Assembly: GCA_030647415.1 (NCBI GenBank)
Contig: JAUSKB010000026.1
Coordinates: 74,894 to 138,893 of the forward strand
DNA: 64,000 nucleotides
Direction: 5' to 3'
Origin: a bacterium
Lineage (GTDB): Bacteria > Patescibacteriota > Minisyncoccia > UBA6257 > GWB1-50-10
The notes below the pieces were generated by a model. It was not told the DNA's origin. It made no database searches and saw only the letters and a list, made by a program, of their open reading frames with translations. The translations under genes and the position numbers were made by a program. Shown here piece after piece: positions 1-64,000 of this stretch. Numbering within the stretch: position 1 is the stretch's first letter; each line of letters opens with the position of its first letter.

Positions 1-810
1 CGCGTCAGCGAGAATGAAGTCAAGGAGGGCCTCCTCGTACTCGAGGCCGCCGGACTTCACCGACACATCATAGTCCGCGAGACGGACCACCGCGTCCCCA
101 CGCACCTGGTAGGCGAGCGAGTTGAAGATTTTGCCGGGTTCGGCGCCGGCGGCGAATAATTGTTCGAGTAGCGCAAGTTTGCTACCGGCAGAACCTGCGC
201 CCGCGAGCATCCGCGCCACGCGAAACACCTCGTCGGTGGCGCCCCACGGGATGAGTTTTTGAAGGTCCGGCAGTGAAACGGGAATTGGAAGTCCGGCAAG
301 CGAAATCCTTTCAAGCTCGTTCACCGCCCGACACGACCGGTCCGGATGGGCGGTGAGATACTCAAGAAAAAACCGTTTCGCATCTGGAGCGAACGCGACG
401 GCGCGTGGCTTCGCCTCCTTCAAAACGAATGTGTCCAAAAACTTCCCCGCAAGTTCCAGAAATTCCTGCACCTTTGCGGGCGGCTCGGCAAGGAACGCAA
501 ACGGCTTCGGTAGCTTCCCCTGCTCCGACACGAGCAGAAAAAAATGTTTGTCGTCCCGGTGCTCTTTCAAAACCACCCGCCATACCTTCTCATTGATTGC
601 GGTCGCCGCTCGAACCACGAGCATCTTCGCCGAAGAAAAGAGTGATGGCTGGAGTATAAACTCGCAGGCGCGGACCCAGGCGTCCGGCTCCTCCTCAAAA
701 TCCACGTCCATGAGGTCCGCATGCGCATGCTTCGCCTGGAAGGTCGCGACGAGCTCGCGGAGCTTTCGGTTCCGGCGATACGAGTCGGGCCCCTGGAGGA
801 GAAGCACCAT
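1..810 (-). CDS. holA: DNA polymerase III subunit delta (HolA), partial; C-terminus continues beyond the window start
   Basis: Hand translation of the minus strand from ATG (complement of 808-810) gives MVLLLQGPDSYRRNRKLRELVATFQAKH..., a typical short HolA N-terminus. The ORF is open to position 1, so it is absent from the ORF track. Confidence 0.65.
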   Translation of the reverse strand, partial: MVLLLQGPDSYRRNRKLRELVATFQAKHAHADLMDVDFEEEPDAWVRACEFILQPSLFSSAKMLVVRAATAINEKVWRVVLKEHRDDKHFFLLVSEQGKLPKPFAFLAEPPAKVQEFLELAGKFLDTFVLKEAKPRAVAFAPDAKRFFLEYLTAHPDRSCRAVNELERISLAGLPIPVSLPDLQKLIPWGATDEVFRVARMLAGAGSAGSKLALLEQLFAAGAEPGKIFNSLAYQVRGDAVVRLADYDVSVKSGGLEYEEALLDFILADA

Positions 811-821
811 GGTGGTAGTTT

Positions 822-925
822 ACCCTGTTAGAAGTTTACATGCACACTACGCACCACTTCACGCGTCAGTGCTAAAAAATACTCCGCCGTCGCTGTAGTG
901 TATGTCTGTAAACTTCTAACAGGGT
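822..925. repeat. Family A palindromic element, copy A1 (ACCCTGTTAGAAGTTTACA ... TGTAAACTTCTAACAGGGT with a unique ~66-bp centre)
   Basis: 19-bp inverted ends read directly; the left end lies 11 nt from the holA start codon. Confidence 0.85.
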
Positions 926-954
926 GAACCCTGAAGATTTGCATACAATTTCAT

Positions 955-1050
955 CCTGTTAGAGTTTTACAGACATACAAATCCTATGAAAACGTGCTTA
1001 CCCGACAACAAACTTTTATATGCAATGGATTGTGTGTAAAACTCTAACAG
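955..1050. repeat. Family A palindromic element, copy A2 (CCTGTTAGAGTTTTACA ... TGTAAAACTCTAACAGG)
   Basis: Tandem with A1 in the divergent holA/yraN intergenic region; the right end lies 16 nt from the yraN ATG. Confidence 0.85.
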
Positions 1051-1066
1051 GATAAACTCATACGGT

Positions 1067-1435
1067 ATGAACGCGCGAGGGACGCTCGGACGGGAGGGGG
1101 AGGATATCGCCGCCGCATACCTGGTACAAAAAGGGTTCCACATCGTCACACGGAACGACCGGCGCCGCTGGGGCGAGCTCGACATTGTTGCCGTCGCACC
1201 GGACCGGACACTGGTGTTTGTCGAGGTGAAAACAATGCGCCCGGGGCGACTGAAACCGGAAGACCAGCTGTCAAAAGGCAAGCTCCGGCGGTTTGCGACG
1301 GCGGCGGGGCTCTACGCCGGAATCCACCAGGAGCTTGCGCGACCGGACCGCGGCTGGCGCATGGACGCGATTGCCGTCATCATCCCGCACGATGGCGCCG
1401 CTCCCAAACTCACCCATTACCTAAATGTCAGGTAA
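1067..1435 (+). CDS. yraN: YraN-family (UPF0102) predicted endonuclease
   Basis: 122 aa; GELDIVA...LVFVEVK motif is typical of the UPF0102/YraN PD-(D/E)XK fold. Confidence 0.7.
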   Translation: MNARGTLGREGEDIAAAYLVQKGFHIVTRNDRRRWGELDIVAVAPDRTLVFVEVKTMRPGRLKPEDQLSKGKLRRFATAAGLYAGIHQELARPDRGWRMDAIAVIIPHDGAAPKLTHYLNVR

Positions 1436-1513
1436 CCCCGCCGCCCCGCCTCTCGAAGCACCGTTGTATCCATCACACCCCCTCTGGTACCATGAGGGAG
1501 TATTACACAACCT

Positions 1514-3367
1514 ATGACACCAAATCTTCGACAACTCTGGCGAAACATCGTCATCGTCATCCTCGCCCTTTCGTTCGTTTCACTCATCTTCTCGTTCCTC
1601 CTTGAGGATGGTGGTGCGCGCGCGGAAGAGCTCACGATGAACCAGGTGGTGGATCGGGTGAACGGCGGCGCGGTGCAGAAGATCACCGTCCAGGGGAATA
1701 GCTTGTCAATAGATCTGGTGGGTGGCGGCAAGGCAACCGCCCAGAAGGAGCGTGAGGTTGGACTCACGGAAACCCTGGTGAACTACGGCGTGAAGCCCGA
1801 CGCGCTCGCGAAGGTCGCGCTCTCCGTTGAGGATGAGGGTGGGTGGAACTACTGGCTCGGTATCCTTGTACCAACCATTCTCCCCATCATCCTCATCGTC
1901 ATCCTCTTTTCATGGATGCTTCGCTCCGCGCGCGCCGGCGCAAGCCAGGCGTTCTCGTTCGGCAAGGCGACCATTCGTCTCGTTGCACCAAGTAAGGACC
2001 GAATCACTTTTAAGGACGTGGCGGGGCTCAAGGAGGCAAAGGAAGAGATGGAGGAGGTGGTGGACTTCCTAAAGAATCCCAAGAAGTTCCTCTCGATGGG
2101 CGCGCGCATCCCCCGCGGCGTGCTCCTCATGGGGCACCCCGGCACCGGAAAGACGCTCCTTGCCCGCGCAGTCGCCGGCGAATCGAATGTCCCCTTCTTC
2201 CACCTCTCGGCATCCGAGTTCGTGGAGATGTTCGTGGGTGTGGGGGCGAGCCGAGTCCGCGACCTCTTCCAGAACGCCAAGAAGGCCGCGCCATCCATCG
2301 TCTTCATTGATGAAATCGACGCGGTGGGTCGCGAGCGGGGCACGGGCATGGGCGGCGGCCACGACGAGCGCGAGCAGACCTTGAACCAGATTCTTGTGGA
2401 GATGGACGGCTTCGAGCGGGAGACGAACGTTATCGTGATGGCCGCGACAAATCGCGCGGACATATTGGATTCCGCCCTCCTCCGACCCGGTCGGTTCGAC
2501 CGCCGTGTCGTGCTTGACATGCCAGACATCCAGGACCGCGAAGCGATTTTGAAGATCCACGCGAAGGAGAAGCCGCTCGCGAAGGACGTGAACCTGAACC
2601 AGATTGCCGTGCGTACCCCCGGGTTCTCGGGCGCTGACCTCGCGAACCTCATGAATGAGGCGGCTATTCTCGCGGCACGAAACGGCAAGAAGGAGATCGT
2701 TCAGCTTGACGTCCTGAACTCCATCGAGAAGGTGCTTCTGGGACCCGCACGCCGCTCCCGCGTCATTACCCCGCACGAGAAGCGGGTGACGGCGTACCAC
2801 GAGGCGGGGCACGCCTTGGTCGCCGCATCGCTCGCGGACGCCGACCCGGTCCATAAGGTCTCCATCGTCTCACGCGGCATGGCGGGCGGGTACACCATCA
2901 AGCTCCCGCTCGAGGAGCGCCGGCTCCGCACGAAGAAACAGTTTCTCACGGACCTCGCGGTCTCGTTCGGCGGGTACGTCGCGGAACTCTTGACGTTCGG
3001 CGACATTACCACCGGCTCATCGAACGACATCAGCCAGGCAACGGAGCTGGCACACCGGCTCGTCACCCAGTACGGCATGAACGAGACCCTGGGACCGCGC
3101 TCATTCGGCAAACAGAACGACCTCATCTTCCTCGGGCGGGAAATCACCTCTGGAAAAGATTATTCAGAGGAGGTTGGTGCGAAAATAGACGCAGAGGTGA
3201 ACCGGCTTATCGTGAACGCCGTCGCCCTCGCGAAGAAAATACTGACGAGGCAGAAGCGAACGCTTAAATCCATCGCCGAGCACCTCATTGAAAAAGAGAC
3301 TATTGAGTACGAGGAATTCAATGCACTCATGAAGACCGCGAAGCTGAAGCCGATGACGATAAGCTAG
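1514..3367 (+). CDS. ftsH: ATP-dependent zinc metalloprotease FtsH
   Basis: 617 aa; N-terminal TM segments, Walker [12 protein letters not shown]+ SRH, zinc site HEAGHAL. Confidence 0.95.
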
Positions 3368-3383
3368 AAGGTATTTATATAGG

Positions 3384-3410
3384 GAAAGCCCCGCCATTGG
3401 CGGGGCTTTC
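3384..3410. terminator. Rho-independent terminator hairpin (GAAAGCCCCGCCATTGGCGGGGCTTTC)
   Basis: Perfect GC-rich stem downstream of ftsH, between convergent genes. Confidence 0.6.
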
Positions 3411-3417
3411 CCTATCC

Positions 3418-3491
3418 TGGTCGGCCCGGCAGGAATCGGACCTACGTTCAATGTGTATAAGACATTTGCTCTACCATTGAGCTACGGGCCG
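3418..3491 (-). tRNA. tRNA-Ile (anticodon UAU), hand-folded
   Basis: Revcomp CGGCCCG TA GCTC AATGGTA GAGC A AATGT CTTATAC ACATT ... CGGGCCG A CCA: 7-bp acceptor, canonical D arm, 5-bp anticodon stem, loop CU-UAU-AC, CCA encoded. T-arm slightly atypical. Confidence 0.55.
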
Positions 3492-4144
3492 AATTTTTCC
3501 CGAACAGCTTTTAATCCCTGAAGTATCTTCTCAGCAACTCTAGCATTGCTTATTTTAATAGTACAGGTTCCATGGCCAAACGTGCCACGATTTATTGATT
3601 GTGAAGAATTTTTTTTGATATAGGGCTTCGTGAACTGCTCTCTCGGCAATTTAAGCGCGTGAGACCAATATGCTATCTCTGATTCTATATTCATATCACT
3701 GTAAAGATGCAGGTGTACGCGTATTTTTTCTTTCTCCAAATTAAGACAATGTGTTGTCCAATAGATAAAAAACTTCGGCACTGCAGGGTCGGTATTTGCA
3801 ACTTCCAGTTCCGAAACCCTCGTTTTTGAACCTTCTCCCCAGTAAAGGAAGAGTCCGGCTATGTACAAGTCTCTTTTCGAAAACGGGAAGATTTCATCTT
3901 TTTGAGACTCGTAAACTACTTGTAGCCGTAGTTCTTTTTTTCTAAACATCGTCTCACGGTATCGCTCAATACGAACTTCATTCCAATCGCGAAGAGCCCT
4001 GACCCGCTCCTTTGAGAGCGGGAGGCCACAAAGCCAGTAACTTAAGGTGCTTTTACTTACCCCTAGTTCTTTCTTGATCTGGCTATAGCTTTTTCCCTCT
4101 TTTCGCAAAGCTAATGCTCTCTGTTTGTCTTTTACTCGAGTCAT
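3482..4144 (-). CDS. HTH-domain protein with a degenerate LAGLIDADG-like motif (possible free-standing homing-endonuclease-like gene) in an AT-rich islet between two tRNAs
   Basis: 220 aa; N-terminal HTH (RKEGKSYSQIKKELGVSKSTLSYWL); motif DLYIAGLFLYWGEGSK resembles LAGLIDADG; local GC is clearly lower than surrounding genes. Confidence 0.35.
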   Translation of the reverse strand: MTRVKDKQRALALRKEGKSYSQIKKELGVSKSTLSYWLCGLPLSKERVRALRDWNEVRIERYRETMFRKKELRLQVVYESQKDEIFPFSKRDLYIAGLFLYWGEGSKTRVSELEVANTDPAVPKFFIYWTTHCLNLEKEKIRVHLHLYSDMNIESEIAYWSHALKLPREQFTKPYIKKNSSQSINRGTFGHGTCTIKISNARVAEKILQGLKAVREKFGP

Positions 4145-4228
4145 GAACAGTGTTTATATCATACGTTATTCACAGGTTCATTTTATCACATTTGCATAAT
4201 AAAAAGCTGTGTATAGAGTAATGCAATA

Positions 4229-4302
4229 GGGCGCTTAGCTCAGCTGGTTAGAGCGACTCGTTTACACCGAGTAGGTCGGGGGTTCGAATCCCTCAGCGCC
4301 CA
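4229..4302 (+). tRNA. tRNA-Val (anticodon UAC)
   Basis: GGGCGCT TA GCTC AGCTGGTTA GAGC G ACTCG TTTACAC CGAGT ... GGTTCGAATCC ... AGCGCCC A; a terminator-like hairpin follows at 4306-4329. Confidence 0.85.
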
Positions 4303-4469
4303 CAAGAAGCCCCGCCGTAGTGGGGCTTCGCGGTTGGGTGCTGGAGCGAGGCGATTGCTCGCCTCGCGTTCGGGATTCGAACGCCGGAGCTTGTCCCGAG
4401 GAGCACCAAGGGACGCGAGGCGGTGGCCAGCCCGAGGAGCGCGACGGCGCGACGAGAGGAGAGGCAGAA

Positions 4470-4489
4470 TCCCTCAGCGCCCACAAAAA
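4470..4489 (+). repeat. Direct duplicate of the last 20 nt of tRNA-Val (GAATCCCTCAGCGCCCACAA), 165 bp downstream of the intact gene
   Basis: Exact 20-nt match to 4285-4304; a T-arm-like fragment (GTTCGGGATTCGAAC) lies between the copies. Confidence 0.7.
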
Positions 4490-4515
4490 ACCCCACACTC
4501 GGTGCGGGGTTTCGA

Positions 4516-5499
4516 TTACAATCCGTATTCGCTCAAATCTTTCCCATCCCGTATATCATCTCGCATCTTCGTGATGCGCGCCTTTTCCCCTGGATGGCTA
4601 GCGAAGTACCGCTTGTGCTTTGGTAGGGCGCTACTCAATATGAACGGATTCAGGCGGCCGACCGCACTCCAGCGTTTTCCAGCTCGGAAATCCTCCTTCG
4701 CCATGTCGACCGCGTTTTCAATCTCCGTCGCGACCTCCCCTTCCCACTTTTTTCCTGAACCGGAGGATTCGATCCTTGCCTCCAGCGACTTTCGGGCGGC
4801 ACCGAAGACTGCAAGCACCTCCTCGCCTGCACCATCTTGCTCCGCATCCCTGCCGGCGTACCCCAACGCTTCAATCACCGTATCGAGACGGCTTCGGTCA
4901 GCATACCCCGCCTCAATCCAGAGCGTGACCGATTTCACGATGTTCTCCGCCTTTTCCACCGAGTCGATGCCATGCATTCGCTGCCCCTCCCGACCCAGAT
5001 CGGCATCGGCTGGAATGCCTTCCTGCGACCGCCAGAAACCGACGATCTCAAGGGCGCGCATTACCAAGGGATTACTCACGTCCCGAGGATTTTTCACCCC
5101 CGCGTCATGCAGAGATTTTGCCGCCGCGAGAATCTGGTCGTAGAAAACGGGCTCGCGTTCAGGATTTAACGGGGGGTTTTCGAGGTCACCCGCCTCCTGT
5201 TCGAGAAAATCCTCTGTTACGTCTCCCGCATACTCTGAATCGGTGAACCCCGCGTCGAGAAATATTTTCGTCCGCTCAATTCCGAATCGTCGAGCGGCGG
5301 CGGGGTCGTTCGCGGTGCGTTCCTCTTCCTGCGCCACCCACTTTTCGAGCAACGCGTTCGCCTCCTGCACCTCCGGGTCGGTCCTGTCGAGATTCGCCGG
5401 GTCCGTGATGCCGCGCCCGGCGAACTTCCGGAACGCGGCGACAACCTCATCACGGGTCACCGGCGTTTCAGGGGGTACGATGTTCTCGTTTCTGTTCAT
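4516..5499 (-). CDS. hypothetical acidic protein
   Basis: 327-aa ORF with plausible composition and no recognisable motif. Confidence 0.5.
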   Translation of the reverse strand: MNRNENIVPPETPVTRDEVVAAFRKFAGRGITDPANLDRTDPEVQEANALLEKWVAQEEERTANDPAAARRFGIERTKIFLDAGFTDSEYAGDVTEDFLEQEAGDLENPPLNPEREPVFYDQILAAAKSLHDAGVKNPRDVSNPLVMRALEIVGFWRSQEGIPADADLGREGQRMHGIDSVEKAENIVKSVTLWIEAGYADRSRLDTVIEALGYAGRDAEQDGAGEEVLAVFGAARKSLEARIESSGSGKKWEGEVATEIENAVDMAKEDFRAGKRWSAVGRLNPFILSSALPKHKRYFASHPGEKARITKMRDDIRDGKDLSEYGL

Positions 5500-5601
5500 A
5501 GCACCTACTCCTTTGTTTGTTCTTCTGGTACCCTACATCAGAAACTGCCTCGTCGCAATGAGCCCCAACTTTCCCCCAGGCCGAACCAATTCCCCCACCG
5601 C

Positions 5602-6357
5602 ATGAGGATCGCAACATGGAATACGGGCGGCGAGCGGTGGTATTCGCGGACCCGTGGCACACGCTACTACCGCGCGCTTTTCGGTGCCAGTCCCGACATC
5701 ATCTGCCTCCAGGAGGTACCCAACCCAGCCGCGATTCGGGGGTACGCCGCCGACTACACGCTGGTCGCCGCACCTGCGCCCGGCTACACGAACAGCTCCT
5801 TCAACCATAACCTCATCCTCACAAGGTCGCCAGCCAGAGAAACCGGCGAGATTTCATTCCCACACATGGACGACGCGGGAGGGTACGAGCGCGTTCTCTG
5901 GGTAGATGTTGCGTTCGGTCGAGCGACGCTCCGCGTGTACAACTGCCACCTCCGCATCGTTCGTGCTGGCCCCGCGGAACGGCTCCAGCAGCTCCGCGTC
6001 ATCCTTGACCACGCCGCGAAGCACCACGGCCCAGCAATCATCTGCGGTGACATGAACACTGCCGGCGAGGTCGCGGGCATCGCCCAGTGGTTTATCCCCC
6101 GATATTACCACTGGCCGGCACGAGCGAATGAATCGGAGCGAAGCGTTTTTTCCGCGACTGCAAATACCGAAGGATTTCAAGAAGCGCTCCCTCTCGATAC
6201 GCCAACGTGGATTGTGCCGTACCTCCGCCAGCCGTTCATGAATCTCAAGCTCGACTGGTGCCTCTTCAAGGGACTCCGCCCCACACACGCGCGCGCGGTA
6301 ACTTTGGGGTCGGACCACCGCGCAATCATCGTTGACGCCGCACCGAGCGGCGAGTAG
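5602..6357 (+). CDS. endonuclease/exonuclease/phosphatase (EEP) family protein
   Basis: 251 aa; ICLQEV...CGDMN...SDH motifs of the EEP fold. Confidence 0.7.
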   Translation: MRIATWNTGGERWYSRTRGTRYYRALFGASPDIICLQEVPNPAAIRGYAADYTLVAAPAPGYTNSSFNHNLILTRSPARETGEISFPHMDDAGGYERVLWVDVAFGRATLRVYNCHLRIVRAGPAERLQQLRVILDHAAKHHGPAIICGDMNTAGEVAGIAQWFIPRYYHWPARANESERSVFSATANTEGFQEALPLDTPTWIVPYLRQPFMNLKLDWCLFKGLRPTHARAVTLGSDHRAIIVDAAPSGE

Positions 6358-6369
6358 GGTGAGAGTACT

Positions 6370-6852
6370 ATGCTGCCGAAATTCAAAAGTTCGCTCGGCC
6401 TCGACCTCGGCATCCCCGAAGTGGTCCGAGAGATTCTGACCTTCATGCGCGCCGACGCGCGCCGACGGTACACCGTCATCATCGGAAGCGATTCTCTCCT
6501 CCTCCCCTCGAAAAACGCTGACTTCGTGACTGCCATCGTGGTCCACCGCGTGGGGAACGGCGGCCGGTACTTCTGGCGCCGCACAGACCACGGGAAGTTT
6601 CACACGCTCCGCGACCGCATCATCCGCGAGGTGCTCCTGTCGCTCGAGGCGGCAGACCTCCTCCTGAAAGAGTTGCGCGATCAGGCGGGAGACATCGAGT
6701 GGAGCTTCGAAATCCACGCGGACGTGGGCGAGAATGGTCCTACAAAGGCGCTCATCCAGGAGGTGGTGGGCATGATCCGCGCCTCTAACTTCGAAGCAAG
6801 GACAAAGCCGCAGAGCTACGCGGCGTCAAAGGTGGCGGACCGGCACGTATAG
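6370..6852 (+). CDS. DUF458/YkuK-like predicted RNase H-like protein
   Basis: 160 aa; RRYTVIIGSDS...FVTAIVVHRVGNGGRYF resembles the YkuK family; 12-bp gap after the EEP gene suggests an operon. Confidence 0.45.
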   Translation: MLPKFKSSLGLDLGIPEVVREILTFMRADARRRYTVIIGSDSLLLPSKNADFVTAIVVHRVGNGGRYFWRRTDHGKFHTLRDRIIREVLLSLEAADLLLKELRDQAGDIEWSFEIHADVGENGPTKALIQEVVGMIRASNFEARTKPQSYAASKVADRHV

Positions 6853-6894
6853 TAATCGCGAATAATGCGAATCGGGGGAGGTAATAATGCGAAT
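6851..6894. repeat. Family B terminal repeat, left arm (AGTAATCGCGAATAATGCGAAT + GGTAATAATGCGAAT)
   Basis: Inverted partner at 7320-7362; contains GGAGG and the ATG of the GxxExxY gene. Confidence 0.85.
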
Positions 6895-7303
6895 GGGGAA
6901 CGAACCCGATACGAGTAGCGGAAACAAAGAGCTGATACTCCCGGAATTGAGCTACGCTATCATCGGCGCAGCGTTCACCGTATTCAACCATCTCGGTTGG
7001 GGATTTTCCGAGAAAGACTACGGAAATGCGCTTGCAATAGAGCTTCAAAAACAAACTATTAACTTCAAGCGAGAGGTGTATGTCCCGTTACGGTATGGAC
7101 CGGAAAATGTCGGCAGGTATTTTGCCGATTTCATCATCGAGGGAAAAATATTGGTTGAGTTGAAAGTTGTCCACAAATTAGGGTACACTCATGCGAAGCA
7201 GGTGCTAGGGTACCTCCGATCTGGGGGGTTCCGGCTCGGTCTGCTCATCTATTTTACGAACGGCGGGGTGAAATATCGCCGCATTCTGAACAGCGGCGTA
7301 TAA
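6887..7303 (+). CDS. GxxExxY protein (PD-(D/E)XK nuclease superfamily; 23S rRNA intervening-sequence-type protein)
   Basis: 138 aa; ELSYAIIGAAFTVFNHLGWGFSEKDYGNALAIEL is the family signature (GxxExxY); the alternative start at 6893 lies inside the repeat. Confidence 0.8.
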   Translation: MRMGNEPDTSSGNKELILPELSYAIIGAAFTVFNHLGWGFSEKDYGNALAIELQKQTINFKREVYVPLRYGPENVGRYFADFIIEGKILVELKVVHKLGYTHAKQVLGYLRSGGFRLGLLIYFTNGGVKYRRILNSGV

Positions 7304-7319
7304 TGTTCGCTTCGTAACT

Positions 7320-7362
7320 ATTCGCATTATTACGCATCAATTCGCATTATTCGCGATTACTC
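7320..7362. repeat. Family B terminal repeat, right arm (ATTCGCATTATTAC + ATTCGCATTATTCGCGATTACT), inverted relative to 6851-6894
   Basis: Reverse complement of the left arm units; the next gene's ATG at 7364 follows immediately. Confidence 0.85.
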
Positions 7363-7363
7363 C

Positions 7364-7939
7364 ATGGCACACGACAAAATCGTATTCGACATAGAAACCA
7401 AGAACACCTTCGAGGATGTGGGTGGGCAGGCGAACATCACGAAGCTCGAGGCCTCCGTCATTGGCGTCTACTCCTACAACCGGGACCAGTACCGCGCCTT
7501 CGAGGAGCGAGAGTTTCCAGAGCTCGGCGAGTGGCTCCAGCAGGCGCACCTGCTCGTCGGCTTCTACAGCAAGAAGTTCGATGTGCCGGTCATGGAGAAG
7601 TATTTCTCCTTCAAGCTCGCCGCCATCCGGCACTTCGATATGCTGGAGGAAATCGAGAAGCGGCTCGGGCGCCGCATCGGCCTCGGCGTCCTCGCGGAGG
7701 CGAACCTCGGGGAGGGGAAGAGTGGCCACGGCCTCGAGGCAATCGACCTCTGGCGAAACGGCGAACTTGAGAAGCTCAAATCTTACTGCCTCCAGGATGT
7801 GAAAATCACAAGGGACCTCTACGAACGCATCCTCACGCAGAAATACCTCTGGATACCCGAGCGGAACGTGCCGCAGATGACGAAACTCGACTTCTCGGAC
7901 TATACTGAATCGAAGGCGCCACAGGCCGCCCTGCTATGA
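7364..7939 (+). CDS. DEDDy-type 3'-5' exonuclease (DnaQ-like fold)
   Basis: 191 aa; Exo I FDIET, Exo III YCLQDVKITRDLY; flanked on both sides by family B repeats. Confidence 0.65.
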   Translation: MAHDKIVFDIETKNTFEDVGGQANITKLEASVIGVYSYNRDQYRAFEEREFPELGEWLQQAHLLVGFYSKKFDVPVMEKYFSFKLAAIRHFDMLEEIEKRLGRRIGLGVLAEANLGEGKSGHGLEAIDLWRNGELEKLKSYCLQDVKITRDLYERILTQKYLWIPERNVPQMTKLDFSDYTESKAPQAALL

Positions 7940-8092
7940 GTAATCGCCAATAATGCGAATAGCACTCGGTAATAATGCGAATGAAAGGAGTAATCGCGAA
8001 TAATGCGAATGGCAGAGGTAATAATGCGAATGAAATGCGCATGTATTCGCATTATTACTGAATTTTAATTAGCATTATTAGCGACTACTCCA
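7939..8092. repeat. Family B repeat cluster without cargo (two forward 22+14 units, then reversed units), an 'empty' TIR pair
   Basis: AGTAATCGCCAATAATGCGAAT, GGTAATAATGCGAAT, AGTAATCGCGAATAATGCGAAT, GGTAATAATGCGAAT, then ATTCGCATTATTAC and ATTAGCATTATTAGCGACTACTCC abutting the ATG at 8092. Confidence 0.8.
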
Positions 8093-8346
8093 TGATGAAG
8101 ATTTTGAAAAATGAAAAATTGGCCCGCTGGGTCATCGGCATCGTGGTCGTGGGCCTCGTCATGGCCTACGTGCCGCTTCTTTTTGTTCCGCAACCGGCAC
8201 AGGCACCGGAACCAACGCCGCAACCCGCTCCGGACCAGTATCTACCCCAACAGCCGATCGAATTGCCTGCAGTGACGCCGCCCGAAATCGTAACCTCGAC
8301 CGTCGGCGTCTCGGTCACCAGCACCGCGACCGGAACGACGCAGTAG
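8092..8346 (+). CDS. small membrane-anchored Pro-rich hypothetical protein
   Basis: 84 aa; one TM helix, then a PEPTPQPAP-type low-complexity region. Confidence 0.35.
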   Translation: MMKILKNEKLARWVIGIVVVGLVMAYVPLLFVPQPAQAPEPTPQPAPDQYLPQQPIELPAVTPPEIVTSTVGVSVTSTATGTTQ

Positions 8347-8477
8347 GGTGTGGGTGCGGTACTACCGCTCACTATCGAAGTCGGACTTCGATAATTGCGC
8401 TTTGAATTGCGCGAGGCAAGAGGCAACTATGGAGGTTCAACCTCGATAGTCTGGCATGGATGCTAGTCCTTTTCGTG

Positions 8478-8508
8478 ATTGACATTTATGCATAATTAGT
8501 GTTATCAT
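8478..8508 (+). promoter_or_regulatory. conserved promoter-like sequence ATTGACATTTATGCATAATTAGTGTTATCAT (TTGACA ... TGCATAAT / TATCAT)
   Basis: Near-identical copy (30 of 33 positions) at 20614-20644; both head low-GC islets. Confidence 0.5.
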
Positions 8509-8590
8509 TTCATCAGCAACGTCCACTAAGGGCGTGCTTCACAAAAAATCTTCGTGGCCCGAACGAAAGGGCTAACGAAAGGAGATTTAT

Positions 8591-9205
8591 GTGTCAAAAT
8601 TCCAAATTCTGCGACCCGTGATCGTGGTAGTGGTCGCAATATGCTCATACCAAATCCTGGATTCGGTATGGGGCAACGACGACGCTTCTCTGTTTGGCGC
8701 AATGTTTTTCTGTGTTCTCGCGGTCGCCTTCTTATTCCCCTTCGGGGGAAATGTGGCACTGTATGACCTCCTCATGAAAAAGCAGCGGGCGATCAAAAGG
8801 ATCGCTACGCTCATTGTAAATGAGTGCGCGTACGGTCCGGGCGGCGTCAAAATAGATCCTGAATTATTCGAAATGTCCTTGAGGGAAAAGTCGAAACGCG
8901 AGGAGATGCAGGCGCTTCTCGATTCTCTCGTCGCCGAAAAAGCGCGGGAGGCGGCGGATGCGTTCATTGAGCAGAAGGGCGCCCAAACCGCACTGCAAAA
9001 TATGCGCCGCGACCTGAAAAACAGAATCGGATGGGGCTCGAAGACTCGGAATCAAATCGACACAGAGCTCGAAGTTGTCCAGAGAGCAGATGAAAAAGCG
9101 ACGGTAGCGAAAGTATGGTTTAATCGACGCCGAGATGTCGTTCGCGACGCGGGATTCGAGGTGTGGGACGATTTTGAGTGTTATCTAGCACTTAAAATCA
9201 ACTGA
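8591..9205 (+). CDS. hypothetical membrane protein (low-GC islet); GTG start
   Basis: 204 aa; SD AAAGGAG 6 nt upstream; N-terminal hydrophobic segments. Confidence 0.5.
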   Translation: MSKFQILRPVIVVVVAICSYQILDSVWGNDDASLFGAMFFCVLAVAFLFPFGGNVALYDLLMKKQRAIKRIATLIVNECAYGPGGVKIDPELFEMSLREKSKREEMQALLDSLVAEKAREAADAFIEQKGAQTALQNMRRDLKNRIGWGSKTRNQIDTELEVVQRADEKATVAKVWFNRRRDVVRDAGFEVWDDFECYLALKIN

Positions 9206-9249
9206 CAGAGTTAATCCGAGCCCCTGCGTGAACCGCGGGGGCTTCGACT

Positions 9250-9633
9250 TTATTCTTTATCTTTTTCCTGTCTACCAGTATCTTTATCAAATTTCATTGT
9301 CTCTTCTCTGCTTGATATCCCAGTGACCCTTCGTAAGACATCCAAAAGGTTGAGAATTTCGATATATGTTTCTTGGAGTTTTTCATCAGTTCTTTTAAAT
9401 TGTTCATCGTATTGCGCCCTCTTATCTACCCACTGGTCGAGTGCGGGGAGCTCTCGCATATCCACCTTTCCTTCTCCAGCAAGATTGTTGTACCCTGCTG
9501 GCACTCTCTGCAAGCGTCCAATTTGGTCAACCACGCTGGTCAAGCTGTCGATACTCTCGCGCATTTTTTGAATACCAGCTTCAAGTCCGCCCTCTTTTGC
9601 CGATTTCGGTTGTTCGGTGTTTGGGATTTCCAT
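9250..9633 (-). CDS. hypothetical protein (low-GC islet)
   Basis: 127-aa charged ORF convergent with the 8591 gene. Confidence 0.45.
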   Translation of the reverse strand: MEIPNTEQPKSAKEGGLEAGIQKMRESIDSLTSVVDQIGRLQRVPAGYNNLAGEGKVDMRELPALDQWVDKRAQYDEQFKRTDEKLQETYIEILNLLDVLRRVTGISSREETMKFDKDTGRQEKDKE

Positions 9634-9756
9634 ATTTTTTATTTTACACTATAAGCAGAAAAACACCAACAGAGAGAAGGTTTATTATCCGAGCCACTGC
9701 ACACAGCGCAGGAGCTTAGACTTTAATACGTGGTAATATGTAATCGGTAATAGGAA

Positions 9757-10926
9757 ATGAAAGACCAGGAAATCAAAAAACTCATCGCGCGTGAGGAAGA
9801 GCGCCAGAGGAAGGTGGTCAATTTGATTGCATCGGAAAACTACGTTTCGGACGACGTGCTCGCCGCACTCGGCTCCGTCCTCACCAACAAGTATGCCGAG
9901 GGGTACCCCGGCCGCCGCTACTACGGCGGGAACGAAATCATGGACGAGGTCGAGGAGGTCGCGAGAAAGCGGGCACTAAAGCTCTTCAAGCTCTCGCCGA
10001 AGCGGTGGGCAGTGAACGTCCAGCCGCTCTCCGGCTCCCCCGCAAACCTCGCGGTTTATCTCGCGCTTGTCCCCCCCGGTGGGAAGATCATGGGACTCTC
10101 GCTCGCAATGGGTGGCCACCTCACGCACGGTTCACCTGTTTCTGCGACCGGAAAGCTTTGGACGTGGGTACACTACGGCGTGGACCAGAAAACGGAGCGG
10201 TTGAATTACAACGCCATACTGAAACTGGCGAAAAAGGAAAGGCCAAATCTCGTCGTCTGCGGCTTCACCGCCTACTCCCGAACCATTGATTTCAAGAAAT
10301 TCCGGAAAATCGCCGACGCGGCAGGCGCGTATCTCATGGTGGATATGTCACATATCGCGGGGCTCGTCGCGGCAGGCGCGTATCCTTCTCCATTTCCACA
10401 CGCCGACGTCGTGACCACCACGACGCACAAAACACTGCGTGGTCCGCGGGCGGCAATCGTATTCTCAAACAAACAAATACCAATCACTGAGGTGATTGAT
10501 AAGGCTGTCTTCCCCGGCCTCCAAGGCGGGCCACACATGAATACGATTGCGGCCGTGGCCGTCGCGCTCGCGGAGGCGGCGACGCCAGCATTCAAACGGT
10601 ACGCGAGGCAGGTCGTGCGGAACGCGGCGGCGCTCGCTGGCGCACTTGCCCGCCTTGGTTGGCGGGTCGTCTCCGGCGGCACCGACACGCACCTCTTCCT
10701 CGTAGACACGATGGCGGGCGGCATCTCAGGCAAGCTCGCGAGCGAGAAACTCGAGCGGGCGGGCATTATCGTGAACAAAAACACGATCCCCTTCGACACA
10801 CGAAAGCCGACCGACCCTTCCGGCATTCGTCTCGGTACCGCCGCGGTCACGACGCGCGGTATGAAGGAGGCGGATATGCGCCGCCTCGCCCGTCGCATCA
10901 ACCGAGCGCTCTGCGACAAGCGGTAA
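9757..10926 (+). CDS. glyA: serine hydroxymethyltransferase
   Basis: 389 aa; LIASENY, PLP-lysine region TTTTHKTLRGPR. Confidence 0.92.
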   Translation: MKDQEIKKLIAREEERQRKVVNLIASENYVSDDVLAALGSVLTNKYAEGYPGRRYYGGNEIMDEVEEVARKRALKLFKLSPKRWAVNVQPLSGSPANLAVYLALVPPGGKIMGLSLAMGGHLTHGSPVSATGKLWTWVHYGVDQKTERLNYNAILKLAKKERPNLVVCGFTAYSRTIDFKKFRKIADAAGAYLMVDMSHIAGLVAAGAYPSPFPHADVVTTTTHKTLRGPRAAIVFSNKQIPITEVIDKAVFPGLQGGPHMNTIAAVAVALAEAATPAFKRYARQVVRNAAALAGALARLGWRVVSGGTDTHLFLVDTMAGGISGKLASEKLERAGIIVNKNTIPFDTRKPTDPSGIRLGTAAVTTRGMKEADMRRLARRINRALCDKR

Positions 10927-10940
10927 AAAAACCCAAAAAA

Positions 10941-10980
10941 TTCTCATTCTAACCCCGCCATGGCGGGGTTAGAATGAGAA
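10941..10980. terminator. perfect 19-bp-stem hairpin TTCTCATTCTAACCCCGCC-AT-GGCGGGGTTAGAATGAGAA
   Basis: Perfect palindrome directly after the glyA stop codon. Confidence 0.6.
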
Positions 10981-11027
10981 TTTTCCGCGCCTGTACACAG
11001 CGCGCCGGTCCGAATACCATTACCATC

Positions 11028-11912
11028 ATGGTCATCAACGGAAAGCGAATGGCCCAGGACGTCATAGGGCATCTGAAGGCGCTCCCGCGGCCAGACCGGT
11101 TCCTCGTCGCCATCGTCGCGCGAACGGACGAAGCGACCCAGAGCTTCATTCGCCAGAAGGAGCGCACGGCACACGAGCTCGGCATTAATTTCCGCGTCTA
11201 TCAATGCTCCGGGAGCGTCACCACCGACGAGGTCGCAGGTACCGTCCTCGCGTATGTGGCGGACCCGGCCTGCGGCGGCATCGTAATCCAGCTCCCGCTC
11301 CCGCCACAGGTGAGCCTGGCCGCCGTGCTCGCCGAACTCCCCGTCGAAAAGGATGTGGATGCTATCGGCGAGCAAGCCATACGAGCTCTGGCGGCCGGGA
11401 CGGCGCAAGTGCTCCCGCCTGCCGTCGGAACGGTCCGGCACATTATCCTCTCCATCCTCGGCATACCCCAGGAAGCCATGCCTGGCGAGGAGGATGGTGC
11501 GGTGACCGCATGGCTCTCGTCGCGCCGCGTCGCCATCCTCGGCCGCGGTATCCTCGTCGGCCAGCCCGTCGCCCGCTGGCTCGAGGGGAAGGTGCCGAAT
11601 CTGACGACAATCGACGTCGGCGACGACCACTCCCCCGTACGCGATGCGGACCTGGTGGTCTCCGGCATGGGCCAGGCGGGCGGGCTGAAACCGAATGACT
11701 TGCGGCCAGGCACGACAGTCATCGACTTCGGATACTCGAAGGTAACAGGTAATGAGCAAGAGGTGATAGGAAAGAAAATTTCAGGGGACCTGGATACATC
11801 CGAACTTCAAACTTCAAACTTACAGCGTATAAACTTCACACCGACCCCCGGCGGAACTGGCCCCATCCTCGTCGCGCAACTTTTCGAGAATTTCTACGAG
11901 CTGAACCAGTAG
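11028..11912 (+). CDS. folD: bifunctional methylenetetrahydrofolate dehydrogenase/cyclohydrolase FolD
   Basis: Starts MVINGKRMAQDV...; Rossmann GRGILVG; the ORF-track start at 10974 lies inside the terminator, so ATG 11028 was chosen. Adjacent to glyA (one-carbon pair). Confidence 0.8.
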   Translation: MVINGKRMAQDVIGHLKALPRPDRFLVAIVARTDEATQSFIRQKERTAHELGINFRVYQCSGSVTTDEVAGTVLAYVADPACGGIVIQLPLPPQVSLAAVLAELPVEKDVDAIGEQAIRALAAGTAQVLPPAVGTVRHIILSILGIPQEAMPGEEDGAVTAWLSSRRVAILGRGILVGQPVARWLEGKVPNLTTIDVGDDHSPVRDADLVVSGMGQAGGLKPNDLRPGTTVIDFGYSKVTGNEQEVIGKKISGDLDTSELQTSNLQRINFTPTPGGTGPILVAQLFENFYELNQ

Positions 11913-11985
11913 GCTCAAATGAATCACGACAAATATACGATTACTGACGGCCGTGGCTAATCGTATATTCGCCACGCAGAAGCAG

Positions 11986-12028
11986 TGAATGTTACCCTAG
12001 ATTATAACCTAGGGTAACTTATGCATTC
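11986..12028. promoter_or_regulatory. palindromic operator-like site TGAATG-GTTACCCTAG-ATTATAA-CCTAGGGTAAC-TTATGCATTCA
   Basis: 10-bp perfect inverted repeat with extended outer arms, about 25 bp upstream of a consensus -35. Confidence 0.45.
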
Positions 12029-12038
12029 AGAATCTATC

Positions 12039-12067
12039 TTGACATATCTGTTGTAATAGTGTATGAT
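12039..12067 (+). promoter_or_regulatory. consensus sigma70-type promoter TTGACA-N17-TATGAT
   Basis: TTGACA 12039-12044, TATGAT 12062-12067; about 240-nt leader before the ATG at 12308. Confidence 0.55.
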
Positions 12068-12307
12068 GTAGACACAGTTCATTCCTAAATTCTGACCTCA
12101 AATGCAACTGGAGGTGGACACCTGGATATTGAGAGCTGGATATGCGTTTGAAGGGCGGTCAGTAGGGAGGAATGAGAAAAGGATAGGAACACTCTCATCT
12201 TTTTCCCGTTTCTTCACAATTCAATAACGAAGGAACTGGTGAGATGCCGTTTGGATTCACTAAGAATCGAATTGCATTTCAAAGTCGAATTTTCGAGAGA
12301 GGTTGTC

Positions 12308-12595
12308 ATGAGTACAAAAAAGTTTTTTGCGGTGATTTCCCCATTTTTATTTTTTGTCGCTGCCGGGATGTCAGCGATGATTCTCTCCGCCGGCGAAAAT
12401 GCGAGGTTGATCGGCGGACCCCACTGGGAAATGGGTGGAGTCGCCCTCTTCGGAATTGTGCTGGGCGCATACGGCATGAGGAGGATGTCCGAAAAGGGTG
12501 GTGATGACGGAATCCCGATGGCCGCGCTCGTGGTCATGATCATGCTGTGCCTGATCGTCGGGATGGTCTCCACGGCCGCCCCGCTCTTCGTGTAG
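12308..12595 (+). CDS. small hypothetical membrane protein
   Basis: 95 aa from the internal ATG with GAGAGG upstream; three hydrophobic segments. Confidence 0.45.
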   Translation: MSTKKFFAVISPFLFFVAAGMSAMILSAGENARLIGGPHWEMGGVALFGIVLGAYGMRRMSEKGGDDGIPMAALVVMIMLCLIVGMVSTAAPLFV

Positions 12596-12611
12596 GGTGG
12601 CAAAAGACAGT

Positions 12612-12640
12612 AAAGCCCCAACAAACATCGTCGGGGCTTT
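12612..12640. terminator. terminator hairpin AAAGCCCCAACAAACATCGTCGGGGCTTT
   Basis: GC stem plus T-run after the 12308 gene; a related CCCCGGCACATCGCCGGG hairpin follows at 12662-12680. Confidence 0.55.
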
Positions 12641-12823
12641 GCACTTGCAGTGGCAACCAAAAGCCCCGGCACATCGCCGGGAATTTTCATATTTACTCCG
12701 TTATATATCTCAATCTTACTATTTTTCCCCCTTCTTATGAGCCATTGACATTATAAATATTCGGTGATATAATCACTTCAGTTTTTCACCACTTAACAAT
12801 TCACCAACAAAAAGAGGTTTTGT

Positions 12824-14173
12824 ATGAAGATTATCGATCGGTTCCTCGAAAACATGGATCGCTCTATCATGGAGCGAGACCCCGTTGAAGAGGCTCGTGC
12901 GGAGCAGGTGGGGCCAACACTAATATTCCTACTCGTCACCGCGGGACTACTCACCTCGATGGAGCTTCGATGGTTCGTTGTTTCATGGCTCGCGCTTGGC
13001 TTCATCGCACTTGCGGCGCGGGTGTGGTTTCTTGCCGACCAGAGGAAGGGGTCCAATTTCTTCCTGCGATTTCTCGCGGGGGAATTAGCGGTACTGCTCC
13101 GATCGGGTGACTTCGTGTGGTACCTGTCGTTCTGGCCAGTGAGCTTAATTGCCTCAACGATTTTCTTCCTAGCTGGGTGGAGGATCACAAGCTTTGCGGA
13201 ACGGCTGGAACGAGAGCTCTCCTCACTCTACCTCCAGGGCGGGAAGTACCACGGCATACACGGCGACACCGCCTGGCAGTTCGCCAACAGCGACATTGCG
13301 GCGCTCCAAGCAACAGGAGCGAGCGCGGTGAGAGCTATCGAGGAAATGCCGGCAACCGTCGAGCGGAAATCGAAATTTGCGCTCGCCTGCGGCTCGATAC
13401 TCGCATTCCTCGCAAGTCCATTCGGCGTAGTCCAGAGTCGGGCTCAGGAAAAACCGAGGGACTTTATCTTCGGCTCAACCGTGCTCGGCATCGAACCGGA
13501 CTTCACGCTCTCCCTCGCGCGTCTGGGAGCCCGCGGACAACGGGGATCGTTCCAGTACCTCGCTGAAGTGGAGTTCGCCGGAACACCGAAGCTCCGAATA
13601 GCATCGATGCGACGCGCGCTCAATCCAGTGGTAGGCGTGAAAGCCGGACAGTTCTCGACACCACAGCTCCAGATCGCGCCGCCGCCAGCAAAATCCCCCT
13701 TCGCGCACGACTTCGCTCACGCGAATGAAATTTCACCGCTTGCACGAGGGCTGGGCATCGACATCGCGATCGGCAGCATCAAAAGCGAGGTGATGATGAG
13801 TAGAGAGCGACTTCGAACGCGGGTCATGGCAAACATGTCCGCATCGCTCGGAAAATTCGGAGCACTCGTCGTGGGAGACGCATTCCGCGGATTCACGAAG
13901 GCGGGTGTAGAAATAACCTGGTCCGATAGTTCATTTGAGAGCCATGCGGGCATCATGGGAACTAACGAGCGGGCTCCGTCCATCTGGGTGACTGGTGCCT
14001 ACACCATAACCGACGGGCTCCGCGCTCTCGCGCGCTACGAACGGTCGCCTTGGTTGAAACGTAAGGAGCAGTGGACCTTCGGTTTCAGTTATCTCATTGA
14101 GACCATCCTCCTGCGCGGCAGTTGGGCGAGCGACGAGAAGGATGTACGCATTCAACTTGCGTACACGTTCTGA
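12824..14173 (+). CDS. hypothetical membrane protein (N-terminal TM segments; C-terminus ends ...IQLAYTF)
   Basis: 449-aa ORF with an N-terminal TM region and a C-terminal aromatic residue. Confidence 0.5.
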   Translation: MKIIDRFLENMDRSIMERDPVEEARAEQVGPTLIFLLVTAGLLTSMELRWFVVSWLALGFIALAARVWFLADQRKGSNFFLRFLAGELAVLLRSGDFVWYLSFWPVSLIASTIFFLAGWRITSFAERLERELSSLYLQGGKYHGIHGDTAWQFANSDIAALQATGASAVRAIEEMPATVERKSKFALACGSILAFLASPFGVVQSRAQEKPRDFIFGSTVLGIEPDFTLSLARLGARGQRGSFQYLAEVEFAGTPKLRIASMRRALNPVVGVKAGQFSTPQLQIAPPPAKSPFAHDFAHANEISPLARGLGIDIAIGSIKSEVMMSRERLRTRVMANMSASLGKFGALVVGDAFRGFTKAGVEITWSDSSFESHAGIMGTNERAPSIWVTGAYTITDGLRALARYERSPWLKRKEQWTFGFSYLIETILLRGSWASDEKDVRIQLAYTF

Positions 14174-14188
14174 ATCCCATAAAACATG

Positions 14189-14209
14189 GCCCCGGCACAT
14201 CGCCGGGGC
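14189..14209. terminator. bidirectional terminator hairpin GCCCCGGCACATCGCCGGGGC
   Basis: Between convergent 12824 gene and recA; same loop sequence as 12662-12680. Confidence 0.55.
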
Positions 14210-14254
14210 TTTCACTTTCATCTTGTGATATTTAAATATTTAAACTTTCTATTT

Positions 14255-15325
14255 CTATTCCTCCTCCTTTCCCACACCGGATTTCGGAGGGATGACGCCT
14301 GAGGCGACAAGCTTCATACGCGCCTCGGAGGCGACGAGCGTCGCCTTCTTAATCGCGCCTAAGAGCTTCCCGTCCTCCTTCAGCCGGTTCCGCACCGTGT
14401 CGAACCCGACGCCGAGTTTCTCGCCTTCATAACTGTAGCTCGCACCTGCCTTCTTCACCACATCCAAGGCGATTGCGGTATTCAGCACATCCCCCTCATA
14501 CGAGATACCTTGTCCGAAAAGGATGTCGAACTCGGCGATCTTAAAGGGCGGCGCCACCTTGTTCTTCGCGACCTTCACCTTCACGCGGTTTCCGACACTG
14601 TCCTCCCCCTTCTTAATCTGCGCGGTGCGGCGAATGTCGAGGCGGACCGAGGCGTAGAATTTCAGCGCCAGGCCGCCCGGTGTCGTTTCGGGGTTTCCGA
14701 ATACGATGCCGATCTTCATGCGAATCTGATTGATAAAAATGACGATGGTGCCGGACTTCGCCGCAATCGCGGTGAGCTTCCGGAGCGCCTGCGACAAGAG
14801 ACGCGCCTGGAGCCCCATGTGCGACGCACCCATCTCGCCCTCGATTTCCGCGCGCGGCGTCAAGGCCGCGACCGAGTCCACCACCACGATATCAATGATG
14901 TTCGAGCGGACGAGACTCTCCACGATGTTCAGCGCCTCCTCCCCGTTGTCCGGCTGTGAGACGATGAGGTCCTTCACCTTCACTCCGATGCGCCCCGCGT
15001 ACTCGGGGTCCAGGGCGTGCTCCGCATCGATGAAGGCGGCCTTCCCGCCCTTCTTCTGCACCTCGGCGACAGCATGGAGCGCGAGTGTGGTCTTGCCCGA
15101 CGACTCGGGACCATAGATTTCGATGACGCGCCCCTTTGGCAGGCCGCCGCCAAGCGCGAGGTCGAGCGAAAAGGAGCCGGAGGAGACGGTCTCCACCTTC
15201 TGCCGCATCCCTGTTCCCATCTGCATGACCGCGCCCTCGCCGAACCGCGACTGGAGCGATTCCATAAGCGTCTCGAGGTCCTTTGTATCCGCTTCCTTAG
15301 GAGCCGGTTTTGGTTTCGGTGCCAT
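14255..15325 (-). CDS. recA: recombinase RecA
   Basis: 356 aa; [13 protein letters not shown] Walker A, canonical RecA core. Confidence 0.95.
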
Positions 15326-16004
15326 TGGTGTGTGGTTCTTGCAACACGGCGGCCGGCGACGATTCCGGTTGGTAGAAGACCTGTTCGGTCCTGGTCACTT
15401 CGCGACCCAGGAATCGCTTCGCCTGGAACACAAACGTATTAAACCCCGGCTCGAGCCGCACCTGCTTTGTAAAACTCCCATCCGGCCCGAGACGCAACAG
15501 CTCGCGGTTCACCGAAACCTCGTCGGCCGGGTCTGCGGTACCCGCGAGGATGAACGACGGCGCTGTCACCACCACCCTACCCACGGGGCTCGTCACCGAG
15601 AGCGCTGGCGTCCCGGTGATCGCTGGCAGGCGAACGATGAGGTACGTGATGATGAGTGCTGCAACGACAATCGCGATAATAAGCCGCTTTGAGAGCCACC
15701 GTGACGTCGTGAACCGGTTCTCGGGGAGGGTGTCGCGCTTACCCGAACGTCGAATATCGGTATGCTCGCGAACGTATGCCTGCCACAGCGAGCTTCCGTC
15801 GAGACTGAGGGTTTCCGCAACCTTCAAAACATACCCACGAGTGTACGGAACTGCCGGCAAAAGCTCGAAGGTCTCGTTCACGAGACTGGTCAGGTAGCGC
15901 TCGGAGATGCCGGTCGAAAGCGACAGCTTCTCGATGGAAAGGTTTCGTCCCCGGAGCGCATCTAGAATCATCGCGGAAACGGTTTGTGTGGGCTCGTGGT
16001 CCAT
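15297..16004 (-). CDS. rodZ: RodZ-like HTH (XRE-type) membrane protein
   Basis: N-terminal HTH ([23 protein letters not shown]), one TM helix, periplasmic C-domain; upstream of recA. Confidence 0.5.
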
Positions 16005-16028
16005 GGTTAGTCGGTGACGGCTTCTATA

Positions 16029-18146
16029 TTACTCCTCTCCCCCGACTTCGTACACTTCCCGCGGCTTCGCCCCCTCGCCGGGACCGATGACACCGCGCTC
16101 CTCCATCATGTCGAGGAGGCGCGCCGCGCGGGCGTACCCGACCTTCAACCGGCGCTGGAGGAGGGAGGCGGAGGCCTTCTGTGCAACCTTCACCAACTCG
16201 ACCGCCTGCACGTACAGTGCGTCATCATCGCCATCTTCCGCGAATCCCTCAAAGAGTCCCTTACTATCACCGATGCCGAGCCCTGTCGCCTCATTCCCCC
16301 CGTTTACCGCCTCGATCATAATAGAGCTCTCACGAGGCTCGTTATTGTCCCGGATGAACGAAGTGACCGCTTTAATCTCTTCTTCGGGTACGAAAGCGCC
16401 CTGGATGCGCCGCGGTTTCGAGAGCTCGGCAGAGACGAGGAGCAGGTCGCCACGGCCCAATAGTTTCTCCGCGCCCCCAGTGTCCAAGATGGTTCTCGAG
16501 TCGATTTGGCTCGCCACCTGAAGTGCGATGCGCGTCGTGATGTTCGCCTTGATGAGACCGGTGACGACCTCGACCGAGGGGCGCTGGGTCGAAACGATGA
16601 GGTGGATACCAGTCGCACGCGCCATCTGGGCGAGCCGGATGATGGACCCCTCGACCTCACGGCCATAGGTCTGCATGAGATCCGCGAGTTCGTCAATGAC
16701 GATGACGATGTAGGAGAGCTTCTCGCCCGCCGATTTATTGTAGCTGCCAACATCCCGTGCCCCCGCAGTAAGGAGCGTCTCGTAGCGGCGGTCCATCTCC
16801 TGGATGACCCACCGGAGTGCCCCGATGGCGTGTTTGTTATCGGTCACGACTGGCGCAATGAGGTGCGGCAGGCCGTCATAGATCGAGAGCTCCACCCGCT
16901 TTGGGTCAATAAGAATGAGGTTCAGCATCTCCGGGGAATTTTTATAGAGCAGTGAGAGTAGGATGCTGTGAATGGTGATGGATTTACCTGACCCAGTTGC
17001 ACCAGCGACCATAAGGTGCGGCATCTTCTCGATGTTTAGGAAGATGGGCTCGCCCTGCACGTTCCTGCCTAATGCGAATGTGAGCGGGTCCGCCTTCTGG
17101 AACTCGGGGTAGAGGAGGAGGCTCCCCAGTCGGACCATTGCCGCCGCCTTGTTCGGCACTTCGATGCCGACGAGCGACTTGCCCGGAATTGGCGCCTCGA
17201 TGCGGATAGGATGCGCCGCGAGCGAGAGTGCGAGGTCCGGCGAGAGCGCGGTGATGCGGGAAATCTTCACCCCTTCCGCCGGCTTCAGGGTGTACCGGGT
17301 GATGGTGGGGCCCACGCTAATTTCACCCATCTCCACCGGAATGCCGAAGCTGTCGAGGGTTCGCTTAATGATGTTTGCGTTCGCCTGGAGGTCACCCGCG
17401 GTCGGCTTCTCCACGGATGAGACGAGGAGCGAGAGTGGGGGGGCAATATAATTCCGAATTGGTTTCTGCTTTGCCGCCCGCGGTGCATCCAGTTCCGGTC
17501 CTGGTGCCGCCTCCAACTCTTTCGTGTGGCGGCTCGCCCTCCGGTCAGATTCGCCGTCAGTGCTCGCCATAAGCGCATCTGGAGCAGACGCCGTTTCCTG
17601 GATTGGCACGAGTTTATTATCTGCCACATCCCGTGCACGGCCGAAGAGGCGGGATAGTAGTGAGAGTTTGAATGGCCGATTCACCATCGTGAGGAACGAG
17701 ATGGTGAGGAGCGCGACCATAATAATGACTGATGCGGGCACGCCAAACGGCACTTGTAGTTTCCCCACAACAGTCCCAATCCATCCGCCGCTACCCGGGA
17801 AGATGATGTCAATGAACCCAAGACCGGAGAGGACGAATATGCAGGCGCCGATAAGCGTTACCCCAACCAGTCTGGTACGTTCCGGCGCAAAAAATGAGGC
17901 GGCGATTAAAAAGCAGGTGAGGGGAATGAGCACGTACCCCCACCCGAAGAGCGTCTCCATGATCCCATAGAACCACCCGCCGGCCGGACCGGCCTGACCC
18001 GCGGCAGCAAGTATCGCGAGTAAGCCCGCGCCAAAAAACACGACGATCCAAATTACCTTCCGAATGTCCGGATGAAGGTTTACGAATGGAGATTCGGGAC
18101 GGCGCGATTCGCGATCCCGCTGTTCTCTAGTGCGACGAGCGGTCAT
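16029..18146 (-). CDS. ftsK: DNA translocase FtsK/SpoIIIE
   Basis: 705 aa; N-terminal TM domain, Walker A GATGSGKS, C-terminal gamma winged helix. Confidence 0.9.
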   Translation of the reverse strand: MTARRTREQRDRESRRPESPFVNLHPDIRKVIWIVVFFGAGLLAILAAAGQAGPAGGWFYGIMETLFGWGYVLIPLTCFLIAASFFAPERTRLVGVTLIGACIFVLSGLGFIDIIFPGSGGWIGTVVGKLQVPFGVPASVIIMVALLTISFLTMVNRPFKLSLLSRLFGRARDVADNKLVPIQETASAPDALMASTDGESDRRASRHTKELEAAPGPELDAPRAAKQKPIRNYIAPPLSLLVSSVEKPTAGDLQANANIIKRTLDSFGIPVEMGEISVGPTITRYTLKPAEGVKISRITALSPDLALSLAAHPIRIEAPIPGKSLVGIEVPNKAAAMVRLGSLLLYPEFQKADPLTFALGRNVQGEPIFLNIEKMPHLMVAGATGSGKSITIHSILLSLLYKNSPEMLNLILIDPKRVELSIYDGLPHLIAPVVTDNKHAIGALRWVIQEMDRRYETLLTAGARDVGSYNKSAGEKLSYIVIVIDELADLMQTYGREVEGSIIRLAQMARATGIHLIVSTQRPSVEVVTGLIKANITTRIALQVASQIDSRTILDTGGAEKLLGRGDLLLVSAELSKPRRIQGAFVPEEEIKAVTSFIRDNNEPRESSIMIEAVNGGNEATGLGIGDSKGLFEGFAEDGDDDALYVQAVELVKVAQKASASLLQRRLKVGYARAARLLDMMEERGVIGPGEGAKPREVYEVGGEE

Positions 18147-18215
18147 GGAGTACGTGTGTGCCGAGATGGAGAAACAGTTCTATTAAAGCTGAAAATGAGG
18201 TACCATGCAATTAAT

Positions 18216-18316
18216 CCTGTTAGAAGTTTACATACACATAGGACTGGTTGTAGGCGTGTCGGTGCCAGCACTTCCCTGTGGATATCACAAGTGTGTGTGG
18301 GTAAACTTCTAACAGG
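18216..18316. repeat. Family A palindromic element, copy A3
   Basis: CCTGTTAGAAGTTTACATACACAT ... GTGTGTGGGTAAACTTCTAACAGG. Confidence 0.8.
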
Positions 18317-18376
18317 TCGTTCGACTCTGAGAGTCTCGGACTCGAAGAGATAAACCCGCCACATAAAACCTAACCA

Positions 18377-19706
18377 ATGTCCCACTTGCAACGACTTTCA
18401 CCAAGTATATTCCGCGCCTATGACATCCGCGGGGAGTACCCCCGTGAGGTAAACGCCTATGTGGTAGAGACCGTCGCGGCGGCAATTGGCAGCTTGTTCC
18501 CGCCGGGACCCATGATTGTCGCGCACGACGGCCGCACCAGCTCGCCGGCGCTCGCATTCGCGGTGCTTCGCGGGCTTGCCTCGGTCCGCTCGCGGGCAAG
18601 GCTCATTGACCTCGGCACTACCACGACGCCGATGTTCTATTTTTTTGTCGAGCGCCTAAAGGCCGCGGGCGGCATTATGGTGACCGCATCGCACAACCCG
18701 AAGACTATGAATGGCCTGAAGGTGGTCGGGGCGCACGCCGTTATGATTCCCGGTACTGAACTTGCGGCGTTGGTCCATAAAAAATCCCATGCTCAAAACG
18801 CGTAACTATGCAGGCGAGTATGCCTTGTTCCTCCGCACCTTTCTCGCTCCCGCCCGCCCGCTCCGGGTCGTCTTCGATTTCTCGAACGGTCCTGCGGGCA
18901 TAATCGTCCCCGACGTGGTCCGGAGCGAACCGAACCTCACCGCGTTTTTCGTTGACCGGGCGCTCTCGGGAAACTTCCCGGGACACGGACCAAACCCACT
19001 CGCCGGCGCCGGTCTCCTACACCTCCATACGGAGGTTCTTGCCCGGCACGCGAACCTGGGGCTCATCTTCGACGCGGACGGCGACCGGGTCTTCGTTGTG
19101 GACGAGCGTGGCCGGTGGGTGCCACCCCACCTCGTGGCACACCTCCTTGCGCGGAGGGCGGCAACGCCCTTCGTATTCGATACCCGGACGGCGCTCGCAC
19201 TCCGGTACGCGGGTCTTTTCGAACCCGCGGCGGCAATTCTCTCCCCAGTCGGCTCCGTCTACATAAAGGAACGGATGCGGGCGAGTGGGGCGGGGTTCGG
19301 CGCCGAGTATTCCGGCCACTACTACTTCAAGGAGTTTCTCTCCGTGGATTCGGGCATCCTCGCCGCCGTGAACGTCCTGAATGCCGTCTCCCGTCTTCCC
19401 TACTCGCTCGCGGAGTTCGTCGACCTTGCCCCCCGCGACGTCCGGTTCGAGGAGCGGAATATGCCCACGAAGAAGCCACGCGTCACCGTCGCTGCGCTCA
19501 CGAGCGCGCTCCGGCCGGGCGCGCGACGCGTCACGCCCGCCGCCCGGATGATAGGCGTCCAAGACGGCATGGTCATCGAGGCGGATGCATGGTTCGCCAC
19601 GGTCCGCCCCTCGAACACCGAGCCATTGGTCCGCGTCTGCGTCGGTAGCATCGAACCGCGCATCACCAAGGAAAAGCGCGTGGTGCTCGCTGCGTTTTCG
19701 GTATAG
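18377..19706 (+). CDS. phosphomannomutase/phosphoglucomutase, interrupted by a +1 frameshift at an A6 run (ORFs 18377-18805 and 18762-19706); possible pseudogene or sequencing error
   Basis: N-terminal part carries the active-site loop TASHNP; C-terminal part matches PGM/PMM domains III-IV; 142+314 aa equals a normal PMM length; the frames meet at CATAAAAAATCC (18776-18787). Confidence 0.65.
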
Positions 19707-19711
19707 TAACC

Positions 19712-20407
19712 ATGCACCACGGGACCCACACGGACATTCTCATCGTCTCCGACATCCACCTCGGCTCCCCGGTGTGCCGCTCCAAGGCGCTCTTACGGTT
19801 CCTGAAAACGGTGAAGTTCCGGACGCTCATCCTGAACGGCGACATCTTCGACGATTTGAACTTCAACCGGCTCTCGCACGACGACTGGGAGCTTCTCGCC
19901 CACCTCCGCGAGCTCTCGAAACTGAACCACCACACCGCGGTCATTTGGATTGCGGGGAACCACGACGGTGCGGCGGCGACCCTCTCGCGCCTCATCGGCG
20001 TGCCGGTCGTAAATGAGTACGTCTTCTACTGGAACGGCACAAAGTGCCTTGCCATCCACGGCCACCAGTTCGACCGCTTCCTCTCCAAAAATATTGTCAT
20101 CTCGACTATCGCGGGCGCTATCTACCTCGCGATCCAGCGCATCGACGGCCAGGAACAGCATGTCGCGCGTCTCGTGAAACGCTTCTCGAAGTCTTGGCTC
20201 CGCGTCTCCGCGAAGGTGATGAAGGGCGCCGTTCGGTACAACCTCGTTTTCAAGCGTGCCGCCTACGTCTTCTGTGGCCACACGCACAAGGAGCATGAGG
20301 AGGTTGTGCACGGCGTCGAGTACCTAAACAGCGGCTGCTGGACGGACATCCCCTCCGCCTACATCACGCTCGACGAGCAGGGTGCGAGGGTGCATACGAT
20401 TGGGTAA
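19712..20407 (+). CDS. metallophosphoesterase (calcineurin-like; LpxH-like family)
   Basis: 231 aa; SDIHLG, GDIFD, GNHD, GHTH motifs. Confidence 0.8.
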   Translation: MHHGTHTDILIVSDIHLGSPVCRSKALLRFLKTVKFRTLILNGDIFDDLNFNRLSHDDWELLAHLRELSKLNHHTAVIWIAGNHDGAAATLSRLIGVPVVNEYVFYWNGTKCLAIHGHQFDRFLSKNIVISTIAGAIYLAIQRIDGQEQHVARLVKRFSKSWLRVSAKVMKGAVRYNLVFKRAAYVFCGHTHKEHEEVVHGVEYLNSGCWTDIPSAYITLDEQGARVHTIG

Positions 20408-20420
20408 GAAAAAGATTCAC

Positions 20421-20523
20421 CCTGTTAGAAGTTTACAGACACTCATTGAGTGTGTAGTGTAGCGTGTTATCTAAAACAACATGTGTAACATGAACACAGC
20501 GTGCGCGTAAACTTCTAACAGGG
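20421..20523. repeat. Family A palindromic element, copy A4, with conserved outer flanks TAAGAAAAAGATTCACCCTG... and ...CAGGGTGAAAGAAAAAGGAGGG
   Basis: The same outer flanks occur at copy A6. Confidence 0.85.
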
Positions 20524-20613
20524 TGAAAGAAAAAGGAGGGGAGGAGGGTTTAAAAAATGAGATATAAATGATGGAGATACTAGAAACCAGCATATATGCT
20601 GGTGTTTTTTACT

Positions 20614-20644
20614 ATTGACATTTATGTATAATTGGTGTTAACAT
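20614..20644 (+). promoter_or_regulatory. conserved promoter-like sequence ATTGACATTTATGTATAATTGGTGTTAACAT (second copy)
   Basis: Preceded by hairpin ACCAGCATATATGCTGGT plus T-run; heads the second low-GC islet. Confidence 0.5.
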
Positions 20645-20693
20645 ATAACCAGCGTTTTAGAATAAATCGTTCAAAAAACTAAAGGAGGCTGTA

Positions 20694-21008
20694 ATGAATT
20701 CATTCGGGATAGTCGAGAGGGTTGAGTACCTCACGCGTCTAGCTGACACTGACGATGGTGAACAACGGGTACTCACGGTTATTGAAGGTAAACACCTCGG
20801 CGGCAAACAAATCATCGTGTGGGCAGAGTGGGCCCACGGACCATTCCCTAGCTTTGGAAATTTCACGGTCCATAGCAAATCCCTCGACCCTGCAATCTAT
20901 GCAAAGGTCCAGGTGACGGACGCCGCAGAGGGAAAGTTTGAGGGGAAGTCTCTCTTTGGATCACCAGAGGCATATAAGAGATTTAGAGAAACCATTTGGT
21001 CCGAGTAG
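20694..21008 (+). CDS. hypothetical protein (low-GC islet)
   Basis: 104 aa; SD AAAGGAGG upstream. Confidence 0.45.
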   Translation: MNSFGIVERVEYLTRLADTDDGEQRVLTVIEGKHLGGKQIIVWAEWAHGPFPSFGNFTVHSKSLDPAIYAKVQVTDAAEGKFEGKSLFGSPEAYKRFRETIWSE

Positions 21009-21183
21009 TTCAGGCCAAAAGTACTCCCCCACACAATTTTGTGTCCGGGGGATTTTTCTTTCTCACGTCAGCTATCACCATGCCGCGCCGATTCTTTTTA
21101 CGAAGCGGAAAACTATGGAGGTCGAACCCTAATACCCAGATGGGAGGTTTTAGGGGTTAGGGGAAGCTCACAAAACAGGGAAT

Positions 21184-21427
21184 TATCGATTTATCGGGTT
21201 TATCGGGTTAACCGGGAAAACCTGATAAATCAAATAAACACGATAAACCCGATAATGCGATGAAACCTACATAGTCATTTTTTGACCGTTCCGGACCCCC
21301 GAAATCTGTTTCAAAGTGTTTTGTGTAAAACATTTTTGGTGGGAGTATACTGGTGTAAAACATTTCTAAAACAAGCCGATAGGTAGACCGTTATTGATAT
21401 ATTTAGGTGTAAAACACTGTAAAACAT
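21184..21427. other. origin-like noncoding region: TTATC/GATAA (DnaA-box-like) cluster with 15-bp inverted repeat TTATCGGGTTTATCG / CGATAAACCCGATAA, plus four GTGTAAAACA direct repeats (iterons)
   Basis: Repeats read directly at 21193-21207, 21241-21255, 21333-21342, 21353-21362, 21408-21417 and 21419-21427; AT-rich; lies between convergent genes. Confidence 0.4.
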
Positions 21428-21498
21428 CAATTTGTTTACCGTTAAACACTTTGACCCAAATTTTAAGGGCGACCACGTGGTCGCCCTCGAACTACTGC

Positions 21499-22503
21499 CT
21501 ATGCTGCCCTCGCTCCGGCAACAAGCTGGAGCTTCCCGTACCCCTGCTTTCGTCCATGCCGATTTCCAGAACCTCCTCCATTACTGGAGAGTTTCTTGAT
21601 TATAAGGTTCCAAATTTCGTCAGGGACGCTACCCCGTCGATACTTGTTTCCCACAAAATGCGAGAATGACCCCGTGACCTCCTCAACCGAGAACACTTTC
21701 TCCGAGAAGGCAATGCGGATGAAGTTCGACTCAAACGCGTTTCTCCCGGCGAAGAACGATATCGTTCCCGGCTTGTTCTCCTTCACCATCCGGAAGGTCA
21801 ATGTTGACTCCCTGACCTTTCGGGTCCGAAGCCCGTCGACCTTCCCGAGCAACGCCTTGTATCCTCTGTGGGCATCAAGAAAGAGGGTTACTAGATCCTT
21901 GATACTCTCCTTCTCTGGAAACAACGGTTCGTACGACACGTTCCGCGTTCCGGGGACGACCACTCCAAAAATCTTATTCGACGGTTTAAGATTTTCCCGG
22001 ATGGTCGCTTCCTCCAATGCGACCTCGTACATTCTTCGGATATTCGCGAGCTCGAGTTCGATTGCCTGCGGGGGTAGCCGCAGGGCACTTGAACATCGTT
22101 CATTAATCGACTTCAAGAACTTTCGAAGCCCGCCGAACGCGCCGATCCCAAGCAGTTCATTGCGCTCGAACTGTACATCGCCGACCACCTCTCCCGTGAG
22201 CGTGAACTCTTGGAAGGTGTCGGAGACATAGCTAGCTAGTTCCCAAATCCGTCGATTTATTCGATCCCGGACCTGATAGATTTTGTCTTCGCACTCGCAA
22301 CGCGTGAGAGATGCGTCGCTCTTCAGTGCGAGAATCTGGCAATTTAGTTCCTGCGCGGATGCAAAGAACCCTCGCATCATACGTAGGTACTTCTTGAATG
22401 CCGCCACAGCCGCGACATTCTCGGGATTCAGGAGATACTCCTGAATGATTTCGGCGTCCTCGTGCGCGAGGCGCTCGATCATTTCTTTTTTTGTTTTTTG
22501 CAC
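21499..22503 (-). CDS. hypothetical protein (low-GC islet)
   Basis: 334-aa ORF with no recognisable motif. Confidence 0.45.
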   Translation of the reverse strand: MQKTKKEMIERLAHEDAEIIQEYLLNPENVAAVAAFKKYLRMMRGFFASAQELNCQILALKSDASLTRCECEDKIYQVRDRINRRIWELASYVSDTFQEFTLTGEVVGDVQFERNELLGIGAFGGLRKFLKSINERCSSALRLPPQAIELELANIRRMYEVALEEATIRENLKPSNKIFGVVVPGTRNVSYEPLFPEKESIKDLVTLFLDAHRGYKALLGKVDGLRTRKVRESTLTFRMVKENKPGTISFFAGRNAFESNFIRIAFSEKVFSVEEVTGSFSHFVGNKYRRGSVPDEIWNLIIKKLSSNGGGSGNRHGRKQGYGKLQLVAGARAA

Positions 22504-22697
22504 TGCTTCCTCCCCGGGCCTGGTGGGGCCCTTTATTGGTGGTGATTTTGTGAATTAGATACTAAAAACAGAATATCACTTAGTGGCTAATATGTCAAAT
22601 GTAGTTCAATATTTGGAAGTCAGACTACCTCCGCATACAACGAGCATGAATCCGGTAGAGCGAATCGCGGATTCGTATTCGCACCTCTCTATACAAA

Positions 22698-22733
22698 AAA
22701 ATGTTCGATTTACGAAATCGAACATTTTTCACT
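22698..22733. terminator. terminator hairpin AATGTTCGATTT-ACG-AAATCGAACATT flanked by A/T runs
   Basis: Perfect 12-bp stem downstream of rpsA. Confidence 0.6.
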
Positions 22734-22758
22734 ATCCTCTTTCTCTTTTCCTTTTTTT

Positions 22759-23874
22759 CTATTTCTTCAGCTTCAGGACGATACGCCGCTCCTCGGGTTT
22801 CACGCTCTCGACGGTGAAGTCATAGGACGTGCCAGCCGCGAGGGACTTCTTCATCTCCTCCACGCCGCCGAAGTCCGTGACGTGCACCTGACCCTGGATA
22901 TCTCCGCCGAGGTTCACCGTCGCGCCGAACGGGTTGAAGCTGTAAACCGTGCCTGACACCATTTGCCCCTCGGCATAGCGACCAATGCCCGCGAGCCACG
23001 GGTCGTCTTTGAGCGCCTTCAGGGAGAGTGAGACCTTGCCGTCCTTGATGTCCATAATCTTTGCCGTTACCACCTCATCCACCTTCACTACCTCCTTCGG
23101 GTTCTCCACGACCCGCCACTCGAGTTCCGATACATGGATGAGCCCCTCGATCGCCGGGTTGTCGGTAAACTTCACGAACGCCCCGAAGTCCGCCACGCCG
23201 GAGATAATGCCCTCAATCACCTGCCCCACCGCATACCCCGTGAGAAGCTCCTTCGTGTTCTCTTCGACCGCCTCCCGTTCCGAGACGATGAGCTTTGCCG
23301 TCCGCGGGTTCGCCTCGATGATCTTCACCGAGATTTCCTGCCCGATGAGGCCCTGGAGGGCCTGGGTAAGCGCCGTCTTATCCTCTCCAATCGTCTTGGG
23401 ATAGTGGTCGCCCACGAGCTGTGAGAGTGGGAGAAATGCGGCAAGCTGCCCGACATTCGCGGTGAGCCCGCCTCGATTTGCGCCGTTGATTTTCACCATG
23501 AATGGCTGGTCAGCACCCTGTAGCTCAGCTATTTCCGCCCACGCCTTCTGGCGGCTCGCCTCGGAAACCGAGAGTTCCACGAACCCGTCCTCGTTGTCTG
23601 CGGAAATGACTTTCGCGTGTATCGAATCGCCGGGCTTCAAATTCCGGACGACGTCGCGGGCATTCTGAAGCTCGCCGCGGTACACCACGCCCGTCCCATG
23701 GCGGCCGAGGTCGACGAGGAGCCGATTCGCGCCTGAGCCGAGCACCACGCCCTCCACAAGGTCGCCCGCTTTCAGAAGGACGAGCGCGCCGGGAGAGGTC
23801 TTCAAAAATTGCGCGAGCGCATTGTTTATGTTTTTCGTTGGTCGCACGAGGTCCACACTACCACACGACTCCAT
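22759..23874 (-). CDS. rpsA: 30S ribosomal protein S1 (four S1 domains)
   Basis: Repeated S1-domain motifs; start chosen at the internal Met (MESCGS...NALAQFLK), because the ORF-track start 23922 adds an implausible Cys-rich 16-aa extension and overlaps the divergent gene. Confidence 0.75.
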   Translation of the reverse strand: MESCGSVDLVRPTKNINNALAQFLKTSPGALVLLKAGDLVEGVVLGSGANRLLVDLGRHGTGVVYRGELQNARDVVRNLKPGDSIHAKVISADNEDGFVELSVSEASRQKAWAEIAELQGADQPFMVKINGANRGGLTANVGQLAAFLPLSQLVGDHYPKTIGEDKTALTQALQGLIGQEISVKIIEANPRTAKLIVSEREAVEENTKELLTGYAVGQVIEGIISGVADFGAFVKFTDNPAIEGLIHVSELEWRVVENPKEVVKVDEVVTAKIMDIKDGKVSLSLKALKDDPWLAGIGRYAEGQMVSGTVYSFNPFGATVNLGGDIQGQVHVTDFGGVEEMKKSLAAGTSYDFTVESVKPEERRIVLKLKK

Positions 23875-23911
23875 TGCAGCGCAAGCGAACGTGCGGTAGC
23901 ATGACGTATGC

Positions 23912-24484
23912 ATGGTCATCACCTACCACGGGGAGGGTTCGTTTCGCCTGCAGGCGGGTGCGGCGGTAGTGCTCGTGGACCCCGAGCACCAGCGCTCCTT
24001 CAAGGGCGCGCACTGCATCATCGCGACCACGCGGCCGGCGCACGTCGACCCGCCCGCCGCGGGAGATGACGCGCCGTTCTGGATCGACCATCAGGGCGAG
24101 TATGACCTTGGGTCGGTCATGGTCCACGGCGTCACGGCCGAGTGGGACCGTGACGACGAGCACACCGCGTACCGCGTGACTATGGACGACATCTCAATCG
24201 GTCTCCTCGGCTTCCTCACGGCGGATCCGGAACCGGCGGTCCGCGAACTACTCGCAGGTGTTGACATCCTCATTGTGCCCGCGGGTGGCAAACCGTTCCT
24301 CACAACCGCGGCCGCGGCGAAGCTCGCCCGCCAGCTTGAGCCGTCCATCGTCATCCCCTCGCTCACGGACCCAAAGCCACTCGTAAAGGAGTTGGGAAAC
24401 GGCGGAGCACCGGAGGAGCGACTCACGATCAAGAAAAAGGACCTCGTCTCAAAGGCGGTCCGCGTCGTCGTTCTGACATCATGA
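23912..24484 (+). CDS. MBL-fold metal-dependent hydrolase (UPF0173-like)
   Basis: 190 aa; N-terminal MVITYHGEGSFRL typical of this family. Confidence 0.5.
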   Translation: MVITYHGEGSFRLQAGAAVVLVDPEHQRSFKGAHCIIATTRPAHVDPPAAGDDAPFWIDHQGEYDLGSVMVHGVTAEWDRDDEHTAYRVTMDDISIGLLGFLTADPEPAVRELLAGVDILIVPAGGKPFLTTAAAAKLARQLEPSIVIPSLTDPKPLVKELGNGGAPEERLTIKKKDLVSKAVRVVVLTS

Positions 24485-24490
24485 CGCCCC

Positions 24491-24934
24491 ATGCTATTCC
24501 GCACCACATGGAGAGCCTACCTGCGACGCATTCGAGCATCGAGCGACGCCACAAAGCGGCGATGGATTGCCGTCGTGGGATTGGGCTCGGGAGGACTCGT
24601 CATCGCCCTCTGGGTCATCTACCTCTCCTCCACGCTGCCCGCCCGACTGGACAGTCGTTCGGGCGGGCCCACCCGGACGAATACGCCTCCGCTCGCGACC
24701 ACAACGGCGTCTGAATCGCCCCAGGAGCGAAGGGGGGATGTGTTTACGAACGGCGTCCGAGGCATCCGGGATATGATGGCAAAACAATGGCAGGGCGCAC
24801 GAAACACTATCGACAGTTCCTGGCAATCGCTGGGGGCGCTTATCACCGAGGGAAACGAATTCTCGGTGACGGGAACCACCACGCCCGCTTTGCCGGAATC
24901 GAGTGAGTCGAGCGAGCCACCGCACACACCATGA
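24491..24934 (+). CDS. hypothetical membrane protein
   Basis: 147 aa with one TM helix; overlaps the gyrA start by 4 nt. Confidence 0.4.
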
Positions 24935-27876
24935 CCACTGCAGAACCAAAGAAAACGCCCGGCGGCTCCATCGAGCCCCGCGAGATTGTGGACGAGCTCC
25001 GGCAGTCCTACCTATCGTACGCCATGTCGGTTATCGTCTCGCGCGCCATCCCGGACGTCCGTGACGGCTTGAAACCGGTGCAACGGCGCATCCTCTGGGC
25101 GATGTGGGACACCGGACTCACCCACAGCGCGAAGTTCAAAAAGTCCGCGAATGTGGTCGGCGAGGTGCTCGGCAAGTACCACCCGCACGGCGACGTTGCG
25201 GTCTACGACACCATGGCGCGTATGGCGCAGGACTTCTCGCTCCGCGCACCGCTCGTCGACGGCCAGGGAAATTGGGGGTGTTTTACTAAAGATACAAAAG
25301 TAAAACTCGCCGACGGTCGAAACGCGAGCTTTAGTGAACTCGTAGAAGAACACCGCCAGGGCAAGAAAAACTATACCTTTGCCGTTAATTCGGCTGGGCT
25401 CATTTCCATCGCGGAAATAAAAAATCCGCGCCTCACAAAAAAGAATGCAGAGCTCGTCAGGGTGATTTTGGACAATGGCGAGAAGATTCGTTGCACGCCG
25501 AATCACCGCTTTATGTTAAAAGACGGCTCCTACAAAGAGGCACACTACCTCACAAACGGGAATAGTCTTATGCCCCTATACGAGAAGTTGTCCACAAAAG
25601 AGGGCCGATTAAACAGCGACCCACGCCCGGTTTTATATGAACTAAATAAAAACCATAAAGTTGTTAGGGTTGAAAAGTTAGCGGAGCAGGAGGATGTTTA
25701 TGATTTAACGATTGATAAATATCATAATTTTGCGCTCGCGGCTGGTGTCTTTGTGCACAATTCGATCGACGGCGACAGCCCGGCGGCAATGCGTTATACT
25801 GAGGCTAGGCTTACAAAAGTCGCCGAGGAGCTCTTGACGGACATCGAGAAGGAGACGGTCGACTGGGGACCAAACTACGACAACTCCCGCGTGGAGCCGC
25901 TCGTCCTGCCGGGGAAGCTCCCGAACCTCATTGTGAACGGCGCGGTCGGCATCGCGGTCGGTATGGCAACCTCCATCCCGCCGCACAACCTCGGCGAGGT
26001 TATAGACGCCATCGCGTACCTTGCCGAGCACGGGGATGCCACGATTGAGGAGCTTATGCAGTTCATCCCGGGTCCCGACTTCCCGACGGGCGGCGTAATC
26101 TACGACACGCGGGCGATCGCCGAAGCCTACCGGACCGGCCGCGGCGCCATCGTCATGCGCGCCGTCGCCGTCATCGAGGAGCGGACGGCGCGAGGGCACC
26201 AGATCGTCGTCACCGAAATTCCCTACCAGGTGAACAAGTCGGACCTCGTCACCTCCATCGCCGAGCTCGTCACGGAGAAGCGAGTGGAGGGCATCCGGGA
26301 CCTCCGCGACGAATCCGATCGCGATGGCCTGCGAATCGTCATCGAGCTGAAAAGCGACGCGGCGCCGCAAAAGATTTTAAATCAGCTCTACAAGTACACC
26401 GAGCTCCAGAAGAGTTTCCACTCAAACCTCCTCGCATTGACCGGCGGACTCCAGCCGGAGGTGCTCTCCCTGAAGGATATCCTCGCCGCATACCTCGACC
26501 ACCGGAAGCTGGTCGTGAAGCGGCGAACAGAGTTTGACCTCCGAAAGGCGACGGAGCGGGCACATATCCTCGAGGGGCTCGTGAAAGCCTTGGACCACAT
26601 CGACCGGATCATCGAGACCATCAAGAAGTCCAAGGACCGCGAGGATGCCCAGCGGAACCTCATCGCGAAGTTCAAGTTCTCGGAGCTCCAGGCGAACGCC
26701 ATCCTCGAAATGAAGCTCGCCGCGCTCGCGGCGCTCGAACGCAAAAAGCTCGAAGATGAACTTACGGAAAAGCGGAATATCATCGAGGAGCTCACTGCGC
26801 TCCTCAAGAACCCGAAGAAGATGCTGGGGCTCATCGTCACGGAGCTCGGCAATCTCAAGGCCGCCTTCCCGAGCGAGCGGCGCACGAAGGTGGTTCCGCA
26901 CGGGCTCACGGAGTTCCGCGAGGAGGACCTGGTGCCGCAGGAGGAGGCAATCGTCACGCTCTCGGTGGACGGCTACATCAAACGGATGCCGCCCGATACC
27001 TTCCGGGCGCAACGGCGCGGCGGGAAGGGGCTCATCGGGTTCGATTTGAAGGACGAGGACCATATCCGACAGCTCATGGCGGCACGAACCCACGATAACT
27101 GCCTCTTTTTCACGGACCGGGGGAAGGTTTTCCAGACCAAGGTGTTCGAGATACCCGCCGCGGAGCGGGCGGCTAAAGGCAAACTCGTGCACAACTTCCT
27201 CGAAGTCCCACCGAACGAGCATATCACGGCGATGGTCGCCTACGGCGGATCGTCGAGCGGGTACCTCACCATGGTGACGCAGGGCGGAACCATCAAGAAA
27301 ACGCCGCTCAAGGACTTTGTGAGCGTCCGGCGGACGGGCATTATCGCCCTCAGGCTCCAGCCGAACGACATTCTTGAGTGGGCCCAGCTCTCCTCCGGCG
27401 GCGACGAGATGCTCCTCGTGACCTCCGCCGGTCAGGCGATCCGGTTCCGTGAAAAGGATGTCCGTCCAATGAGCCGCACCGCGGGCGGCACGCGCGCAAT
27501 CCGCCTGAAGCGAAAGGACCAGGTCGCCGGCGTCGGCATCATACCCAAGGAGGCCGGCGCCGCCGACCGGAAGGGGCTCCGCGTGGTCGCCGTCATGGCC
27601 CGCGGGTTCGCGAAGCAGACGCCGCTCTCGGATTACAAGGTACAGCACCGCGGCGGCGGCGGCATCAAGACCGCGAAGGTGACGGAGAAAACAGGGCCGG
27701 TGATCGCCGCGGCGATCGTCGGACCGGAGACGGAGGTTGTGCTCGCCTTCTCGAAAAAAGGCCAGGCATTGAAAACACCGCTCTCGAACGTCCGCATCGC
27801 GGGTCGCGCGACACAGGGCGTCCGCATTATGAACGTCGAGGCGGATGATGCGCTGATTGGGGTACTCTGTCTGTAG
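24931..27876 (+). CDS. gyrA: DNA gyrase subunit A, containing a mini-intein
   Basis: 981 aa; conserved GyrA blocks ([15 protein letters not shown]-terminal beta-pinwheel repeats); 161-aa insertion between GNWG and SIDGD. Confidence 0.95.
25279..25761 (+). mobile_element. mini-intein (161 aa, no homing-endonuclease domain) within gyrA
   Basis: Begins Cys ([13 protein letters not shown], block A), TPNH block B, ends VFVHN followed by Ser+1; DNA is markedly AT-rich relative to the flanking gyrA sequence. Confidence 0.8.
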
Positions 27877-27918
27877 GTAACAAACAACCTACGACACACA
27901 ACTAACAACCTATTTATC

Positions 27919-28019
27919 CTGTTAGAAGTTTACAAATAATCATTTTCCTATGAATTTGATGGTTATATTCAAAACCAAAACTATGCAGGAATACAAATTT
28001 TGCGTAAACTTCTAACAGG
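27919..28019. repeat. Family A palindromic element, copy A5; the right end CTAACAGG is immediately followed by the ATG at 28020
   Basis: CCTGTTAGAAGTTTACAAATAAT ... TTGCGTAAACTTCTAACAGG-ATGAACCTC. Confidence 0.85.
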
Positions 28020-29324
28020 ATGAACCTCACAAAGAAACAGCTCATCATCCTCGGCGGTATCGTCCTTGTAGTCATCATTCTGGTGCTCATGGGGCTCGGT
28101 ATCATCCCGGGACTGAAGACTGGCCCGGTCACCATGAAACCGGTTTCGCTCACCGTATGGGGCGTAGAGGACGCCGTACAGGAGCTGCAACCCGCGGTGC
28201 AATCGTTCGCCAGGAACCACCCCGGTGCCACCGTCACCTACTGGCAGTTTACCGACACCGAGACGTACCACACCACCCTCCTCGAGGCGCTCGCCGCGGG
28301 CACGGGACCGGATATCTTCGCCATACGGAACACCGAGGTGATGCGCCATGCCTCGAAGCTCGTCGCAATGCCGAAAGAGCGGCTCTCGCTCCTCACTCTC
28401 CGAAACACGTTCGCCCCCGTGGTGGAGCGTGATTTTGTGGTAAACGGCGGGGTCGTTGCGCTGCCGCTTTCCATAGACACGCTCTCACTCATCTATAATC
28501 GGGACCACTTCAACGAGGCGGGCATCGTTTCTGCTCCCGCCACCTGGGACGACCTCGTCGCCATTGCGCCGCGGCTTTCGGTCGTTGACGACTCGCGCCG
28601 GGTCACTCGCGCTTCCATAGCGCTTGGCGGTTCGGGTAGTACCATACCGCGCGTCAGCGACATTATTTCGGCATTGATGCTTCAGGGTGGCATCGTACCC
28701 GTCGGGCCCGACTGGGGCGGCGCCGGTTTCGCAACCCGCGCAGGATATGACGCGGTGAACTTCTACCTGCAGTTTTCGAACACCGGAAGCCCGCTCTACA
28801 CCTGGAATGAGGGGATGCCGAATGCTGTGGATGCGTTCGCACAAGGACGGGTCGCTATGATTATCGACTACGCCCGCGCACTGCCGGACATCCGGGAGCG
28901 AAACCCGCTCATGAACTTCGCCGTCGCACCACTCCCCCAGCAGAAGGGGGCGGAGCGGTCAAAGACCATGGCCTCCTACTGGGGCTATACGGTTTCCCGC
29001 CAATCGAAGCAGGCCCGGCTCGCGTGGGACTTCATCGTGGAAACAGCAACGAACCCGCAGGTGGTCAGTGCATACTTGAATGCTTCAAAACGCCCGCCGG
29101 CGATACCGAAATTCATCGAAGCGTACCGCGACAATCCCAACCTCGCCGTATTCGCCCAGCAAACGCTCACCGCCGATTCCTGGCCGATGCCGAACCGGGA
29201 CCTGGTAGGGGGCATATTCTCCGACATGGTGACGACGGTGCTTGAGAATCGGGCGAGCGTCGAAACGGCCGTAGGCCGCGCGCAGAGCGATATTTCGCGA
29301 CTCATCGGGTCGCGGCCGCGGTAA
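28020..29324 (+). CDS. extracellular solute-binding protein (ABC transporter, family 1), membrane-anchored
   Basis: 434 aa; N-terminal TM anchor, SBP_bac_1-like fold; starts MNL, identical first 9 nt to the gene at 54068. Confidence 0.65.
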   Translation: MNLTKKQLIILGGIVLVVIILVLMGLGIIPGLKTGPVTMKPVSLTVWGVEDAVQELQPAVQSFARNHPGATVTYWQFTDTETYHTTLLEALAAGTGPDIFAIRNTEVMRHASKLVAMPKERLSLLTLRNTFAPVVERDFVVNGGVVALPLSIDTLSLIYNRDHFNEAGIVSAPATWDDLVAIAPRLSVVDDSRRVTRASIALGGSGSTIPRVSDIISALMLQGGIVPVGPDWGGAGFATRAGYDAVNFYLQFSNTGSPLYTWNEGMPNAVDAFAQGRVAMIIDYARALPDIRERNPLMNFAVAPLPQQKGAERSKTMASYWGYTVSRQSKQARLAWDFIVETATNPQVVSAYLNASKRPPAIPKFIEAYRDNPNLAVFAQQTLTADSWPMPNRDLVGGIFSDMVTTVLENRASVETAVGRAQSDISRLIGSRPR

Positions 29325-29333
29325 GCCATTGGG

Positions 29334-29861
29334 ATGTTATACTTACCATTGATGAAATCCTATTTTGCGGTCTCTCTGCTTTTAGTTGGACTGGCTATTG
29401 CCATACCCGTATTCGCCGGCGTCCAAACTGCTAACGCACAAGGGAGCTGCGGCGGCGTGGGGCAACGTTGCTGCCAACCTGCCGAAGCACCCCACCAGTG
29501 CATTACCGCTCTCGTTTGCAGTAACTTCACAAGCCCCATCTGCGAGACCGGAATATGCGCGTGCAGGGGAGTCGCGCCGCCCCCACCAAACCCGAGCACC
29601 ATCACACTCATAAACCCCCTAAGCGGCACGTCCGACGTGCGCGGTCTCATCGAGCGGTTTGTCACCATCCTCCGCGATTTTGCGACGCCCATTGCGGTCC
29701 TCATGATTCTCTTTGGGGCGTTCCGAATCCTCACTGCCGCTGGGGACCCCGCGAAGTTCGAGACGGGGAAAAAGATACTCCTGTACACCGCCATAGGGTA
29801 TGCTATAATCTTTGTCGGGTGGGGAATCACCTCGATTATCGAGAGTCTGCTCTCTTCGTGA
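29334..29861 (+). CDS. VirB2/TrbC-like pilin-type protein with an N-terminal 8-Cys domain
   Basis: Signal peptide, Cys-rich domain, then two hydrophobic helices separated by AAGDPAKFETGKK. Confidence 0.45.
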   Translation: MLYLPLMKSYFAVSLLLVGLAIAIPVFAGVQTANAQGSCGGVGQRCCQPAEAPHQCITALVCSNFTSPICETGICACRGVAPPPPNPSTITLINPLSGTSDVRGLIERFVTILRDFATPIAVLMILFGAFRILTAAGDPAKFETGKKILLYTAIGYAIIFVGWGITSIIESLLSS

Positions 29862-29916
29862 TGATTCCTTATCACACTGTAAAGGTCGGTTTTCCTTCAC
29901 GGTTCAATCCTATCAC

Positions 29917-30279
29917 ATGAAACTATCAACATTCGGAAAGTTTGCTGCCGGTATTGTCTTGGCATCCGCTATCGCGACTCCGTTTGCGGTGCTCGCGCAG
30001 CCGGATCCGACACTCACCGACTTCTCGCTCTCTGGTATTTCAGGCATTTCGAAGCTCGGTGGCAAGATTGGGGGCTGGATGCTCGGCATCCTCCTGGTCC
30101 TCGCGGTCATCTTCATCCTCGCCGCGGCGTTCCTCTACCTGACCTCCGGCGGCGACGAGGCAAAGGTGGGAAAGGCGAAGAGCTACATTATCTACGCCAT
30201 CGTCGCGGTCGTCGTGGGCATCCTCGCGAAAACCATCATCACACTCGTCCAGAGTCTTGTTAACACCGCCGGAACCTAA
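29917..30279 (+). CDS. VirB2/TrbC-like pilin-type protein (paralog 2)
   Basis: Signal peptide; helix-SGGDEAKVGKAK-helix architecture. Confidence 0.45.
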   Translation: MKLSTFGKFAAGIVLASAIATPFAVLAQPDPTLTDFSLSGISGISKLGGKIGGWMLGILLVLAVIFILAAAFLYLTSGGDEAKVGKAKSYIIYAIVAVVVGILAKTIITLVQSLVNTAGT

Positions 30280-30281
30280 TT

Positions 30282-30644
30282 TTGTTAAACCTGTTTAAGG
30301 CACTCGGACCTACCATGAGACATGCAGTTCTTCGTGCTTTCGTTGCCGCTGCGGGTTTTCTTCCCGCGGCGGTTGCGTATGCGCGGGACTACCCCACGAT
30401 AACCAATTACAGCGACCTCATCCGCGTTATAAACACCGCGGCGGATTGGCTCTTCGGAATACTGCTTTCACTCGCGGTCATCTTCGTCATCTTCGCCGCC
30501 TACCGATTCCTGAACGCCGCCGGCGATCCGAAGTCGCTTGAGACCGCAAAGATGACGATTCTGTACGCCATCGTCGCCGTGGTGGTCGCCGTTCTCGCAA
30601 AGACACTCATCGGACTGGTCGACTCATTCTTCTCGTCCGTATAA
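30282..30644 (+). CDS. VirB2/TrbC-like pilin-type protein (paralog 3)
   Basis: Helix-NAAGDPKSLETAKM-helix architecture. Confidence 0.45.
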   Translation: MLNLFKALGPTMRHAVLRAFVAAAGFLPAAVAYARDYPTITNYSDLIRVINTAADWLFGILLSLAVIFVIFAAYRFLNAAGDPKSLETAKMTILYAIVAVVVAVLAKTLIGLVDSFFSSV

Positions 30645-30761
30645 AAGGAGGGGGACGCAGAGGAAAAAGGGGGGTGAACCCTCCTTTTTCTTTTATCATC
30701 CCGTCAGAACGTTCCCGCGCCGCTTCCCCAAACGCCCTAAGTATGGCTGAATAGAGGCTGG

Positions 30762-32141
30762 ATGCATACTGATAACCGTAAACCGCTAACCCTGCTTGTC
30801 GCCCTCGTTGCGGCAACGACGGCGCTCCGACTCGTGAACCTTTCATACCCCGCGAGTCCCGTGTTCGACGAGGCACACTTCGCGACCTACGCGTCCAACT
30901 ACGCGGTCGGGCGGCCATTTTTCGACATCCACCCGCCACTCGGGAAGCTCCTCTATGCACTGCCACTCCTCGGCGCATCCCCAGAAGCGCGCGACATTGA
31001 ATTTATCCGTTTCGGCGTTCAACCCGGCGAACGGTTCACCACGCTTTCCACGAACCGGACCCAGTACGACGCGTTCCCGTACGTCTCGCTCCGGCTCCTT
31101 TCGGTACTCTTCGGCGCACTCCTCATCGTAGCCGTCTACGCCTTCCTCACCGCTCTCTCCGGCAGCCAGGTCGTCGGCCTCCTCGGCGCGCTCTTCGTCG
31201 CGCTCGACAGCGCCTTCGCGGTCGAGGCGCGCGGCATATTCTTGAACTCGCTCTTCCTCGCGCTCGGCTTCTTCGCGCTCGCGGCGGTCGCTCAGAACCG
31301 ACCGCGGCATCTCGCGGGCGGCGCGCTCCTGGGGCTCGCGCTTGCCGTGAAGCTCATCGCCATCGTCTTCGTGCCCGCCTTTATACTGCTCCTCTACGAC
31401 CCGCGGCGCGAGGCGGAGGACCGGGCGCAGGCGCGCCGCCGGGCCGAACGGGGGCTCGCCGCCACGTTCGTGGTACTTACCTGCTTCCTCGTGCTCCCGA
31501 ACAGCTTTATATTCTCCGCACGCGAGCGCCTGGACATCTACCGCGGCATCCCGGTGGCGACGACCACCCCGAGCCGCGCGATACTACTCGGCCGGGAAGC
31601 TATGGAGCGGGTTCCCGCCCTAAAGCACGTCGCGCTCTCCGCATTCGAGTTCGAGCTCTCGATCGCCGGGTACACCGTGGGGGCGCCACCACACACCTAC
31701 CAAAGCGCCTGGTACCGCTGGCCGTTTGCCGCAGGCCCCATGCCGTACTATCTCCAACGGGACCGTGAAGGCGAGGGGGTCATCGCGCTCGCAGGGAACC
31801 CCGCGGTCTGGGGGCTCGCGCTAGGCCTCATGCTCGCGTCGGTTGCGCTCATGCGCCGCTTCCGGGACGATATTGAAAAGGGGTGGCCGCTTTTCGTGCT
31901 CATCGTGGGGTACCTTTCCTCGCTCCTGCCCTTTGCCCTCATCGCCCGTTCAACTTTCATGTACCACTACTTCCCCGCCCTCCTTTTTTCCATCGGTATT
32001 GCCGCGCTCTTCCTCAAGGACTTCTTCGACCGGGTGGACCCCCGAACCGCGCGCGCGGTCGGGCTCATCCTCGTCATCGCCCTCCTCGCGGGCTTCTGGC
32101 TCATATTGCCCTACACGCTGGGGCTGGCGTCGTTTGCATAA
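30762..32141 (+). CDS. dolichyl-phosphate-mannose-protein mannosyltransferase (PMT, GT39)
   Basis: 459 aa; FDEAHFATYA and HPPLGKLL motifs; multiple TM segments. Confidence 0.8.
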   Translation: MHTDNRKPLTLLVALVAATTALRLVNLSYPASPVFDEAHFATYASNYAVGRPFFDIHPPLGKLLYALPLLGASPEARDIEFIRFGVQPGERFTTLSTNRTQYDAFPYVSLRLLSVLFGALLIVAVYAFLTALSGSQVVGLLGALFVALDSAFAVEARGIFLNSLFLALGFFALAAVAQNRPRHLAGGALLGLALAVKLIAIVFVPAFILLLYDPRREAEDRAQARRRAERGLAATFVVLTCFLVLPNSFIFSARERLDIYRGIPVATTTPSRAILLGREAMERVPALKHVALSAFEFELSIAGYTVGAPPHTYQSAWYRWPFAAGPMPYYLQRDREGEGVIALAGNPAVWGLALGLMLASVALMRRFRDDIEKGWPLFVLIVGYLSSLLPFALIARSTFMYHYFPALLFSIGIAALFLKDFFDRVDPRTARAVGLILVIALLAGFWLILPYTLGLASFA

Positions 32142-32154
32142 GAAAAAGGATTTA

Positions 32155-32255
32155 CCCTGTTAGAGTTTTACAAACACTTTAGTTATATGCATTTGGTTGG
32201 TACCGCATACCACCGGTATCAAGCATAGTAGTGTGCGTGTAAAACTCTAACAGGG
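32155..32255. repeat. Family A palindromic element, copy A6
   Basis: TAAGAAAAAGGATTTACCCTGTTAGAGTTTTACAAACAC ... GTGTGCGTGTAAAACTCTAACAGGGTAAAAGAAAAAGGAGGG. Confidence 0.85.
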
Positions 32256-32277
32256 TAAAAGAAAAAGGAGGGATTTA

Positions 32278-32379
32278 CCCTGTTAGAAATTTACATACAC
32301 CCATACCACATGATGTCGTCTGTCTCCTGAAACTGCACCGTATTCATGAATACGGTGTGCGTGTAAATTTCTAATAGGG
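32278..32379. repeat. Family A palindromic element, copy A7 (tandem with A6)
   Basis: CCCTGTTAGAAATTTACATACAC ... GTGTGCGTGTAAATTTCTAATAGGG. Confidence 0.85.
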
Positions 32380-32446
32380 AAGCAAAAGCCCCGCTCTGGT
32401 TTTCCAGAAACGGGGCTACAACTTTGCCTGCTTCAGCACAAGATAC

Positions 32447-33442
32447 TTATTTCTTGTGCACCCATACGCTTACGCGCACGGGATTTGTATCGCCGGTCAG
32501 CCGCTTGAGCCGAAGCGGCTGGGTTTGCTCAGCCTGCTTCAGCATCGCCAAGCTGTAAAACCCGCGCGCGCCGGTCACACGGTCGCGATAGTCATCCCCA
32601 CTCTTGGTTTTGACTACCACCTCGAACGAGACTGGGCTCTCCACCTCGAGGTAATGGAGAGTGTCGAGTCCTATCGTCGTTGTTACCACGCTGTCGCTCG
32701 TGAGAACGACGGTGGTTTCCCGCGCCGCAGGCAAATACATCCCAGGCCGCGCGCCGTCGACCCTCGCGAGGTCGCCGACATGCTCTTCCGGCACACCGGC
32801 ACTGGAACCGATGCCCGCAGCTGACACTGGCTGCTCGGTTTTTCCCCACCGTAGCAATCTGGCCATCCAGTCGCCGAGCGATGAGAATCCATCGCCCGCC
32901 GCCTCCCTCACCTGCGGGAAGAGAAGTAGGAACAGACTAAATCCAATCACCCACTTCATTTTCCCATATAATGCTTTCGCATTTTTTATGAGGTCTTCTT
33001 TCAAGAAAAAGACTCGCGACAGGAGAAACATAACGATTATTGCCAAAACAATGGCCGTAAGAAGCACCTGATCCGTTACCGGCTGGTGATCGCGCATTGC
33101 GATAACCATACCGATGAACGAAATGCCAACCGCGAGGGCCATATTAGCCCCCAAGAGGAAAAAGAAATTCCGCCAGAACTTCCCTCCATCGGTCATCTCG
33201 ATGAGGATGTAGAGCGCTGGGTACCGGAACTTCCAAATGAGGATATACGCGATAAGACACAGGACCACGATTGCGATCGTCCCCATTCCAACGGTGACCC
33301 CGTTGAGAAGCAGTACCAGCTGAACCAGAGGGAATCCAACAATCAGAATGAGCGCGACGCGCACCCACCAGTTGCCAGTATCCCACACATCTATAACCCA
33401 CTGCCACACCCCGCCGAAAAACCCCGAAAGTGCTGGATTCAT
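32447..33442 (-). CDS. hypothetical polytopic membrane protein
   Basis: 331 aa with multiple hydrophobic helices. Confidence 0.5.
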   Translation of the reverse strand: MNPALSGFFGGVWQWVIDVWDTGNWWVRVALILIVGFPLVQLVLLLNGVTVGMGTIAIVVLCLIAYILIWKFRYPALYILIEMTDGGKFWRNFFFLLGANMALAVGISFIGMVIAMRDHQPVTDQVLLTAIVLAIIVMFLLSRVFFLKEDLIKNAKALYGKMKWVIGFSLFLLLFPQVREAAGDGFSSLGDWMARLLRWGKTEQPVSAAGIGSSAGVPEEHVGDLARVDGARPGMYLPAARETTVVLTSDSVVTTTIGLDTLHYLEVESPVSFEVVVKTKSGDDYRDRVTGARGFYSLAMLKQAEQTQPLRLKRLTGDTNPVRVSVWVHKK

Positions 33443-34404
33443 GGTAAATCTCCTTCCCCAAATTTTTTCATGAGCTCGTCCCGGTATCTCCGGGCGCGCT
33501 CCTCTTCCGTTTCGAAGAGTCGTCCAATGGTTCTTCTGATAAAGCCGCCGCGAGCCGCTTTCACAGCATCCCGCTCGGCACGCTCGCTTTCTCTCCGGGT
33601 GCGCATTTCTTTTCGGATTTCTGCCGCGCGCGCCTGAAACTCCGCCCTCTTCTCGAGACGCTGGAGTTTCTTTTCCTCCCGCTCCTCTTCGGCCCTCCCC
33701 ATGTACTTCTTCCTACCCCATGGGTCCCGGACCCACTCTTGCCGTTCGCGAGCCGCTTTCATGCTCGTGGTCCGATTGTTCCACTTTTTCTCCTCCTCGG
33801 GAGTAATGGTGGTCCAATCCTTCCAGACCTCTCCGAGTTTTTGTCGGAGCTCGGTAAACCATTCGCCGAATGATTGAAACTTTTCGGTCTTTTCCCCCTC
33901 ACTGGGGGAGGTTTCCCTTTCGTCCTTCCCGACAACTTTTTCCTTGAAGAGTGCGGCGAGCACGTCCGCGAACTCCACCTCGAGCATCACCTGCTTGATG
34001 ATCTCGGCGGTATCATCCGCATTCTTTGCTTTCGAAAACCGGCCGATGAGTTCCTTTTTGTACTCATTCGACCAGACATCAAAAAGCTTCTGTGTTTGAT
34101 CCTTGGGAAGCTCCGCGCTCGTGTGCGGATTGTCGTGCCCGAGCTTGCCGCTCAGGAAGTCCCCAAAATCGGTCATCTTTTCGACGACCGGACCGAGGTA
34201 TGGTCCCATGAACTTCGCAAACGACTCGACAACTCCCTTCGTCACTGCAAAGATCGTACGGAACTCTTTGGTCCGAAGAAAGCTGTCTGGGCGAATTCTT
34301 TTCTCGACCACATCAGCAAGGTTGTCGAGAGTCTCATCGGTGAGACCAAGACCACCGCTTACAAGGGCGTCTTTGATTACCGCTTTTGCATCTATGGTGG
34401 CCAT
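33439..34404 (-). CDS. hypothetical charged (coiled-coil-like) protein
   Basis: 321 aa; K/E/R-rich C-terminal half. Confidence 0.45.
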   Translation of the reverse strand: MATIDAKAVIKDALVSGGLGLTDETLDNLADVVEKRIRPDSFLRTKEFRTIFAVTKGVVESFAKFMGPYLGPVVEKMTDFGDFLSGKLGHDNPHTSAELPKDQTQKLFDVWSNEYKKELIGRFSKAKNADDTAEIIKQVMLEVEFADVLAALFKEKVVGKDERETSPSEGEKTEKFQSFGEWFTELRQKLGEVWKDWTTITPEEEKKWNNRTTSMKAARERQEWVRDPWGRKKYMGRAEEEREEKKLQRLEKRAEFQARAAEIRKEMRTRRESERAERDAVKAARGGFIRRTIGRLFETEEERARRYRDELMKKFGEGDLP

Positions 34405-34715
34405 AGTGGCCTCCTTTCATTTTTGTGATTATTGAGTTGTGTATATTCTGGCGCAATTATAGCAGTTTTGTATAAAATTGTCAAATGCGCCGGTTTGTGG
34501 TGCAATCACTGGAGCAAGGCCCCCTTCGTACCTGCATTTCTAGCCTCTGGGCGGTAGGGGGCGCCGGATACCCCTGGCGTACTCCGTTTCACACCCGTAC
34601 CCCGTTCGCCGCCAATCAACCCGGCGACCCCACCCTAGTTCGTTTCCCACCTCCGCCGTCCGCCGCACCCGCCCCCGCCATGCAGTCAGCCTATTCCCGC
34701 GGCGTGCGTTTCAGT

Positions 34716-34758
34716 TGCTAAAATAACTCGACGGCCGTTCTGTTATTTTAGCAGTACT
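34716..34758. repeat. hairpin repeat GTTGCTAAAATAAC-TCGACGGCCGTTC-TGTTATTTTAGCAG (copy 1)
   Basis: 11-bp stem; an inverted-orientation copy lies at 35468-35515; the pair flanks the Cas2-like gene. Confidence 0.75.
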
Positions 34759-34836
34759 CCAAACACGATATCATACACATATACGCAAAAAACGCGGCGG
34801 CGGGTTGTCGGCGATGATGCGGATGCCGCAATTGGG

Positions 34837-35463
34837 CTAGACAAGACTCCGGAGTGTGCCGCGTTCGGTCACTGAAAAAATCTGGATGTGTGGAATAAGC
34901 CCAAGTTCGGCCACGTTATCAAGGAGCACCTGCGGGATGACCACTTTCCCGACAAAAACACTCTGCTGCACCTTATGAAAACCGAGCTGTATGAGCACCG
35001 CCCGAAGCCAGTCACGCTTCCGGCGCTCCCGTTCCGGAACATCGAATGCGACGATAACAACCTTCTTCGATGGCTCCCCACGGTACCGGTCCGGGGCATA
35101 GGAAACGGCGAGATTACTACGAAACTCAACCAAACGCTCGAGGCCAAATTTGGTGAGTATGAGCTTCGCCGCGCCGCCGGAAACACGGGTTTCGGCGACA
35201 AGCCCCGTCTTTTTGAGGTGGGTGAGCATACTCCAGTACCGTTGCCACTCGCGGCTCGATTCTTTCGCGAGTTCGCGGTCTCTGACAAGCTCTCCGCGAA
35301 CCCGCTCGAACGATCCGCGCGATGCGCCGCAGGGGAGCACGAGCATCGCGATGCCGAGGTCCATGACACTTAATGCCGCGCCTTCGAGCGCTTCAAGGAT
35401 CGCCTTTGTCTTTGCACCACGCACCACCCGCTGTTCCGGCACTCTTTTCTTCTTTGGCGCCAT
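34837..35463 (-). CDS. winged-HTH + Cas2-like (VapD/Cas2-fold) domain protein
   Basis: 208 aa; the C-terminal VVIVAFDVPERERRKRDWLRAVLIQLGFHKVQQSVFVGKV matches the Cas2 core pattern (YDV..RRLRKV....G.RVQ.SVF); there is no cas1 and no array. Confidence 0.45.
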   Translation of the reverse strand: MAPKKKRVPEQRVVRGAKTKAILEALEGAALSVMDLGIAMLVLPCGASRGSFERVRGELVRDRELAKESSREWQRYWSMLTHLKKTGLVAETRVSGGAAKLILTKFGLERLVEFRSNLAVSYAPDRYRGEPSKKVVIVAFDVPERERRKRDWLRAVLIQLGFHKVQQSVFVGKVVIPQVLLDNVAELGLIPHIQIFSVTERGTLRSLV

Positions 35464-35467
35464 CTTC

Positions 35468-35515
35468 TTAGTATACTCCGCTGCTAAAATTATCCAACGG
35501 CCGTTCGGTTATTTT
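35468..35515. repeat. hairpin repeat GCTGCTAAAATTATCCAACGGCCGTTCGGTTATTTTAGCAAC (copy 2, inverted relative to copy 1)
   Basis: Near-exact reverse complement of the repeat at 34716-34758. Confidence 0.75.
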
Positions 35516-35707
35516 AGCAACTGTCATACTCACCCCTCCGTGTGGTTTCGCGGAGTGTGTATGTAGTGTGCGGCCTCGTGCACCCGGCGCGGTGGTTTCC
35601 GCTTTGACCACAGGGTATGCTGAACTTCAGGCGATACAATGCCCGAGTGGTGAAACTAGCATTCACCCCGCGTCATTTCTACGCTAGACTAATTGTGTAT
35701 AAAGGGG

Positions 35708-35792
35708 GGGCGAGTGGCGGAACTGGCAGACGCGCACGGTTTAGGGCCGTGTTCCGAAAGGAGTGTGGGTTCGACCCCCACCTCGCCCACCA
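35708..35792 (+). tRNA. tRNA-Leu (anticodon UAG), class II with long variable arm, CCA encoded
   Basis: GGGCGAG TG GCG GAACTGGCAGA CGC G CACGG TTTAGGG CCGTG (variable arm) GTGGG TTCGACC CCCAC CTCGCCC A CCA. Confidence 0.85.
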
Positions 35793-35830
35793 ATACATTA
35801 CATTCCCCCTGTTAGCACTCGGTTGAGTAT

Positions 35831-37018
35831 ATGAAAAATGTTTTTATCAAAAAGACATGCGGTGCTCTCCTCGCGCTCATCGCACTGGGGGCCGCACTTC
35901 TTCTTATTAAAAATAGTTTGAATAATCCATGGGAGCAGTTCTCGCTCCAAACACGGAGCTTCCTTGAGGGGCACCTTTACATCCCGCCGCAATCGTTTGA
36001 TACTGCCGTTCATGATGGCAGACACTACTGGCCACAGGGACCATTTCCCTCAATCACGCTCATCCCCGGCCAACTTATTTTCGGACCAGAATTCACTCAA
36101 GGAGCGATGCAGGGTGTACTTGTTGTCATCCTCGCAACGCTCCTCTACAAACTCACACGTCTCAAACACTACAGCCGTGAGAGTGCGGTCTATCTCGCCG
36201 CCGCTTTTCTCCTTAGCTCGCCCGCAGTGGGCGTCATCGTTCACCCAGGGAGCTGGTACTTTTCCCAGGTGGTGACACTCACCCTTCTTGTTGCCCTCCT
36301 CTTTGAGTGGGAAATGAAACGCCGCCCGCTCCTTATGGGATTGCTCGTCGCCGCACTCATTGCAACCCGCCCGACAGCTGCCTTCTTCGGTCTTATTATT
36401 GTCTTCGCGCTCATCTCAAAAAAACATGCGGAGCGCGTGCTGACAGTACGCACGTTCGCTTCGTTTCTCATTCCGATTTTAATCACTGCCGCCACCCTGC
36501 TGTGGCTGAACTATGCCCGTTTCGGAAATCCGTTTGATAACGGATATGCAACAAATCACCTTGGCTCACCGCTCCTTGAGAACATGCGGACGGATGGCGT
36601 CTTTAATATACTATACATACCACGCAATATATTCTTTTACTTTTTCATGCCGTTTTTCAATACAGGTGAAGCCGGTTCGCCGCTCACGTTTCCATTCGTC
36701 ACATACAGTTCGTGGGGATTGAGTTTTTTTATTGTTGCCCCATTCTTCCTCTATGCGGCGAAATCGCTCCGATTACAGGAGCCGTTTATAAAACAACTCT
36801 GGCTCACCGTCGCGCTTACCCTTCTCGTTCTTTTGAGTTTCGCATTCCCCGGTGCCGCGCAATTCGGCCCACGGTACATACTTGATCTCGTTCCGCTTCT
36901 GTATCTTCTCATACTCTATGGGCTCACTCCGCCCGACCTCACGCGCACGCATCAGTTTATTATCCTCACAAGCGGTCTTTTTAATGTCTATTTATTAGCT
37001 ACGTCGCCGTTTGCGTAA
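35831..37018 (+). CDS. polytopic membrane glycosyltransferase (ArnT/PMT_2-like, GT-C fold)
   Basis: 395 aa; at least 9 TM helices; architecture of undecaprenyl/dolichyl-phosphate sugar transferases. Confidence 0.55.
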   Translation: MKNVFIKKTCGALLALIALGAALLLIKNSLNNPWEQFSLQTRSFLEGHLYIPPQSFDTAVHDGRHYWPQGPFPSITLIPGQLIFGPEFTQGAMQGVLVVILATLLYKLTRLKHYSRESAVYLAAAFLLSSPAVGVIVHPGSWYFSQVVTLTLLVALLFEWEMKRRPLLMGLLVAALIATRPTAAFFGLIIVFALISKKHAERVLTVRTFASFLIPILITAATLLWLNYARFGNPFDNGYATNHLGSPLLENMRTDGVFNILYIPRNIFFYFFMPFFNTGEAGSPLTFPFVTYSSWGLSFFIVAPFFLYAAKSLRLQEPFIKQLWLTVALTLLVLLSFAFPGAAQFGPRYILDLVPLLYLLILYGLTPPDLTRTHQFIILTSGLFNVYLLATSPFA

Positions 37019-37735
37019 GTTTGCGCGCCACACGAACTTTTGAAATCGCAGTTTCCACGGCACGATAAGTCCCTCATAAATAATGCGGTTTGAGAGCTTA
37101 GACACACCGTGTGTCCGCCCGGCAAATGTGATGGGAATTTCTGTAATGCGTGCGCCAAGAATATGTGCGCCAATTTTCATTTCCATAAGAAATGCGAATC
37201 CGGTGGATGAGATGGCGTCAAAATCGTACCGCCGCAATAGTTCACCGCGGAAACAGTGGAAGCCGGTGGTCATGTCTCGTACCGGAACCCTAATCACGGT
37301 ACGCGCATACCTGTTTCCCCAACGGCTGAGCATCCGGCGCCAAAAATTCCATGCCACGACACTGCCCCCCACCACATACCGCGAACCAATCACAATATCG
37401 TGTGATTCAAGCGCACGGAGCATGACTGCTATCGTCTTCGGGTCATGCGAAAAATCAGCATCCATCGTGACCACTGCCCACACATCGTTTGTGCGTAAGA
37501 CATCGCGCATTGCTTCAATGTAGGCGCTCCCCAAACCAAACTTTCCGGAGCGCACACGGAGCGCAAGGCGTGGATAGGAGCGCATGAGTTCACGCACGGC
37601 AGATGCCGTACCATCAGGCGAGTTATCATCAATAACGAGTATATAAATTGATGGGTAGAGATTGAAGAGAATAGGTACGAGGCGCACAATGTTTTCTCGT
37701 TCGTTGTAGGTCGGAATAATAATAACGTCTCTCAT
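36995..37735 (-). CDS. polyprenol/dolichol-phosphate mannosyltransferase (GT2, Dpm1-like)
   Basis: 246 aa; IIIPTYNERENI and VIDDNSPDGT motifs. Confidence 0.85.
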   Translation of the reverse strand: MRDVIIIPTYNERENIVRLVPILFNLYPSIYILVIDDNSPDGTASAVRELMRSYPRLALRVRSGKFGLGSAYIEAMRDVLRTNDVWAVVTMDADFSHDPKTIAVMLRALESHDIVIGSRYVVGGSVVAWNFWRRMLSRWGNRYARTVIRVPVRDMTTGFHCFRGELLRRYDFDAISSTGFAFLMEMKIGAHILGARITEIPITFAGRTHGVSKLSNRIIYEGLIVPWKLRFQKFVWRANLRKRRRS

Positions 37736-37820
37736 AAAAATAATTGTCGGTGTTTCAATCTTTCTTTTTTTCTGATGTACGTGTGTGTCCTACGTCATTT
37801 AATCTCAAGTCCTACTGCTG

Positions 37821-37994
37821 CTACCGCGCATGGAACATCTCATGCACCTCGCGGAGCTCCTTGTTCGTCAGGTGTGTATACACCTGTATGGTCGTGAGGA
37901 ATCGTCCGCAGTTCTCCCGCGTCATCGCCGAGCGGTTTTTCTCGATCTCTAGGTAGTCGAGGTGTTCCCTTACGAGCCGTTCCGTCTCGGTCAT
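37821..37994 (-). pseudogene. tyrosine recombinase (XerC/XerD-type integrase) remnant, 57 aa, internally deleted
   Basis: Hand translation gives MTETERLVREHLDYLEIEKNRSAMTRENCGRFLTTIQVYTHLTNKELREVHEMFHAR: N-terminal core-binding-like start fused to the C-terminal catalytic-Tyr motif TTIQVYTHL; shorter than 60 aa, so absent from the ORF track. Confidence 0.4.
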
Positions 37995-38006
37995 ACCACT
38001 ACTTTA

Positions 38007-38107
38007 CCCTGTAAGAGTTTTACATACACGCTTTCATTTTGAACATCTATTGCCCTGTAATACGAATGGAACACAGTGAATGGCGTGCTGGTAAAACCCT
38101 AACAAGG
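38007..38107. repeat. Family A palindromic element, degenerate copy A8
   Basis: CCCTGTAAGAGTTTTACATACAC ... GGTAAAACCCTAACAAGG; the left end lies 12 nt from the integrase-remnant start. Confidence 0.7.
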
Positions 38108-38197
38108 TGAGCTACAGTATTGCGCAACACGTCGTTTTCCAGTTTCTGAGCTATTTTTGACATTTTTGGGGTTCCTTGGTACCATGAAAACAATCGT

Positions 38198-38464
38198 ATG
38201 CTCTCAAAACGAAAGAAGCAGAATACTATCAAGGAATATGCTCGCCACGCGACCGACACCGGCTCCGCGGAGGTTCAGATCGCGCTCCTCACAAAGCAGA
38301 TTGCGGCGCTCGCAAACCACCTGAAAACACACCCGAAGGACCACCACTCCCGCCGCGGACTCCTCATGATGGTGGGGAACCGTCGGAAGTTCCTTCGGTA
38401 CCTCCAGACCGAGAACGAGACCCGGTATAAAAAACTGGTGAAGAAATTTGAGATTGAGGCCTAA
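38198..38464 (+). CDS. rpsO: 30S ribosomal protein S15
   Basis: 88 aa with the canonical S15 sequence; followed by pnp. Confidence 0.92.
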   Translation: MLSKRKKQNTIKEYARHATDTGSAEVQIALLTKQIAALANHLKTHPKDHHSRRGLLMMVGNRRKFLRYLQTENETRYKKLVKKFEIEA

Positions 38465-38486
38465 ACGAGCCGGGAGCTGGACACCC

Positions 38487-39194
38487 ATGAATACTTCGCA
38501 GCGGGTCGGTATCTTCATTGACGCGCAAAACCTGTATCACTCCGCAAAGCACCTGCACAACGCGCGGGTGAATTTCGCGGAGTTGGTGTCGGTCGCCGCG
38601 AACGGCCGGACGGTGTTCCGTGCGCTCGCCTATGTGGTGAAAAGTGAGGGGATTGCCACAACCGACGCGGGTTCGACCAACTCACCGCAGGTCGAGCCGG
38701 TGGGGGAGCGATTGTTCTTCGATGCCCTCCGGAACGCCGGTATCGAGCTCCGGTTGAAGGACCTACAGGTCTTTGCGGGCGGCGCGAAGAAGGCGGACTG
38801 GGACGTGGGGCTCGCCGTTGATGCCATCCGTACCGCAGGCGCCTACGACGTGGCAGTACTCGCAACCGGCGACGGCGATTTCGTCCCGCTCATCGAGTAC
38901 CTCCGGTGGGGGCTCGGAAAACAGGTGGAGGTCATCTCATTCGGCAAGGCGACCTCGGGAAAGTTGAAGGAGGCCGCGGACCGCTTCACAGATCTTGATG
39001 ACGTCCGACGGGTCCTTATGCAGCCCGGCTCGCGCGGCGCGCCCCGGCGGCGAGTGCCGCCGGTCGCGCGGAACGCCGTTCGACCTCGAAGAGAACACCG
39101 AGGCGCCCCGCTTCGCCAAAGCTCCAGCCCAGCCTCGACTCGACGTCTCGGCGAGGCGGGCGAGGCGAGACCCGGCGGCAGCCGGCAGCGGTAG
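38487..39194 (+). CDS. NYN-domain (LabA/YacP-like) predicted RNase
   Basis: VGIFIDAQNLY...GDGDF motifs; inserted between rpsO and pnp; Arg-rich low-complexity C-tail. Confidence 0.6.
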   Translation: MNTSQRVGIFIDAQNLYHSAKHLHNARVNFAELVSVAANGRTVFRALAYVVKSEGIATTDAGSTNSPQVEPVGERLFFDALRNAGIELRLKDLQVFAGGAKKADWDVGLAVDAIRTAGAYDVAVLATGDGDFVPLIEYLRWGLGKQVEVISFGKATSGKLKEAADRFTDLDDVRRVLMQPGSRGAPRRRVPPVARNAVRPRREHRGAPLRQSSSPASTRRLGEAGEARPGGSRQR

Positions 39195-39206
39195 CAATCG
39201 AAAAAC

Positions 39207-41282
39207 ATGGAACAACATATTCAGACACTGCATCGAAAAAAGTTTGCGACCACTCTCTCGGGCGACGAGCTCACACTCGAGGTGTCCGAGCTCGCGAAAC
39301 AGGCGAACGGGGCGGTCATCGCGACGCACGGCGAAACCGTCGTACTCGCGACGGCGACACTGGGCCCCTCGAACCGCGTGACGGACTACTTCCCGCTCAC
39401 CGTGGACTACGAGGAGCGCTTCTACGCGACCGGGAAGATACTCGGTAGCCGGTTCGTCCGGCGCGAGGGGCGCCCCTCGGAGGAGGGAACGCTCTCGGCA
39501 CGCCTCATCGACCGGACCATCCGCCCGCTCTTCGACCAACGGCTGCGGTCCGAGGTGCATGTAGTTGCAACCATCCTCGCGTACGACGGGACGCACGATC
39601 CAGACCCGGTCGCGCTTATCGCCGCCTCAGCGGCGCTCGCCATCTCGGATATCCCGTGGGGCGGTCCGGTCGCAGGCATCAGGACCGAGCGTCGCGGCGC
39701 AAACGGGGAGGTTGAATTCATCTCGTTCTTCGCCGGCACCTCGGACCGCGTCAATATGATTGAGTTCGAAGGAAACGAACGACTCGAGGCCGAGGCGCTC
39801 GAGCTATTTCAAGCCGCGCAGACGGAAATTAGGCGGCTCACCTCGTTCCAGCGCGAGATGGTGGCGGCGGTCGGGAAGCCGAAAACAAGCCCCACGCGTG
39901 CCGAGCCAAACCCCGAATTCGCGGCGAAGGTCCGCACGCTCATCACCACGCGATTGAATGAGGCTTATACAAAGCAGTCGAATGAGGCGTTGCATGATGC
40001 TTCCGGGCAAATCCGGATGAAACTCGTCGAGGAGGGCGAGTCTGCGGAAAACCTTGCCGAGCTTCCCGAGATCATCGAAGCGGAGACCGATGCCTACGTG
40101 CATCGCCGCGCAGTCACCGATGGCGTTCGGATGGACGGCCGCGCATTCGACGAAATCCGACCGCTCGGGGCGGAAGTGGGGCTCCTCGCCCGCACGCACG
40201 GCAGCGGCCTCTTCATGCGGGGCGATACACAGGTCCTCGCAGTCGTGACGCTCGCCTCACCGGAAGGCGAGCAGCTCGTGGAGTCTATGGAGGGGAAGAC
40301 GAAACGGCGCTTTATGCTCCACTACAACTTCCCGAGCTTTGCGACCGGCGAACCCGGCCGTTCCCGGAGCCCGGGCAGGCGGGAAATCGGACATGGCGCC
40401 TTGGCGCATAAGGCCCTGAAGTGGGTACTGCCTCCGAAGGAGACGTTCCCCTACACCATCCGCATCGTCTGCGAGACGCTCTCATCGAACGGCTCCTCAT
40501 CGATGGCATCAACCTGCGCGGGCTGCCTCGCGCTCATGGATGCCGGGGTTCCCATTCGGAAACCGGTCGCCGGCATCGCGATGGGTCTCATGACCCACGG
40601 CGACGACTACCGCGTCTTGACCGACATCCAGGGCCTCGAAGACCATTTCGGCGGTATGGACTTTAAGGTCGCCGGCACCATGGACGGTGTAACCGCCATC
40701 CAACTCGACATGAAAGTGGACGGACTCACGGAGCCGATGTTTGAGGAGGCGCTCGCAAAGGCTCATGACGCGCGACTCAAGATTCTCGAGGTCATGCGCG
40801 CCACGCTTCCCGCGCCGCGAGCGGCACTCTCGCCCTACGCGCCCACCATCCTCACGATGCCCATCGACCCCAGCCGCATCGGCGAGGTCATCGGTCCCGG
40901 CGGTAAGGTCATCAACGGCATCATCGCGGCCGCGGGTGGAAACATCACCATCGACATCGAGGATGAGGGGAAGGTGTACGTGGGCGGCACCGACCGCGCG
41001 ATGGTCGAGTGGGCATTTCAGGAAATCAAAAATATCCTTCGCGAATTCACGATCGGGGAGGTGGTGGAGGGCGACGTGGTGAAGATGCTCGACTTCGGCG
41101 CGATTATCGACCTCGGAGCCGGTCGAGACGGGATGCTCCATGTATCCGAGCTGCGCGAGGGATTCGTGAAACAGGTAACCGATGTCGTGAATATGGGCGA
41201 CCACGTGCGTGTGAAAATCATCCGCGCGGACCCGGACGGCCGCATCGGGCTCTCGTTGAAGCAGATGGGGAAGGGGGAGTAG
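39207..41282 (+). CDS. pnp: polynucleotide phosphorylase
   Basis: 691 aa; two RNase PH domains, KH and S1 domains. Confidence 0.95.
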   Translation: MEQHIQTLHRKKFATTLSGDELTLEVSELAKQANGAVIATHGETVVLATATLGPSNRVTDYFPLTVDYEERFYATGKILGSRFVRREGRPSEEGTLSARLIDRTIRPLFDQRLRSEVHVVATILAYDGTHDPDPVALIAASAALAISDIPWGGPVAGIRTERRGANGEVEFISFFAGTSDRVNMIEFEGNERLEAEALELFQAAQTEIRRLTSFQREMVAAVGKPKTSPTRAEPNPEFAAKVRTLITTRLNEAYTKQSNEALHDASGQIRMKLVEEGESAENLAELPEIIEAETDAYVHRRAVTDGVRMDGRAFDEIRPLGAEVGLLARTHGSGLFMRGDTQVLAVVTLASPEGEQLVESMEGKTKRRFMLHYNFPSFATGEPGRSRSPGRREIGHGALAHKALKWVLPPKETFPYTIRIVCETLSSNGSSSMASTCAGCLALMDAGVPIRKPVAGIAMGLMTHGDDYRVLTDIQGLEDHFGGMDFKVAGTMDGVTAIQLDMKVDGLTEPMFEEALAKAHDARLKILEVMRATLPAPRAALSPYAPTILTMPIDPSRIGEVIGPGGKVINGIIAAAGGNITIDIEDEGKVYVGGTDRAMVEWAFQEIKNILREFTIGEVVEGDVVKMLDFGAIIDLGAGRDGMLHVSELREGFVKQVTDVVNMGDHVRVKIIRADPDGRIGLSLKQMGKGE

Positions 41283-41295
41283 GCAATGGTGTATA

Positions 41296-41506
41296 CCCTG
41301 TTAGAGTTTTACAAATACACCTGTACAAGCTGAATTATTTGTCACCTCATACCAAGCTGTGCACAACCCAACGGCGTGCCCCGTGAGAGATTTACGCGCA
41401 AACTACTTGCTGGGAAATGGTTTTGTTATAATCAGTAAGTGAAATTCGATACTAGGAAATGGTCTGTAAATCTCTAACGGGGCGTGCAAGTAAAACTCTA
41501 ACAGGG
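41296..41506. repeat. Family A palindromic element, copy A9 (outer, 211 bp), carrying a nested copy
   Basis: Left CCCTGTTAGAGTTTTACAAATACAC at 41296; right GCAAGTAAAACTCTAACAGGGT at 41487-41506. Confidence 0.75.
41389..41482. repeat. Family A variant copy A10, nested inside A9
   Basis: CCCCGTGAGAGATTTACG ... TGTAAATCTCTAACGGGG. Confidence 0.7.
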
Positions 41507-41519
41507 TAAACTTAAGTAT

Positions 41520-42797
41520 ATGAATGAACCGTCGAATCCCCAACCGACATCCTGGTCGCCACAGCCACCGCGTCCGTCCGTAGCCGTAGGCGGGGGGGGG
41601 CCTCGTCCGCCCCAACCGACCTTCGGCGGGACAAACTCCACCCTCGGCACGGGGGAGGGGGAGGTGCCGCTCGCGAAACCGCCCGCCTCGTCGGTGAGTG
41701 TCCGAACTATGGCGTCGGACCTCGCCTCGTTGCAGTCAACCGGCGGGACACAGCCGCGACCCTACGCGCCCTCGCCGGCTGGTGGAGCCGGAGCGACTCC
41801 ACGGCCCATGTCCCCGCCGAACGTGCCGCCCGCGTCGCCCATGCCTCCAAGCGCGCCCCGTCCATTCAATGCGCCTTCCACAGCGCCGCAACCGCCGGTA
41901 CCACCGCCCACTGGACGGCCGGGCGTCCCGAATATGCCCCAGACCCCACAACGCGGACCGGCGCCTGCAAAGAGCTCTAAGGGATTCCTCGTCGGTACCA
42001 TTATTGTTGTCGCCGTCATCGGGCTCGGCGCGCTCGGCTACTTCGTCGTCTACCCCCTCATCGCGGAACCTGCTGTTTCCGAGCCGCCACCACCCGCGCC
42101 CCCGGAACCGGCCCCCGTGCCAGAGCCGCCGGCACTGATTATCACCGAACCAACATCAACGCCGGCCACACCAACATCAACGCCCTCCGATGCACTCCCT
42201 ACCCCGTTGCACACATCACTCTTCAGAGCGCCGGCTGACCTAACCGAGGAGCTCATACTCGTATCTTCGGACCTAACGAGCTTCCGCTCCCAGATTCCGT
42301 TTGATACCGCAGAGGTTTCCATTCTTCGAGAAATCAATGTCGCCCTGCCAAGCGCGCCTTCACAGCCGCTGCTCGGAACCGGTGGGGTGAACACAGATCC
42401 AATCACCCTCGAGCAACTTCTGCCGTTCGTCGCGCCTGGACTCTTCGACCGCGACACAATGCGCGCCTTCGGGAACGACGTAACGGTGTTCACCTATACC
42501 GACTCGAAGGGGACCTGGCCCGGATTCGCCGTCCGCGCAACAAATAATGTCCCGCTTGCCGCGGTGCAGATGAAGGTAAACCAGACCCTTGAACAGGCAG
42601 TTGCCTTGAAACAGTTCTTCCTTACCAACCCAGGAACGGCGGGGGCATGGAAGTCGGGTTCCACCGGGAACGTCCAGAACCGGTACCAGACCTTTTCACT
42701 TCCTGGTGCGGCGTTGAACTACGCCTGGACCGACCGGACGCTCGTCGTCGCCACCTCGTACGACACTTTCCAGACTGCGCTCGGACGGATAAAATAG
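41520..42797 (+). CDS. Pro-rich single-pass membrane protein, hypothetical
   Basis: 425 aa; N-terminal P/S/A-rich region (contains a G9 run), one TM helix, C-terminal globular domain. Confidence 0.55.
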   Translation: MNEPSNPQPTSWSPQPPRPSVAVGGGGPRPPQPTFGGTNSTLGTGEGEVPLAKPPASSVSVRTMASDLASLQSTGGTQPRPYAPSPAGGAGATPRPMSPPNVPPASPMPPSAPRPFNAPSTAPQPPVPPPTGRPGVPNMPQTPQRGPAPAKSSKGFLVGTIIVVAVIGLGALGYFVVYPLIAEPAVSEPPPPAPPEPAPVPEPPALIITEPTSTPATPTSTPSDALPTPLHTSLFRAPADLTEELILVSSDLTSFRSQIPFDTAEVSILREINVALPSAPSQPLLGTGGVNTDPITLEQLLPFVAPGLFDRDTMRAFGNDVTVFTYTDSKGTWPGFAVRATNNVPLAAVQMKVNQTLEQAVALKQFFLTNPGTAGAWKSGSTGNVQNRYQTFSLPGAALNYAWTDRTLVVATSYDTFQTALGRIK

Positions 42798-42900
42798 TGT
42801 TTGGAGAGGTGAAACCTTACATGAATCTCAAGGTCTCGCCTCGGGCGATTGACACACTCGACGCGAGTGATACAGTTTGTGCATGGTAATACCATCATCC

Positions 42901-43251
42901 ATGCTCTCTGCCGACCAACTTGAGGGATTCCGCGCGAAGCTCACCGCGGCACGCGCAACCATCGCAGACCAACTTACTCATGTCGTTGACGACGTGAGCT
43001 TCGGGCGAGACACCGAAGACACGGAGGAGGAAACTGATGAGGTGGAGGAAATCTCCAACCGGTTGGGGATGAAAGTAGCGCTCCAGGACCAACTCTCACG
43101 AGTTTCCGCGGCACTCGATAAAATCGGTGCCGGAACCTACGGTGCCTGCGAGCGTTGCGTGAGCCCTATCGATATCGAGGTCCTCGACGTCGACCCTGAA
43201 TCAACGCTCTGCCGGAACTGCAAACGCGGCACCCGAGACGCATCAAAGTAG
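42901..43251 (+). CDS. DksA/TraR-family C4 zinc-finger protein
   Basis: CERC...CRNC C4 motif preceded by an acidic coiled-coil region. Confidence 0.7.
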   Translation: MLSADQLEGFRAKLTAARATIADQLTHVVDDVSFGRDTEDTEEETDEVEEISNRLGMKVALQDQLSRVSAALDKIGAGTYGACERCVSPIDIEVLDVDPESTLCRNCKRGTRDASK

Positions 43252-43318
43252 ACAGTAGCTGAATGCATCCCAGCTCCCGACAGCGTGGGTACGGCACCGG
43301 GGTCGGGCACACTCACAT

Positions 43319-44860
43319 ATGCGACCCGTGGCACAGCTCTTCTCCGCAGACCTGGAGGGCATCACCGCCCACCTCGTCACCGTTGAAGCCGACCTAAACG
43401 TCGGCCTACATTCGTTCACTATCGTCGGACTCGCCGATAAGGCGGTGTCTGAGGCAAAAGAACGCGTGAACTCCGCCTTGAAAAACAGCGGTATCAGGCC
43501 GCCGACCCGCGAGAACCGACGGATTACCGTGAATCTCGCGCCCGCAGATGTCCGAAAGAGCGGCTCGCGGTTCGATCTCGCCATCGCGCTCGCCTACCTC
43601 CTCGCAAGCGAACAGCTTAAACCGTTCGACACCGCGGCGTACCTCTTTGCGGGGGAGCTCGCGCTCGACGGCTCGCTTCGTCCTGTTCCGGGGGTACTTG
43701 CGCTCGCGCTCCTCGCCGAGGCACGCGGCATACCGAATGTCGTGGTCCCCGGCGACAATGCCGCCGAGGCGGCAGTGGTTCGAGCGGTCCGGGTAATACC
43801 AGTGTCCACACTCGAGGCGCTCATACGGCACCTTGAGGGGTCACGACCGATCGAGCCGGCTCCGCCGACCGAGGTCGCCGCATCGTTTCCCCGATCGTGC
43901 GCGACGCTCGACCAGATCCACGGGCTCCATGCCGCGAAACGGGCGCTCATTGTGGCGGCGGCGGGCGCGCATAACGTCCTTCTCTCGGGACCGCCGGGCA
44001 CGGGAAAGACCATGCTCGCGCAGGCATTTGCCTCGCTTTTGCCACCACCAACCCTTCCCGAAACGCTCGAGATCACGCAAATCTGGAGCGCAGCCGGACT
44101 CACCAATCGGGAACCGCTCATTGCCGCGCGGCCATTCCGGTCGCCCCACCACTCGACGTCATCCGTCGCCGTTCTGGGCGGCGGTACCATTCCCCGACCA
44201 GGAGAGATCTCACTCGCGCACCGCGGCGTGCTGTTCCTGGACGAGCTCCCCGAATTCCATCGGGACGTACTGGAGGGCCTGCGACAACCGCTTGAAGACG
44301 GTTTAATAACCGTCGCGCGCGCAAAACAATCACTCGTGTTTCCCGCCCGGTTCACGCTCATCGCCGCGATGAACCCGTGTCCCTGCGGATACTTCGAGGA
44401 CCCCGACCGGGAGTGCCGCTGCACCGCGCATGAGGTGCTCCGGTACCAGCGCAAGATCTCGGGACCCCTCCTGGACCGTATTGATATGCACCTCGACGTT
44501 CCACGGACGCCGATCGAGGAGCTTCGTGCCCATGAGCACACGGGCAGCACGGAGACCGACCGCGCTCGCGCGGTGATCGCGACCGCGCGGAACCGACAGC
44601 TGGAACGGTTCCGTGGGCTTCCCGAACCGGTGTTCGCAAACAGCGAGCTCCGCTCGCACCTCGTCGACACACTCATCGAGCTCACCCCTGCCGCCGAAAC
44701 GCTCGTGAAACAGACCCTCGAGCACGCGTTCCTGTCGCCGCGCGGCTACTACCGGACCCTGAAGGTCGCCCAGACGATTGCGGACCTCGACGGGGCCCCG
44801 AACGTGGACGCGCCCCACCTCGCCGAGGCGTTCCAGTACCGGGTCCGTATCGGGTCATAG
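43319..44860 (+). CDS. comM: Mg-chelatase-like AAA+ ATPase YifB/ComM
   Basis: 513 aa; N-terminal Lon-protease-like domain, Walker A GPPGTGKT, Cys cluster. Confidence 0.9.
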   Translation: MRPVAQLFSADLEGITAHLVTVEADLNVGLHSFTIVGLADKAVSEAKERVNSALKNSGIRPPTRENRRITVNLAPADVRKSGSRFDLAIALAYLLASEQLKPFDTAAYLFAGELALDGSLRPVPGVLALALLAEARGIPNVVVPGDNAAEAAVVRAVRVIPVSTLEALIRHLEGSRPIEPAPPTEVAASFPRSCATLDQIHGLHAAKRALIVAAAGAHNVLLSGPPGTGKTMLAQAFASLLPPPTLPETLEITQIWSAAGLTNREPLIAARPFRSPHHSTSSVAVLGGGTIPRPGEISLAHRGVLFLDELPEFHRDVLEGLRQPLEDGLITVARAKQSLVFPARFTLIAAMNPCPCGYFEDPDRECRCTAHEVLRYQRKISGPLLDRIDMHLDVPRTPIEELRAHEHTGSTETDRARAVIATARNRQLERFRGLPEPVFANSELRSHLVDTLIELTPAAETLVKQTLEHAFLSPRGYYRTLKVAQTIADLDGAPNVDAPHLAEAFQYRVRIGS

Positions 44861-44906
44861 GCATGCTGATAATTGGTAAAAAGTATTACCTATCTCTTGT
44901 CACCTC

Positions 44907-45623
44907 TTACTTTTTACCTTTTACTACCGCAATCGGCTTCGCGCCGGGGAGCATCAACAACCCGGAACCTTCCATGAGAATCTCCTGGTAGCGCGGATTG
45001 AATTGCCGAATCGTCTCGGGGTCGATGCCGTACCGCGCGGCGATAGTTGTGAGTGAATCGCCAGCTATGACCGCGTAGCGCACGCCGGAAACCGGCAGTA
45101 TGGTAAGTTCAGCGCCGGGACGGATCGTGCGCCCCACGGACAGGTTCGCCCACCGGATCGTCTCCGGCGTTATGCCGAACCGGGCGGCGAGCGCGGCGAG
45201 CGTGTCACCTCGCTGTACACGGTACCGGATGGTCCCGTCCGCTACGGGAATGGTTACGGTAAACGGCATCGCGGCTGCAGTAAGGTCGCTCTCCGTCACC
45301 GTCCCCAGGTCGGGGACAGCGCCTGCCTGTCCGGCCCGCCCAGATGACTCGGTCGGACGGGTAGGCAGCGCTGACAATCCCACCGCACCCGCCCGGATGA
45401 CTCGGTCGGACGGGTCATCGAACGGATTTATCTCGCCTGTCTGCGCAGGCGGGTTTGGAAGTGTTGTTATATCTGAAAATACACCCTCCCCGTCCGACCG
45501 AGTCATCCGGGCGGGCACGCCGTCGTTTTTGGACTCATCCACATAGCTGCTCACAATCTTGTCTGCGGAGACCCCAGAAGCGCCAATAAGGCCTGTAATT
45601 CCCAGGAGAATGAGCGACCACAT
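44907..45623 (-). CDS. LysM-domain protein (two LysM repeats); linker region carries three copies of the 28-bp dispersed repeat
   Basis: YRVQRGDTLAALAARFGI and YAVIAGDSLTTIAARYGI; N-terminal TM anchor. Confidence 0.8.
   Translation of the reverse strand: MWSLILLGITGLIGASGVSADKIVSSYVDESKNDGVPARMTRSDGEGVFSDITTLPNPPAQTGEINPFDDPSDRVIRAGAVGLSALPTRPTESSGRAGQAGAVPDLGTVTESDLTAAAMPFTVTIPVADGTIRYRVQRGDTLAALAARFGITPETIRWANLSVGRTIRPGAELTILPVSGVRYAVIAGDSLTTIAARYGIDPETIRQFNPRYQEILMEGSGLLMLPGAKPIAVVKGKK
45336..45363. repeat. 28-bp dispersed repeat GCCCGCCC(A/G)GATGACTCGGTCGGACGGG, copy 1 (inside the LysM gene)
   Basis: Further copies at 45389-45416 (same orientation), 45490-45518 (inverted), 47774-47801 and 54641-54672 (variant). 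Confidence 0.85.
45389..45416. repeat. 28-bp dispersed repeat, copy 2 (inside the LysM gene)
   Basis: Exact core match. Confidence 0.85.
45490..45518. repeat. 28-bp dispersed repeat, copy 3, inverted (inside the LysM gene)
   Basis: CCCCGTCCGACCGAGTCATCCGGGCGGGC. Confidence 0.85.
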
Positions 45624-45770
45624 GACCGCCGATCGGAGAAAACCATTCCCGAATGGCTTAAGGTTACGTAGAATCGTACTGATAAACTAATGGTATCATG
45701 AAAAAGGATAGAAGAGAAGAAAAGAGCAAGGAGAGAAGAAAAATGACAAAGGCGCAATTTGAATAGTGTG

Positions 45771-45895
45771 TACACAAATGTCTAACAGGGTACACCCTGT
45801 TAGAGTTTTGCACATACTCCGTTATATTCCATATGGATGTTTCAGAAAGACCAATTTCTTCTAGTAAAAAGATGATCTGCAAAACTCTAACAGGG
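45771..45895. repeat. Family A palindromic element, copy A11, plus an extra solo right-half immediately upstream
   Basis: CACAAATGTCTAACAGGGT-ACACCCTGTTAGAGTTTTGCACA ... TGCAAAACTCTAACAGGGTAA-ATG (ksgA start). Confidence 0.8.
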
Positions 45896-45898
45896 TAA

Positions 45899-46708
45899 AT
45901 GCGAGCACGAATCGGACAGCATTTTCTGAAAGACGCGAGTGTTGCTCGGCGTATTGTCTGCGCGCTCCCCATCGCCGAGCACGCGACAGTTATTGAGGTC
46001 GGGCCGGGGAAGGGCGCGCTTACCGCATTCCTCGCGGAGCGCGTGGGGGAGGTTCCCGAGGCGGAGCTCGTCTGTATTGAACGAGACCCTGCCCTTGCGG
46101 CGGCGCTTGCCGCTCAATCCCAATCGTGGCGAGGTGTGCTGCCCACCGTACACACCGGCGACGTGCGCACACTCCTCCGCGAGGTCGTCCGGAGCGTTCC
46201 CCGGACGCGGCGGTACGCCATCATCGGGAATCTGCCGTACTACCTCACGGGGCACCTCTTCCGAATCCTCGGCGAGCTGCCGCGCCTGCCTGAGGCGGCG
46301 GTCTTCATGGTGCAGCGGGAGGTCGCGGAGCGGCTTGCCGCCGTGCCGCCGTGCATGAACATGCTTGCGGCGAGCGTGCAGGCGTGGGCGAAACCCTCCA
46401 TCCTATTCCGTGTGCCACCATCCGCATTCTCGCCGAAACCGAGCGTGGAAAGCGCGGTGGTGTCGCTTGTCGCGGTAAGAACCACCCCGCCACCTGCAGA
46501 ATACTATCGGGCCGCCCGGACACTCTTTCGGCAACCACGGAAAACAATTTTGAATAACCTTGCGGCTGAAATCGGGCGCACGGACGCCGTGCGCATCCTC
46601 ACCGAAGCGGGGCTCAACCCATCGGACCGTCCGCAGACACTTTCACCGGACAAGATTCTTTTGCTATCAAAACACCCGCCGTTCACCGAAGCGGCGGGTG
46701 ATGTTTGA
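45899..46708 (+). CDS. rsmA: 16S rRNA (adenine1518/1519-N6)-dimethyltransferase RsmA/KsgA
   Basis: GQHFL and VIEVGPGKGALT motifs. Confidence 0.85.
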   Translation: MRARIGQHFLKDASVARRIVCALPIAEHATVIEVGPGKGALTAFLAERVGEVPEAELVCIERDPALAAALAAQSQSWRGVLPTVHTGDVRTLLREVVRSVPRTRRYAIIGNLPYYLTGHLFRILGELPRLPEAAVFMVQREVAERLAAVPPCMNMLAASVQAWAKPSILFRVPPSAFSPKPSVESAVVSLVAVRTTPPPAEYYRAARTLFRQPRKTILNNLAAEIGRTDAVRILTEAGLNPSDRPQTLSPDKILLLSKHPPFTEAAGDV

Positions 46709-46718
46709 GTAGGTTCCG

Positions 46719-47630
46719 TTATCGTCCGATCTCTCGCCCAACCTCAATAGTTCCCATTCCAGCCTCTATGGCCTGTCGAGCACGAAGGTTTTTAATCTGA
46801 ATATCTATACTTTCAATCTGTGTATTGCGCTCATTTTGCAAACGCACGACCTCCGCGGTACTCACTCCCGCTTGGCCACCCTGCCGCACGCCGGTCGCAC
46901 CGTGGCGGCCGGTTATGCGCAACCTATCGGCCTTAATTCGATCGAGCCGCGCTTGGTATCGAAGCGTGTCGGACTTCGTTGGATTGGTTTTTTCTGCAAA
47001 CGCGGCCTCTTCATCTTTTCGTCGTGCTTCGAGATCGAGGAGTGCGGATTCAGTACCCGACTGGTTCTCTATCGTACCGGCGCCGAGTTCGGTTCCGGTC
47101 CAGATGCCCAACCGCACCATAGCTGCCTCATAATCGCCATTTATGCGAACTTTTTGCGCCTCAAGTTGATTGATTTGCGCCTCAAAATTTCTGTTCTGTT
47201 CCGCCCGTTGCCTTACAACTTCGCCAGTTCGGCGCGCTGTCTCCCAAAAACTTCCCTGGGCGTGCGCCTGGCTTACCGCCGCATCAAGCGCAAATGCCGC
47301 AGAAACGGATGCGATGAGTGTTGCCACCCGCCGCAGAGCGGTGTTGCCATGCTTGGTCGGCGCAAGCTCCGTCGCAAGGGAGTAGGCGGCGGCTTCGTTT
47401 CGGGCTTCAGCCGGAGCTGTTTCATCCTTCGCAATGGCATCAACCACGATACCGTCTGTGACGGCTTCGGTGAGTGCCGGCATTTCGAGAGTCGCGGCCT
47501 CCTGCTCTAACGCCGCGGCCTCTTCCTCCACTCGGCGAATCTCAAGTTGTAGAGCCTCCGGGTCAATGTTGGGAACCTCCCGCTCCATCTCCATGGGTAT
47601 GCCTCCCGTGTCCTCGATTATATTTTTCAT
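46719..47630 (-). CDS. hypothetical coiled-coil protein
   Basis: About 304 aa from the internal Met; A/E/Q-rich heptad-like segments. Confidence 0.4.
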   Translation of the reverse strand: MKNIIEDTGGIPMEMEREVPNIDPEALQLEIRRVEEEAAALEQEAATLEMPALTEAVTDGIVVDAIAKDETAPAEARNEAAAYSLATELAPTKHGNTALRRVATLIASVSAAFALDAAVSQAHAQGSFWETARRTGEVVRQRAEQNRNFEAQINQLEAQKVRINGDYEAAMVRLGIWTGTELGAGTIENQSGTESALLDLEARRKDEEAAFAEKTNPTKSDTLRYQARLDRIKADRLRITGRHGATGVRQGGQAGVSTAEVVRLQNERNTQIESIDIQIKNLRARQAIEAGMGTIEVGREIGR

Positions 47631-47646
47631 GGTTTGTATTCGTTCA

Positions 47647-47973
47647 ATTTCCACAGAGCGACCTGACCCGTTCCCGCTCGCGGGCGAGGACCTTCCGGAG
47701 GCCATCGAGGTCGTTCTGTACCGCACGCTTTGCCTTCAAGCTTTCGACGAGCGTGTTCATACCTGCCCGATCGGCCCGCCCGGATGACTCGGTCGGACGG
47801 GCAGGCGGGCCCGAGGCGTCATGTTGATATACCTTAATGAAGCGGCCGAGCGTCTCTTCACTCGCGTCCGCGAGCCGGTCCTTCAGTACGCCCTGGTCCG
47901 CCGGCGAAAGCCCGGCGCCGCCCACGATGCGGAAGGCGACCGCAAGCGCATTCGCATTCGGTTGTGGATTCAT
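47647..47973 (-). CDS. hypothetical protein containing an in-frame copy of the 28-bp repeat
   Basis: 109 aa; ...PPARPTESSGRADRAG... is encoded by the repeat at 47774-47801. Confidence 0.35.
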
Positions 47974-48128
47974 GCGACAACGGTACCACGAATACCGGTA
48001 AAAATCAATGGGACATTCTAGGCCATAAATACTGTTACCAAGAGAGGAGTGTATAGCTCATAAATGGGTTACCGTGGTCGTCTATGACTATAGGAATAAA
48101 AAACATCAGATTATGATGGTTCCATGTT

Positions 48129-48170
48129 AAGACTTGTCATTCTGGACGGCCGTCCAGAATGACAAGTCTT
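48129..48170. repeat. perfect 42-bp palindrome without spacer (AAGACTTGTCATTCTGGACGG|CCGTCCAGAATGACAAGTCTT)
   Basis: 21-bp arms, exact reverse complements; within an AT-rich noncoding stretch (about 47990-48350). Confidence 0.85.
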
Positions 48171-48579
48171 TTCGCCGTGAACTTACAAAGAGTCTGGAAA
48201 CAAAAGGCGCCGTGCCCGAAGGCCGTGCGCTCGTGATTCTGTTCACGCAAGACGTTCTATGTCCTGCATAATCTCCGACCTCTCCCGCTTAAGAAGTTGT
48301 TTTGCCTCGCCGCGGAGGGGTTCGATTCACGCCGGGTTTCCTGATTAAAAACGGATTTGTCCGGCCGCCCCCCCGAGCGCCGTGGCAGCAATGGTCACCA
48401 CAAGCGCAACCACAAAATGGATGATGACCGCGGGAACGAATGACCTCGTCCGGTAGGCGATGAAAAGTATATCGAAGTCGAACTTCGATGATGGAGGAAA
48501 AAACTGCTGAACATAGTTCTTTCCTTTATCTCTTTTCTCTTGTCTTTTTTCTTCTATCCTTGTGGTACACTGAAGGCAT

Positions 48580-48951
48580 ATGCGAACGGCTACGCTCATT
48601 GCTACGGTTTCGTTTGTTCTCATTGGTGGCGTTTTTTTACTGCCGAGACCGACACAGGCAATTCCTCTCCCATTCGGGGGGATGGTTATATGGAATATAT
48701 TCCCTCTTGTTGAGTGCTTCGGAAGCGACCCAAACCCGTTTCTCATCGCGCCCGCGGGCTTTGCGCCGCCTGGCCCCTACGGCCTCATCCCTGCCACCGT
48801 ACGGTACCTCATGAGCGTGCCGCTCCACCCTGGGTCGTTCATTCTCGGGTGGTATGACTCGCCGCCGCAGGGAATTTGTATAGCCGGCGTCCCGCCGTTC
48901 GGCTTCCCATTCTTCGCGATGCCAGTGCTCACCATCGGCTCTTCATTGTAG
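48580..48951 (+). CDS. small secreted P/G/F-rich hypothetical protein
   Basis: 123 aa with a signal peptide. Confidence 0.4.
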   Translation: MRTATLIATVSFVLIGGVFLLPRPTQAIPLPFGGMVIWNIFPLVECFGSDPNPFLIAPAGFAPPGPYGLIPATVRYLMSVPLHPGSFILGWYDSPPQGICIAGVPPFGFPFFAMPVLTIGSSL

Positions 48952-49051
48952 GGGCGTCTCGCGAAGAGATATTTCTGTCCGCACGGCAACGGAACGCCTG
49001 AGGAAAAATGTGTATAATGACAGGGACGCTGGCGTTTCCGGCTTTCCCCCC

Positions 49052-49858
49052 ATGCATCCGTATCTCAAACCAGGAATCATACTCGCGGCGGGCTTCTCTC
49101 TTATGCTCGTGCTGTCGTTTCAAGGTTCACTAACCGTACGCACGGGGGGGGGGGCCGTGGACGCGCAACCGAAATCATGGGAACGTTCCCTGACAACCGC
49201 ACCGGCGACTCCCACCACAGCGGCGGGGGGGGCGGCCGACTCTCGGAGTCGGGGTGACACGAGGGGAGGGGAGAACTACACAACAAACCTCACGGACCAG
49301 CTCACCGCTTCGTACGTGAATCAGGTCACCGCGCTCGGCGAACGCGGTATCGCGAATGGAAAACTGGCGGCGCCGAACCAGCAGCAAATCGAGTTGGTGC
49401 TCGCGCAGAATATTTCCACCTCGCTCACGGCGCCGAAAATCGCCGAGCGCGATCTCTCCCAGAGCGCGGGGGGGGCGGCCGACGAGGTGCGATACTTCAA
49501 CGAACTCGGCGCGGTAACGAGCCGGATATTCGGCGAATCTCCGGTCACTGTGTTCGACGCGCTCCGCGAGTACCAGGAGGGGGGGGACGCGGGTTCGTTT
49601 CAGAAACTCGCCAGCATCGCCGAGTTGGCGTCCCAGGAACTGCGAGTGGTAGCCGTTCCTCCGCGGTACCTCGCGCTCCACATGGAGCTCGCGAACCTCT
49701 GGGAGAAGAAGCGTGTCGCCTACACCGCTATTGTGGAAACGGCGAGCGATCCACTCAAGGCATATCTCGCAGTCCAGACGCTCCCCGAGCTCACCACGAA
49801 AACTGACGAGCTCCAGGCCCGCTATGTCGCCGTAGCGGATGGTCCTGCACTACCGTAG
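49052..49858 (+). CDS. hypothetical membrane-anchored protein containing several poly-G tracts
   Basis: TM anchor; four G8-G11 runs inside the ORF (49144-49154, 49225-49232, 49468-49475, 49579-49586) plus another G8 run at 50838-50845 in the adjacent gene; each encodes Gly-Gly-Gly. Confidence 0.5.
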   Translation: MHPYLKPGIILAAGFSLMLVLSFQGSLTVRTGGGAVDAQPKSWERSLTTAPATPTTAAGGAADSRSRGDTRGGENYTTNLTDQLTASYVNQVTALGERGIANGKLAAPNQQQIELVLAQNISTSLTAPKIAERDLSQSAGGAADEVRYFNELGAVTSRIFGESPVTVFDALREYQEGGDAGSFQKLASIAELASQELRVVAVPPRYLALHMELANLWEKKRVAYTAIVETASDPLKAYLAVQTLPELTTKTDELQARYVAVADGPALP

Positions 49859-49863
49859 TTTCC

Positions 49864-51564
49864 ATGCGACACTTCATCATCAGTTTCCTCATCGCCGGTA
49901 TTGTGACCGCCGGGCTCTTCGTGCCGCGCGCTCCCGCGAGCGCGCTCGCGGTTCCCGTGTTCGACCCCGCACATACCGGAACCACCGCTGGCGGATGGGT
50001 TGCACAAGCGGTGCGCTTCACGCTCGAGCAAACGCTGAAGGCGTTGCTCGAAACACTGAAAAAACGCCTCCTCGACACCATGACCGACCAGGTCATCACC
50101 TGGATTCAGGGCGGAGGGGAGCCGCGGTTCGTCCAAAACTTCGGCGACGTCCTGGGCGATGCGGGGAGCATCGCGGTGGACGCGACCGTCCGGGAGCTCC
50201 GGCAGGTGGAGTTCTTCGACCCCGCGCTCCTCTCCATGCTCGAGGGAGGGGTTGCCGCGGGCGCCACGCGTTCGTTCGTGGAACGCCTCACCCCCACCCT
50301 CCCCGACGTCGTGCCGAGCGTGCAGCAGTTTCGGGGGAACTTCGACGCGGGCGGCTTCCTCGCCTACCGCGAGCTCTTCAACCCGCAGAACAATCCGTGG
50401 GGACTCCAGATGCTCGTCGAAGACGAGGTGATCCGGAAGGCGGCGGCGGAAACAGAGAAGGCAAAAATTGAACAGGTCGCCGAGCAGGGGTTCGAGGGAC
50501 AGAAACGGTGTCTCCTCTGGACGCGGAGCGTCCTCATGCAGAGCGGACCTGATGTGGAGCAGACCTTTCAGCCGGGAGACACGGGGTGGCTCGAACAGTT
50601 CTACAACCTAAAGACACCGCCGACTGGCCGGCCCCTCCCCCCCAATCCGGTACCGGGAATCTACCCCTGGCTCTGCGAACCGGGGAACCAGGAGCGCACG
50701 ACGCCGGGGAGTGCAATCGCCGAGGGGGTGCGCCGGTCGCTTTTCACCGACGTTGATTATGTCGCGAACTCGGATAGTCTCGGGAAGTACCTCGCCGCCA
50801 TCATGGACGCGGCCTTCAACCGCATGATCCGCGACGCGGGGGGGGCGGCGGAACGTCTCGTCCGAGGTTTTGCGGGGCTTGAGAAGTCACAAACCGGACG
50901 ACCGCAAAGCCAACAATTTATCCCTCCCCTGCCGGAAACACCATCGGGCCTCCTCGAGGGGTCACAAGGGGGGTACACCTCGGGGACTATTAGCATCCAA
51001 CAGCAGGAAATTGCGGCGCTGAACGATATGAAGCAGCTACTCCTCTCGACGATAGACCGTTTGAAACAGAACCTGACGACGATCCGCCAGACACTCATTG
51101 ATACGCTCGCGGCAGACCAGGCGGGGCTCCGCGCGCTCACCTATGGTTTAACACCGCGGGGGCTCTTCCAGTGCTTCACGCAGGACCCCCTCGACCCCAC
51201 CAGAACGCCGCCGCCCAGCTTCGTGCCGCCAAACTTGAGTATCACCACTATTTCCTCGCACGTTTCCCAAATGTCGCTCGCGGCGACCACGAGGAGGAAT
51301 GATATCAACACGAATAAAATCCCATCCTTGAACGCGACCACCACGCACGCAAACATTCTCCGTGGTCAGATCGCCGCAACCGTGCTCCCGAGAGATCGCG
51401 ACCTCCTCATGAACTCGTTCAGGGTGTCGGTACAGAACCTGGAGAATGATATCGGCTCGTTCGAGGGGTCCGTACAAACCGTCGCTCTGGCATCACAAAC
51501 ATTCAAAAATAACACGCTGCAGAACCTCGCCGAGTGCGAGCGGACCCGCCTCACCCCCCTGTAA
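49864..51564 (+). CDS. secreted hypothetical protein (first gene of the T4SS-like cluster)
   Basis: 566 aa; signal peptide; no catalytic motif. Confidence 0.5.
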   Translation: MRHFIISFLIAGIVTAGLFVPRAPASALAVPVFDPAHTGTTAGGWVAQAVRFTLEQTLKALLETLKKRLLDTMTDQVITWIQGGGEPRFVQNFGDVLGDAGSIAVDATVRELRQVEFFDPALLSMLEGGVAAGATRSFVERLTPTLPDVVPSVQQFRGNFDAGGFLAYRELFNPQNNPWGLQMLVEDEVIRKAAAETEKAKIEQVAEQGFEGQKRCLLWTRSVLMQSGPDVEQTFQPGDTGWLEQFYNLKTPPTGRPLPPNPVPGIYPWLCEPGNQERTTPGSAIAEGVRRSLFTDVDYVANSDSLGKYLAAIMDAAFNRMIRDAGGAAERLVRGFAGLEKSQTGRPQSQQFIPPLPETPSGLLEGSQGGYTSGTISIQQQEIAALNDMKQLLLSTIDRLKQNLTTIRQTLIDTLAADQAGLRALTYGLTPRGLFQCFTQDPLDPTRTPPPSFVPPNLSITTISSHVSQMSLAATTRRNDINTNKIPSLNATTTHANILRGQIAATVLPRDRDLLMNSFRVSVQNLENDIGSFEGSVQTVALASQTFKNNTLQNLAECERTRLTPL

Positions 51565-51570
51565 ACGCCA

Positions 51571-53883
51571 ATGCGCACGAAACGAACGGTAAGCATCTTC
51601 CTCGCCGCCGCGCTCCTCACCGCGGGCGGGTTCTTTGCTGTAACTAATACTGCACACGCGCTGATGTACGGCAATAATTCTAATCCTATTAAGCAGTGGC
51701 TAGTAGGTACAGGCCTCGACATCCTCCAGGCGTTCGCTACCGGCATTTCGTACATCCTGAACTTCCTTGGGGGTCTCGCCTTCGCCTTCGGGAACATGCT
51801 GACCCAGACGATGTTGGCACTCAACTACCAGGTGCTCGACAGTTCGAACACCATCGTAACCGTCGGGTGGGGCATCACGCGGGATGTGGCGAACCTCGGC
51901 TTCGTCCTCCTCATTATCTTGGTCGCGCTCGCGACCATCGTCCGCTACCCCTCGGAGTACCAGGCGCAAAAGCTCCTGCCCCGCCTCATCGCCGCCGCCC
52001 TCCTTGTGAACTTCTCGATCGCCATCGTAACGCCGCTCATTGATTTTTCGGACACCTTGACGCAGAGCTTCGCATCGCGTATCGGTGGCGATGATTTGCC
52101 CGGCATTCCTGGGTCCGGATTCGTCGGGCGAATCTCAAATGCCTTCGGCCCCCATCGGCTTCTTATCCCCCCTGCGGGAGGTTTACCTGAACCGGTAGGT
52201 TTCAATACTTTTAGCAAGGCGTTCCTCACGACCGTCGGCGGGCTCTTTTTCAGCTTCATATTCACCTGGCTCGCCGCCCTCGTCATGCTCGCCATCGCCT
52301 TCATGCTCTTCCTCCGGTATGTGCACCTGACCTTCCTCCTCGCCATCGCGCCTATTGTCTGGCTCTTCTGGGTCTTCCCGGGGCTCGAGAAGCACTGGAG
52401 CACCTGGTGGAGCGATTTCCTCAAGTGGGTTTTCTTCGCGCCCGCGGTCATGTTCTTCATCTACCTCGCGGTTACGGCGATGGATGCTATGGGATCGATG
52501 CCTGTCGAGGGGCTCACGGGGTCGGACTTCTTTGAAACCTTTATTCTTTCGATCATCTCGCAGGGAACCCAGATGGCCGTCCTCGGCGCCTTCCTTGTCG
52601 GCTCGCTCATCGTCGGCCAGAAGTTCGGCATCGCCGGGGCGGGGGCGGCATTGAACATCGCAAAGGCGGCAAAAACGCAGGGGCTGAAGCTCGCGGGCCA
52701 GCGGGTGAAGCTCGCGGGGCGGGCGGCGGCGGGGAAGGCTAGTACGGTACTCAAGGGCGGTCTCGAAGAAAAGGGTTTGATGAAGTACCCGAAGAAGGGG
52801 TTGAATCTCATGGGCCGTGGCACCTCGTTCGTGCTCGGCGGTGGTAAAAAGTTAGATGAGGCATTAAAGGTAAAGGACACTGATTCGGGTTTCAAGAAGC
52901 TTGGCAAGCGTTTTGCGGGTGGTGTTCTTGGCGTCACTGGCGGACGCGCCCTCTTGAAGGGTGCGGGTGGGCTTGAGAAAACACTCACTACCGCCTCCGG
53001 CCGCGACGTGAAGGTGGACTCGGTCGGCGGCGCGATGTTCAAGACCGTGAAGGGGGAGTTCCTGAAAGAGATGGGCTTTGAACAGGAAAAGCCTGAGAAG
53101 ACGACGGACGATCATGTGAAGGATCTGAAGGATGTTGTGAAACAGAAAAAAGCATTGAAAGACAAGGGCGCGCTCACGCCAGAATCAGAGAAGGAGTGGG
53201 ATAAGAAGATCGAGCGGGCGAAGGGGATGGTCCGCAACTCGCTCGAGCGGCCAGGGACCCCAGAGGGGTTGGACAGGCAAATCGAGCAGCTGAAGAGCAA
53301 GCAGGCGGAATTCTACGACCCGAAGAATGGCCTCGATGGCAGCGTATTCGACGACCTCATTAAGGAAAGGGTGATTGAGCGGGATCGGATCATAGAACGC
53401 GAGGGCAGGAAATCCGACGCGACACGCGAGGTTGAGGCGAAAATAGGCGAGCTGAACGGAGGGCGAATCGCCGCGCTGAAGGCGGGGGACCCGGAGGTCA
53501 CCGTCAAAACAAAACAGACGCAACCGGACGGCACCGAAGTGGAGGTTGAGCGGCAGCAGAAGTTGAGTTCGCTGTTTGATGAACAGATCGTGGCCGCGGA
53601 AAAAATCCGAACCGCCCTATTCGACGTCGACGAGCGACTGCGAAAGAACGAGCCGTGGAAGGACCAACAGCTCCAAATGGGGCTTGAAAAACTTCGAGAC
53701 AACATTACGGGCTTGAACAAGGGAATCACCGGTCTCTCCAGGGTCGTTGACAACACGAAAAACGCCGCGTTAGTGAAGCCGGGGTTGATCCAATGGGAAC
53801 CGTTTAAACAAACAGAAGAGAAGGCTAGCGGCGGTGCGAATAAGAAAGGAGATGGTGGCACCGTAGACACCGACACCTCGTAA
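51571..53883 (+). CDS. VirB6/TrbL-like polytopic membrane protein with a long K/E/G-rich C-terminal tail
   Basis: 770 aa; signal peptide, at least 6 TM helices over the first 400 aa, then a hydrophilic repetitive tail. Confidence 0.5.
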   Translation: MRTKRTVSIFLAAALLTAGGFFAVTNTAHALMYGNNSNPIKQWLVGTGLDILQAFATGISYILNFLGGLAFAFGNMLTQTMLALNYQVLDSSNTIVTVGWGITRDVANLGFVLLIILVALATIVRYPSEYQAQKLLPRLIAAALLVNFSIAIVTPLIDFSDTLTQSFASRIGGDDLPGIPGSGFVGRISNAFGPHRLLIPPAGGLPEPVGFNTFSKAFLTTVGGLFFSFIFTWLAALVMLAIAFMLFLRYVHLTFLLAIAPIVWLFWVFPGLEKHWSTWWSDFLKWVFFAPAVMFFIYLAVTAMDAMGSMPVEGLTGSDFFETFILSIISQGTQMAVLGAFLVGSLIVGQKFGIAGAGAALNIAKAAKTQGLKLAGQRVKLAGRAAAGKASTVLKGGLEEKGLMKYPKKGLNLMGRGTSFVLGGGKKLDEALKVKDTDSGFKKLGKRFAGGVLGVTGGRALLKGAGGLEKTLTTASGRDVKVDSVGGAMFKTVKGEFLKEMGFEQEKPEKTTDDHVKDLKDVVKQKKALKDKGALTPESEKEWDKKIERAKGMVRNSLERPGTPEGLDRQIEQLKSKQAEFYDPKNGLDGSVFDDLIKERVIERDRIIEREGRKSDATREVEAKIGELNGGRIAALKAGDPEVTVKTKQTQPDGTEVEVERQQKLSSLFDEQIVAAEKIRTALFDVDERLRKNEPWKDQQLQMGLEKLRDNITGLNKGITGLSRVVDNTKNAALVKPGLIQWEPFKQTEEKASGGANKKGDGGTVDTDTS

Positions 53884-53967
53884 TCTAATCTCAACAAGCA
53901 GAGGCAAGCTGAGGCCGAGCGGCAGCGGAAAGCCGGTGGAGCAACACCAAATCCATAACCCATTTAT

Positions 53968-54067
53968 CCTGTTAGAAGTTTACAGATAGTTATTTATATG
54001 GAAAATATTATTGTTATGCAAAATAAAATTGTGAAGTGGCGGTGTTTGCGCGTAAACTTCTAACAGG
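53968..54067. repeat. Family A palindromic element, copy A12; the right end is followed directly by the ATG at 54068
   Basis: CCTGTTAGAAGTTTACAGATAG ... TTGCGCGTAAACTTCTAACAGG-ATGAACCTC. Confidence 0.85.
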
Positions 54068-55072
54068 ATGAACCTCTCGAATATAACTTTTGAGCTGCTC
54101 TCCGAACGGTACGAGGAGATACCGGAACGGTTTCGGGAGCTCCTCGAGTCACCCGGCACAAAAACAACACTCGTGCGCATCGGGGCGCAACACGCGCTTG
54201 ACCACGAACGGCAAACACTCCTTGAGGCGCTGGTCGGTCTTGTCTTCACCGGTTTCCTCTCCCCGGATGACCTCGCGGGGGAGTTTGTCGACCGCCTCTT
54301 CCTGAACTTCGTCCACGCCCGCGCGCTCGCCCGCGAGGTGGACGAGACCTTCTTCGCGCCGCACCGCCGCGACCTCGTTCGCGTCTACAACCCCGTGGGC
54401 GGGGTACCGCAGGGCCCAACCGTCCGGAGTGCGGAACGACCTATGATTGGATTGCCTTCACAAGTAGGAAAGACGATTTCACTTGAATCCATCGGCGCTT
54501 CAGGCGGTAGGGAACAAAAGCTTCCCATTAACGAGGTTGCGGCGCCGCTCGTGATTCTCGGCTCCAGCTCCCCCACCCTCCGCAAACCGATTATTCCGAA
54601 CCGCCCGCCGGAACGCCTGTTTGCCAGCCAGGCAGGCCTGCCTACCCATCCGACCGAGTTATCCGGGCGAGCCGGACAAACGGTTTCGGAGAAGCCGGTG
54701 TACCACTCACCCTTTTCCTTCCGGTTCCCGTTCCGCTCACCGCAGGCGGCGCGTACCCCGCTGGGCGACTCCACGGGACCGACCGCGACCGTCCGATTGC
54801 CCGGCAGTGCGGCACCAGCGCAGAAGAAGGATGGGCTTCATATTGTCCACTATGCGGAAACACGCGGGAGACTCGGCCCGCCGCTATCAACCGGAAAGGG
54901 GGGGGTAGTGAACCTGGACCAGCTGGGGGCGCAGCAAAGAAAAGAGACAAGAGAAAAAGGACAAGAGACGCCCATCGCACCGACAACCGACAACCGACAA
55001 CCGACAACCATCCCGAAACCACAGCCGAAGATCGATGGGAACACCATAGACCTCCGGGCAAATAAACTCTAA
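54068..55072 (+). CDS. hypothetical Pro-rich protein containing an in-frame variant of the 28-bp repeat
   Basis: 334 aa; starts MNL, identical 5' end to the 28020 gene; PTHPTELSGRAGQT is encoded by the repeat at 54641-54672. Confidence 0.5.
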   Translation: MNLSNITFELLSERYEEIPERFRELLESPGTKTTLVRIGAQHALDHERQTLLEALVGLVFTGFLSPDDLAGEFVDRLFLNFVHARALAREVDETFFAPHRRDLVRVYNPVGGVPQGPTVRSAERPMIGLPSQVGKTISLESIGASGGREQKLPINEVAAPLVILGSSSPTLRKPIIPNRPPERLFASQAGLPTHPTELSGRAGQTVSEKPVYHSPFSFRFPFRSPQAARTPLGDSTGPTATVRLPGSAAPAQKKDGLHIVHYAETRGRLGPPLSTGKGGVVNLDQLGAQQRKETREKGQETPIAPTTDNRQPTTIPKPQPKIDGNTIDLRANKL

Positions 55073-55125
55073 ATCCGAAACTCTAAATCCTAAACAAGCA
55101 CGAAATTCTAAACTCTAAACCACTG
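55066..55125. repeat. Family C repeat (CTCTAAATCCGAAAC(C/T)CTAAATCCTAAACAA...), forward arm C1
   Basis: Inverted partner at 55516-55580; together they bracket the four-helix-bundle gene. Confidence 0.8.
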
Positions 55126-55129
55126 CATT

Positions 55130-55495
55130 ATGGAACCGAGCGTGGGCTTGAAACGGTATGATTTGGAGGCGCGAACGCTTCAATTTACAAGGGATGTCAT
55201 TTCGTTCGTTTCCGCCCTTCCCCGGAGTATTGCCAATATTGAAATCATCAAACAGCTCATCCGGGCGACTGGTTCGGTGGGAGCGAATTATATAGAAGCG
55301 AATGAGTCCGTAAGCAGAAAGGACTTTCTCTTACGAGTTAAGATTTCCAAAAAAGAGTCGCGAGAGGCAATATACTGGTTGGAGCTCGTACAATGCTCAA
55401 ATGAGCAATGTGAAGTTAGGAGGCGTGAATTGATCCGAGAAGCGACCGAGCTCATGAAAATTCTCGGTTCAATCGTCGAAAAATCATCTCGGTGA
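55130..55495 (+). CDS. four-helix-bundle protein (TIGR02436 / 23S rRNA intervening-sequence protein; Avd-like)
   Basis: 121 aa; RATGSVGANYIEANESVSRKDFLLRVKISKKESREAIYWLEL matches the family core; lower GC than neighbours. Confidence 0.7.
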   Translation: MEPSVGLKRYDLEARTLQFTRDVISFVSALPRSIANIEIIKQLIRATGSVGANYIEANESVSRKDFLLRVKISKKESREAIYWLELVQCSNEQCEVRRRELIREATELMKILGSIVEKSSR

Positions 55496-55515
55496 TATTG
55501 CATTCATGATTTTTC

Positions 55516-55580
55516 CCTGTTTCGGATTTGAGATTTGGAATTTGTTTAGGGTTTAGGGTTTCGAATTTAGAATTTATCTG
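55516..55580. repeat. Family C repeat, reverse arm C2 (GTTTAGGGTTTAGGGTTTCGAATTTAGAATTT)
   Basis: Reverse complement of the C1 motifs. Confidence 0.8.
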
Positions 55581-55581
55581 T

Positions 55582-56079
55582 ATGAATTTTCAGGTCCCCC
55601 AATTCATCTCGGAAAAGGCCCACATCATCGGGCCGCTCACCTTCGCCCAGCTCGGCTACCTCATGGGCGCGGGCTTTATCGCGTTCCTTTTCTTCTCATT
55701 TTTCACGCCGTTCGTCGCGGGCTCGTTTTCTGCGGTGTTTGTCGGGGTCGCGCTCGCGCTCGCGCTCGGAAAGTTCAATGGGGTGAGTATTGCATCCATC
55801 CTTGTCGGCGCGGTCGGGTACCTCTGGAAGCCACGGGTGTACACCTGGCAACGGACATTTGCCACACAGACCTTTGACGCCTCAAGCGTAGATAAAATAG
55901 AGGCGATGCGGCGGAAGATGGGCGTCGAGGAAAAACTCAAGGCGATTGCGCTTTCGGTCACCACCGGAAAGATCTTCGCGCCAAAGGCGCCGGAGGTCGC
56001 CGCTGATGCCCAGCGATTCCAAATGGTGAGCTACCTGACCGGTGAAAAGAAGCTCGCGAAGAGAATCGACTACAGGTAG
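55582..56079 (+). CDS. small membrane protein, possibly VirB3-like (by position upstream of virB4)
   Basis: 166 aa from the internal ATG; 2-3 TM helices; matches the VirB3-VirB4 gene order. Confidence 0.3.
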   Translation: MNFQVPQFISEKAHIIGPLTFAQLGYLMGAGFIAFLFFSFFTPFVAGSFSAVFVGVALALALGKFNGVSIASILVGAVGYLWKPRVYTWQRTFATQTFDASSVDKIEAMRRKMGVEEKLKAIALSVTTGKIFAPKAPEVAADAQRFQMVSYLTGEKKLAKRIDYR

Positions 56080-56089
56080 AATAAGGTAA

Positions 56090-56228
56090 GCTCTAAATCC
56101 GAAACCCTAAATCCTAAACAAATTCGAAATTCCAAACACACTCATAAATGATGATGAAACATGATGCCATTTCGAATTTCGTGCTTGGAATTTGTTTAGA
56201 GTTTCGATATTAGGATTTAGAATTTCTA
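56090..56228. repeat. Family C palindromic element C3 (forward and reverse arms, no cargo)
   Basis: GCTCTAAATCCGAAACCCTAAATCCTAAACAAATTCGAAATTCCAA ... TTGGAATTTGTTTAGAGTTTCGATATTAGGATTTAGAATTTC. Confidence 0.8.
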
Positions 56229-56893
56229 TGGAAAAGGGTCTCCCCACACAATCATTTGTCGCCGTCAAAGAGGTTCGAAACGGCATCGTCCACCTGAAAG
56301 ACGGCGGCCTGCGCCAGCTCCTCATCGTCTCCGGCGTGAACTTCGACCTGAAGGCGGAGGAGGAGCAGGCACTTATTCTGAACACCTTCCAAAATTTCCT
56401 GAACACGCTCGACTTCACGATGCAGTGCTTCATCCATTCCCGGAAGGTGAATGTGGACACCTACCTGGACCGCATGCGCTCGCGGCAGCTCGAGGAACCG
56501 AATGAGCTCTTGAAGATCCAGATTGCCGAGTATATCGACTTCATCGCCGCGTTCGTGGACCAGAACGCCATCATATCAAAAACCTTCTTTGTGGTGGTCC
56601 CGTACGATCCGCCAGTGACGTCCGGAGCGGCGACCAAGGGCGTGCTTGGCTTCTTCAAGAAACGCGAGGCGGCGACGGTCATCGCGGACGAGGCGGCAAC
56701 GCTCCAGGAGCACTTGAAGCAGCTCGAACAGCGGGTGACACAGGCGACCGAGGGCCTCCTCCAGATCGGGCTACGGGCAGTCCGGCTCCGCGACGACGAG
56801 ACCATCGAGTTGTTCTACAACCTCTACAATCCGGAACTGGTCGAGAAGAAGGGGCTCGACATAGCAAAGCCAGACAAAGCCGGAAAATCCTAA
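56228..56893 (+). CDS. virB4: VirB4/ConE-family ATPase, N-terminal fragment (split gene)
   Basis: 222 aa; IVHLKDGGLRQLLIVSGVNFDLKAEEEQALILNTFQNFLNTLDFTMQ fits the CagE/TrbE/VirB4 N-terminal domain pattern; 222+587 aa equals a normal VirB4 length. Confidence 0.5.
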   Translation: MEKGLPTQSFVAVKEVRNGIVHLKDGGLRQLLIVSGVNFDLKAEEEQALILNTFQNFLNTLDFTMQCFIHSRKVNVDTYLDRMRSRQLEEPNELLKIQIAEYIDFIAAFVDQNAIISKTFFVVVPYDPPVTSGAATKGVLGFFKKREAATVIADEAATLQEHLKQLEQRVTQATEGLLQIGLRAVRLRDDETIELFYNLYNPELVEKKGLDIAKPDKAGKS

Positions 56894-57012
56894 GCACGAA
56901 ACCCTAAATCCTAAACAAACCCGAATGTTCCAAATCCGAAACGGTGCGCATGCGTTTGTGGTTTCGTGCTTCGATATTGTTTCGGATTTCGATATTAGAA
57001 TTTAGGATTTCT
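56893..57012. repeat. Family C palindromic element C4, lying between the two virB4 fragments
   Basis: AGCACGAAACCCTAAATCCTAAACAAACCCGAATGTTCCAAATCCGAAAC ... GTTTCGTGCTTCGATATTGTTTCGGATTTCGATATTAGAATTTAGGATTTCT. Confidence 0.8.
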
Positions 57013-57038
57013 AACACAGAACTTATACCACTACGACC

Positions 57039-58802
57039 ATGAAGTTCTCCATCCCTAAAGCCTACACCCCCTCTCCCGACGACCTGCCGAGCGTCATCGC
57101 GCCTGCGGGTGTCGAGGTGAATCCGTCGCACCTGAAGCTTGGCGACTACCTCGTGAAGACCTTCTTCATCTTCACCTACCCGCGGTACCTCACCTCGAGC
57201 TGGTTCTCGCCCATCATCAATCTGACGGAGATGATGGAGATCTCGATCTTCTTCCACCCGATGGACACCGCGACGGCGCTCCGGGACCTTCGGAAGAAGG
57301 TGACGCAAATCGAGGCGGAGCTTTCCGAAAAGGAGGAGAAGGGGCTGGTGCGGGACCCGCAGCTCGAGACGGCGTACCAGGACGTGGAATCACTCCGCGA
57401 CTCGCTCCTCCAGGCGCGCGAGAAGCTGTTCTCGGTCGCTGTCTACATCACTCTTTACGGGAGGAACGCGGACGACCTCGAGAAGGTCGCGCAGGCGACG
57501 CAATCCCTCCTTGAGTCAAAGCTGGTGTATATGAAACCGGCGCTCTTCCGCCAAATCGAGGGATTTACCTCCATGCTTCCCATTGGACGCGACGTGCTGG
57601 AAATTCGGACCCCCTTGAACTCCGGCCCCGCCTCCTCGCTCTTCCCCTTCGTCTCGCCGGACCTCTCGTCGGACAAGGGAATCCTGTACGGCGTGAACCT
57701 CCACAACAACTCGCTTGTCATCTTCGACCGCTTCTCGCTCGAGAACGCGAACTCGGTCATCTTCGCAAAATCCGGTGCTGGAAAATCGTTCACCGCGAAG
57801 CTCCAAATCCTCCGGTCGCTCATGGTCGGCACGAACGTCATTGTCATCGACCCGGAGAACGAGTACCAGAACCTTGCGAACGCCATCGGCGGCAGCTACT
57901 TCAAGATCTCTCTCACCTCCCCGAACCATGTGAACCCGTTCGACATCCCCCTTATGCCCGCGGGGGAGGAGCCGGCAGACGTCTTCAAGTCGCACGTCCT
58001 GAATCTCACTGGCCTCGTGAAGCTCATGCTGGGCGCCATCACGCCGGAGGAGGACTCACTCCTCGACCGTGTTATTACCGAGACCTATGCCTCCCGCGAC
58101 ATCACCGCGGCGACCTTCGGCGAAGCCAAGGAAGAGCTGAATCCACCCCTCCTCGAGGACCTGCAAATTATTCTCCAGAACACCGAGGGCGGACAGGGAA
58201 TGTCCCAGCGCCTTGAGAAGTTCGTGCACGGCTCGTACGCCGGGTTCACGAACGCGCCGACGAACGTCGACATCAAGAACCGGCTCATCGTCTTTTCGAT
58301 GCGCGACCTCGAGGAGGAGCTCCGGCCGGTCGCGATGTACATCATCACGAACTTCATCTGGAACCTCATCCGCTCGGAGTTGAAACCCCGGCTCCTCATG
58401 ATCGACGAGGCGTGGATCATGATGAAGTATAAGGATTCGGCGCAGTTTCTCTTCGGCCTCGTGAAGCGCGCCCGAAAGTACTACCTCGGCATCACCACCA
58501 TCTCCCAGGAGGTTGAGGATTTCCTGAAATCTGACTATGGCCGCCCCATCATCACGAACTCCTCCATTCAGCTCCTGATGAAGCAGTCGCCGACCTCCAT
58601 CGAGGCGGTCGCGAAGGCGTTCGACCTGACCGAGGGGGAGCGGGAGCTCCTCCTTGAGGCGGGGATCGGCGAGGGGCTCTTCTTCGCGGGATTGAAACAC
58701 GTCGCCATTAAGGTGGTCGCCTCATACACCGAGGACCAGATTATTACTACCAACCCGGAACAGCTGCTGGAGGCGAAGGGGCTCGGGGGACAGAAGACAT
58801 AA
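57039..58802 (+). CDS. virB4: VirB4/TrbE/ConE-family type IV secretion ATPase, C-terminal portion
   Basis: 587 aa; Walker A FAKSGAGKSFT at about residue 247, Walker B LLMIDEAW; placing Walker A at residue 247 of a full-length protein would be unusually far N-terminal, consistent with a missing N-terminus. Confidence 0.85.
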   Translation: MKFSIPKAYTPSPDDLPSVIAPAGVEVNPSHLKLGDYLVKTFFIFTYPRYLTSSWFSPIINLTEMMEISIFFHPMDTATALRDLRKKVTQIEAELSEKEEKGLVRDPQLETAYQDVESLRDSLLQAREKLFSVAVYITLYGRNADDLEKVAQATQSLLESKLVYMKPALFRQIEGFTSMLPIGRDVLEIRTPLNSGPASSLFPFVSPDLSSDKGILYGVNLHNNSLVIFDRFSLENANSVIFAKSGAGKSFTAKLQILRSLMVGTNVIVIDPENEYQNLANAIGGSYFKISLTSPNHVNPFDIPLMPAGEEPADVFKSHVLNLTGLVKLMLGAITPEEDSLLDRVITETYASRDITAATFGEAKEELNPPLLEDLQIILQNTEGGQGMSQRLEKFVHGSYAGFTNAPTNVDIKNRLIVFSMRDLEEELRPVAMYIITNFIWNLIRSELKPRLLMIDEAWIMMKYKDSAQFLFGLVKRARKYYLGITTISQEVEDFLKSDYGRPIITNSSIQLLMKQSPTSIEAVAKAFDLTEGERELLLEAGIGEGLFFAGLKHVAIKVVASYTEDQIITTNPEQLLEAKGLGGQKT

Positions 58803-58868
58803 GATAAAAACAATTTCCAAGTCCCAATTTCTAATTTCTAAAAATACTAAGAAAAAGGATAGATATAT

Positions 58869-59432
58869 ATGGACGAGCACAAAAAATTCACCGAGGCGGA
58901 GATGCTCGTGGGGGTGCTCCTCCTCACCCTCCCCGTTGACGCGCTCTCCTTCCTCATCGACTGGACCGGGATTGGTCTCGCGATCGCACCGATCATCCAG
59001 AGCGCAGCGATGTTCGGCATCTGGTTGTGGCTCCGCTCGAAGGGGGACACGGCGTCCGTGAAACTCGGGAAACAGCTTCTGCGCTACCTCTCAAACCTCC
59101 TACCGCTTTTGCCGACCGTCACCATCGTCTTCTTGATCGAGGTGTACCTCCACAATCATCCGGAAACCAGCATCGCGAAAGTAGCGCAGGGGGTGAATGC
59201 GGCGAAGGCGGGAATGGGTGCGACCGGAGGCGCCGCCGCGCGCCTCAAGGCCGCCCGAACGGCGTACCGCGAGGCGCCGGTGGATATGAAACAGATCGAG
59301 GCAATGGAGCGAGCACGGGCTGGAGCCCGCCCGGCAGTGCGCCACAACGTACCGTCGCCAGCCGGAAATCCCGCTCCGGTTCAAACTACCTCGTCGGAGG
59401 AGGCTGATGATAAAATTCGAATGGCCGCATAA
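58869..59432 (+). CDS. hypothetical membrane protein (T4SS-like cluster)
   Basis: 187 aa; 2-3 TM helices; A/R-rich tail. Confidence 0.45.
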   Translation: MDEHKKFTEAEMLVGVLLLTLPVDALSFLIDWTGIGLAIAPIIQSAAMFGIWLWLRSKGDTASVKLGKQLLRYLSNLLPLLPTVTIVFLIEVYLHNHPETSIAKVAQGVNAAKAGMGATGGAAARLKAARTAYREAPVDMKQIEAMERARAGARPAVRHNVPSPAGNPAPVQTTSSEEADDKIRMAA

Positions 59433-59461
59433 GGGTCTGCTTCGTGATACAATAGGGGTGT

Positions 59462-60151
59462 ATGGATTTCGCGCGCCACGTCGTATCGCTCGCTATTCTC
59501 GCGGGGATCCTCGGAACACTTACGTTCATTCCCGCACGAGCCCAAGAGCCACCACAAGCGTCCGGGTTGAATCTCATCCTCACCTGGGAGGCGGAGGTTT
59601 TCTCGCCGCCCAGCTACCGCGGCAGGAGTATCCCCCCGCCCGGCGGAGCGGCGGTGGTGATGCTTGCGGCGACGGACGGCCGGGGGGCGCTCACTGACCT
59701 CTCACCGTACCGGATCACCTGGTCGCGCGGCGGAAAGTTCGTGGAGGGCGGGACGGGCCTCACCACCCGCTCCCTCACCCTCGGCGCGAGCCCAAACCGG
59801 GAACTGGTGCGCGCGTCGGTCTACGGCTCGACCGGAGACCTCGTCGCGGAGGTGTCAATGATTATCCCCACGGCAAAGCCACGCATCGTGCTCTCCCCAG
59901 AACCGGCGGCTGAAAATCCAGGGTTCATTCTCCTCCGCGCCCTCCTCCTCTCATTCAGCGTCCCTGATATCGAGGACATCACCGTGTCTTGGGACGTTCC
60001 CGGGGGGGCGCCGGGCGACTCGTTCGACACCTTTTTCGTTCCCGCGGTTCCCAACCTATCCGTTGTGGGATCTGTCACCGCGCGGAACCCTCAACGGGTG
60101 CTCGAGTATGCGAAGCAGTTCATTAAATTGCCCTATGCGACATTCGAGTAA
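59462..60151 (+). CDS. secreted hypothetical protein (T4SS-like cluster)
   Basis: 229 aa with a signal peptide. Confidence 0.45.
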   Translation: MDFARHVVSLAILAGILGTLTFIPARAQEPPQASGLNLILTWEAEVFSPPSYRGRSIPPPGGAAVVMLAATDGRGALTDLSPYRITWSRGGKFVEGGTGLTTRSLTLGASPNRELVRASVYGSTGDLVAEVSMIIPTAKPRIVLSPEPAAENPGFILLRALLLSFSVPDIEDITVSWDVPGGAPGDSFDTFFVPAVPNLSVVGSVTARNPQRVLEYAKQFIKLPYATFE

Positions 60152-60596
60152 AATTTTCTGGCTCGCGCTCCCCGCGCTCCTTCTAGTCGCATCGCAGGTC
60201 GAGGCGCGCGCGGGCTTCCTCGGCGCCTCATCCACCGAGGATTTCATCTCAAAGCTCTACACCTACAGCATCGGGTTGGGCGGCCTCCTCGCAGTCGGCG
60301 CGATCGTCACGGGCGGCATCCTCATCGCGACCTCCGGGGTCGTGAACAAGCAGCAGCTCGGCCGCGACCTCATCGCCGGGGCGCTCTGGGGGCTCGCCCT
60401 CCTCTTAGGCGCCTATTTCCTTCTAAAGACCGTAAACCCGCAACTCGTTAAATTGAAAGTGCCCGGCATCACACTCTGCACTGGCACCCAAACACCGGAG
60501 CGCGACGGGTGTCTCAAGGCCTGCGTTCCGCGCGAGAACAAGATCCCCGGCGTCGAGTGCTACCCGACGGCGGCAACCACGACTCCTCCCATCTAA
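60135..60596 (+). CDS. VirB2-like pilin-type protein with a C-terminal 4-Cys tail
   Basis: Signal peptide; helix-VVNKQQLGRD-helix architecture; start chosen at the internal ATG overlapping the previous gene. Confidence 0.4.
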   Translation: MRHSSKIFWLALPALLLVASQVEARAGFLGASSTEDFISKLYTYSIGLGGLLAVGAIVTGGILIATSGVVNKQQLGRDLIAGALWGLALLLGAYFLLKTVNPQLVKLKVPGITLCTGTQTPERDGCLKACVPRENKIPGVECYPTAATTTPPI

Positions 60597-60611
60597 CATC
60601 TCCACTATGAT

Positions 60612-60716
60612 GCGTCCCGTTAGAAATCTAACGCTTATGAAACATCACGCGAATCACCACAGAAACTGCACATCAGCCGTGTCGGCGGCTGGAACCAATC
60701 CAAATTTCTAACGGGA
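60612..60716. repeat. Family A palindromic element, degenerate copy A13; the right end is followed directly by the ATG at 60716
   Basis: GCGTCCCGTTAGAAATCTAACG ... CAAATTTCTAACGGGATGCG. Confidence 0.7.
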
Positions 60717-61927
60717 TGCGCCTCTGGATAAAAATCGCTCTCTTCTCGATCCTGCTCGTTGTAGTCGGCGTTGGTGTCTACTTCGCGCTCTCAAATCGCG
60801 GACCGGCTATCGTCGAACTGCCTCCGGGCGGGAGGGGTCCCGGCGGCTTTCCCATCCCGTATGCGAGCGGCACTCCGGGAGCTGGCGGATCTGGTGGAGG
60901 CAGCACTACATCAACCGTGCCAGAGAGACCGGAAACGCCCGCTCCAGCCGAAGTCAGCGTTACGCCGATCTCCGACCACCCGGTCTTCGACTTCTGGATG
61001 AACCCGGCGACCAGTGAGGTGTTCTACCTCGCGGCGGACGGTAGGGTCTTCCGGGAACGCGACGGTTTAGATGAGGCGCTCTCAAGCGAGGAGTTATATA
61101 ATCTCATCTCGGTCGAGGTATCCACCGACCGGCAGCGTGTGCTCGTATCGCTCGGTGCCACACATGCTCCAGAGTGGCGTATATTCGACATACTCGACCG
61201 CGCCTGGCGCCCCCTGCCGCCGGGAATTGTCGCCGCCACCTGGGGGTCCAGACCGGACCGCATCATTGCCCAGGTGAGCCGCCCCGCCGAGTCGCGGAAG
61301 CTCGTCGAGGTGGACCTCTCCCGCCCCTCGTTTCCCGAGACGGCGCTCGTGGCGAACTTCGAGCTATTGAACGTCTCGCTCCACGCCGTGCGGCAAAACA
61401 CCCTCCTCATAACCGAACAACCGTCAGAGAAAACGAACGGTCGGGTCTGGAACTTCGATCTCACGAGGAAGACGCTTTCCCTGCTCTTCACTCCCTCGCC
61501 GGGGCTTATGGTATCCATTCCGAGGAACGGCTCGGTGGGGTTTCTCTCTATGTCGCCTCGGGAGTTCCAGATCTTTTCGTTCGGCGCAGGCATCCAGCCG
61601 CTCGCCGCGGTTCCCTTCAGGACCTTCCCGCAAAAGTGCGCCCTCGCCGCGAGCACCACCCTCTGCTTCGCCCCCGTCCGTTTCACCGGGCTTCTCTCGT
61701 CGCTCTCCCTCCCCGACGACTGGCTCTCCGGCGCGGCAATCGCGACGGACCAGCTTTTCCGCACGAACCTCACGGACGGCGAGACGGACCTCATGTTCTC
61801 GAGTGGCGAGACGGACCTCCCGGCACTCGACGCGGTCCGCGTCGAGGCGGCTGCGAATGACCTCTATGTTTTAAACCGGCGCGACCGGACGCTCTACCGC
61901 GTCACCATGCCCGCACAAACCCCATGA
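60716..61927 (+). CDS. hypothetical membrane-anchored protein (G-rich linker, possible beta-propeller domain)
   Basis: 403 aa; TM anchor; GGSGGGSTTS linker. Confidence 0.45.
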   Translation: MRLWIKIALFSILLVVVGVGVYFALSNRGPAIVELPPGGRGPGGFPIPYASGTPGAGGSGGGSTTSTVPERPETPAPAEVSVTPISDHPVFDFWMNPATSEVFYLAADGRVFRERDGLDEALSSEELYNLISVEVSTDRQRVLVSLGATHAPEWRIFDILDRAWRPLPPGIVAATWGSRPDRIIAQVSRPAESRKLVEVDLSRPSFPETALVANFELLNVSLHAVRQNTLLITEQPSEKTNGRVWNFDLTRKTLSLLFTPSPGLMVSIPRNGSVGFLSMSPREFQIFSFGAGIQPLAAVPFRTFPQKCALAASTTLCFAPVRFTGLLSSLSLPDDWLSGAAIATDQLFRTNLTDGETDLMFSSGETDLPALDAVRVEAAANDLYVLNRRDRTLYRVTMPAQTP

Positions 61928-62961
61928 AGCGCATCGGTATTATATTTGTGCTTTCTGCCGCGCTTGGTGTCTCACTTGCGCCCGCCGTCGCCATCGCGCG
62001 CTCGCTCACGAACCCCATCTGGGATGGGCGGTACCCGGTCTCCTGCAATGTGGGGGGATCACCGTGTACCTTCTGCGACCTCCTGAAGGTGGGCGCGAAC
62101 ATTATTGACACCCTGACCCTGCTCGTCATTCCCATCGGCGCCGCAGTCATCGTCTACGGCGGCTTCCGCATCATGACGGCCGGGAGCTCGCCAACCGGTC
62201 TTTCAACTGGAAAAGAGGCGATGAAGATGGCGGGTATCGGCATCGCCATCTCCCTCTCCGGGTGGCTCATTGTGAACACCGTCTTCTCCCTCCTCTCGGG
62301 CGGCGGGTCCCTGACCGCCATCCAGTGCCCCGCGGGCGATATATTCACCAGGGTTCCCTACATACCGGTGGGCGCGGACTGCAGCAGAATCAAGCTCTCA
62401 ATGTCAGGCGATACCCCTCTCGGCACCGTCTGGACGGTGCAGGATGCCACCGCGCGCGGCTACTCACCGACTACCTGGTGCAAACCTGAAAAAGTGGGTT
62501 CAAACCTGATTACAATTCAGAGTGAAATCTCCTGGCTTCAAGAAACAACAAGCCGCAGTATTACACCAAACTCAGCCTTTCGCCCAAAGTCATACCAGAA
62601 ACACCTCCGAGAGGTATGGGATGCGAAGCAACTCCTCACCGAGATTCCCACGCTCACCGCAAACTGTGCCGCCGACGCAGCAATCGTAAACTCGGAGTTC
62701 TCACGCCACGGACTCAATTCGAGAGTGTCTGATGAGGGTAGCAGCCCCCACGAGCGCGGCTACGGCGTGGACCTTTCGATCGGCGGATGCGGAAACGCAA
62801 ATTTTACAGGACAGTGCTCAGAGCTCTACGACAGAATTGATACAATCCTAAAGAGCACGCAGGACAACCATATACCAAAACTCAAGTGGAACAAGATTCG
62901 GGGAGACGAGGTACACTTCGACCTTCTCCCGACCCAGCGGCAGGAAAACAGGGGGTGCTAG
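61924..62961 (+). CDS. fusion protein: VirB2-like pilin domain + peptidase M15 (VanY/LAS-type) cell-wall hydrolase domain
   Basis: N-terminus: signal peptide, helix-TAGSSPTGLSTGKEAMKM-helix; C-terminus: SPHERGYGVDL matches the LAS metallopeptidase SxHxxGxAxD motif. Confidence 0.5.
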   Translation: MKRIGIIFVLSAALGVSLAPAVAIARSLTNPIWDGRYPVSCNVGGSPCTFCDLLKVGANIIDTLTLLVIPIGAAVIVYGGFRIMTAGSSPTGLSTGKEAMKMAGIGIAISLSGWLIVNTVFSLLSGGGSLTAIQCPAGDIFTRVPYIPVGADCSRIKLSMSGDTPLGTVWTVQDATARGYSPTTWCKPEKVGSNLITIQSEISWLQETTSRSITPNSAFRPKSYQKHLREVWDAKQLLTEIPTLTANCAADAAIVNSEFSRHGLNSRVSDEGSSPHERGYGVDLSIGGCGNANFTGQCSELYDRIDTILKSTQDNHIPKLKWNKIRGDEVHFDLLPTQRQENRGC

Positions 62962-63114
62962 CGGCATAACTCACAATAAACAACCTACAACAAACAACGG
63001 AATACACTGAACCGCCCTCATGGGGGCGATCCGTGTTGTCGGCCACTACGTTTTCGGTTGAGGCTCCGACTCTGTGTGTGGCAGATATCAGAGTTGTTGG
63101 TTGTAGGTTGTCGA

Positions 63115-63546
63115 TCACTCCGGAATCTGCTTCACAACCACCCGGCGCTCCTTGCCCTCGCCAGCGCTTTCGGTCTTCAGCGTCGGGTGCGCGGCGATCT
63201 CCACATGCACCAGCCGGCGCTCGTAGGCATTCATCGGCGGGAGCTCCACATCCTCTTTCGTCATAGTCGCCCGCTTCGCGGCGGCGCGCGCGAGCTCGGC
63301 GATCAACCGTTCGCGTTCCTTCCGGTAGTAGTTCAGGTCAATAACAAATGACTGCTTCCCTTCCCGGCGCAAGATGAGGTTGAAGATGTAGTCGAGCGAG
63401 GTGACGAGCGTCGAGAGGTTCGCGCGCACCACATCGTCATCGAGCACGATGGAAACCCGCCGGTGCTCTTCGTCCACGGTGACCTTCGCTTCGCGGCACT
63501 GGAGGTGTCCGACGATTATATTGAATTTTTCGATGATTTGCTTCAT
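63115..63546 (-). CDS. jag: Jag/KhpB (KH + R3H RNA-binding protein)
   Basis: R3H signature NAYERRLVHVEIAAHP; downstream of yidC as in the conserved yidC-jag operon. Confidence 0.8.
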   Translation of the reverse strand: MKQIIEKFNIIVGHLQCREAKVTVDEEHRRVSIVLDDDVVRANLSTLVTSLDYIFNLILRREGKQSFVIDLNYYRKERERLIAELARAAAKRATMTKEDVELPPMNAYERRLVHVEIAAHPTLKTESAGEGKERRVVVKQIPE

Positions 63547-64000
63547 ATGTCTTTTATCCTTTTTCTTTTATCTTTTGGGTCTGCTGTCTGCCTGTCCATC
63601 GCGCGGTTAATATACACCTGTTGCACCACCGAGAAAAGTGTGGAAATGAGCCAGTAGAGCCCCAAGGCCGCGGGGAGGTTCATGAGTACGACGACGGTAA
63701 GTATCGGTCCCACAATAATCATGACCTTCCCTACTGCAGCGGCGCTGGACTTCGCGGGTGTGGTCTTTGGTGGTATTGAAAGCTTTCCTTGGAGGTATTG
63801 GAGCGCGGCGGCAATTAGTATGATTGGAATGCTCTTCGCGCTTAGGTCAACAAACCCAAGTAGAGTGTGGGTAGCGAACACCGTTCCAGCAAGCTCGCGA
63901 CTGAAAATTTGGAAGAGCGCAAAAAAAATCGGCAACTGGAGGATGAGGAGAAAGATGCTCGAGAATGGGTTTAGTTTGTGCTCTTTATAGAGCGCCATGA
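63543..64000 (-). CDS. yidC: membrane protein insertase YidC, C-terminal part (N-terminus beyond the window end)
   Basis: LYKEHKLNPFSS and the following hydrophobic helices match the YidC/Oxa1 core; the true ORF is probably open through position 64000. Confidence 0.75.
   Translation of the reverse strand, partial: MALYKEHKLNPFSSIFLLILQLPIFFALFQIFSRELAGTVFATHTLLGFVDLSAKSIPIILIAAALQYLQGKLSIPPKTTPAKSSAAAVGKVMIIVGPILTVVVLMNLPAALGLYWLISTLFSVVQQVYINRAMDRQTADPKDKRKRIKDI

Follow-up and report, generated by a model that had tools for sequence, protein, structure and literature searches.

The window, by which we mean the whole 64,000-nt stretch of DNA analysed here, carries about a dozen (12-13) complete elements of approximately 100 bp, one of them nested within another, plus one solo arm. 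All copies in the window are intergenic and none lies within a credible gene. Each was found within a few bases of where the first-pass annotation had placed it, and the picture drawn there, of one family confined to intergenic DNA with conserved ends and non-conserved middles, is confirmed. In the following, the core of a copy runs from CCTG to CAGG (CCTG...CAGG), and the coordinates given ahead of the core are 1 bp wider on each side. Copies differ in arm subtype, as read at particular arm positions (AG/CT, GT/AC, AA/TT or GA).

Copy 1 (823-924, core 824-923; AG/CT subtype) is the first of a tandem pair and lies between two divergent genes, one holA-like (1-810, minus strand) and the other of the UPF0102 family (1067-1435, plus strand). 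Copy 2 (954-1052, core 955-1051; GT/AC) has a centre 67% identical to one at a different locus (L010, 2150-2250). Copy 3 (18215-18317, core 18216-18316; AG) separates the divergent ftsK and phosphoglucomutase genes, and copy 4 (20420-20523, core 20421-20522; AG) follows a metallophosphoesterase gene; neither is present in the syntenic relatives L029, L032 and L041. Copy 5 (27917-28020, core 27918-28019; AG) occupies the interval between gyrA and a solute-binding-protein gene, with its final base serving as the A of that gene's ATG; L026, L035 and L036, all close relatives, have no element at this site. Copy 6 (also labelled A; 32155-32255, core 32156-32254; GT) comes after a PMT glycosyltransferase gene. 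Copy 7 (B; 32278-32379, core 32279-32378; AA/TT, one mismatch in the right arm) stands in tandem with it and abuts a convergent terminator hairpin. Copies 4 and 6 share the flanks AAGAAAAAG and, further out, GAAAAAG(G) repeats of 7-8 bp, which in copy 4 (GAAAAAG) fall outside the flanking pentamers. These common outer flanks with their direct repeat, noted in the initial annotation, are real.

Copy 8 (38007-38107, core 38008-38106; GT) lies upstream of rpsO and has decayed arms (4 mismatches). Between pnp and the next gene, copy 9 (41296-41506, core 41297-41505; GT) extends over 209 bp, made up of 101 bp of its own, a nested 102-bp copy and the 6-bp repeat GCGTGC. The inserted element, copy 10 (41379-41482, core 41380-41481; GA), has CCCG...CGGG termini and is flanked by GCGTGC as a direct repeat (inner 4 bp CGTG). 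A solo right arm, representing a truncated copy (45766-45789), is found 6 bp (GTACAC) upstream of copy 11 (45795-45895, core 45796-45894; GT, with a TTTTGCA variant), which in turn sits 4 bp upstream of the ksgA/rsmA start. The final base of copy 12 (53967-54068, core 53968-54067; AG) is the A of the ATG of the gene at 54068-55072; the orthologous site is occupied in L039, by an element with an unrelated centre, and empty in L040. Copy 13 (60615-60716, core 60616-60715) is degenerate, again with CCCG...CGGG termini; its flanks read ATGCGT and ATGCGC, with TGCG as the repeated inner 4 bp, and the right-hand repeat is the start codon of the gene at 60716-61927.

Altogether, the elements account for 2.1% of the window and about 17% of the non-coding part, at a density of roughly one copy per 5 kb over the 64 kb. 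In one close relative, four arms or copies are present within 7.7 kb. Element length is 99.9 +/- 2.9 bp (range 90-106 bp, n=42); no gene-sized open reading frame fits into such a length, so the elements are non-coding. The copies have mixed orientations relative to genes, and synteny with relatives without elements holds for the genes that flank them (gyrA, ftsK, pnp, rpsO, ksgA and others).

Conserved arms and divergent centres

Each terminus has the form Y-CCTGTTAGA-NN-TTTAC. The terminal inverted repeat measures 17-18 bp, with weaker subterminal similarity reaching to about 25 bp. The sequence ACCCTGTTAGA occurs 20 times with at most one mismatch, against 0.48 expected, and the paired, two-arm pattern eight times against 0 expected. 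Conservation declines inward from the termini, as expected of ends that bind a transposase. Arm positions 1-14 are nearly invariant, with the exception of 10 and 11; from position -1 to 16 one arm is the complement of the other in nearly every copy, and pairing from arm to arm ends at about position 17-22, beyond which complementarity is at background level.

Positions 10 and 11 vary between copies but are complementary within each of them, 70 of the 72 cells being Watson-Crick pairs. Covariation was seen at positions -1, 3, 10, 11 and 15, with the proviso that in this type of test related sequences can exceed shuffle controls. Columns 16/57 comprise 17 AU and 17 GC pairs, and columns 17/56 comprise 15 AU, 14 UA and 7 GC. 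The claim that complementarity of the arms is itself conserved was correct, and this remains the most interesting feature of the family. It counts against a plain miniature inverted-repeat transposon (MITE), since recognition of duplex ends would not require the arms to pair at positions 10 and 11. Every copy can fold into a stem of at least 20 bp on either strand, with no consistent strand asymmetry; the stems are continuous, perfect and bulge-free, and G-U pairs are nearly nil. By eye, the single arm (CCTGTTAGARNTTTAC) allows no more than a 4-bp CTGT/ACAG pairing, and this in some copies only. An Rfam 15 scan of the window at the gathering score returned only two tRNAs. Neither a sigma-70 promoter (-35/-10 hexamers) nor a terminator consensus, a short GC-rich hairpin with a T-run behind it, was detected inside the six copies lying between 18150 and 38140 (about 20 kb); ordinary GC-rich terminator palindromes exist elsewhere in the genome.

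Most pairs of centres are no more alike than shuffled sequences (median identity 0.52, null 0.50), and no enriched k-mer is present in more than about one third of the copies. A minority of pairs shows graded similarity: 40 pairs exceed the 99.9% null limit, against 0.8 expected, albeit in a comparison that trimmed only 17 nt from each arm and therefore kept the conserved subterminal bases. Uniqueness of the centres is thus visual rather than absolute. Copies of one centre lineage are found at different loci of syntenic genomes with identical arms (34/34) and centres 70-85% identical. The lineage of copy 6, for example, recurs at L035 4611-4708 and L015 402-499 (centres 70-79% identical, arms 34/34). 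The association of identical arms with the same centre at different loci indicates that centres are heritable sub-lineages and not hypervariable loops: whole elements, centres included, move. By contrast, in a pair sharing its left flank the arms have decayed (28/34), which suggests that arms are maintained by selection for mobility and not by the host. As to where the centres come from, about 300 kb of related non-element DNA held no match. Two properties of the centres sit poorly with a MITE: they have diverged to saturation though element length is tightly constant, and at two orthologous occupied sites the relatives carry unrelated centres.

Insertion polymorphism and target duplications

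The elements are mobile insertions. Their mobility, proposed in the first-pass annotation from the arrangement of the copies, is shown directly by an empty and a filled version of the same site, by target duplications and by presence/absence differences between relatives. At 55583-55586 (plus strand) the window contains a target site without insertion, TGAA within the ATGAAT start of a PrgI-family gene, and reads ...ATTTATCTGTATGAATTTTCAGG. In L027, whose downstream PrgI-family gene is 86% identical to that of the window, the site is filled and reads ...ATTTATCTGT ATGAA T(CCTG..CAGG)A TGAAT TTTCAAG, with a 100-bp copy and TGAA duplicated as (A)TGAA(T).

Of 41 independent copies, 14 have perfect 4-bp direct repeats beside the Y/R termini, where 3.2 would be expected (maximum 9 among 5000 permutations; P<0.0002). 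Not all duplicated targets follow the consensus: the nested copy has CGTG and the copy at 60616 has TGCG. The sequence A|TGAA|C...G|TGAA|A is found at three low-GC copies, which precede the genes for ribosomal protein L36, for a response regulator and a third gene; Pfam profiles start at residue 1-3 of the GTG start behind these copies. Another copy, in L002, separates the TGA stop of porA from the GTG start of porB.

Other flanks speak against a MITE, among them the GAAAAAG(G) repeats of 7-8 bp that lie further out at two copies. No direct repeat is present at any offset in 26 of the 41 copies, and a search beyond the flanking pentamers found no target duplication in these 26. Copies in the window's clade usually have inverted flanks instead, the 5 bp beyond CCTG/CAGG reading TTYAY...RTRAA. 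Perfect inversion of the flanks was counted in 8 copies (5.7 expected; P=0.18), with no coupling of the left to the right flank within copies; TTTA is paired with TGAA more often than with TAAA. As an origin of the inverted flanks, template switching that would convert a TNNA duplication into a perfect quasi-palindrome was entertained as an idea only and set aside on account of the uncoupled flanks and this P value.

In three syntenic relatives (RecA 83-87% identical; 18-21 kb each), the regions corresponding to four copies of the window contain none. In L035 and L036 the copy at 27918 is missing, yet two sites unoccupied in the window are filled. For the copies of the window itself, no exact empty counterpart was recovered from L029, L032 and L035, whose intergenic DNA is too diverged or rearranged. 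Nested, tandem and truncated copies are all present. A burst of near-identical copies, which would have suited a MITE, was not observed. The tandem duplicate seen at the end of contig L026 is missing from the longer assemblies L035 and L036.

Distribution of the family and search for an enzyme

The family extends beyond the window, so that the outcome named in the initial annotation as refuting it did not occur. Further copies with these ends number 4 in species-representative genomes and 24 in metagenome contigs; one of the latter, L022, was later excluded as a different repeat. The host range is broad: metagenome-assembled genomes assigned to Moranbacteria, Saccharibacteria and WOR-3 contain single copies, as do several metagenomes, at 36-62% GC. 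Literature searches by motif and by topic yielded nothing on these elements; the family is previously undescribed, while its kind (MITE) is a familiar one.

Domain searches with Pfam and NCBIfam detected no transposase or recombinase among about 40 open reading frames of the window and 10 beside the low-GC copies, in agreement with the first-pass statement that neither a transposase nor an integron integrase is visible in the window. The open reading frame at 3482-4144 matched only a faint helix-turn-helix domain. A recombinase remnant said to abut one copy was not reproduced, as no recombinase or transposase domain was found beside any copy. Genes for Y1 and RAYT transposases and for integrases are likewise absent from the 64-kb window. 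No full-length element or transposase with the same termini was encountered in the window, the other loci examined, or plasmid and viral collections, which counts against a MITE.

Nature of the family

Bacterial MITEs such as Correia elements of Neisseria, RUP of Streptococcus and ERIC/IRU are non-coding, approximately 100-150 bp long, and have terminal inverted repeats of about 20-26 bp and a short target duplication. The present family matches the general definition of a MITE in being short (less than about 500 bp) and non-coding, with terminal inverted repeats, a target duplication and dispersed polymorphic copies. Like the Correia, RUP and ERIC types, it is intergenic, often located at gene boundaries, and found nested and in tandem. 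It departs from them in several ways. Those elements have homogeneous interiors and usually a parent insertion sequence, whereas here interiors are at the shuffled level, each centre lineage is low in copy number, no parent insertion sequence is known, termini are shared across phyla and variable arm positions stay complementary. The first-pass view that the elements are unlike classical MITEs was therefore right only about the missing homogeneous interior; size, inverted repeats, target duplication and polymorphism all fit, and the centres are inherited and move together with the arms. In our judgement the elements are probably non-autonomous terminal-inverted-repeat transposons of about 102 bp. 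Rather than a novel kind of recombination site, they are best read as a MITE family mobilised in trans, newly expanded in one clade of Patescibacteria and present as single copies in other phyla.

A transposase encoded elsewhere, putatively of the DDE type, would bind the two duplex ends and integrate the element into short T-rich targets (TGAA/TTCA, TCAA, TATA, TAAA) by a 4-bp staggered cut, repair of which would duplicate the target. We propose that the interior of about 60 bp drifts because only the ends are needed, so that many old, low-copy sub-lineages with different centres may coexist and still be moving. Copies would survive in intergenic DNA only. With a terminal R and a TGAA target, insertion into an ATGAA start would rebuild GTGAA or ATGAA on the right and keep a TGA stop on the left, which would explain why copies are tolerated flush with start codons and between overlapping genes. 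We infer the DDE type of the enzyme, its action in trans and this reason for tolerance at start codons. The ends of piggyBac and IS1380-type elements, CC(C)T...A(G)GG, with a 4-bp target duplication at TTAA-like sites, may provide a lead. Targets of the present family are mostly one step away from TTAA (TGAA, TCAA, TAAA, TATA, TTCA), although TTAA itself was not seen duplicated and the rest of the arm is unlike piggyBac or IS1380.

The complementarity of the arms brings up systems in which a folded single strand is moved or recombined. Here the enzyme, either an HUH/Y1 transposase (IS200/IS605, REPIN-RAYT) or a tyrosine recombinase as at attC, would read the 17-18-bp hairpin stem, and complementarity itself, beyond sequence, would be under selection. 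Double-sided changes that keep pairing at five arm positions, with only 2 of 72 cells non-Watson-Crick, would follow from this, although such covariation could also be inherited sub-family structure; so would the stem of 20 bp or more in every copy on both strands. To our knowledge, neither HUH single-strand transposition nor integron recombination produces a target duplication, and the real duplications and sequenced empty site of this family argue against both, even if most window copies are flanked by inverted rather than direct repeats. REPINs, doublets of REP sequences that form hairpins and are mobilised by RAYT transposases (PMC3337134, PMC3116915), likewise have two inverted conserved units around a non-conserved spacer, are extragenic, and occur as singlets, doublets and clusters with narrow spacing classes; in Pseudomonas fluorescens SBW25 every spacer differs from all others (PMC3337134). 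REP units, however, are themselves imperfect palindromes, and in REPINs the hairpin runs on into the spacer, while the present arms are, by eye, not palindromic, pairing stops at about 17-22 bp and the centre does not prolong the stem; to this are added the target duplications and the lack of a RAYT gene in the window.

The likeness to attC sites, which had prompted an attC-type proposal in the first-pass annotation, lies in size (57-141 bp), conserved inverted ends, a variable centre, complementarity preserved over sequence and placement between genes, just upstream of start codons. The proposal fails on the order of the boxes: attC reads RYYYAAC...GTTRRRY and the family GTTAGAR...YTCTAAC, the opposite order on both strands (5'-CCTGTTAGAR...YTCTAACAGG-3'). 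Extrahelical (bulged) bases, an integrase or attI and a cassette array are missing too, targets are duplicated, and the neighbours are syntenic housekeeping genes. With no Y1, RAYT or integrase gene in the window either, movement of a folded strand appears unlikely. In a related scheme, the elements would be structured recombination sites acting as a DNA hairpin or cruciform for some enzyme of Patescibacteria, or the arms would be portable homology through which centres of about 60 bp are swapped. This would explain the compensatory arm changes, the 100-bp length and the two orthologous sites where arms and flanks agree but centres are unrelated; we regard it as unlikely. If true, it would set these micro-cassette mobile elements apart from MITEs, REPINs and attC as a new class of their own.

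Selection by the host would offer another account of elements that are all intergenic, many of them precisely at gene boundaries, with arms far better conserved than centres. The arms would be sites for a host protein, or would fold as RNA into a hairpin (RNase III site, terminator or stabiliser) insulating transcription units, and the family would have spread because it is useful. A read-through transcript would indeed hold a perfect duplex of at least 20 bp, and two relatives have the same sites occupied with differing centres. Syntenic relatives nevertheless carry the same genes without any copy, presence varies between close relatives, orientation to genes is mixed, truncated copies exist and arms decay in a resident pair. 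Near-absence of G-U pairs is unlike selection at the RNA level, both strands fold equally and Rfam gives no match, so that the earlier suggestion of hairpin-forming RNA elements is not upheld. Since the six copies inspected also lack a promoter- or terminator-like consensus and terminators elsewhere are of the ordinary kind, we hold a host function to be improbable. A fixed length, together with unique centres framed by conserved ends that pair, would also suit a set of small-RNA genes, the arms serving as a handle and the centre of about 60 nt as a guide or payload. That each copy is such a gene is very improbable, given centres that evolve approximately neutrally (70-85% identity within a lineage), find no counterpart elsewhere in about 300 kb of related sequence and have no conserved structure, the missing promoter consensus and strand preference in folding, and the failure to find an associated effector gene.

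Genomes of Patescibacteria (CPR) are very small and are regarded as poor in mobile DNA. In this CPR host, one family of 100-bp elements accounts for about 17% of the non-coding DNA in 64 kb. It marks recent genome dynamics in one clade and probably breaks metagenome assemblies, the contigs L034 and L026 both ending in copies. The family would also show a simple route by which insertions flush against start codons come to be tolerated. Its termini, conserved across phyla, provide a search key for the candidate transposase, and the covariation of the arms, together with the re-use of sites, could reveal a less ordinary mechanism.

Element copies in the window and their insertion sites

The window has 20 matches to ACCCTGTTAGA when one mismatch is allowed (0.48 expected) and 8 to the paired pattern CCTGTTAGANNTTT-N55-85-AAANNTCTAACAGG (0 expected). 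A looser arm search combined with direct reading of the sequence yielded 12 complete elements and one solo right arm, at coordinates agreeing within a few bases with the copies listed in the first-pass annotation. One arrangement is nested: the 209-bp stretch at 41297-41505 is a 101-bp element with a 102-bp element (41380-41481) inside, the inner one flanked by a GCGTGC repeat. The elements have 29-49% G+C, as compared to 57% for the window, and account for 2.1% of all window sequence and about 17% of the non-coding part. No credible gene in the window contains an element; copies occur between gene pairs of all three kinds (divergent, tandem and convergent) and neighbor ordinary housekeeping genes (holA-like, ftsH, ftsK, recA region, gyrA, pnp, rpsO, ksgA). 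RecA and other proteins place the host in the Patescibacteria (CPR), closest to Jorgensenbacteria, Brennerbacteria and Paceibacteria-type MAGs (75-87% identity).

Comparison of the window with metagenome contig L027 at a PrgI-family gene, 86% identical between the two, provides the cleanest pair of empty and filled sites. In the window (55570-55595), the start of the gene reads ...ATTTATCTGT ATGAAT TTTCAGG; in L027 the sequence is ...ATTTATCTGT ATGAA T[CCTG...100 bp...CAGG]A TGAAT TTTCAAG. Thus, the elements are insertions. Taken alone, the L027 site is compatible with a target-site duplication (TSD) of 4, 5 or 6 bp. Perfect 4-bp direct repeats lie directly outside the Y/R terminal bases in 14 of 41 independent copies, where permutation predicts 3.2 (maximum 9 in 5000); the duplicated targets are TGAA (five times), TATA (three), TCAA (two), TTCA, TAAA, CGTG (nested copy) and TGCG (copy 60616). 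Three low-GC copies, preceding the genes of ribosomal protein L36, a response regulator and a third gene, show the arrangement A-TGAA-C[...]G-TGAA-A, and the Pfam profiles behind them begin at residue 1-3 counted from the GTG start so formed. If the original sequence is presumed to be an ATGAAA start, no length but 4 bp explains its duplication around an element C-CCTG...CAGG-G; these copies thus settle the length. In a Moranbacteria MAG (L002), a copy separates the TGA stop of a porA-like gene from the GTG start of a porB-like gene, the outcome expected from a 4-bp duplication at an overlapping ATGA junction. Insertion into an ATGAA start codon would rebuild RTGAA on the right side, since the element's terminal base R adjoins the preferred target TGAA. 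Three window copies (at 28020, 54068 and 60716) and several from elsewhere provide or adjoin the downstream start codon.

A second repeat family, with inverted arms of ~40-50 nt (TCTAAATCCGAAACYCTAAATCCTAAACAAATTCGAA), was noticed at 55075-55580, 56092-56221 and 56885-57010, and at 1568-1624 in locus L014. One pair encloses a gene for a 121-aa 'four helix bundle protein' (TIGR02436); two other pairs surround 44-56 nt only. The ~500-bp block with the TIGR02436 gene is missing from L027 and so looks like another mobile insertion. GyrA (24931-27876, 981 aa) carries an intein (PF14890) at residues 125-277; in syntenic relatives L029 and L032 the protein has 819 aa, hence the intein is probably missing. 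A tRNA-Ile gene (3418-3491, minus strand) has the anticodon TAT, unusual in bacteria, which generally read AUA via a modified CAU anticodon. Between two tRNA genes, a 220-aa ORF (3482-4144, minus strand) has an N-terminal HTH_23 as its sole domain and faint similarity to the N-termini of IS630/IS21 transposases; it may be a regulator or what is left of a transposase. No element arms were found near it.

Arms, centres and their upkeep

An alignment of 36 independent copies, some of them from outside the window, shows little or no variation at arm positions 1-9 (CCTGTTAGA) and 12-14 (TTT), and positions 15-16 (AC) are mostly conserved; a Y immediately precedes the left arm and an R immediately follows the right one. 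Positions 10-11 differ among copies (AG, GT, AA, GA, AT) and are complementary between both arms of a copy, with Watson-Crick pairs in 70 of the 72 cells in the two columns (AU 17 and GC 17 in one; AU 15, UA 14 and GC 7 in the other). Two-sided change is also seen at positions -1, 3 and 15. Complementarity drops to background past about position 17-22; the two arms differ systematically at position 18, and subterminal motifs, weak and different on the two sides (CRCGCAC and GTGTNTG), lend the element a polarity within the window's clade. Element length is 99.9 +/- 2.9 bp. Both strands fold equally well, into a 20-30-bp stem with an unstructured 40-60-nt loop, and the core stem has hardly any G-U pairs. 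These two features point to arm pairing being constrained as DNA, not as RNA.

Among other inverted sequences in the window, perfect palindromes around CCCCGCCA/TGGCGGGG at 3379-3415 and 10937-10984 are probably bidirectional intrinsic terminators; ordinary terminators of this genome would thus look quite unlike the elements. Inverted repeats of 27-32 nt, 94-100% complementary, lie at 45334-45516 within a LysM-domain ORF (44907-45623), which is odd for coding sequence.

The centres share no common motif, but they are heritable and travel together with the arms. Window copy 32156 has a centre that is also found, with 70-79% identity, at different loci: on contig L015 and behind the binding-protein gene of the syntenic relative L035, in a lineage whose arms match at 34 of 34 positions. 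L006 and L018 have a common centre (85%) between unrelated flanks; window copy 955 and L010 also have a centre in common (67%). Sensitive global alignment placed 40 centre pairs above the 99.9% null level, as opposed to 0.8 expected, an excess to which conserved subterminal bases contribute since only 17 nt were cut per arm. Lower-level kinship links further centres (58% for window copies 27918 and 53968), and the majority of pairs are no more identical than shuffled sequence. The centres therefore represent many old sub-lineages in a graded series, each of low copy number, rather than a hypervariable loop. No sign of their capture from other genomic DNA was found. L010 2023 and L021 124 share a left flank and have arms decayed to 28/34; several copies are truncated. 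This one decayed pair and the truncated copies hint that arms may be upheld because only intact copies go on moving, not by host need.

Distribution among relatives and other genomes

Syntenic relatives L029, L032 and L041 (RecA 87%, 83% and 85% identical to the window's; 18-21 kb compared in each) have no copies across regions holding four in the window. A closer relative (L035/L036/L026; DNA ~82% identical) is syntenic over gyrA, the solute-binding-protein gene, the pilin genes and PMT. It lacks a copy upstream of the solute-binding-protein gene, where the window has 27918, and carries copies at two places empty in the window, the binding-protein/pilin and pilin/PMT intervals. Independent assemblies of the window's strain and of a relative are interrupted within element copies (L034, ending at 6210; L026/L038, ending at 2264), and a tandem duplicate of the element in L026 is missing in the longer assemblies L035 and L036; evidently, the family disrupts short-read assembly.

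Only four species-representative genomes matched the strict pattern, each with a single copy; their labels are 'bacterium', Moranbacteria, WOR-3 and Saccharibacteria. In metagenomes it was found in 24 contigs (36-62% G+C), 13 of which come from one groundwater metagenome with the window's relatives. One of the 24, L022 (2760-3231), belongs to a different repeat, with tandem ~25-nt units ACCWGTTAGATGTYTGC and, where the contig ends, a perfect palindrome of 102 nt; it was left out of all counts. Viral contigs and plasmids yielded no copy. With relatives devoid of copies, differing sites and scattered single copies elsewhere, the family is patchy, phylum-crossing and expanded in one narrow clade.

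Mode of movement and alternative explanations

Most likely, the element is a MITE moved in trans by a transposase making 4-bp staggered cuts. This reading rests on the non-coding ~100-bp unit, the 17-18-bp TIR with inward-decaying conservation, the 4-bp TSD at T-rich sites, insertion polymorphism, and the nested, tandem and truncated copies. Going by the way TSDs generally arise, the putative transposase would be of DDE type. The CC...GG ends and 4-bp TTAA-like target are reminiscent of the IS1380/piggyBac group, which we take as a lead only.

The first-pass annotation had described the elements accurately and been right to argue for mobility, given the empty and filled site, the TSDs and the polymorphism; its hint at something other than a MITE found no support in the tests run. 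In particular, its likening of the elements to attC sites is at odds with the reversed core boxes, the bulge-free stems, the absence of integrase and cassette array, and the presence of duplications. Host regulatory or RNA elements would not be expected to be missing from the same genes in relatives, to occur in mixed orientation or to decay, and promoter and terminator signals are absent from the six copies scanned, as are Rfam signals from the window's elements; no Rfam family was found for the element. Small-RNA genes with guide-like centres are favored by architecture and by nothing beyond it. The closest analogue for inverted ends with all-different spacers is the REPIN, whose conserved inverted ends enclose a spacer that differs in each (PMC3337134). 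Unlike in REPINs, the arms do not read as palindromic units, the centre does not extend the hairpin and duplications occur; no RAYT gene was seen in the 64-kb window searched.

Some features sit less neatly with a plain MITE, among them arm covariation and constant length. A direct repeat is absent at every offset in 26 of 41 copies. In the window's clade, the five bases that flank the core on the left usually read TTYAY and those on the right RTRAA, an inverted consensus with no pairwise coupling between sides. Farther out, copies 20421 and 32156 are flanked by GAAAAAG(G) repeats. AGAAAAAGG, a common intergenic motif of this genome that flanks two elements, is over-represented in the window (8 versus 0.7 expected; 20528, 24432, 30683, 32141, 32260, 54952, 58850 and 63558), usually within AAGGAGG-type leaders. 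At five places, a full copy has a truncated partner arm at a distance of exactly 6 bp. At two orthologous sites, the window and a relative both carry copies that agree in arm subtype and flanks and have unrelated centres. One site is upstream of gene 54068 (shared with L039; centre identity 0.48), the other downstream of the PMT gene, where the window has two copies and L035 a single, different one. Either turnover is followed by renewed insertion into the few targets that tolerate it, or recombination through the arms exchanges the centres. In view of these features, a mechanism recognizing structure retains a low probability.

In the literature searched, neither this motif nor elements of this sort from Patescibacteria turned out to have been described before. 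In conclusion, the element is a new family within a known kind of element, with unusual population features: highly diverse low-copy centres, termini common to several phyla, paired arm variation and site re-use.

Follow-up and report, generated by a model that had tools for sequence, protein, structure and literature searches.

A GxxExxY nuclease gene enclosed by two-part inverted repeats, and its gene-less relatives in Patescibacteria

The 64-kb stretch of DNA analysed here (the window) contains a GxxExxY nuclease gene of the PD-(D/E)XK type enclosed by a two-part inverted repeat, with 1.5 gene-less units of the same repeat downstream (table 1). The outer left arm, L, has an exact reverse complement at 7340-7361 (22/22; 24/24 when this right arm is set against the copy at 7987-8010), and the inner left arm, S, finds its exact reverse complement in S'. 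The original prediction took the whole left repeat, 6851-6894, for an exact inverted copy of 7320-7362; this holds for L (22/22) and S (14/14), but not for the spacers between them, which are non-complementary (cgggggag, 8 nt, on the left and gcatca, 6 nt, on the right). That the repeat carries the Shine-Dalgarno sequence and start codon of the cargo gene is borne out, since GGGGGAGG is present in the left spacer, as had been described, and ATG 6887 lies within S. In the NCBI annotation the gene begins at the second ATG and encodes 136 aa. The gene between the two repeat blocks, identified earlier as an exonuclease gene, matches the RNase_H_2 and 3'-5' exonuclease families in a profile search. 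The downstream block, 7939-8091, is made of six repeat units, namely a solo left half, left over from a second tandem gene-less unit, and after it a gene-less unit that is complete.

Table 1. Coordinates of the genes and repeat units at the locus (positions in the window).
Feature	Position	Strand	Remarks
Outer left arm, L, AGTAATCGCGAATAATGCGAAT	6851..6872	+	Begins within the TAG stop (6850-6852) of the upstream RNaseH_like gene
Left spacer, cgggggag	6873..6880	+	Cargo Shine-Dalgarno; left unpaired by the predicted fold
Inner left arm, S, GTAATAATGCGAAT	6881..6894	+	Holds the cargo ATG (6887) and an alternative ATG (6893)
Cargo gene, 138-aa GxxExxY / PD-(D/E)XK nuclease	6887..7303	+	Profile matches, motif, fold model
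Inner right arm, S', ATTCGCATTATTAC	7320..7333	-	14/14 in repeat search
Outer right arm, L', ATTCGCATTATTCGCGATTACTCC	7340..7363	-	Repeat search; abuts the exonuclease ATG (7364)
Host DnaQ/RNase_H_2-type 3'-5' exonuclease	7364..7939	+	Outside the element, between the two repeat blocks
Solo left half	7939..7982	+	L 7939-7960 (1 mismatch), S 7969-7982; begins within the exonuclease TGA (7937-7939)
Complete gene-less palindrome	7987..8091	+	L 7987-8010, S 8018-8031, 13-nt loop, S' 8045-8058, L' 8068-8091 (3 mismatches); ends at the ATG (8092) of an 84-aa membrane protein gene

The repeats are confined to this part of the window. The 12-mer AATAATGCGAAT has 10 matches, all inside 6851-8091; allowing one mismatch gives 10 matches, all at 6861-8079, against 0.18 expected, and the 22-mer at up to three mismatches is found five times against 0 expected. 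The window holds only one locus of the AATAAYGCNAAT-arm family. An Rfam scan of the window returned two tRNAs only, with no RNA family at the repeats and no rRNA, and a promoter and terminator scan found no promoter-like or terminator-like site within the repeats. A canonical TTGACA-18-TATCAT was located nearby (8479-8508) by the same promoter scan. The cargo region has a GC content of 43-50%, against 60-65% in the flanks.

The cargo product matches PF13366 (PDDEXK_3; E 4.6e-33, 114.5 bits, cut-off 22) and TIGR04256 (GxxExxY; E 7.6e-33, 113.3 bits, cut-off 35), with the GxxExxY motif at G39-F-S-E42-K-D-Y45. Residues E42, D81, E91 and K93 are invariant among 43 homologues, and the last three are the PD-(D/E)XK catalytic residues. 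The predicted structure (pLDDT 90) has a PD-(D/E)XK fold. A sequence search of the PDB with the cargo protein gave zero matches, and the fold search retrieved generic PD-(D/E)XK proteins only (Cas4 SSO0001, lambda exonuclease, TM ~0.5), none diagnostic of substrate, as well as a weak match to I-Bth0305I. PF13366 is given as of function unknown in the literature, where our search found GxxExxY without an assigned function.

The original prediction proposed to compare related strains, to look for the repeats elsewhere and to fold the transcript. Comparison of relatives finds the cassette and the gene-less units absent at the same junctions in some, and the same cassette present in a 95% relative (L092). 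Where protein identity is 56-68%, the three host genes of the relatives adjoin, with repeat-free gaps of 8-48 nt: the exonuclease gene directly adjoins the RNaseH_like gene on one side and the membrane protein gene on the other, the two junctions (rnh-exo and exo-tm84) being contiguous in L093-L100, L102 and L098/L099. Between the window and L092, the cassette has diverged at 8/483 nt, compared with 88/1056 in the flanks (p 4e-8); the L092 cargo gene has a 30-nt deletion, and block C differs in the content of its loops. A further genome, L073, retains only a decayed cargo remnant (aa 92-138). Judged from these genome comparisons, the units are shown to be insertions into gaps of a few nucleotides between co-directional genes. 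The flanks of 47 units, compared with uninterrupted junctions in relatives, revealed no consistent target-site duplication.

The arms recur in about 42 Patescibacteria assemblies (90 stretches), where copies were tallied from 8-kb stretches around the repeat matches. Each arm comprises two copies of the 12-mer AATAAYGCNAAT ~20 nt apart and a terminal (R)GAGTAATCGCG. The majority of copies are gene-less palindromes of 85-115 nt that reach from the stop codon of one gene to the start codon of the following one; among them are 51 clean ++-- units of 82-138 nt, reaching at least 10 per genome, and in 38/61 units the flanking ORFs (at least 50 codons) have their end or start no more than ~10 nt away. 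Seven units occupy junctions of the Wolfebacteria S10/spc ribosomal-protein operon, and others lie inside the dnaK-dnaJ, pilB-pilC and prfB-ftsE operons. None of the arm copies observed lay within an rRNA gene, and the one 23S gene examined (L026) is uninterrupted. Matches in Bacteroidaceae, Eggerthella, Clostridium and Lachnospiraceae (five) and in L083 were set aside as chance or tandem repeats; 14 matches in viral contigs were also rejected, none having the L terminus and all being tandem low-complexity repeats in giant-virus bins. A literature search found no description of these palindromic elements, and the insertion-element family is previously undescribed. The gene-less cluster at 7939-8092 had been viewed as either a MITE-like derivative or an excision footprint. 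The former view stands; the latter is unsupported, because gene-less units have conserved loops of their own and have been amplified within genomes. A mini-ORF in these units was discarded given inconsistent frames and stops and the loss of the ATG in AATAACGC variants.

In 13/13 loci, among them L012, L018, L019, L050, L060, L064, L117, L123 and L140, the GxxExxY gene lies inside the arms, often with its start codon within the inner repeat, and all 13 are co-directional with the host operon (p 2e-4). Arms diverge in step with the protein (L123, L121, L119, L139), and in Wolfebacteria a genome-specific terminus variant, AGTGATC, is common to the cargo copy and the gene-less units. This pattern suggests that the cassette, arms and GxxExxY gene together, is inherited as a unit. 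A different cargo uses the same layout. In L109 and L112, the same rnh-exo junction is occupied by a 23S_rRNA_IVP (PF05635) gene with its own, different inverted repeat, and a second PF05635 cassette with an empty pair lies in the window at 55059-56230 (ORF at 55130-55495); these cassettes also have their own gene-less pairs. PF05635 cassettes share the layout yet carry a four-helix bundle and not an enzyme, which argues that mobilisation does not have to come from the cargo protein.

Folding of the cassette gives an MFE of -195.6 kcal/mol (z -6.6), the arms pairing over 22 + ~15 bp around the ORF, and the gene-less unit gives z -4.9. Whether such a stem forms had been put as a check in the original prediction; conservation of the arms has another character. 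Positions 6 and 9 of the 12-mer vary independently between the two arms while the remainder is near-invariant; the covariation test of the arms yielded zero compensatory changes, and sense-strand A.C mismatches (71) exceed G.U pairs (31). Selection for RNA pairing is therefore not demonstrable, and a conserved RNA stem was rejected as the cause of arm conservation. As the arms are conserved by motif and not by pairing, an RNase III stem alone is insufficient to explain the repeats. With the AATAAYGCNAAT motif kept without compensatory pairing, the arms look like protein-binding sites.

In this context, we put forward that the locus consists of one long and 1.5 short copies of a Patescibacteria family of palindromic insertion elements, mobilised by the nuclease and expressed by read-through, a reading to which we assign a probability of about 0.55. 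It is best regarded as a selfish hairpin cassette that hitchhikes on operons and has MITE/REPIN-like derivatives. The earlier idea of a selfish IVS-like module in a protein-coding intergenic context finds support in the presence/absence polymorphism, the recurrence of the repeats in other genomes, the 13 gene-in-arms loci, the predicted stem around the ORF and the PF05635 cassettes at the same junction and elsewhere in the window. In the long form the GxxExxY gene occupies the loop; the left spacer provides its ribosome-binding site and the inner repeat its start codon. The cassette would be promoter-less and expressed via read-through from the host operon, in keeping with the 13 co-directional cargo loci, against gene-less units in both internal orientations (25 versus 13), and with repeats free of promoter-like and terminator-like sites. 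Its transcript arms would pair into a stem of at least 22 bp, holding the flanking cistrons functionally adjacent, and this stem is a likely RNase III substrate, through which the cargo mRNA might be cut out as in a 23S IVS. The four 12-mers may serve as binding sites for the element's own nuclease, which could mobilise the long form and, in trans, the deletion derivatives; the proposed parallel is with RAYT genes and their REPINs, or with autonomous elements and their MITEs. To our knowledge, no stand-alone PD-(D/E)XK nuclease of ~130 aa acts as a transposase, which weighs against the nuclease as mobiliser. The single locus in the window, the failure to recognise a target-site duplication and the arms' lack of compensatory covariation also count against this reading.

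Could the short palindromes instead be primary, mobilised otherwise or exapted by the host, with GxxExxY, like PF05635, a secondary invader of their loops that homes into empty units by its nuclease? The gene fills the loop exactly, from inner arm to inner arm, a layout common to PF05635 cassettes; genomes usually have one cargo copy and many empty units; the cassette shared with L092 is less diverged than its flanks, as after recent conversion, and the two genomes differ in their block C loops. PD-(D/E)XK homing endonucleases also exist, and the weak fold match to I-Bth0305I is of this kind. Nevertheless, we consider this scenario unlikely. An invader should mix, but the GxxExxY clade is found with one arm family only (13/13) and other clades with other arms. 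Moreover, the start codon and Shine-Dalgarno sequence are built into the repeat, efficient homing predicts several filled units per genome, and L073 represents decay from filled towards empty. The units might also be host-beneficial, exapted intercistronic RNA elements with incidental cargo, acting as processing or stability hairpins or as a stem that juxtaposes the stop codon and a purine-rich left end with the next start for re-initiation. Their reach from stop to start codon and their tolerance at seven ribosomal-protein operon junctions fit this idea, as do units ending 3-8 nt ahead of a 16S 5' end and of tRNAs. The terminus GAA[Y/A]ACT, found start-side in 34/51 units and stop-side in 2/51 regardless of internal orientation, points the same way. 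In two Wolfebacteria, orthologous gene-less copies differ at 1/420 positions, against 397/8173 in the coding flanks, which hints at host-level function or gene conversion over pure parasitism, and two junctions remain occupied in sister genomes by another palindrome family. On the other hand, relatives of the window lack the units at the same junctions, so the units are dispensable; the arms lack compensatory covariation; both internal orientations are in use (25 versus 13); and the existence of multiple unrelated families, with turnover among them, has a parasitic look. With intergenic gaps this tiny, any insertion that is tolerated would in any case come to lie beside a stop and a start. We hold host benefit to be even less probable than loop invasion.

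Motif-type conservation would also suit a right arm acting as an outward promoter or operator, in which TTCGCA in the inner 12-mer copy resembles a -35 element and CATTAT in the outer copy a -10 element. The spacing of the two (17-19 nt apart) is appropriate, a start-side-specific T-to-A change lies 7 nt past CATTAT, at the predicted transcription start, and solitary right halves are found immediately upstream of start codons, tRNAs and a 16S gene. These elements match the consensus at 8/12 positions only, and go uncalled by the scan that detects the canonical promoter nearby; a symmetric unit would direct antisense transcription into the upstream gene as well, solitary left halves are likewise found between stop and start codon, and it would be unusual for one ribosomal-protein operon to have seven internal promoters. 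This is the explanation in which we place the least credence.

The preferred reading of a nuclease-mobilised, read-through-expressed element invites a more tentative generalization, which we consider possible though doubtful. The PF05635 ORFs of IVSs and the orphan GxxExxY family could be cargo of a single class of hairpin-bounded, transcript-hitchhiking cassettes, the short-motif arms of each lineage being recognised by its own protein, with GxxExxY as a new sequence-specific nuclease maintaining a REPIN-like population in ultra-small CPR genomes. As part of the same proposal, such cassettes might colonise any transcribed gap, whether rRNA helices, tRNA/16S leaders or intercistronic gaps, including those of ribosomal-protein operons. 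The element family offers a possible genomic role for two very large families of function unknown, GxxExxY/PDDEXK_3 and 23S_rRNA_IVP, and shows that IVS-like modules also exist outside rRNA. Repeated palindromic insertions are tolerated within the ribosomal-protein, dnaK-dnaJ, pilB-pilC and prfB-ftsE operons of even the most streamlined bacterial genomes, raising the question of whether Patescibacteria achieve expression across 100-nt hairpins via RNase III processing or re-initiation. The cargo is also a candidate nuclease with a defined, putative recognition motif of ~12 bp, and the elements are strain-level markers and also lead to errors in the calling of genes in CPR genomes.

Among known systems, an integron cassette was rejected, as the arms are inverted on both sides of the ORF rather than forming one 3' attC and the neighbours are nucleases and a membrane protein; CRISPR/TIGR-like arrays were rejected on architecture. 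Free-standing or intron-borne homing endonuclease genes offer a closer parallel, being small nuclease genes present or absent at a fixed site among relatives, and the cassette is likewise less diverged than its flanks. Unlike them, it involves no intron or intein, is bounded by inverted repeats, and occupies non-homologous sites, which need more than homing. The gene-less units are short, TIR-bounded and multi-copy, as MITEs are, although the long form with the same TIRs encodes a PD-(D/E)XK nuclease and no recognised transposase. Correia/NEMIS and ERIC MITEs are likewise small TIR elements, co-transcribed with their neighbours into long RNA hairpins; they can affect downstream expression and show insertion polymorphism between strains. 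Neisseria Correia/NEMIS hairpins are targets of RNase III. The present family differs in that no TA duplication or IHF site was seen, in its cargo-bearing long form, and in its sequence and phylum.

The 23S IVSs with an ORF (Coxiella, Leptospira; PF05635/S23p) are also selfish inserts of ~0.4-0.5 kb enclosed by a long terminal stem, which spans 22 + ~15 bp in the GxxExxY cassette, and PF05635 cassettes occur at the same junction in L109/L112 and elsewhere in the window. In Coxiella, inverted repeats at the termini make up a 28-bp stem around a small ORF without a promoter, which is transcribed from the host gene (PMC4990558). The GxxExxY cassette, by contrast, sits between protein-coding cistrons, with family units also upstream of tRNA and 16S genes, and not inside an rRNA helix; its cargo is a PF13366 PD-(D/E)XK nuclease and not PF05635; and the family has arms of repeated 12-mers conserved as sequence and a large ORF-less population. 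The statement in the original prediction that GxxExxY proteins are known cargo of 23S IVSs found no confirmation in the literature. A CPR-wide survey of rRNA insertions reported 23S_rRNA_IVP ORFs and no PDDEXK_3. The REPIN-RAYT systems differ in having an HUH/Y1 RAYT, whereas here the cargo matches only PDDEXK_3/GxxExxY in Pfam and NCBIfam, with putative catalysis; the family units are also AT-rich with 2+2 motifs, and lie within operons from stop to start codon, not after 3' ends. Common to both are a usually single gene flanked by inverted repeat copies, dozens of gene-less, hairpin-forming inverted doublets in the intergenic DNA of the same genome, and orthologous copies that are unusually well conserved.

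The GxxExxY locus comprises one long element and 1.5 short ones, all from a family of palindromic insertion elements of Patescibacteria for which a literature search found no description. Re-reading of the sequence and a repeat search both agree with the layout originally predicted around the nuclease gene, in which an outer (L) and an inner (S) left arm are mirrored by right arms L' and S'. The arm spacers (8 nt left, 6 nt right) are mutually non-complementary, the left one being the Shine-Dalgarno sequence GGGGGAGG. Downstream, block 7939-8091 holds six more units, ordered L, S, L, S forward and then S', L' reverse, that is, one solo left half and one complete gene-less unit. The 64-kb window has 10 copies of the 12-mer core AATAATGCGAAT versus 0.18 expected, always within one 1.2-kb stretch, and five of the 22-mer versus 0 expected. 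Two copies of L begin within the stop codon of the preceding gene (TAG at 6850, TGA at 7937), and an ATG lies immediately 3' of the L' end ..ACTCC in two cases (7364, 8092). The GC content of the cargo gene is 43-50% versus 60-65% in the flanks. Its PD-(D/E)XK site is intact, since the catalytic residues are invariant across 43 homologues (invariant residues G27, G37, E42, D81, E91, K93 and F123). The AlphaFold model (pLDDT 90) matches generic PD-(D/E)XK nuclease folds only, and a sequence search for solved structures found no relative.

Coordinates of features in the window and in related loci (L-number handles)
Feature	Position	Remarks
RNaseH_like protein (PF04308)	6370-6852	flanking gene
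Outer left arm L	6851-6872	AGTAATCGCGAATAATGCGAAT; upstream of ORF
Inner left arm S	6881-6894	GTAATAATGCGAAT; holds cargo ATG at 6887
GxxExxY / PDDEXK_3 protein	6887-7303	cargo gene
Inner right arm S'	7320-7333	exact reverse complement of S; downstream of ORF
Outer right arm L'	7340-7361	exact reverse complement of L; extends to ..CTCC at 7363
DnaQ/RNase_H_2-type exonuclease	7364-7939	flanking gene
84-aa membrane protein	8092-8346	flanking gene
Second cassette, arms	55059-55120 / 55519-55580	62 nt, 76% complementary
Second cassette, PF05635 23S_rRNA_IVP gene	55130-55495	E 2e-13
PrgI-like host gene	55564-56079	after second cassette
Empty arm pair	56084-56136 / 56170-56230	downstream of PrgI-like gene
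CCTGTTAGARNTTTAC family sites	818-1056, 18216-18316, 20416-20527, 27913-28024, 32151-32379, 41291-41511, 45794-45896, 53963-54072	
PF05635 cassettes, RNaseH_like/exonuclease junction	L109 3590-4001; L112 1264-1683	
Unrelated ORF-less palindromic inserts, same junction	L104 1587-1913; L113 1857-1990	325 nt; 132 nt
Cargo homologue, pilB/pilC	L117; L140	Jorgensenbacteria; Colwellbacteria
Cargo homologue, dnaK/dnaJ	L121	
Cargo homologue, prfB/ftsE	L123	
Cargo homologue, pilB-to-pilT cluster	L119	
Seven gene-less units, Wolfebacteria S10/spc operon	L003 3701-7019 / L072; L010 850-4425 / L070	

Scanning metagenomes with the exonuclease protein yielded 25 related loci, and the presence/absence comparison identifies the repeats as insertions. 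In L093-L100 and L102 (56-68% identity) they are missing at the same junctions: the gap from the RNaseH_like to the exonuclease gene is 8-48 nt, without the 12-mer, and that from the exonuclease to the membrane-protein gene is 12 nt in L098 and L099. The closer relative L092 (95% identity) carries the same cassette, with arms 100% identical to those of the window; the cassette differs at 8/483 positions versus 88/1056 in the flanks (p 4e-8), and the flanking genes are 7-10% diverged. Its GxxExxY gene shows 8 differences over 379 aligned positions and lacks 30 nt through an in-frame deletion, possibly the onset of cargo decay. The deletion, at ~1101 (window 7258-7287), takes out the conserved ..GVKYRRIL.. 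strand. Block 7939-8091 has identical outer arms and a differing inner ~60 nt in the two genomes, the simplest account being an ancestor of two tandem gene-less units later trimmed by different deletions. The RNaseH_like/exonuclease junction is an insertion hotspot, also occupied by PF05635 cassettes (L109, L112) and by unrelated ORF-less palindromes (L104, L113).

The repeat also exists outside the locus. The pattern AATAATGCGAAT-N5-15-AATAATGCGAAT matched 90 stretches of a species-representative genome collection, nearly all from about 42 Patescibacteria assemblies (Wolfe-, Lipton-, Colwell- and Harrisonbacteria, Paceibacterota and MAGs labelled Saccharibacteria). The most frequent form is a gene-less palindrome, L-S-loop-S'-L', of 82-138 nt; 51 cases are clean, and a single genome can have ten or more units. 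Half units (L-S or S'-L' alone) were also found. Copies of one genome have a common loop sequence and were therefore amplified as gene-less units, not left as independent footprints, which speaks against an excision footprint, one of the two original readings of the empties, the other being a MITE-like derivative. Oriented by the nearest ATG, the start-side end reads ...CGCGA[A/T]YACT-N2-6-ATG, while the opposite end lies 0-3 nt after a stop codon or supplies TAA itself; same-direction ORFs of at least 50 codons abut both ends in 38/61 units. In two Wolfebacteria genomes, the S10/spc ribosomal-protein operon contains units before L3, L4, L2, L22, L14 and L18 and after L16. Others stop 3-4 nt short of the 16S rRNA 5' end (L051, 1292-1378) or 5-8 nt short of tRNA genes (L062 2821-2928, L079 7496-7546). 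The L051 16S gene has ~730 nt of additional sequence between model positions 1 and 561.

The association of cargo and arms is fixed. A GxxExxY gene lies within the same arms in L012, L018, L019, L050, L060 and L064 (57-68% identity), L073 retains a decayed remnant (aa 92-138 only), and recognisable arm variants accompany cargo homologues in conserved operons. A Wolfebacteria-specific terminus, AGTGATC, is common to the cargo copy and the empties of one genome. The distant homologue L139 (36-38% identity) has quite different arms, GGCACAGAT repeats, again containing the start codon. The cargo is co-directional with host genes in 13/13 loci (p 2e-4); the internal orientation of gene-less units is split 25 versus 13, with 7 ambiguous. 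In L117, a called 504-aa gene (3174-3381+) with PF05635, N_methyl and Laminin_G_3 matches is probably an IVP cassette fused by the gene caller to a downstream pilin-like gene.

The window contains further repeats and features. A third, more abundant palindromic family with core CCTGTTAGARNTTTAC (22 matches versus 0 expected) occurs mostly as inverted pairs whose arms are separated by 50-70 nt, those at 20416 and 32151 having AAGAAAAAG(G) on both sides, adjoining GGAGG. Perfect 24+24-nt palindromes lie at 10937-10984, directly after a glyA-like gene, and at 48129-48170, and a GC-rich inverted-repeat cluster at 45334-45516 (27 nt, 100% complementary). ARAGORN identified a tRNA-Ile with anticodon TAT (UAU) at 3418-3491; such tRNAs are uncommon in bacteria, where AUA is usually read by a lysidine-modified CAU tRNA.

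Folding of the transcript, as originally proposed, predicts that the arms pair into a stem around the ORF (6840-7375; L-L' 22 bp, S-S' ~15 bp; -195.6 kcal/mol, z -6.6), with the Shine-Dalgarno spacer in an internal loop; the predicted fold of the empty unit is also good (z -4.9). Across 51 unique, oriented units, the positions that vary (12-mer 6 and 9; terminus 4, 5, 8 and 10) do so independently in the two arms, and sense-strand A.C mismatches (71) exceed G.U pairs (31), with 140 other mismatches. Conservation resides in the motif AATAAYGCNAAT, of which each unit has four copies; direct copies are spaced by about two helical turns. Judged from these alignments, the arms look like protein recognition sites, not like a selected RNA stem. 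The start-codon-side terminus GAA[Y/A]ACT (34/51 units versus 2/51 on the stop side, p 8e-12), found regardless of internal orientation, makes the base of the stem weaker on the start-codon side. Its position also matches the transcription start expected if the arms held an outward promoter, which is one alternative reading. Standard promoters do exist in this genome, given a canonical sigma-70-like promoter (TTGACA-18-TATCAT with TG) at 8479-8508, upstream of a 204-aa gene at 8591 and kept in L092.

Whether such units are useful to their hosts bears on a further alternative, an exapted RNA element. A comparison of two Wolfebacteria whose coding sequences are 4.5-5% diverged gave 1/420 differing positions in four orthologous units and 7/105 in a fifth, which indicates that individual copies are subject to constraint or gene conversion. 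The units are dispensable, as their absence from relatives of the window shows. At two junctions (S19/L22; before L14) the sister genome has a different palindrome family (AATAAC/GTTATA repeats) in exactly the same stop-to-start gap, indicating turnover of occupants at permissive junctions. In the preferred reading, the cargo would be expressed through operon read-through, and the nuclease would recognise the 12-mers and mobilise long and short forms, by analogy with REPIN-RAYT systems. This mobilisation step is weakened because PF05635 cassettes carry non-enzyme cargo. Alternatively, the nuclease gene might be a homing gene that invaded the loop.

Those cassettes provide a link to 23S rRNA intervening sequences. 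The RNaseH_like/exonuclease junction of L109 and L112 holds an insert of ~410 nt that codes for a 23S_rRNA_IVP protein (PF05635, E 1e-34) and is flanked by another inverted repeat, composed of GTGTCAGGTATCAAG units; in L109, the right arm of this repeat overlaps the first exonuclease codons. A second cassette at 55059-56230 of the window has a layout identical to that of the GxxExxY locus. The original statement that GxxExxY proteins are known cargo of 23S rRNA intervening sequences (IVS) found no support in the sources consulted: the insertions catalogued in a survey of CPR rRNA genes include 22 23S_rRNA_IVP ORFs but no PDDEXK_3, and PF13366 is annotated as function unknown. The IVS of Coxiella is described as a 428-nt selfish element with a PF05635 ORF and with inverted repeats that pair into a 28-bp, RNase III-cleaved stem (PMC4990558). 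The cassettes resemble it in having inverted repeats around a small ORF, which is likewise PF05635 in L109, L112 and the second window cassette; in the GxxExxY element an IVS-like stem would insulate the host cistrons, and RNase III may cut it.

Follow-up and report, generated by a model that had tools for sequence, protein, structure and literature searches.

The window, by which we mean the whole stretch of 64,000 nt (64 kb) analysed here, contains a gyrA gene whose reading frame is extended by an in-frame insert. The identity of the gene is well supported (PF00521, E = 3.6e-157, and six PF03989 repeats in the C-extein in Pfam searches; TIGR01063 gyrA, 1037 bits for a cut-off of 877), and it is the sole gyrA-like sequence in the 64 kb; a second, intein-free gyrA or a parC may be present outside this window in the same genome. 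The features discussed below are as follows (basis in parentheses).

24931–27876, + strand: gyrA ORF, 981 aa, uninterrupted
24931–25278, + strand: gyrA N-extein, 116 codons, ending in GQGNWG (ORF, PF00521, TIGR01063)
25279–25761, + strand: probable class 1 mini-intein, 161 aa, from Cys1 to His160-Asn161 (PF14890, TIGR01445, TIGR01443, model, homologues)
25279–25317, + strand: block A, 13 residues (1–13); Cys1 codon TGT at 25279–25281, putative first nucleophile (direct reading)
25489–25512, + strand: block B, RCTPNHRF, residues 71–78, with a T73-x-x-H76 motif (direct reading)
25591–25635, + strand: predicted disordered linker, residues 105–119 (pLDDT <50)
25690–25761, + strand: blocks F and G, 24 residues, with Asp142, His149, penultimate His160 and terminal Asn161 (direct reading, TIGR01443)
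25762–27876, + strand: gyrA C-extein, 704 codons plus stop, starting with SIDGD (PF00521, PF03989, gapless GyrA alignment)
25762–25764, + strand: Ser+1 codon TCG, first C-extein residue and putative second nucleophile, equivalent to E. coli GyrA S111 (direct reading)
25786–25818, + strand: AT3-rich synonymous patch GCA ATG CGT TAT ACT GAG GCT AGG CTT ACA AAA (third-codon composition)
25795–25797, + strand: catalytic Tyr codon TAT, equivalent to E. coli Tyr122 (alignment offset to 6rks_A)

The insert is 483 nt long, i.e. 161 codons in frame within the single 981-aa ORF. Its Cys1 codon (TGT) lies immediately 3' of GGA AAT TGG GGG (G-N-W-G), and at the other end CAC AAT (His-Asn, 25756–25761) is followed by TCG ATC GAC GGC GAC (S-I-D-G-D). 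A first-pass annotation, made from the letters alone, had reported a 161-aa insertion starting with Cys after GQGNWG and ending with His-Asn before SIDGD, as well as the sequences of blocks A and B; all of these could be read directly from the DNA. When the insert is cut out in silico, the resulting GyrA aligns without gap across the junction (a 20-residue segment) with solved GyrA structures. Residues G116/S117 of the spliced protein (the slash marks an insertion point throughout) map to 110/111 of E. coli GyrA chain 6rks_A, so that the insertion point falls between the counterparts of E. coli G110 and S111. The classical Mxe-type site, directly 3' of the catalytic Tyr codon, is unoccupied, since MRYTEARL reads through uninterrupted; this RY/TE site is 12 residues downstream of the insert, a count that corrects the 'about 11 residues' given previously.

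Three profiles recognize the insert as an intein: PF14890 Intein_splicing (E = 6.5e-23; 81.7 bits, cut-off 35.8), TIGR01445 for the N-terminal splicing region (E = 2.3e-13; 50.9 bits, cut-off 24.5) and TIGR01443 for the C-terminal one (E = 2.5e-6; 27.6 bits, cut-off 15.6), the latter covering residues 139–161. Block B aligns with 'irctpdh' of the NrdJ-1 intein (8ubs). The AlphaFold2 model is a compact HINT fold (pLDDT 89.1; pTM 0.82) of which the sole low-confidence part is the 15-residue linker, and the best Foldseek matches of this model in the PDB are inteins (E down to 5e-10, TM 0.7–0.84), with the NpuDnaE, SspDnaE, NrdJ-1 and DnaB inteins at the top. The insert is thus predicted to be an intein of HINT fold, in agreement with the mini-intein proposed initially. 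Equally in agreement, Pfam found no LAGLIDADG or HNH endonuclease in the 161 residues, and no central endonuclease domain of the kind that defines a full-length bifunctional intein lies between blocks B and F. A six-frame HMM scan of the window revealed no second intein. It is therefore confirmed that an uncultured ultra-small bacterium (Patescibacteria/CPR) carries a genuine intein in its gyrase A, 12 residues upstream of the mycobacterial site.

The hallmarks of class 1 inteins are all present: Cys1, the block B TxxH, the terminal His-Asn, Ser+1, the splicing profiles and an in-frame position within a conserved host protein. Class 3 inteins have no Cys1/Ser1 nucleophile and are characterized by a WCT triplet (block B Trp, block F Cys, block G Thr); assignment to this class is ruled out by the presence of Cys1, by Asp142 at position 4 of block F and by the occurrence of Val159 before His-Asn. 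Cys1, HN plus Ser+1 and the conserved host site also speak against a bacterial intein-like domain. Among 50 inteins found at the same GyrA site, C1, C72, T73, H76, H160 and N161 are invariant, D142 is kept in 49 and H149 in 48; Ser+1 is found at 49/49 related GyrA junctions. The window intein is probably a real and splicing-competent class 1 mini-intein. Its missing endonuclease domain, a step of the usual intein decay cycle, might instead indicate a degenerate, non-splicing remnant, either in a non-functional gene or in one that tolerates the insert as an extra domain. This is very unlikely, given that the catalytic residues are all intact and match the family consensus, that the HINT model is compact and confident and the ORF uninterrupted, and that the cleavage core would hardly tolerate 161 extra residues at a distance of 12 from the catalytic Tyr; furthermore, an engineered, endonuclease-deleted mini-intein of Ssp GyrB, from a GyrB site used by the same family (see below), splices efficiently (PMC3620165).

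On the model of class 1 inteins already characterised, the 981-aa precursor, translated as one, would mature in four steps: (i) attack of Cys1 on the Gly(-1) carbonyl, an N-S acyl shift that Thr73 and His76 of block B would aid, (ii) transesterification, which would move the N-extein onto the Ser+1 hydroxyl, (iii) cyclisation of Asn161, presumably aided by His160 and by Asp142 and His149 of block F, which would free the intein and (iv) an O-N shift, which would yield a normal peptide bond and an 820-aa GyrA with a contiguous 18-residue motif at the junction. Since the insertion is in the DNA-cleavage core, 12 residues before the catalytic Tyr, the unspliced precursor is very probably inactive and gyrase should need splicing.

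The site itself was compared with known GyrA inteins. In a table derived from InBase 2009, all 11 GyrA inteins are at MRY/TEAR (PMC3359363, supplement 2), between the catalytic Tyr and Thr, and the window intein differs from every one of them in position. The Mxe GyrA intein (PDB 1am2) resembles it in being a natural class 1 mini-intein of the same host protein, and both interrupt one short segment around the catalytic Tyr. However, the mycobacterial GyrA inteins (allele GyrA-a) have Thr as the +1 nucleophile instead of Ser, and no sequence similarity of 1am2 to the window intein is seen beyond what inteins generally share: 1am2 is missing from the PDB sequence matches at E ≤ 10 and ranks only 45th in fold similarity to the model (Foldseek). 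The Mxe-type allele profile (NF038098, GyrA_w_intein) gave 834 bits, well under its cut-off of 1850. In five related loci (L001, L025, L028, L031 and L033) one gene holds both inteins, with an extein of 12 aa between them, and the RY/TE intein of such double-intein relatives matches 1am2 at E = 7e-25. To judge from these sequence comparisons, the window intein is of a lineage other than that of the Mxe GyrA intein and only distantly related to it.

Relatives were sought in GTDB species representatives (one genome per species) with a profile built from a four-sequence intein alignment. At least 569 family loci were found and the best 80 were analysed; 49 of these 80 have a related intein at the exact GQGN[FW]G/S[IVLM]D[GDN]D junction. 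The same junction is seen in ~33 of 61 metagenomic protein matches, with 4 more having a matching C-terminal junction. The suggestion that the window represents a distinct GyrA allele or insertion site therefore holds, but as an allele that is not newly occurring. The junction is absent from the InBase 2009 table yet occupied in dozens of public genomes, so that prior cataloguing, which had been named as grounds for rejecting the claim, applies to public sequence data and not to InBase 2009. A literature search found no paper on inteins in CPR gyrA or naming a second GyrA site; a survey from 2016 (Novikova) counts 50 GyrA inteins (PMC4760082).

Hosts of the same-junction inteins are mostly Patescibacteria/CPR bacteria and DPANN archaea, e.g. 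Parcubacteria GW2011_GWA2_47_8b (L007), Ca. Liptonbacteria (L001), Patescibacteria H51-bin094_1 (L004) and Ca. Giovannonibacteria GW2011_GWB1_47_6b (P0003). Their insertion site and catalytic residues are identical to those of the window intein, and splicing-domain identity to it is 55–78% in the 49 genomes, the closest loci being L004, L007 and L002 (72–78%). By its GQGN[FWMV]G/C...HN/S[IVLM]D[GDN]D junction and a splicing-domain identity of at least 45%, the window intein belongs to the same family. No near-identical donor was found, the best identity being ~77–78%. Several of these relatives are also minis (139–223 aa), whereas 28 of the 49 are ~391 aa long with a central domain of ~230 aa that is missing from the window copy; a further difference is that their hosts are mostly low in GC, while GC3 of the window host gene is 0.84.

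Aligned with its 391-aa relatives, the window intein lacks ~230 residues in one internal gap, between ...RLNS(D) and a 14-residue segment that follows another (D). The deletion junction is at about residues 113–115 (~25615–25623), inside the disordered linker 105–119, and the alignment thus indicates that the window intein is a deletion derivative of a ~391-aa intein at the same GyrA site. Minis make up 21 of 50 family members and their gap end points differ, those of the window copy being unique to it, which suggests repeated independent losses of the central domain. The only Pfam match in this domain is a weak one to HNH_3 (E = 0.03) in one relative; it may be called 'HNH-like' by its visible RVRHHxDFNKLNN motif alone.

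The window-intein profile also retrieved GyrB loci from many hosts, at exactly EGDSAGG/SAKQGR, including the cyanobacterium Scytonema (L066, 46% identity). The Ssp GyrB intein itself presumably aligns closely with that of the window. In the InBase-derived table, the sites are AGG/SAKQ for Ssp GyrB and ASG/SAKQ for Ter GyrB (PMC3359363, supplement 2), and the window-intein family is also present at this known cyanobacterial GyrB site. The two cyanobacterial GyrB inteins are likewise class 1, with Cys1, HN and Ser+1, and share with the family its GyrB site; they differ from the window intein in interrupting the Toprim region of gyrase B as opposed to the cleavage core of gyrase A. The best PDB sequence match is NrdJ-1 (8ubs; E = 1.4e-7), with which block B 'RCTP[ND]H' is shared. 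NrdJ-1/gp41-1-type inteins (8ubs, 6qaz) have a similar HINT fold, but identity is ~25%, the host proteins are others and these inteins are naturally split, whereas the window intein is contiguous. In a scan of viral contigs, the family was found at least 237 times, with terminase-like and helicase-like proteins and one GyrB-like protein as hosts; among the best 80 of these no GyrA-site copy was found and, consequently, no viral vector can be named.

The strong AT enrichment noted in the initial reading was borne out. GC and GC3 are 0.439 and 0.491 in the intein as compared with 0.629 and 0.837 in the gyrA exteins, and GC3 of the intein is lower than in all 777 windows of 161 codons taken from 27 other long coding stretches of the 64 kb. 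Family inteins are, however, on average AT-richer than the host gene, in low-GC hosts too (mean 6.4 points and maximum 15.4 points over the 48 loci for which the two values are available). The gap of 19 points at the window intein exceeds that of every other locus but may therefore be intrinsic in part, and composition by itself is weak evidence of a recent transfer. The distribution of the intein adds to it: 111 of the 120 closest GyrA proteins are without any intein, and the closest relatives (79% and 73% GyrA identity) are syntenic and intein-free with an intact GQGNWG/S[IV]DGD. In addition, out of 1081 pairs of loci, 91% show higher conservation in the splicing domain than in the GyrA core, and the identities of intein and GyrA core are weakly correlated (Spearman 0.31). 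With the archaeal host L051, the window shares 74% of the splicing domain and 54% of the GyrA core.

Most likely, the intein reached this high-GC lineage by horizontal transfer, once the lineage had diverged from its closest intein-free relatives; the horizontal acquisition proposed at first is thus plausible on the combined grounds of GC3 contrast, intein-free syntenic orthologues and excess conservation of the splicing domain. Ancient vertical inheritance, with precise loss in the relatives and low GC as an intrinsic bias of the element, would agree with the general AT-richness of family inteins and with the positive, though weak, correlation between intein and extein identities. We consider it unlikely. 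A long stay in a genome with GC3 of 0.72–0.84 should have raised GC3 of the intein, which instead falls below all 777 windows, and the gap to the host gene is larger than at any other locus. With 111 of 120 relatives intein-free, the syntenic 79% and 73% orthologues among them, many independent precise losses would be needed, and the splicing domain outdoes the GyrA core in conservation even in the comparison with the archaeal L051.

A sharp change of composition in a metagenome-assembled sequence (the record P0212, of identical protein sequence, reads 'MAG: DNA gyrase subunit A [bacterium]') could also arise if reads from the intein-bearing gyrA of a low-GC organism had been joined into a high-GC contig. 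Such a chimera is extremely improbable. N-extein GC3 stays at ~0.9 until a few codons upstream of the intein junction, and the composition switches in frame within a few codons of the intein boundaries, whereas an erroneous join needs long identical k-mers and the third positions of the alleles differ strongly (GC3 0.84 versus ~0.3–0.5). Moreover, 49 genomes assembled independently show this architecture, and some proteins displaying it have been recorded from several sources (e.g. P0320, P0321 and P0324).

Downstream of the intein, the AT3-rich patch (25786–25818) has 8 of 12 codons ending in A/T against a background of 15.8%, a level reached by none of 774 other 12-codon extein windows, and the intein-free syntenic orthologues L161 and L162 have GC-ending codons at these positions. 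The patch is only 11 codons long and 8 GC-ending codons separate it from the intein; a donor search by nucleotide identity gave a best match of 82% over 33 nt. It may be a tract co-converted from a donor allele of lower GC, and as such it adds to the case for a horizontal origin. The broadest reading that we put forward, tentatively and as somewhat less than an even chance, is that G110/S111 constitutes a formally undescribed second GyrA allele ('GyrA-b'), the commoner site among the sampled CPR/DPANN relatives, that it is occupied by a GyrB-type family crossing the bacteria–archaea boundary via its Pfam-unclassifiable central domain and that the window copy is a rare footprint of invasion into a high-GC host, with unameliorated codon usage and an AT3-rich co-conversion patch centred on the classical site.

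Taken together, we regard as very probable an account in which a class 1 mini-intein, an endonuclease-less deletion derivative, resides in the essential GyrA after horizontal entry. A gyrA allele of lower GC would have been the source, through homing or recombination; having no homing endonuclease, the intein would no longer home on its own and would persist because precise loss is rare. Conversely, it might be kept for the benefit of the host as a conditional, environment-regulated switch of gyrase activity rather than as a stranded selfish element. Its location within a functionally critical motif, the strong conservation of the splicing domain across hosts and an invariant Cys72 beside the block B Thr are in line with this, as are proposals in the literature that tie the clustering of inteins in replication proteins to function (PMC4760082). 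A switch is nevertheless improbable, as sporadic occurrence among close relatives and repeated decay of the central domain fit the life cycle of a selfish element, and conservation of splicing residues is expected of any intein in an essential gene.

The window intein leaves the current understanding of inteins unchanged and is an ordinary addition to a known kind. It documents that inteins enter gyrase A at a second point, 12 residues away from the classical site. Both sites flank the catalytic tyrosine, in keeping with the idea that inteins are directed at those functional motifs of replication proteins that are most conserved. The contrast in composition, together with the intein-free syntenic orthologues, makes it a clean case for intein invasion followed by decay. 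As a naturally minimised 161-aa Cys1/Ser+1 intein it is also a possible candidate for protein engineering, the engineered GyrB mini-intein from the family's site being one that splices well. Finally, the annotation of the same-site proteins does not go beyond gyrase subunit A, and gyrA genes of this kind, labelled plain 'DNA gyrase subunit A', are longer than they would be without the intein.

A single ORF of 981 codons (24931–27876, + strand) spans gyrA together with the insert, and was assigned to gyrA on the basis of its matches to PF00521 (E = 3.6e-157), to six GyrA C-terminal repeats (Pfam) and to TIGR01063 (1037 bits, cut-off 877). The first-pass annotation had described a 161-aa insertion starting with Cys after GQGNWG and ending with His-Asn before SIDGD; direct reading confirmed this, and both sequence blocks were present as it had written them. 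The insert measures 483 nt (161 codons), the reading frame being kept:

25279–25761, + strand, intein within gyrA
25279, + strand, intein start: TGT (Cys), directly 3' of GGA AAT TGG GGG (G-N-W-G)
25756–25761, + strand, intein end: CAC AAT (His-Asn), followed by TCG ATC GAC GGC GAC (S-I-D-G-D)
Block A, by direct reading: [13 protein letters not shown]
Block B, by direct reading: RCTPNHRF

The comparison with intein HMMs proposed in that annotation gave matches far over threshold to Pfam Intein_splicing (E = 6.5e-23) and to the N-terminal (TIGR01445) and C-terminal (TIGR01443) splicing-region models. An AlphaFold2 model (19 homologues; pLDDT 89.1, pTM 0.82) is confident except for residues 105–119, and its top structural matches are inteins only (NpuDnaE, SspDnaE, NrdJ-1, DnaB and RecA). 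When the 161 insert residues are removed in silico, GyrA shows no gap at the junction relative to solved GyrA structures; the junction lies between E. coli G110 and S111 (offset to the full-length chain 6rks_A), and the catalytic tyrosine (Tyr122) is found 12 residues downstream of it. In agreement with the annotation, no endonuclease domain, whether LAGLIDADG or HNH, was detected with Pfam. We conclude that the insert is a true class 1 intein with no endonuclease, and that it occupies a position in GyrA other than the Mxe-type site. The window's GyrA is already in NCBI (P0212, 'MAG: DNA gyrase subunit A [bacterium]', 100% identical).

The 11 GyrA inteins of an InBase-derived table of July 2009 (Mfl, Mga, Mgi, Mgo, Mkas, Mle, Mma, two Msp, Mvan and Mxe) are all at MRY|TEAR (PMC3359363, supplement 2). 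The site studied here differs from that insertion point, as had been proposed, and the classical site does lie further downstream, but by 12 residues and not 11. Since MRYTEARL is uninterrupted in the window, the classical site is empty there. The window's intein and the Mxe GyrA intein (1am2) also belong to different lineages, the latter being absent from the PDB sequence matches of the former at E ≤ 10 and ranking only 45th among the structural matches of the former's model. Both inteins occur in one gyrA in five related genomes (L001, L025, L028, L031 and L033) and in a metagenomic fragment (P0044), parted by a 12-residue extein, S[IVL]DGDxxAA[MY]RY, so that the two sites are independent homing sites. 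The downstream (RY|TE) intein of L001 matches 1am2 (E = 7e-25), its middle part being of LAGLIDADG type. Such double-intein genes, with a Mxe-GyrA-type intein and its LAGLIDADG-like centre at RY|TE, were seen in several CPR and DPANN genomes (e.g. L001, 4001–5860).

Whether the G|S junction is a distinct allele was assessed in public data. Queried against 5.8 billion proteins, the window's intein gave 61 matches (two are named, as Ca. Giovannonibacteria GW2011_GWB1_47_6b and Ca. Buchananbacteria). GyrA fragments with GQGN[FWMV]G|C account for about 33 of them, and ...VHN|S[IL]D[GD]D is seen in a further 4. In GTDB, sampled at one genome per species, at least 569 relatives were found; among the best 80 of these loci, 49 are gyrA with an intein at exactly the window's junction. 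Patescibacteria/CPR and DPANN archaea (Woese-, Pace- and Nanoarchaeota) dominate among the hosts, joined by Omnitrophota and a few others. The remaining loci of the best 80 are mostly gyrB at EGDSAGG|SAKQGR, InBase's site for Ssp and Ter GyrB (PMC3359363, supplement 2), and a few are RadA (GHA|STYR) or have a reductase-like site (NASNP|CSEY); the family also takes in the cyanobacterial-GyrB-site inteins. When 1.84 billion cluster representatives were searched exhaustively with HMMER, 5039 counted as family members at E ≤ 1e-3, and 448 did so at E ≤ 1e-30. At eight loci (L013, L017, L019, L046, L056, L059, L064 and L073) gyrB and gyrA are found together and each carries an intein of this family; therefore, both gyrase subunits are invaded within one genome. 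Accordingly, the proposal of a distinct allele or site holds with respect to the Mxe-type site and to InBase 2009, which has no GyrA intein at GNWG|SIDGD, but not as a new occurrence: neither the kind of element nor the occurrence of the allele is new, and the same family holds this junction in dozens of CPR and DPANN genomes already sequenced. GyrA inteins beyond mycobacteria are mentioned by Novikova et al. (PMC4760082; 50, in four phyla) and by Villain et al. (23 intein-bearing archaeal GyrA sequences), in neither case with sites in the available text. No paper naming the G110|S111 site was found in the literature searched; the observation has modest descriptive value, the site being missing from InBase 2009 and apparently also from that literature.

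Most of the GyrA-site relatives are larger (28 of 49 have 390–394 aa), with a central domain of ~230 residues and a visible HH...RVRHHxDFNKLNN motif, for which Pfam gave one weak HNH_3 match only (E = 0.03, in one relative); this domain of the 391-aa relatives may represent a homing endonuclease of a divergent or as yet uncharacterised type. A fuller motif, HH...RVRHHxDFNKLNN...EHW..H, was noted in the central part at L007 (3675–4400) and L051 (4310–5040). Aligned with full-length relatives, both splicing halves of the window's intein match, with a single internal gap, 230 residues long, that opens after ...RLNS(D) and closes before (D)[14 protein letters not shown], coinciding exactly with the stretch disordered in the AlphaFold2 model (residues 105–119). 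Minis and intermediates of 139–262 aa make up 21 of 50 GyrA-site inteins (the window's included) and, as their gap end points differ, the central domain was lost on many separate occasions, the window's intein being one of the resulting derivatives. Of the catalytic positions, C1, T73, H76, H160 and N161 are kept in all 50, D142 in 49 and H149 in 48, and Ser+1 is found at 49/49 related junctions.

Horizontal acquisition, suggested earlier from AT-enrichment, was held probable. The enrichment relative to the exteins is indeed strong (GC 0.439 and GC3 0.491 vs 0.629 and 0.837), and none of 777 161-codon windows from the 27 other long coding stretches (GC3 mean 0.747, sd 0.083) is as AT-rich at third positions. 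However, inteins of this family are on average AT-richer than their hosts throughout (mean 6.4 points, maximum 15.4), so the 19-point gap is informative only in part. Of the 120 nearest GyrA proteins to the spliced one (60–100% identity), 111 lack an intein; the other nine carry theirs at the window's site (5) or at the classical one (4). The nearest relatives (L161 and L162; 79% and 73% identity) have an intact GQGNWG|S[IV]DGD site and share the window's gene order (Lactamase_B_3, small protein, gyrA, solute-binding protein). In 91% of 1081 locus pairs the splicing domain exceeds the GyrA catalytic core in conservation, and it tracks the core only weakly (Spearman 0.31); between the window and a Woesearchaeota locus (L051) identities are 74% and 54%, respectively. 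From composition, intein-free syntenic relatives and this weak correlation, the intein probably arrived horizontally.

Next to the intein, C-extein codons 25786–25818 ([11 protein letters not shown]; GCA ATG CGT TAT ACT GAG GCT AGG CTT ACA AAA, 11 codons in an otherwise GC3-rich gene) are mostly A/T-ending (8/12 vs 15.8% background), unequalled by any further 12-codon window among 774, and the intein-free orthologues L161 and L162 have GC-ending codons there. This is suggestive of a co-conversion tract left by a donor of lower GC. The patch is short, and 8 GC-ending codons lie between it and the intein; its centre, curiously, is the classical RY|TE site, and it could also record an earlier event there; a donor was looked for and none identified.

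The splicing domain is intact, of class 1 and exactly bounded, and the essential host gene is broken within its cleavage core. By the established class 1 mechanism, an N-S acyl shift at Cys1 would be followed by transesterification to Ser+1, Asn161 cyclisation and an O-N shift yielding an 820-aa GyrA. The Ssp GyrB intein splices efficiently without its endonuclease (PMC3620165). Having no endonuclease, the window's intein would be unable to home by itself, and would persist because only precise deletion would leave gyrA functional.

Viral contigs hold at least 237 related inteins, in terminase-like and helicase-like proteins; the best 80 of these (L081–L160) include no GyrA-borne copy. Their sites are K[IV]DHPxGG|C...HN|SKDxxDA (terminase-like) and SG|C...|SIGVGKST (P-loop helicase-like), one GyrB-like gene (L130) carries an intein of the family, and many copies are full-length.

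Elsewhere in the window, ARAGORN predicted a tRNA-Ile with anticodon TAT (3418–3491, − strand), uncommon in bacteria, where AUA is usually decoded by a modified CAU anticodon. Three long ORFs (566, 770 and 334 aa; 49864–55072 and 57039–58802) have no Pfam match at E ≤ 1e-5 and, with a VirB4/TraC-like ATPase just downstream (PF19044, E = 6.5e-27), may form a type IV secretion or pilus-like cluster with some components unannotated. Just 3' of gyrA and the solute-binding gene, small ORFs 29334–29861 and 29812–30279, each with predicted hydrophobic segments and the first with a Cys-rich stretch, look like small secreted or pilin-like membrane proteins. GC is lower at 20161–22503 (minimum ~0.40), where a 334-aa ORF (21499–22503, − strand) adjoining an S1-domain gene has no Pfam match; further low-GC islands lie near 3091–4414, 8851–9994, 11611–12574, 37291–38344, 45361–46114 and 54871–55834.
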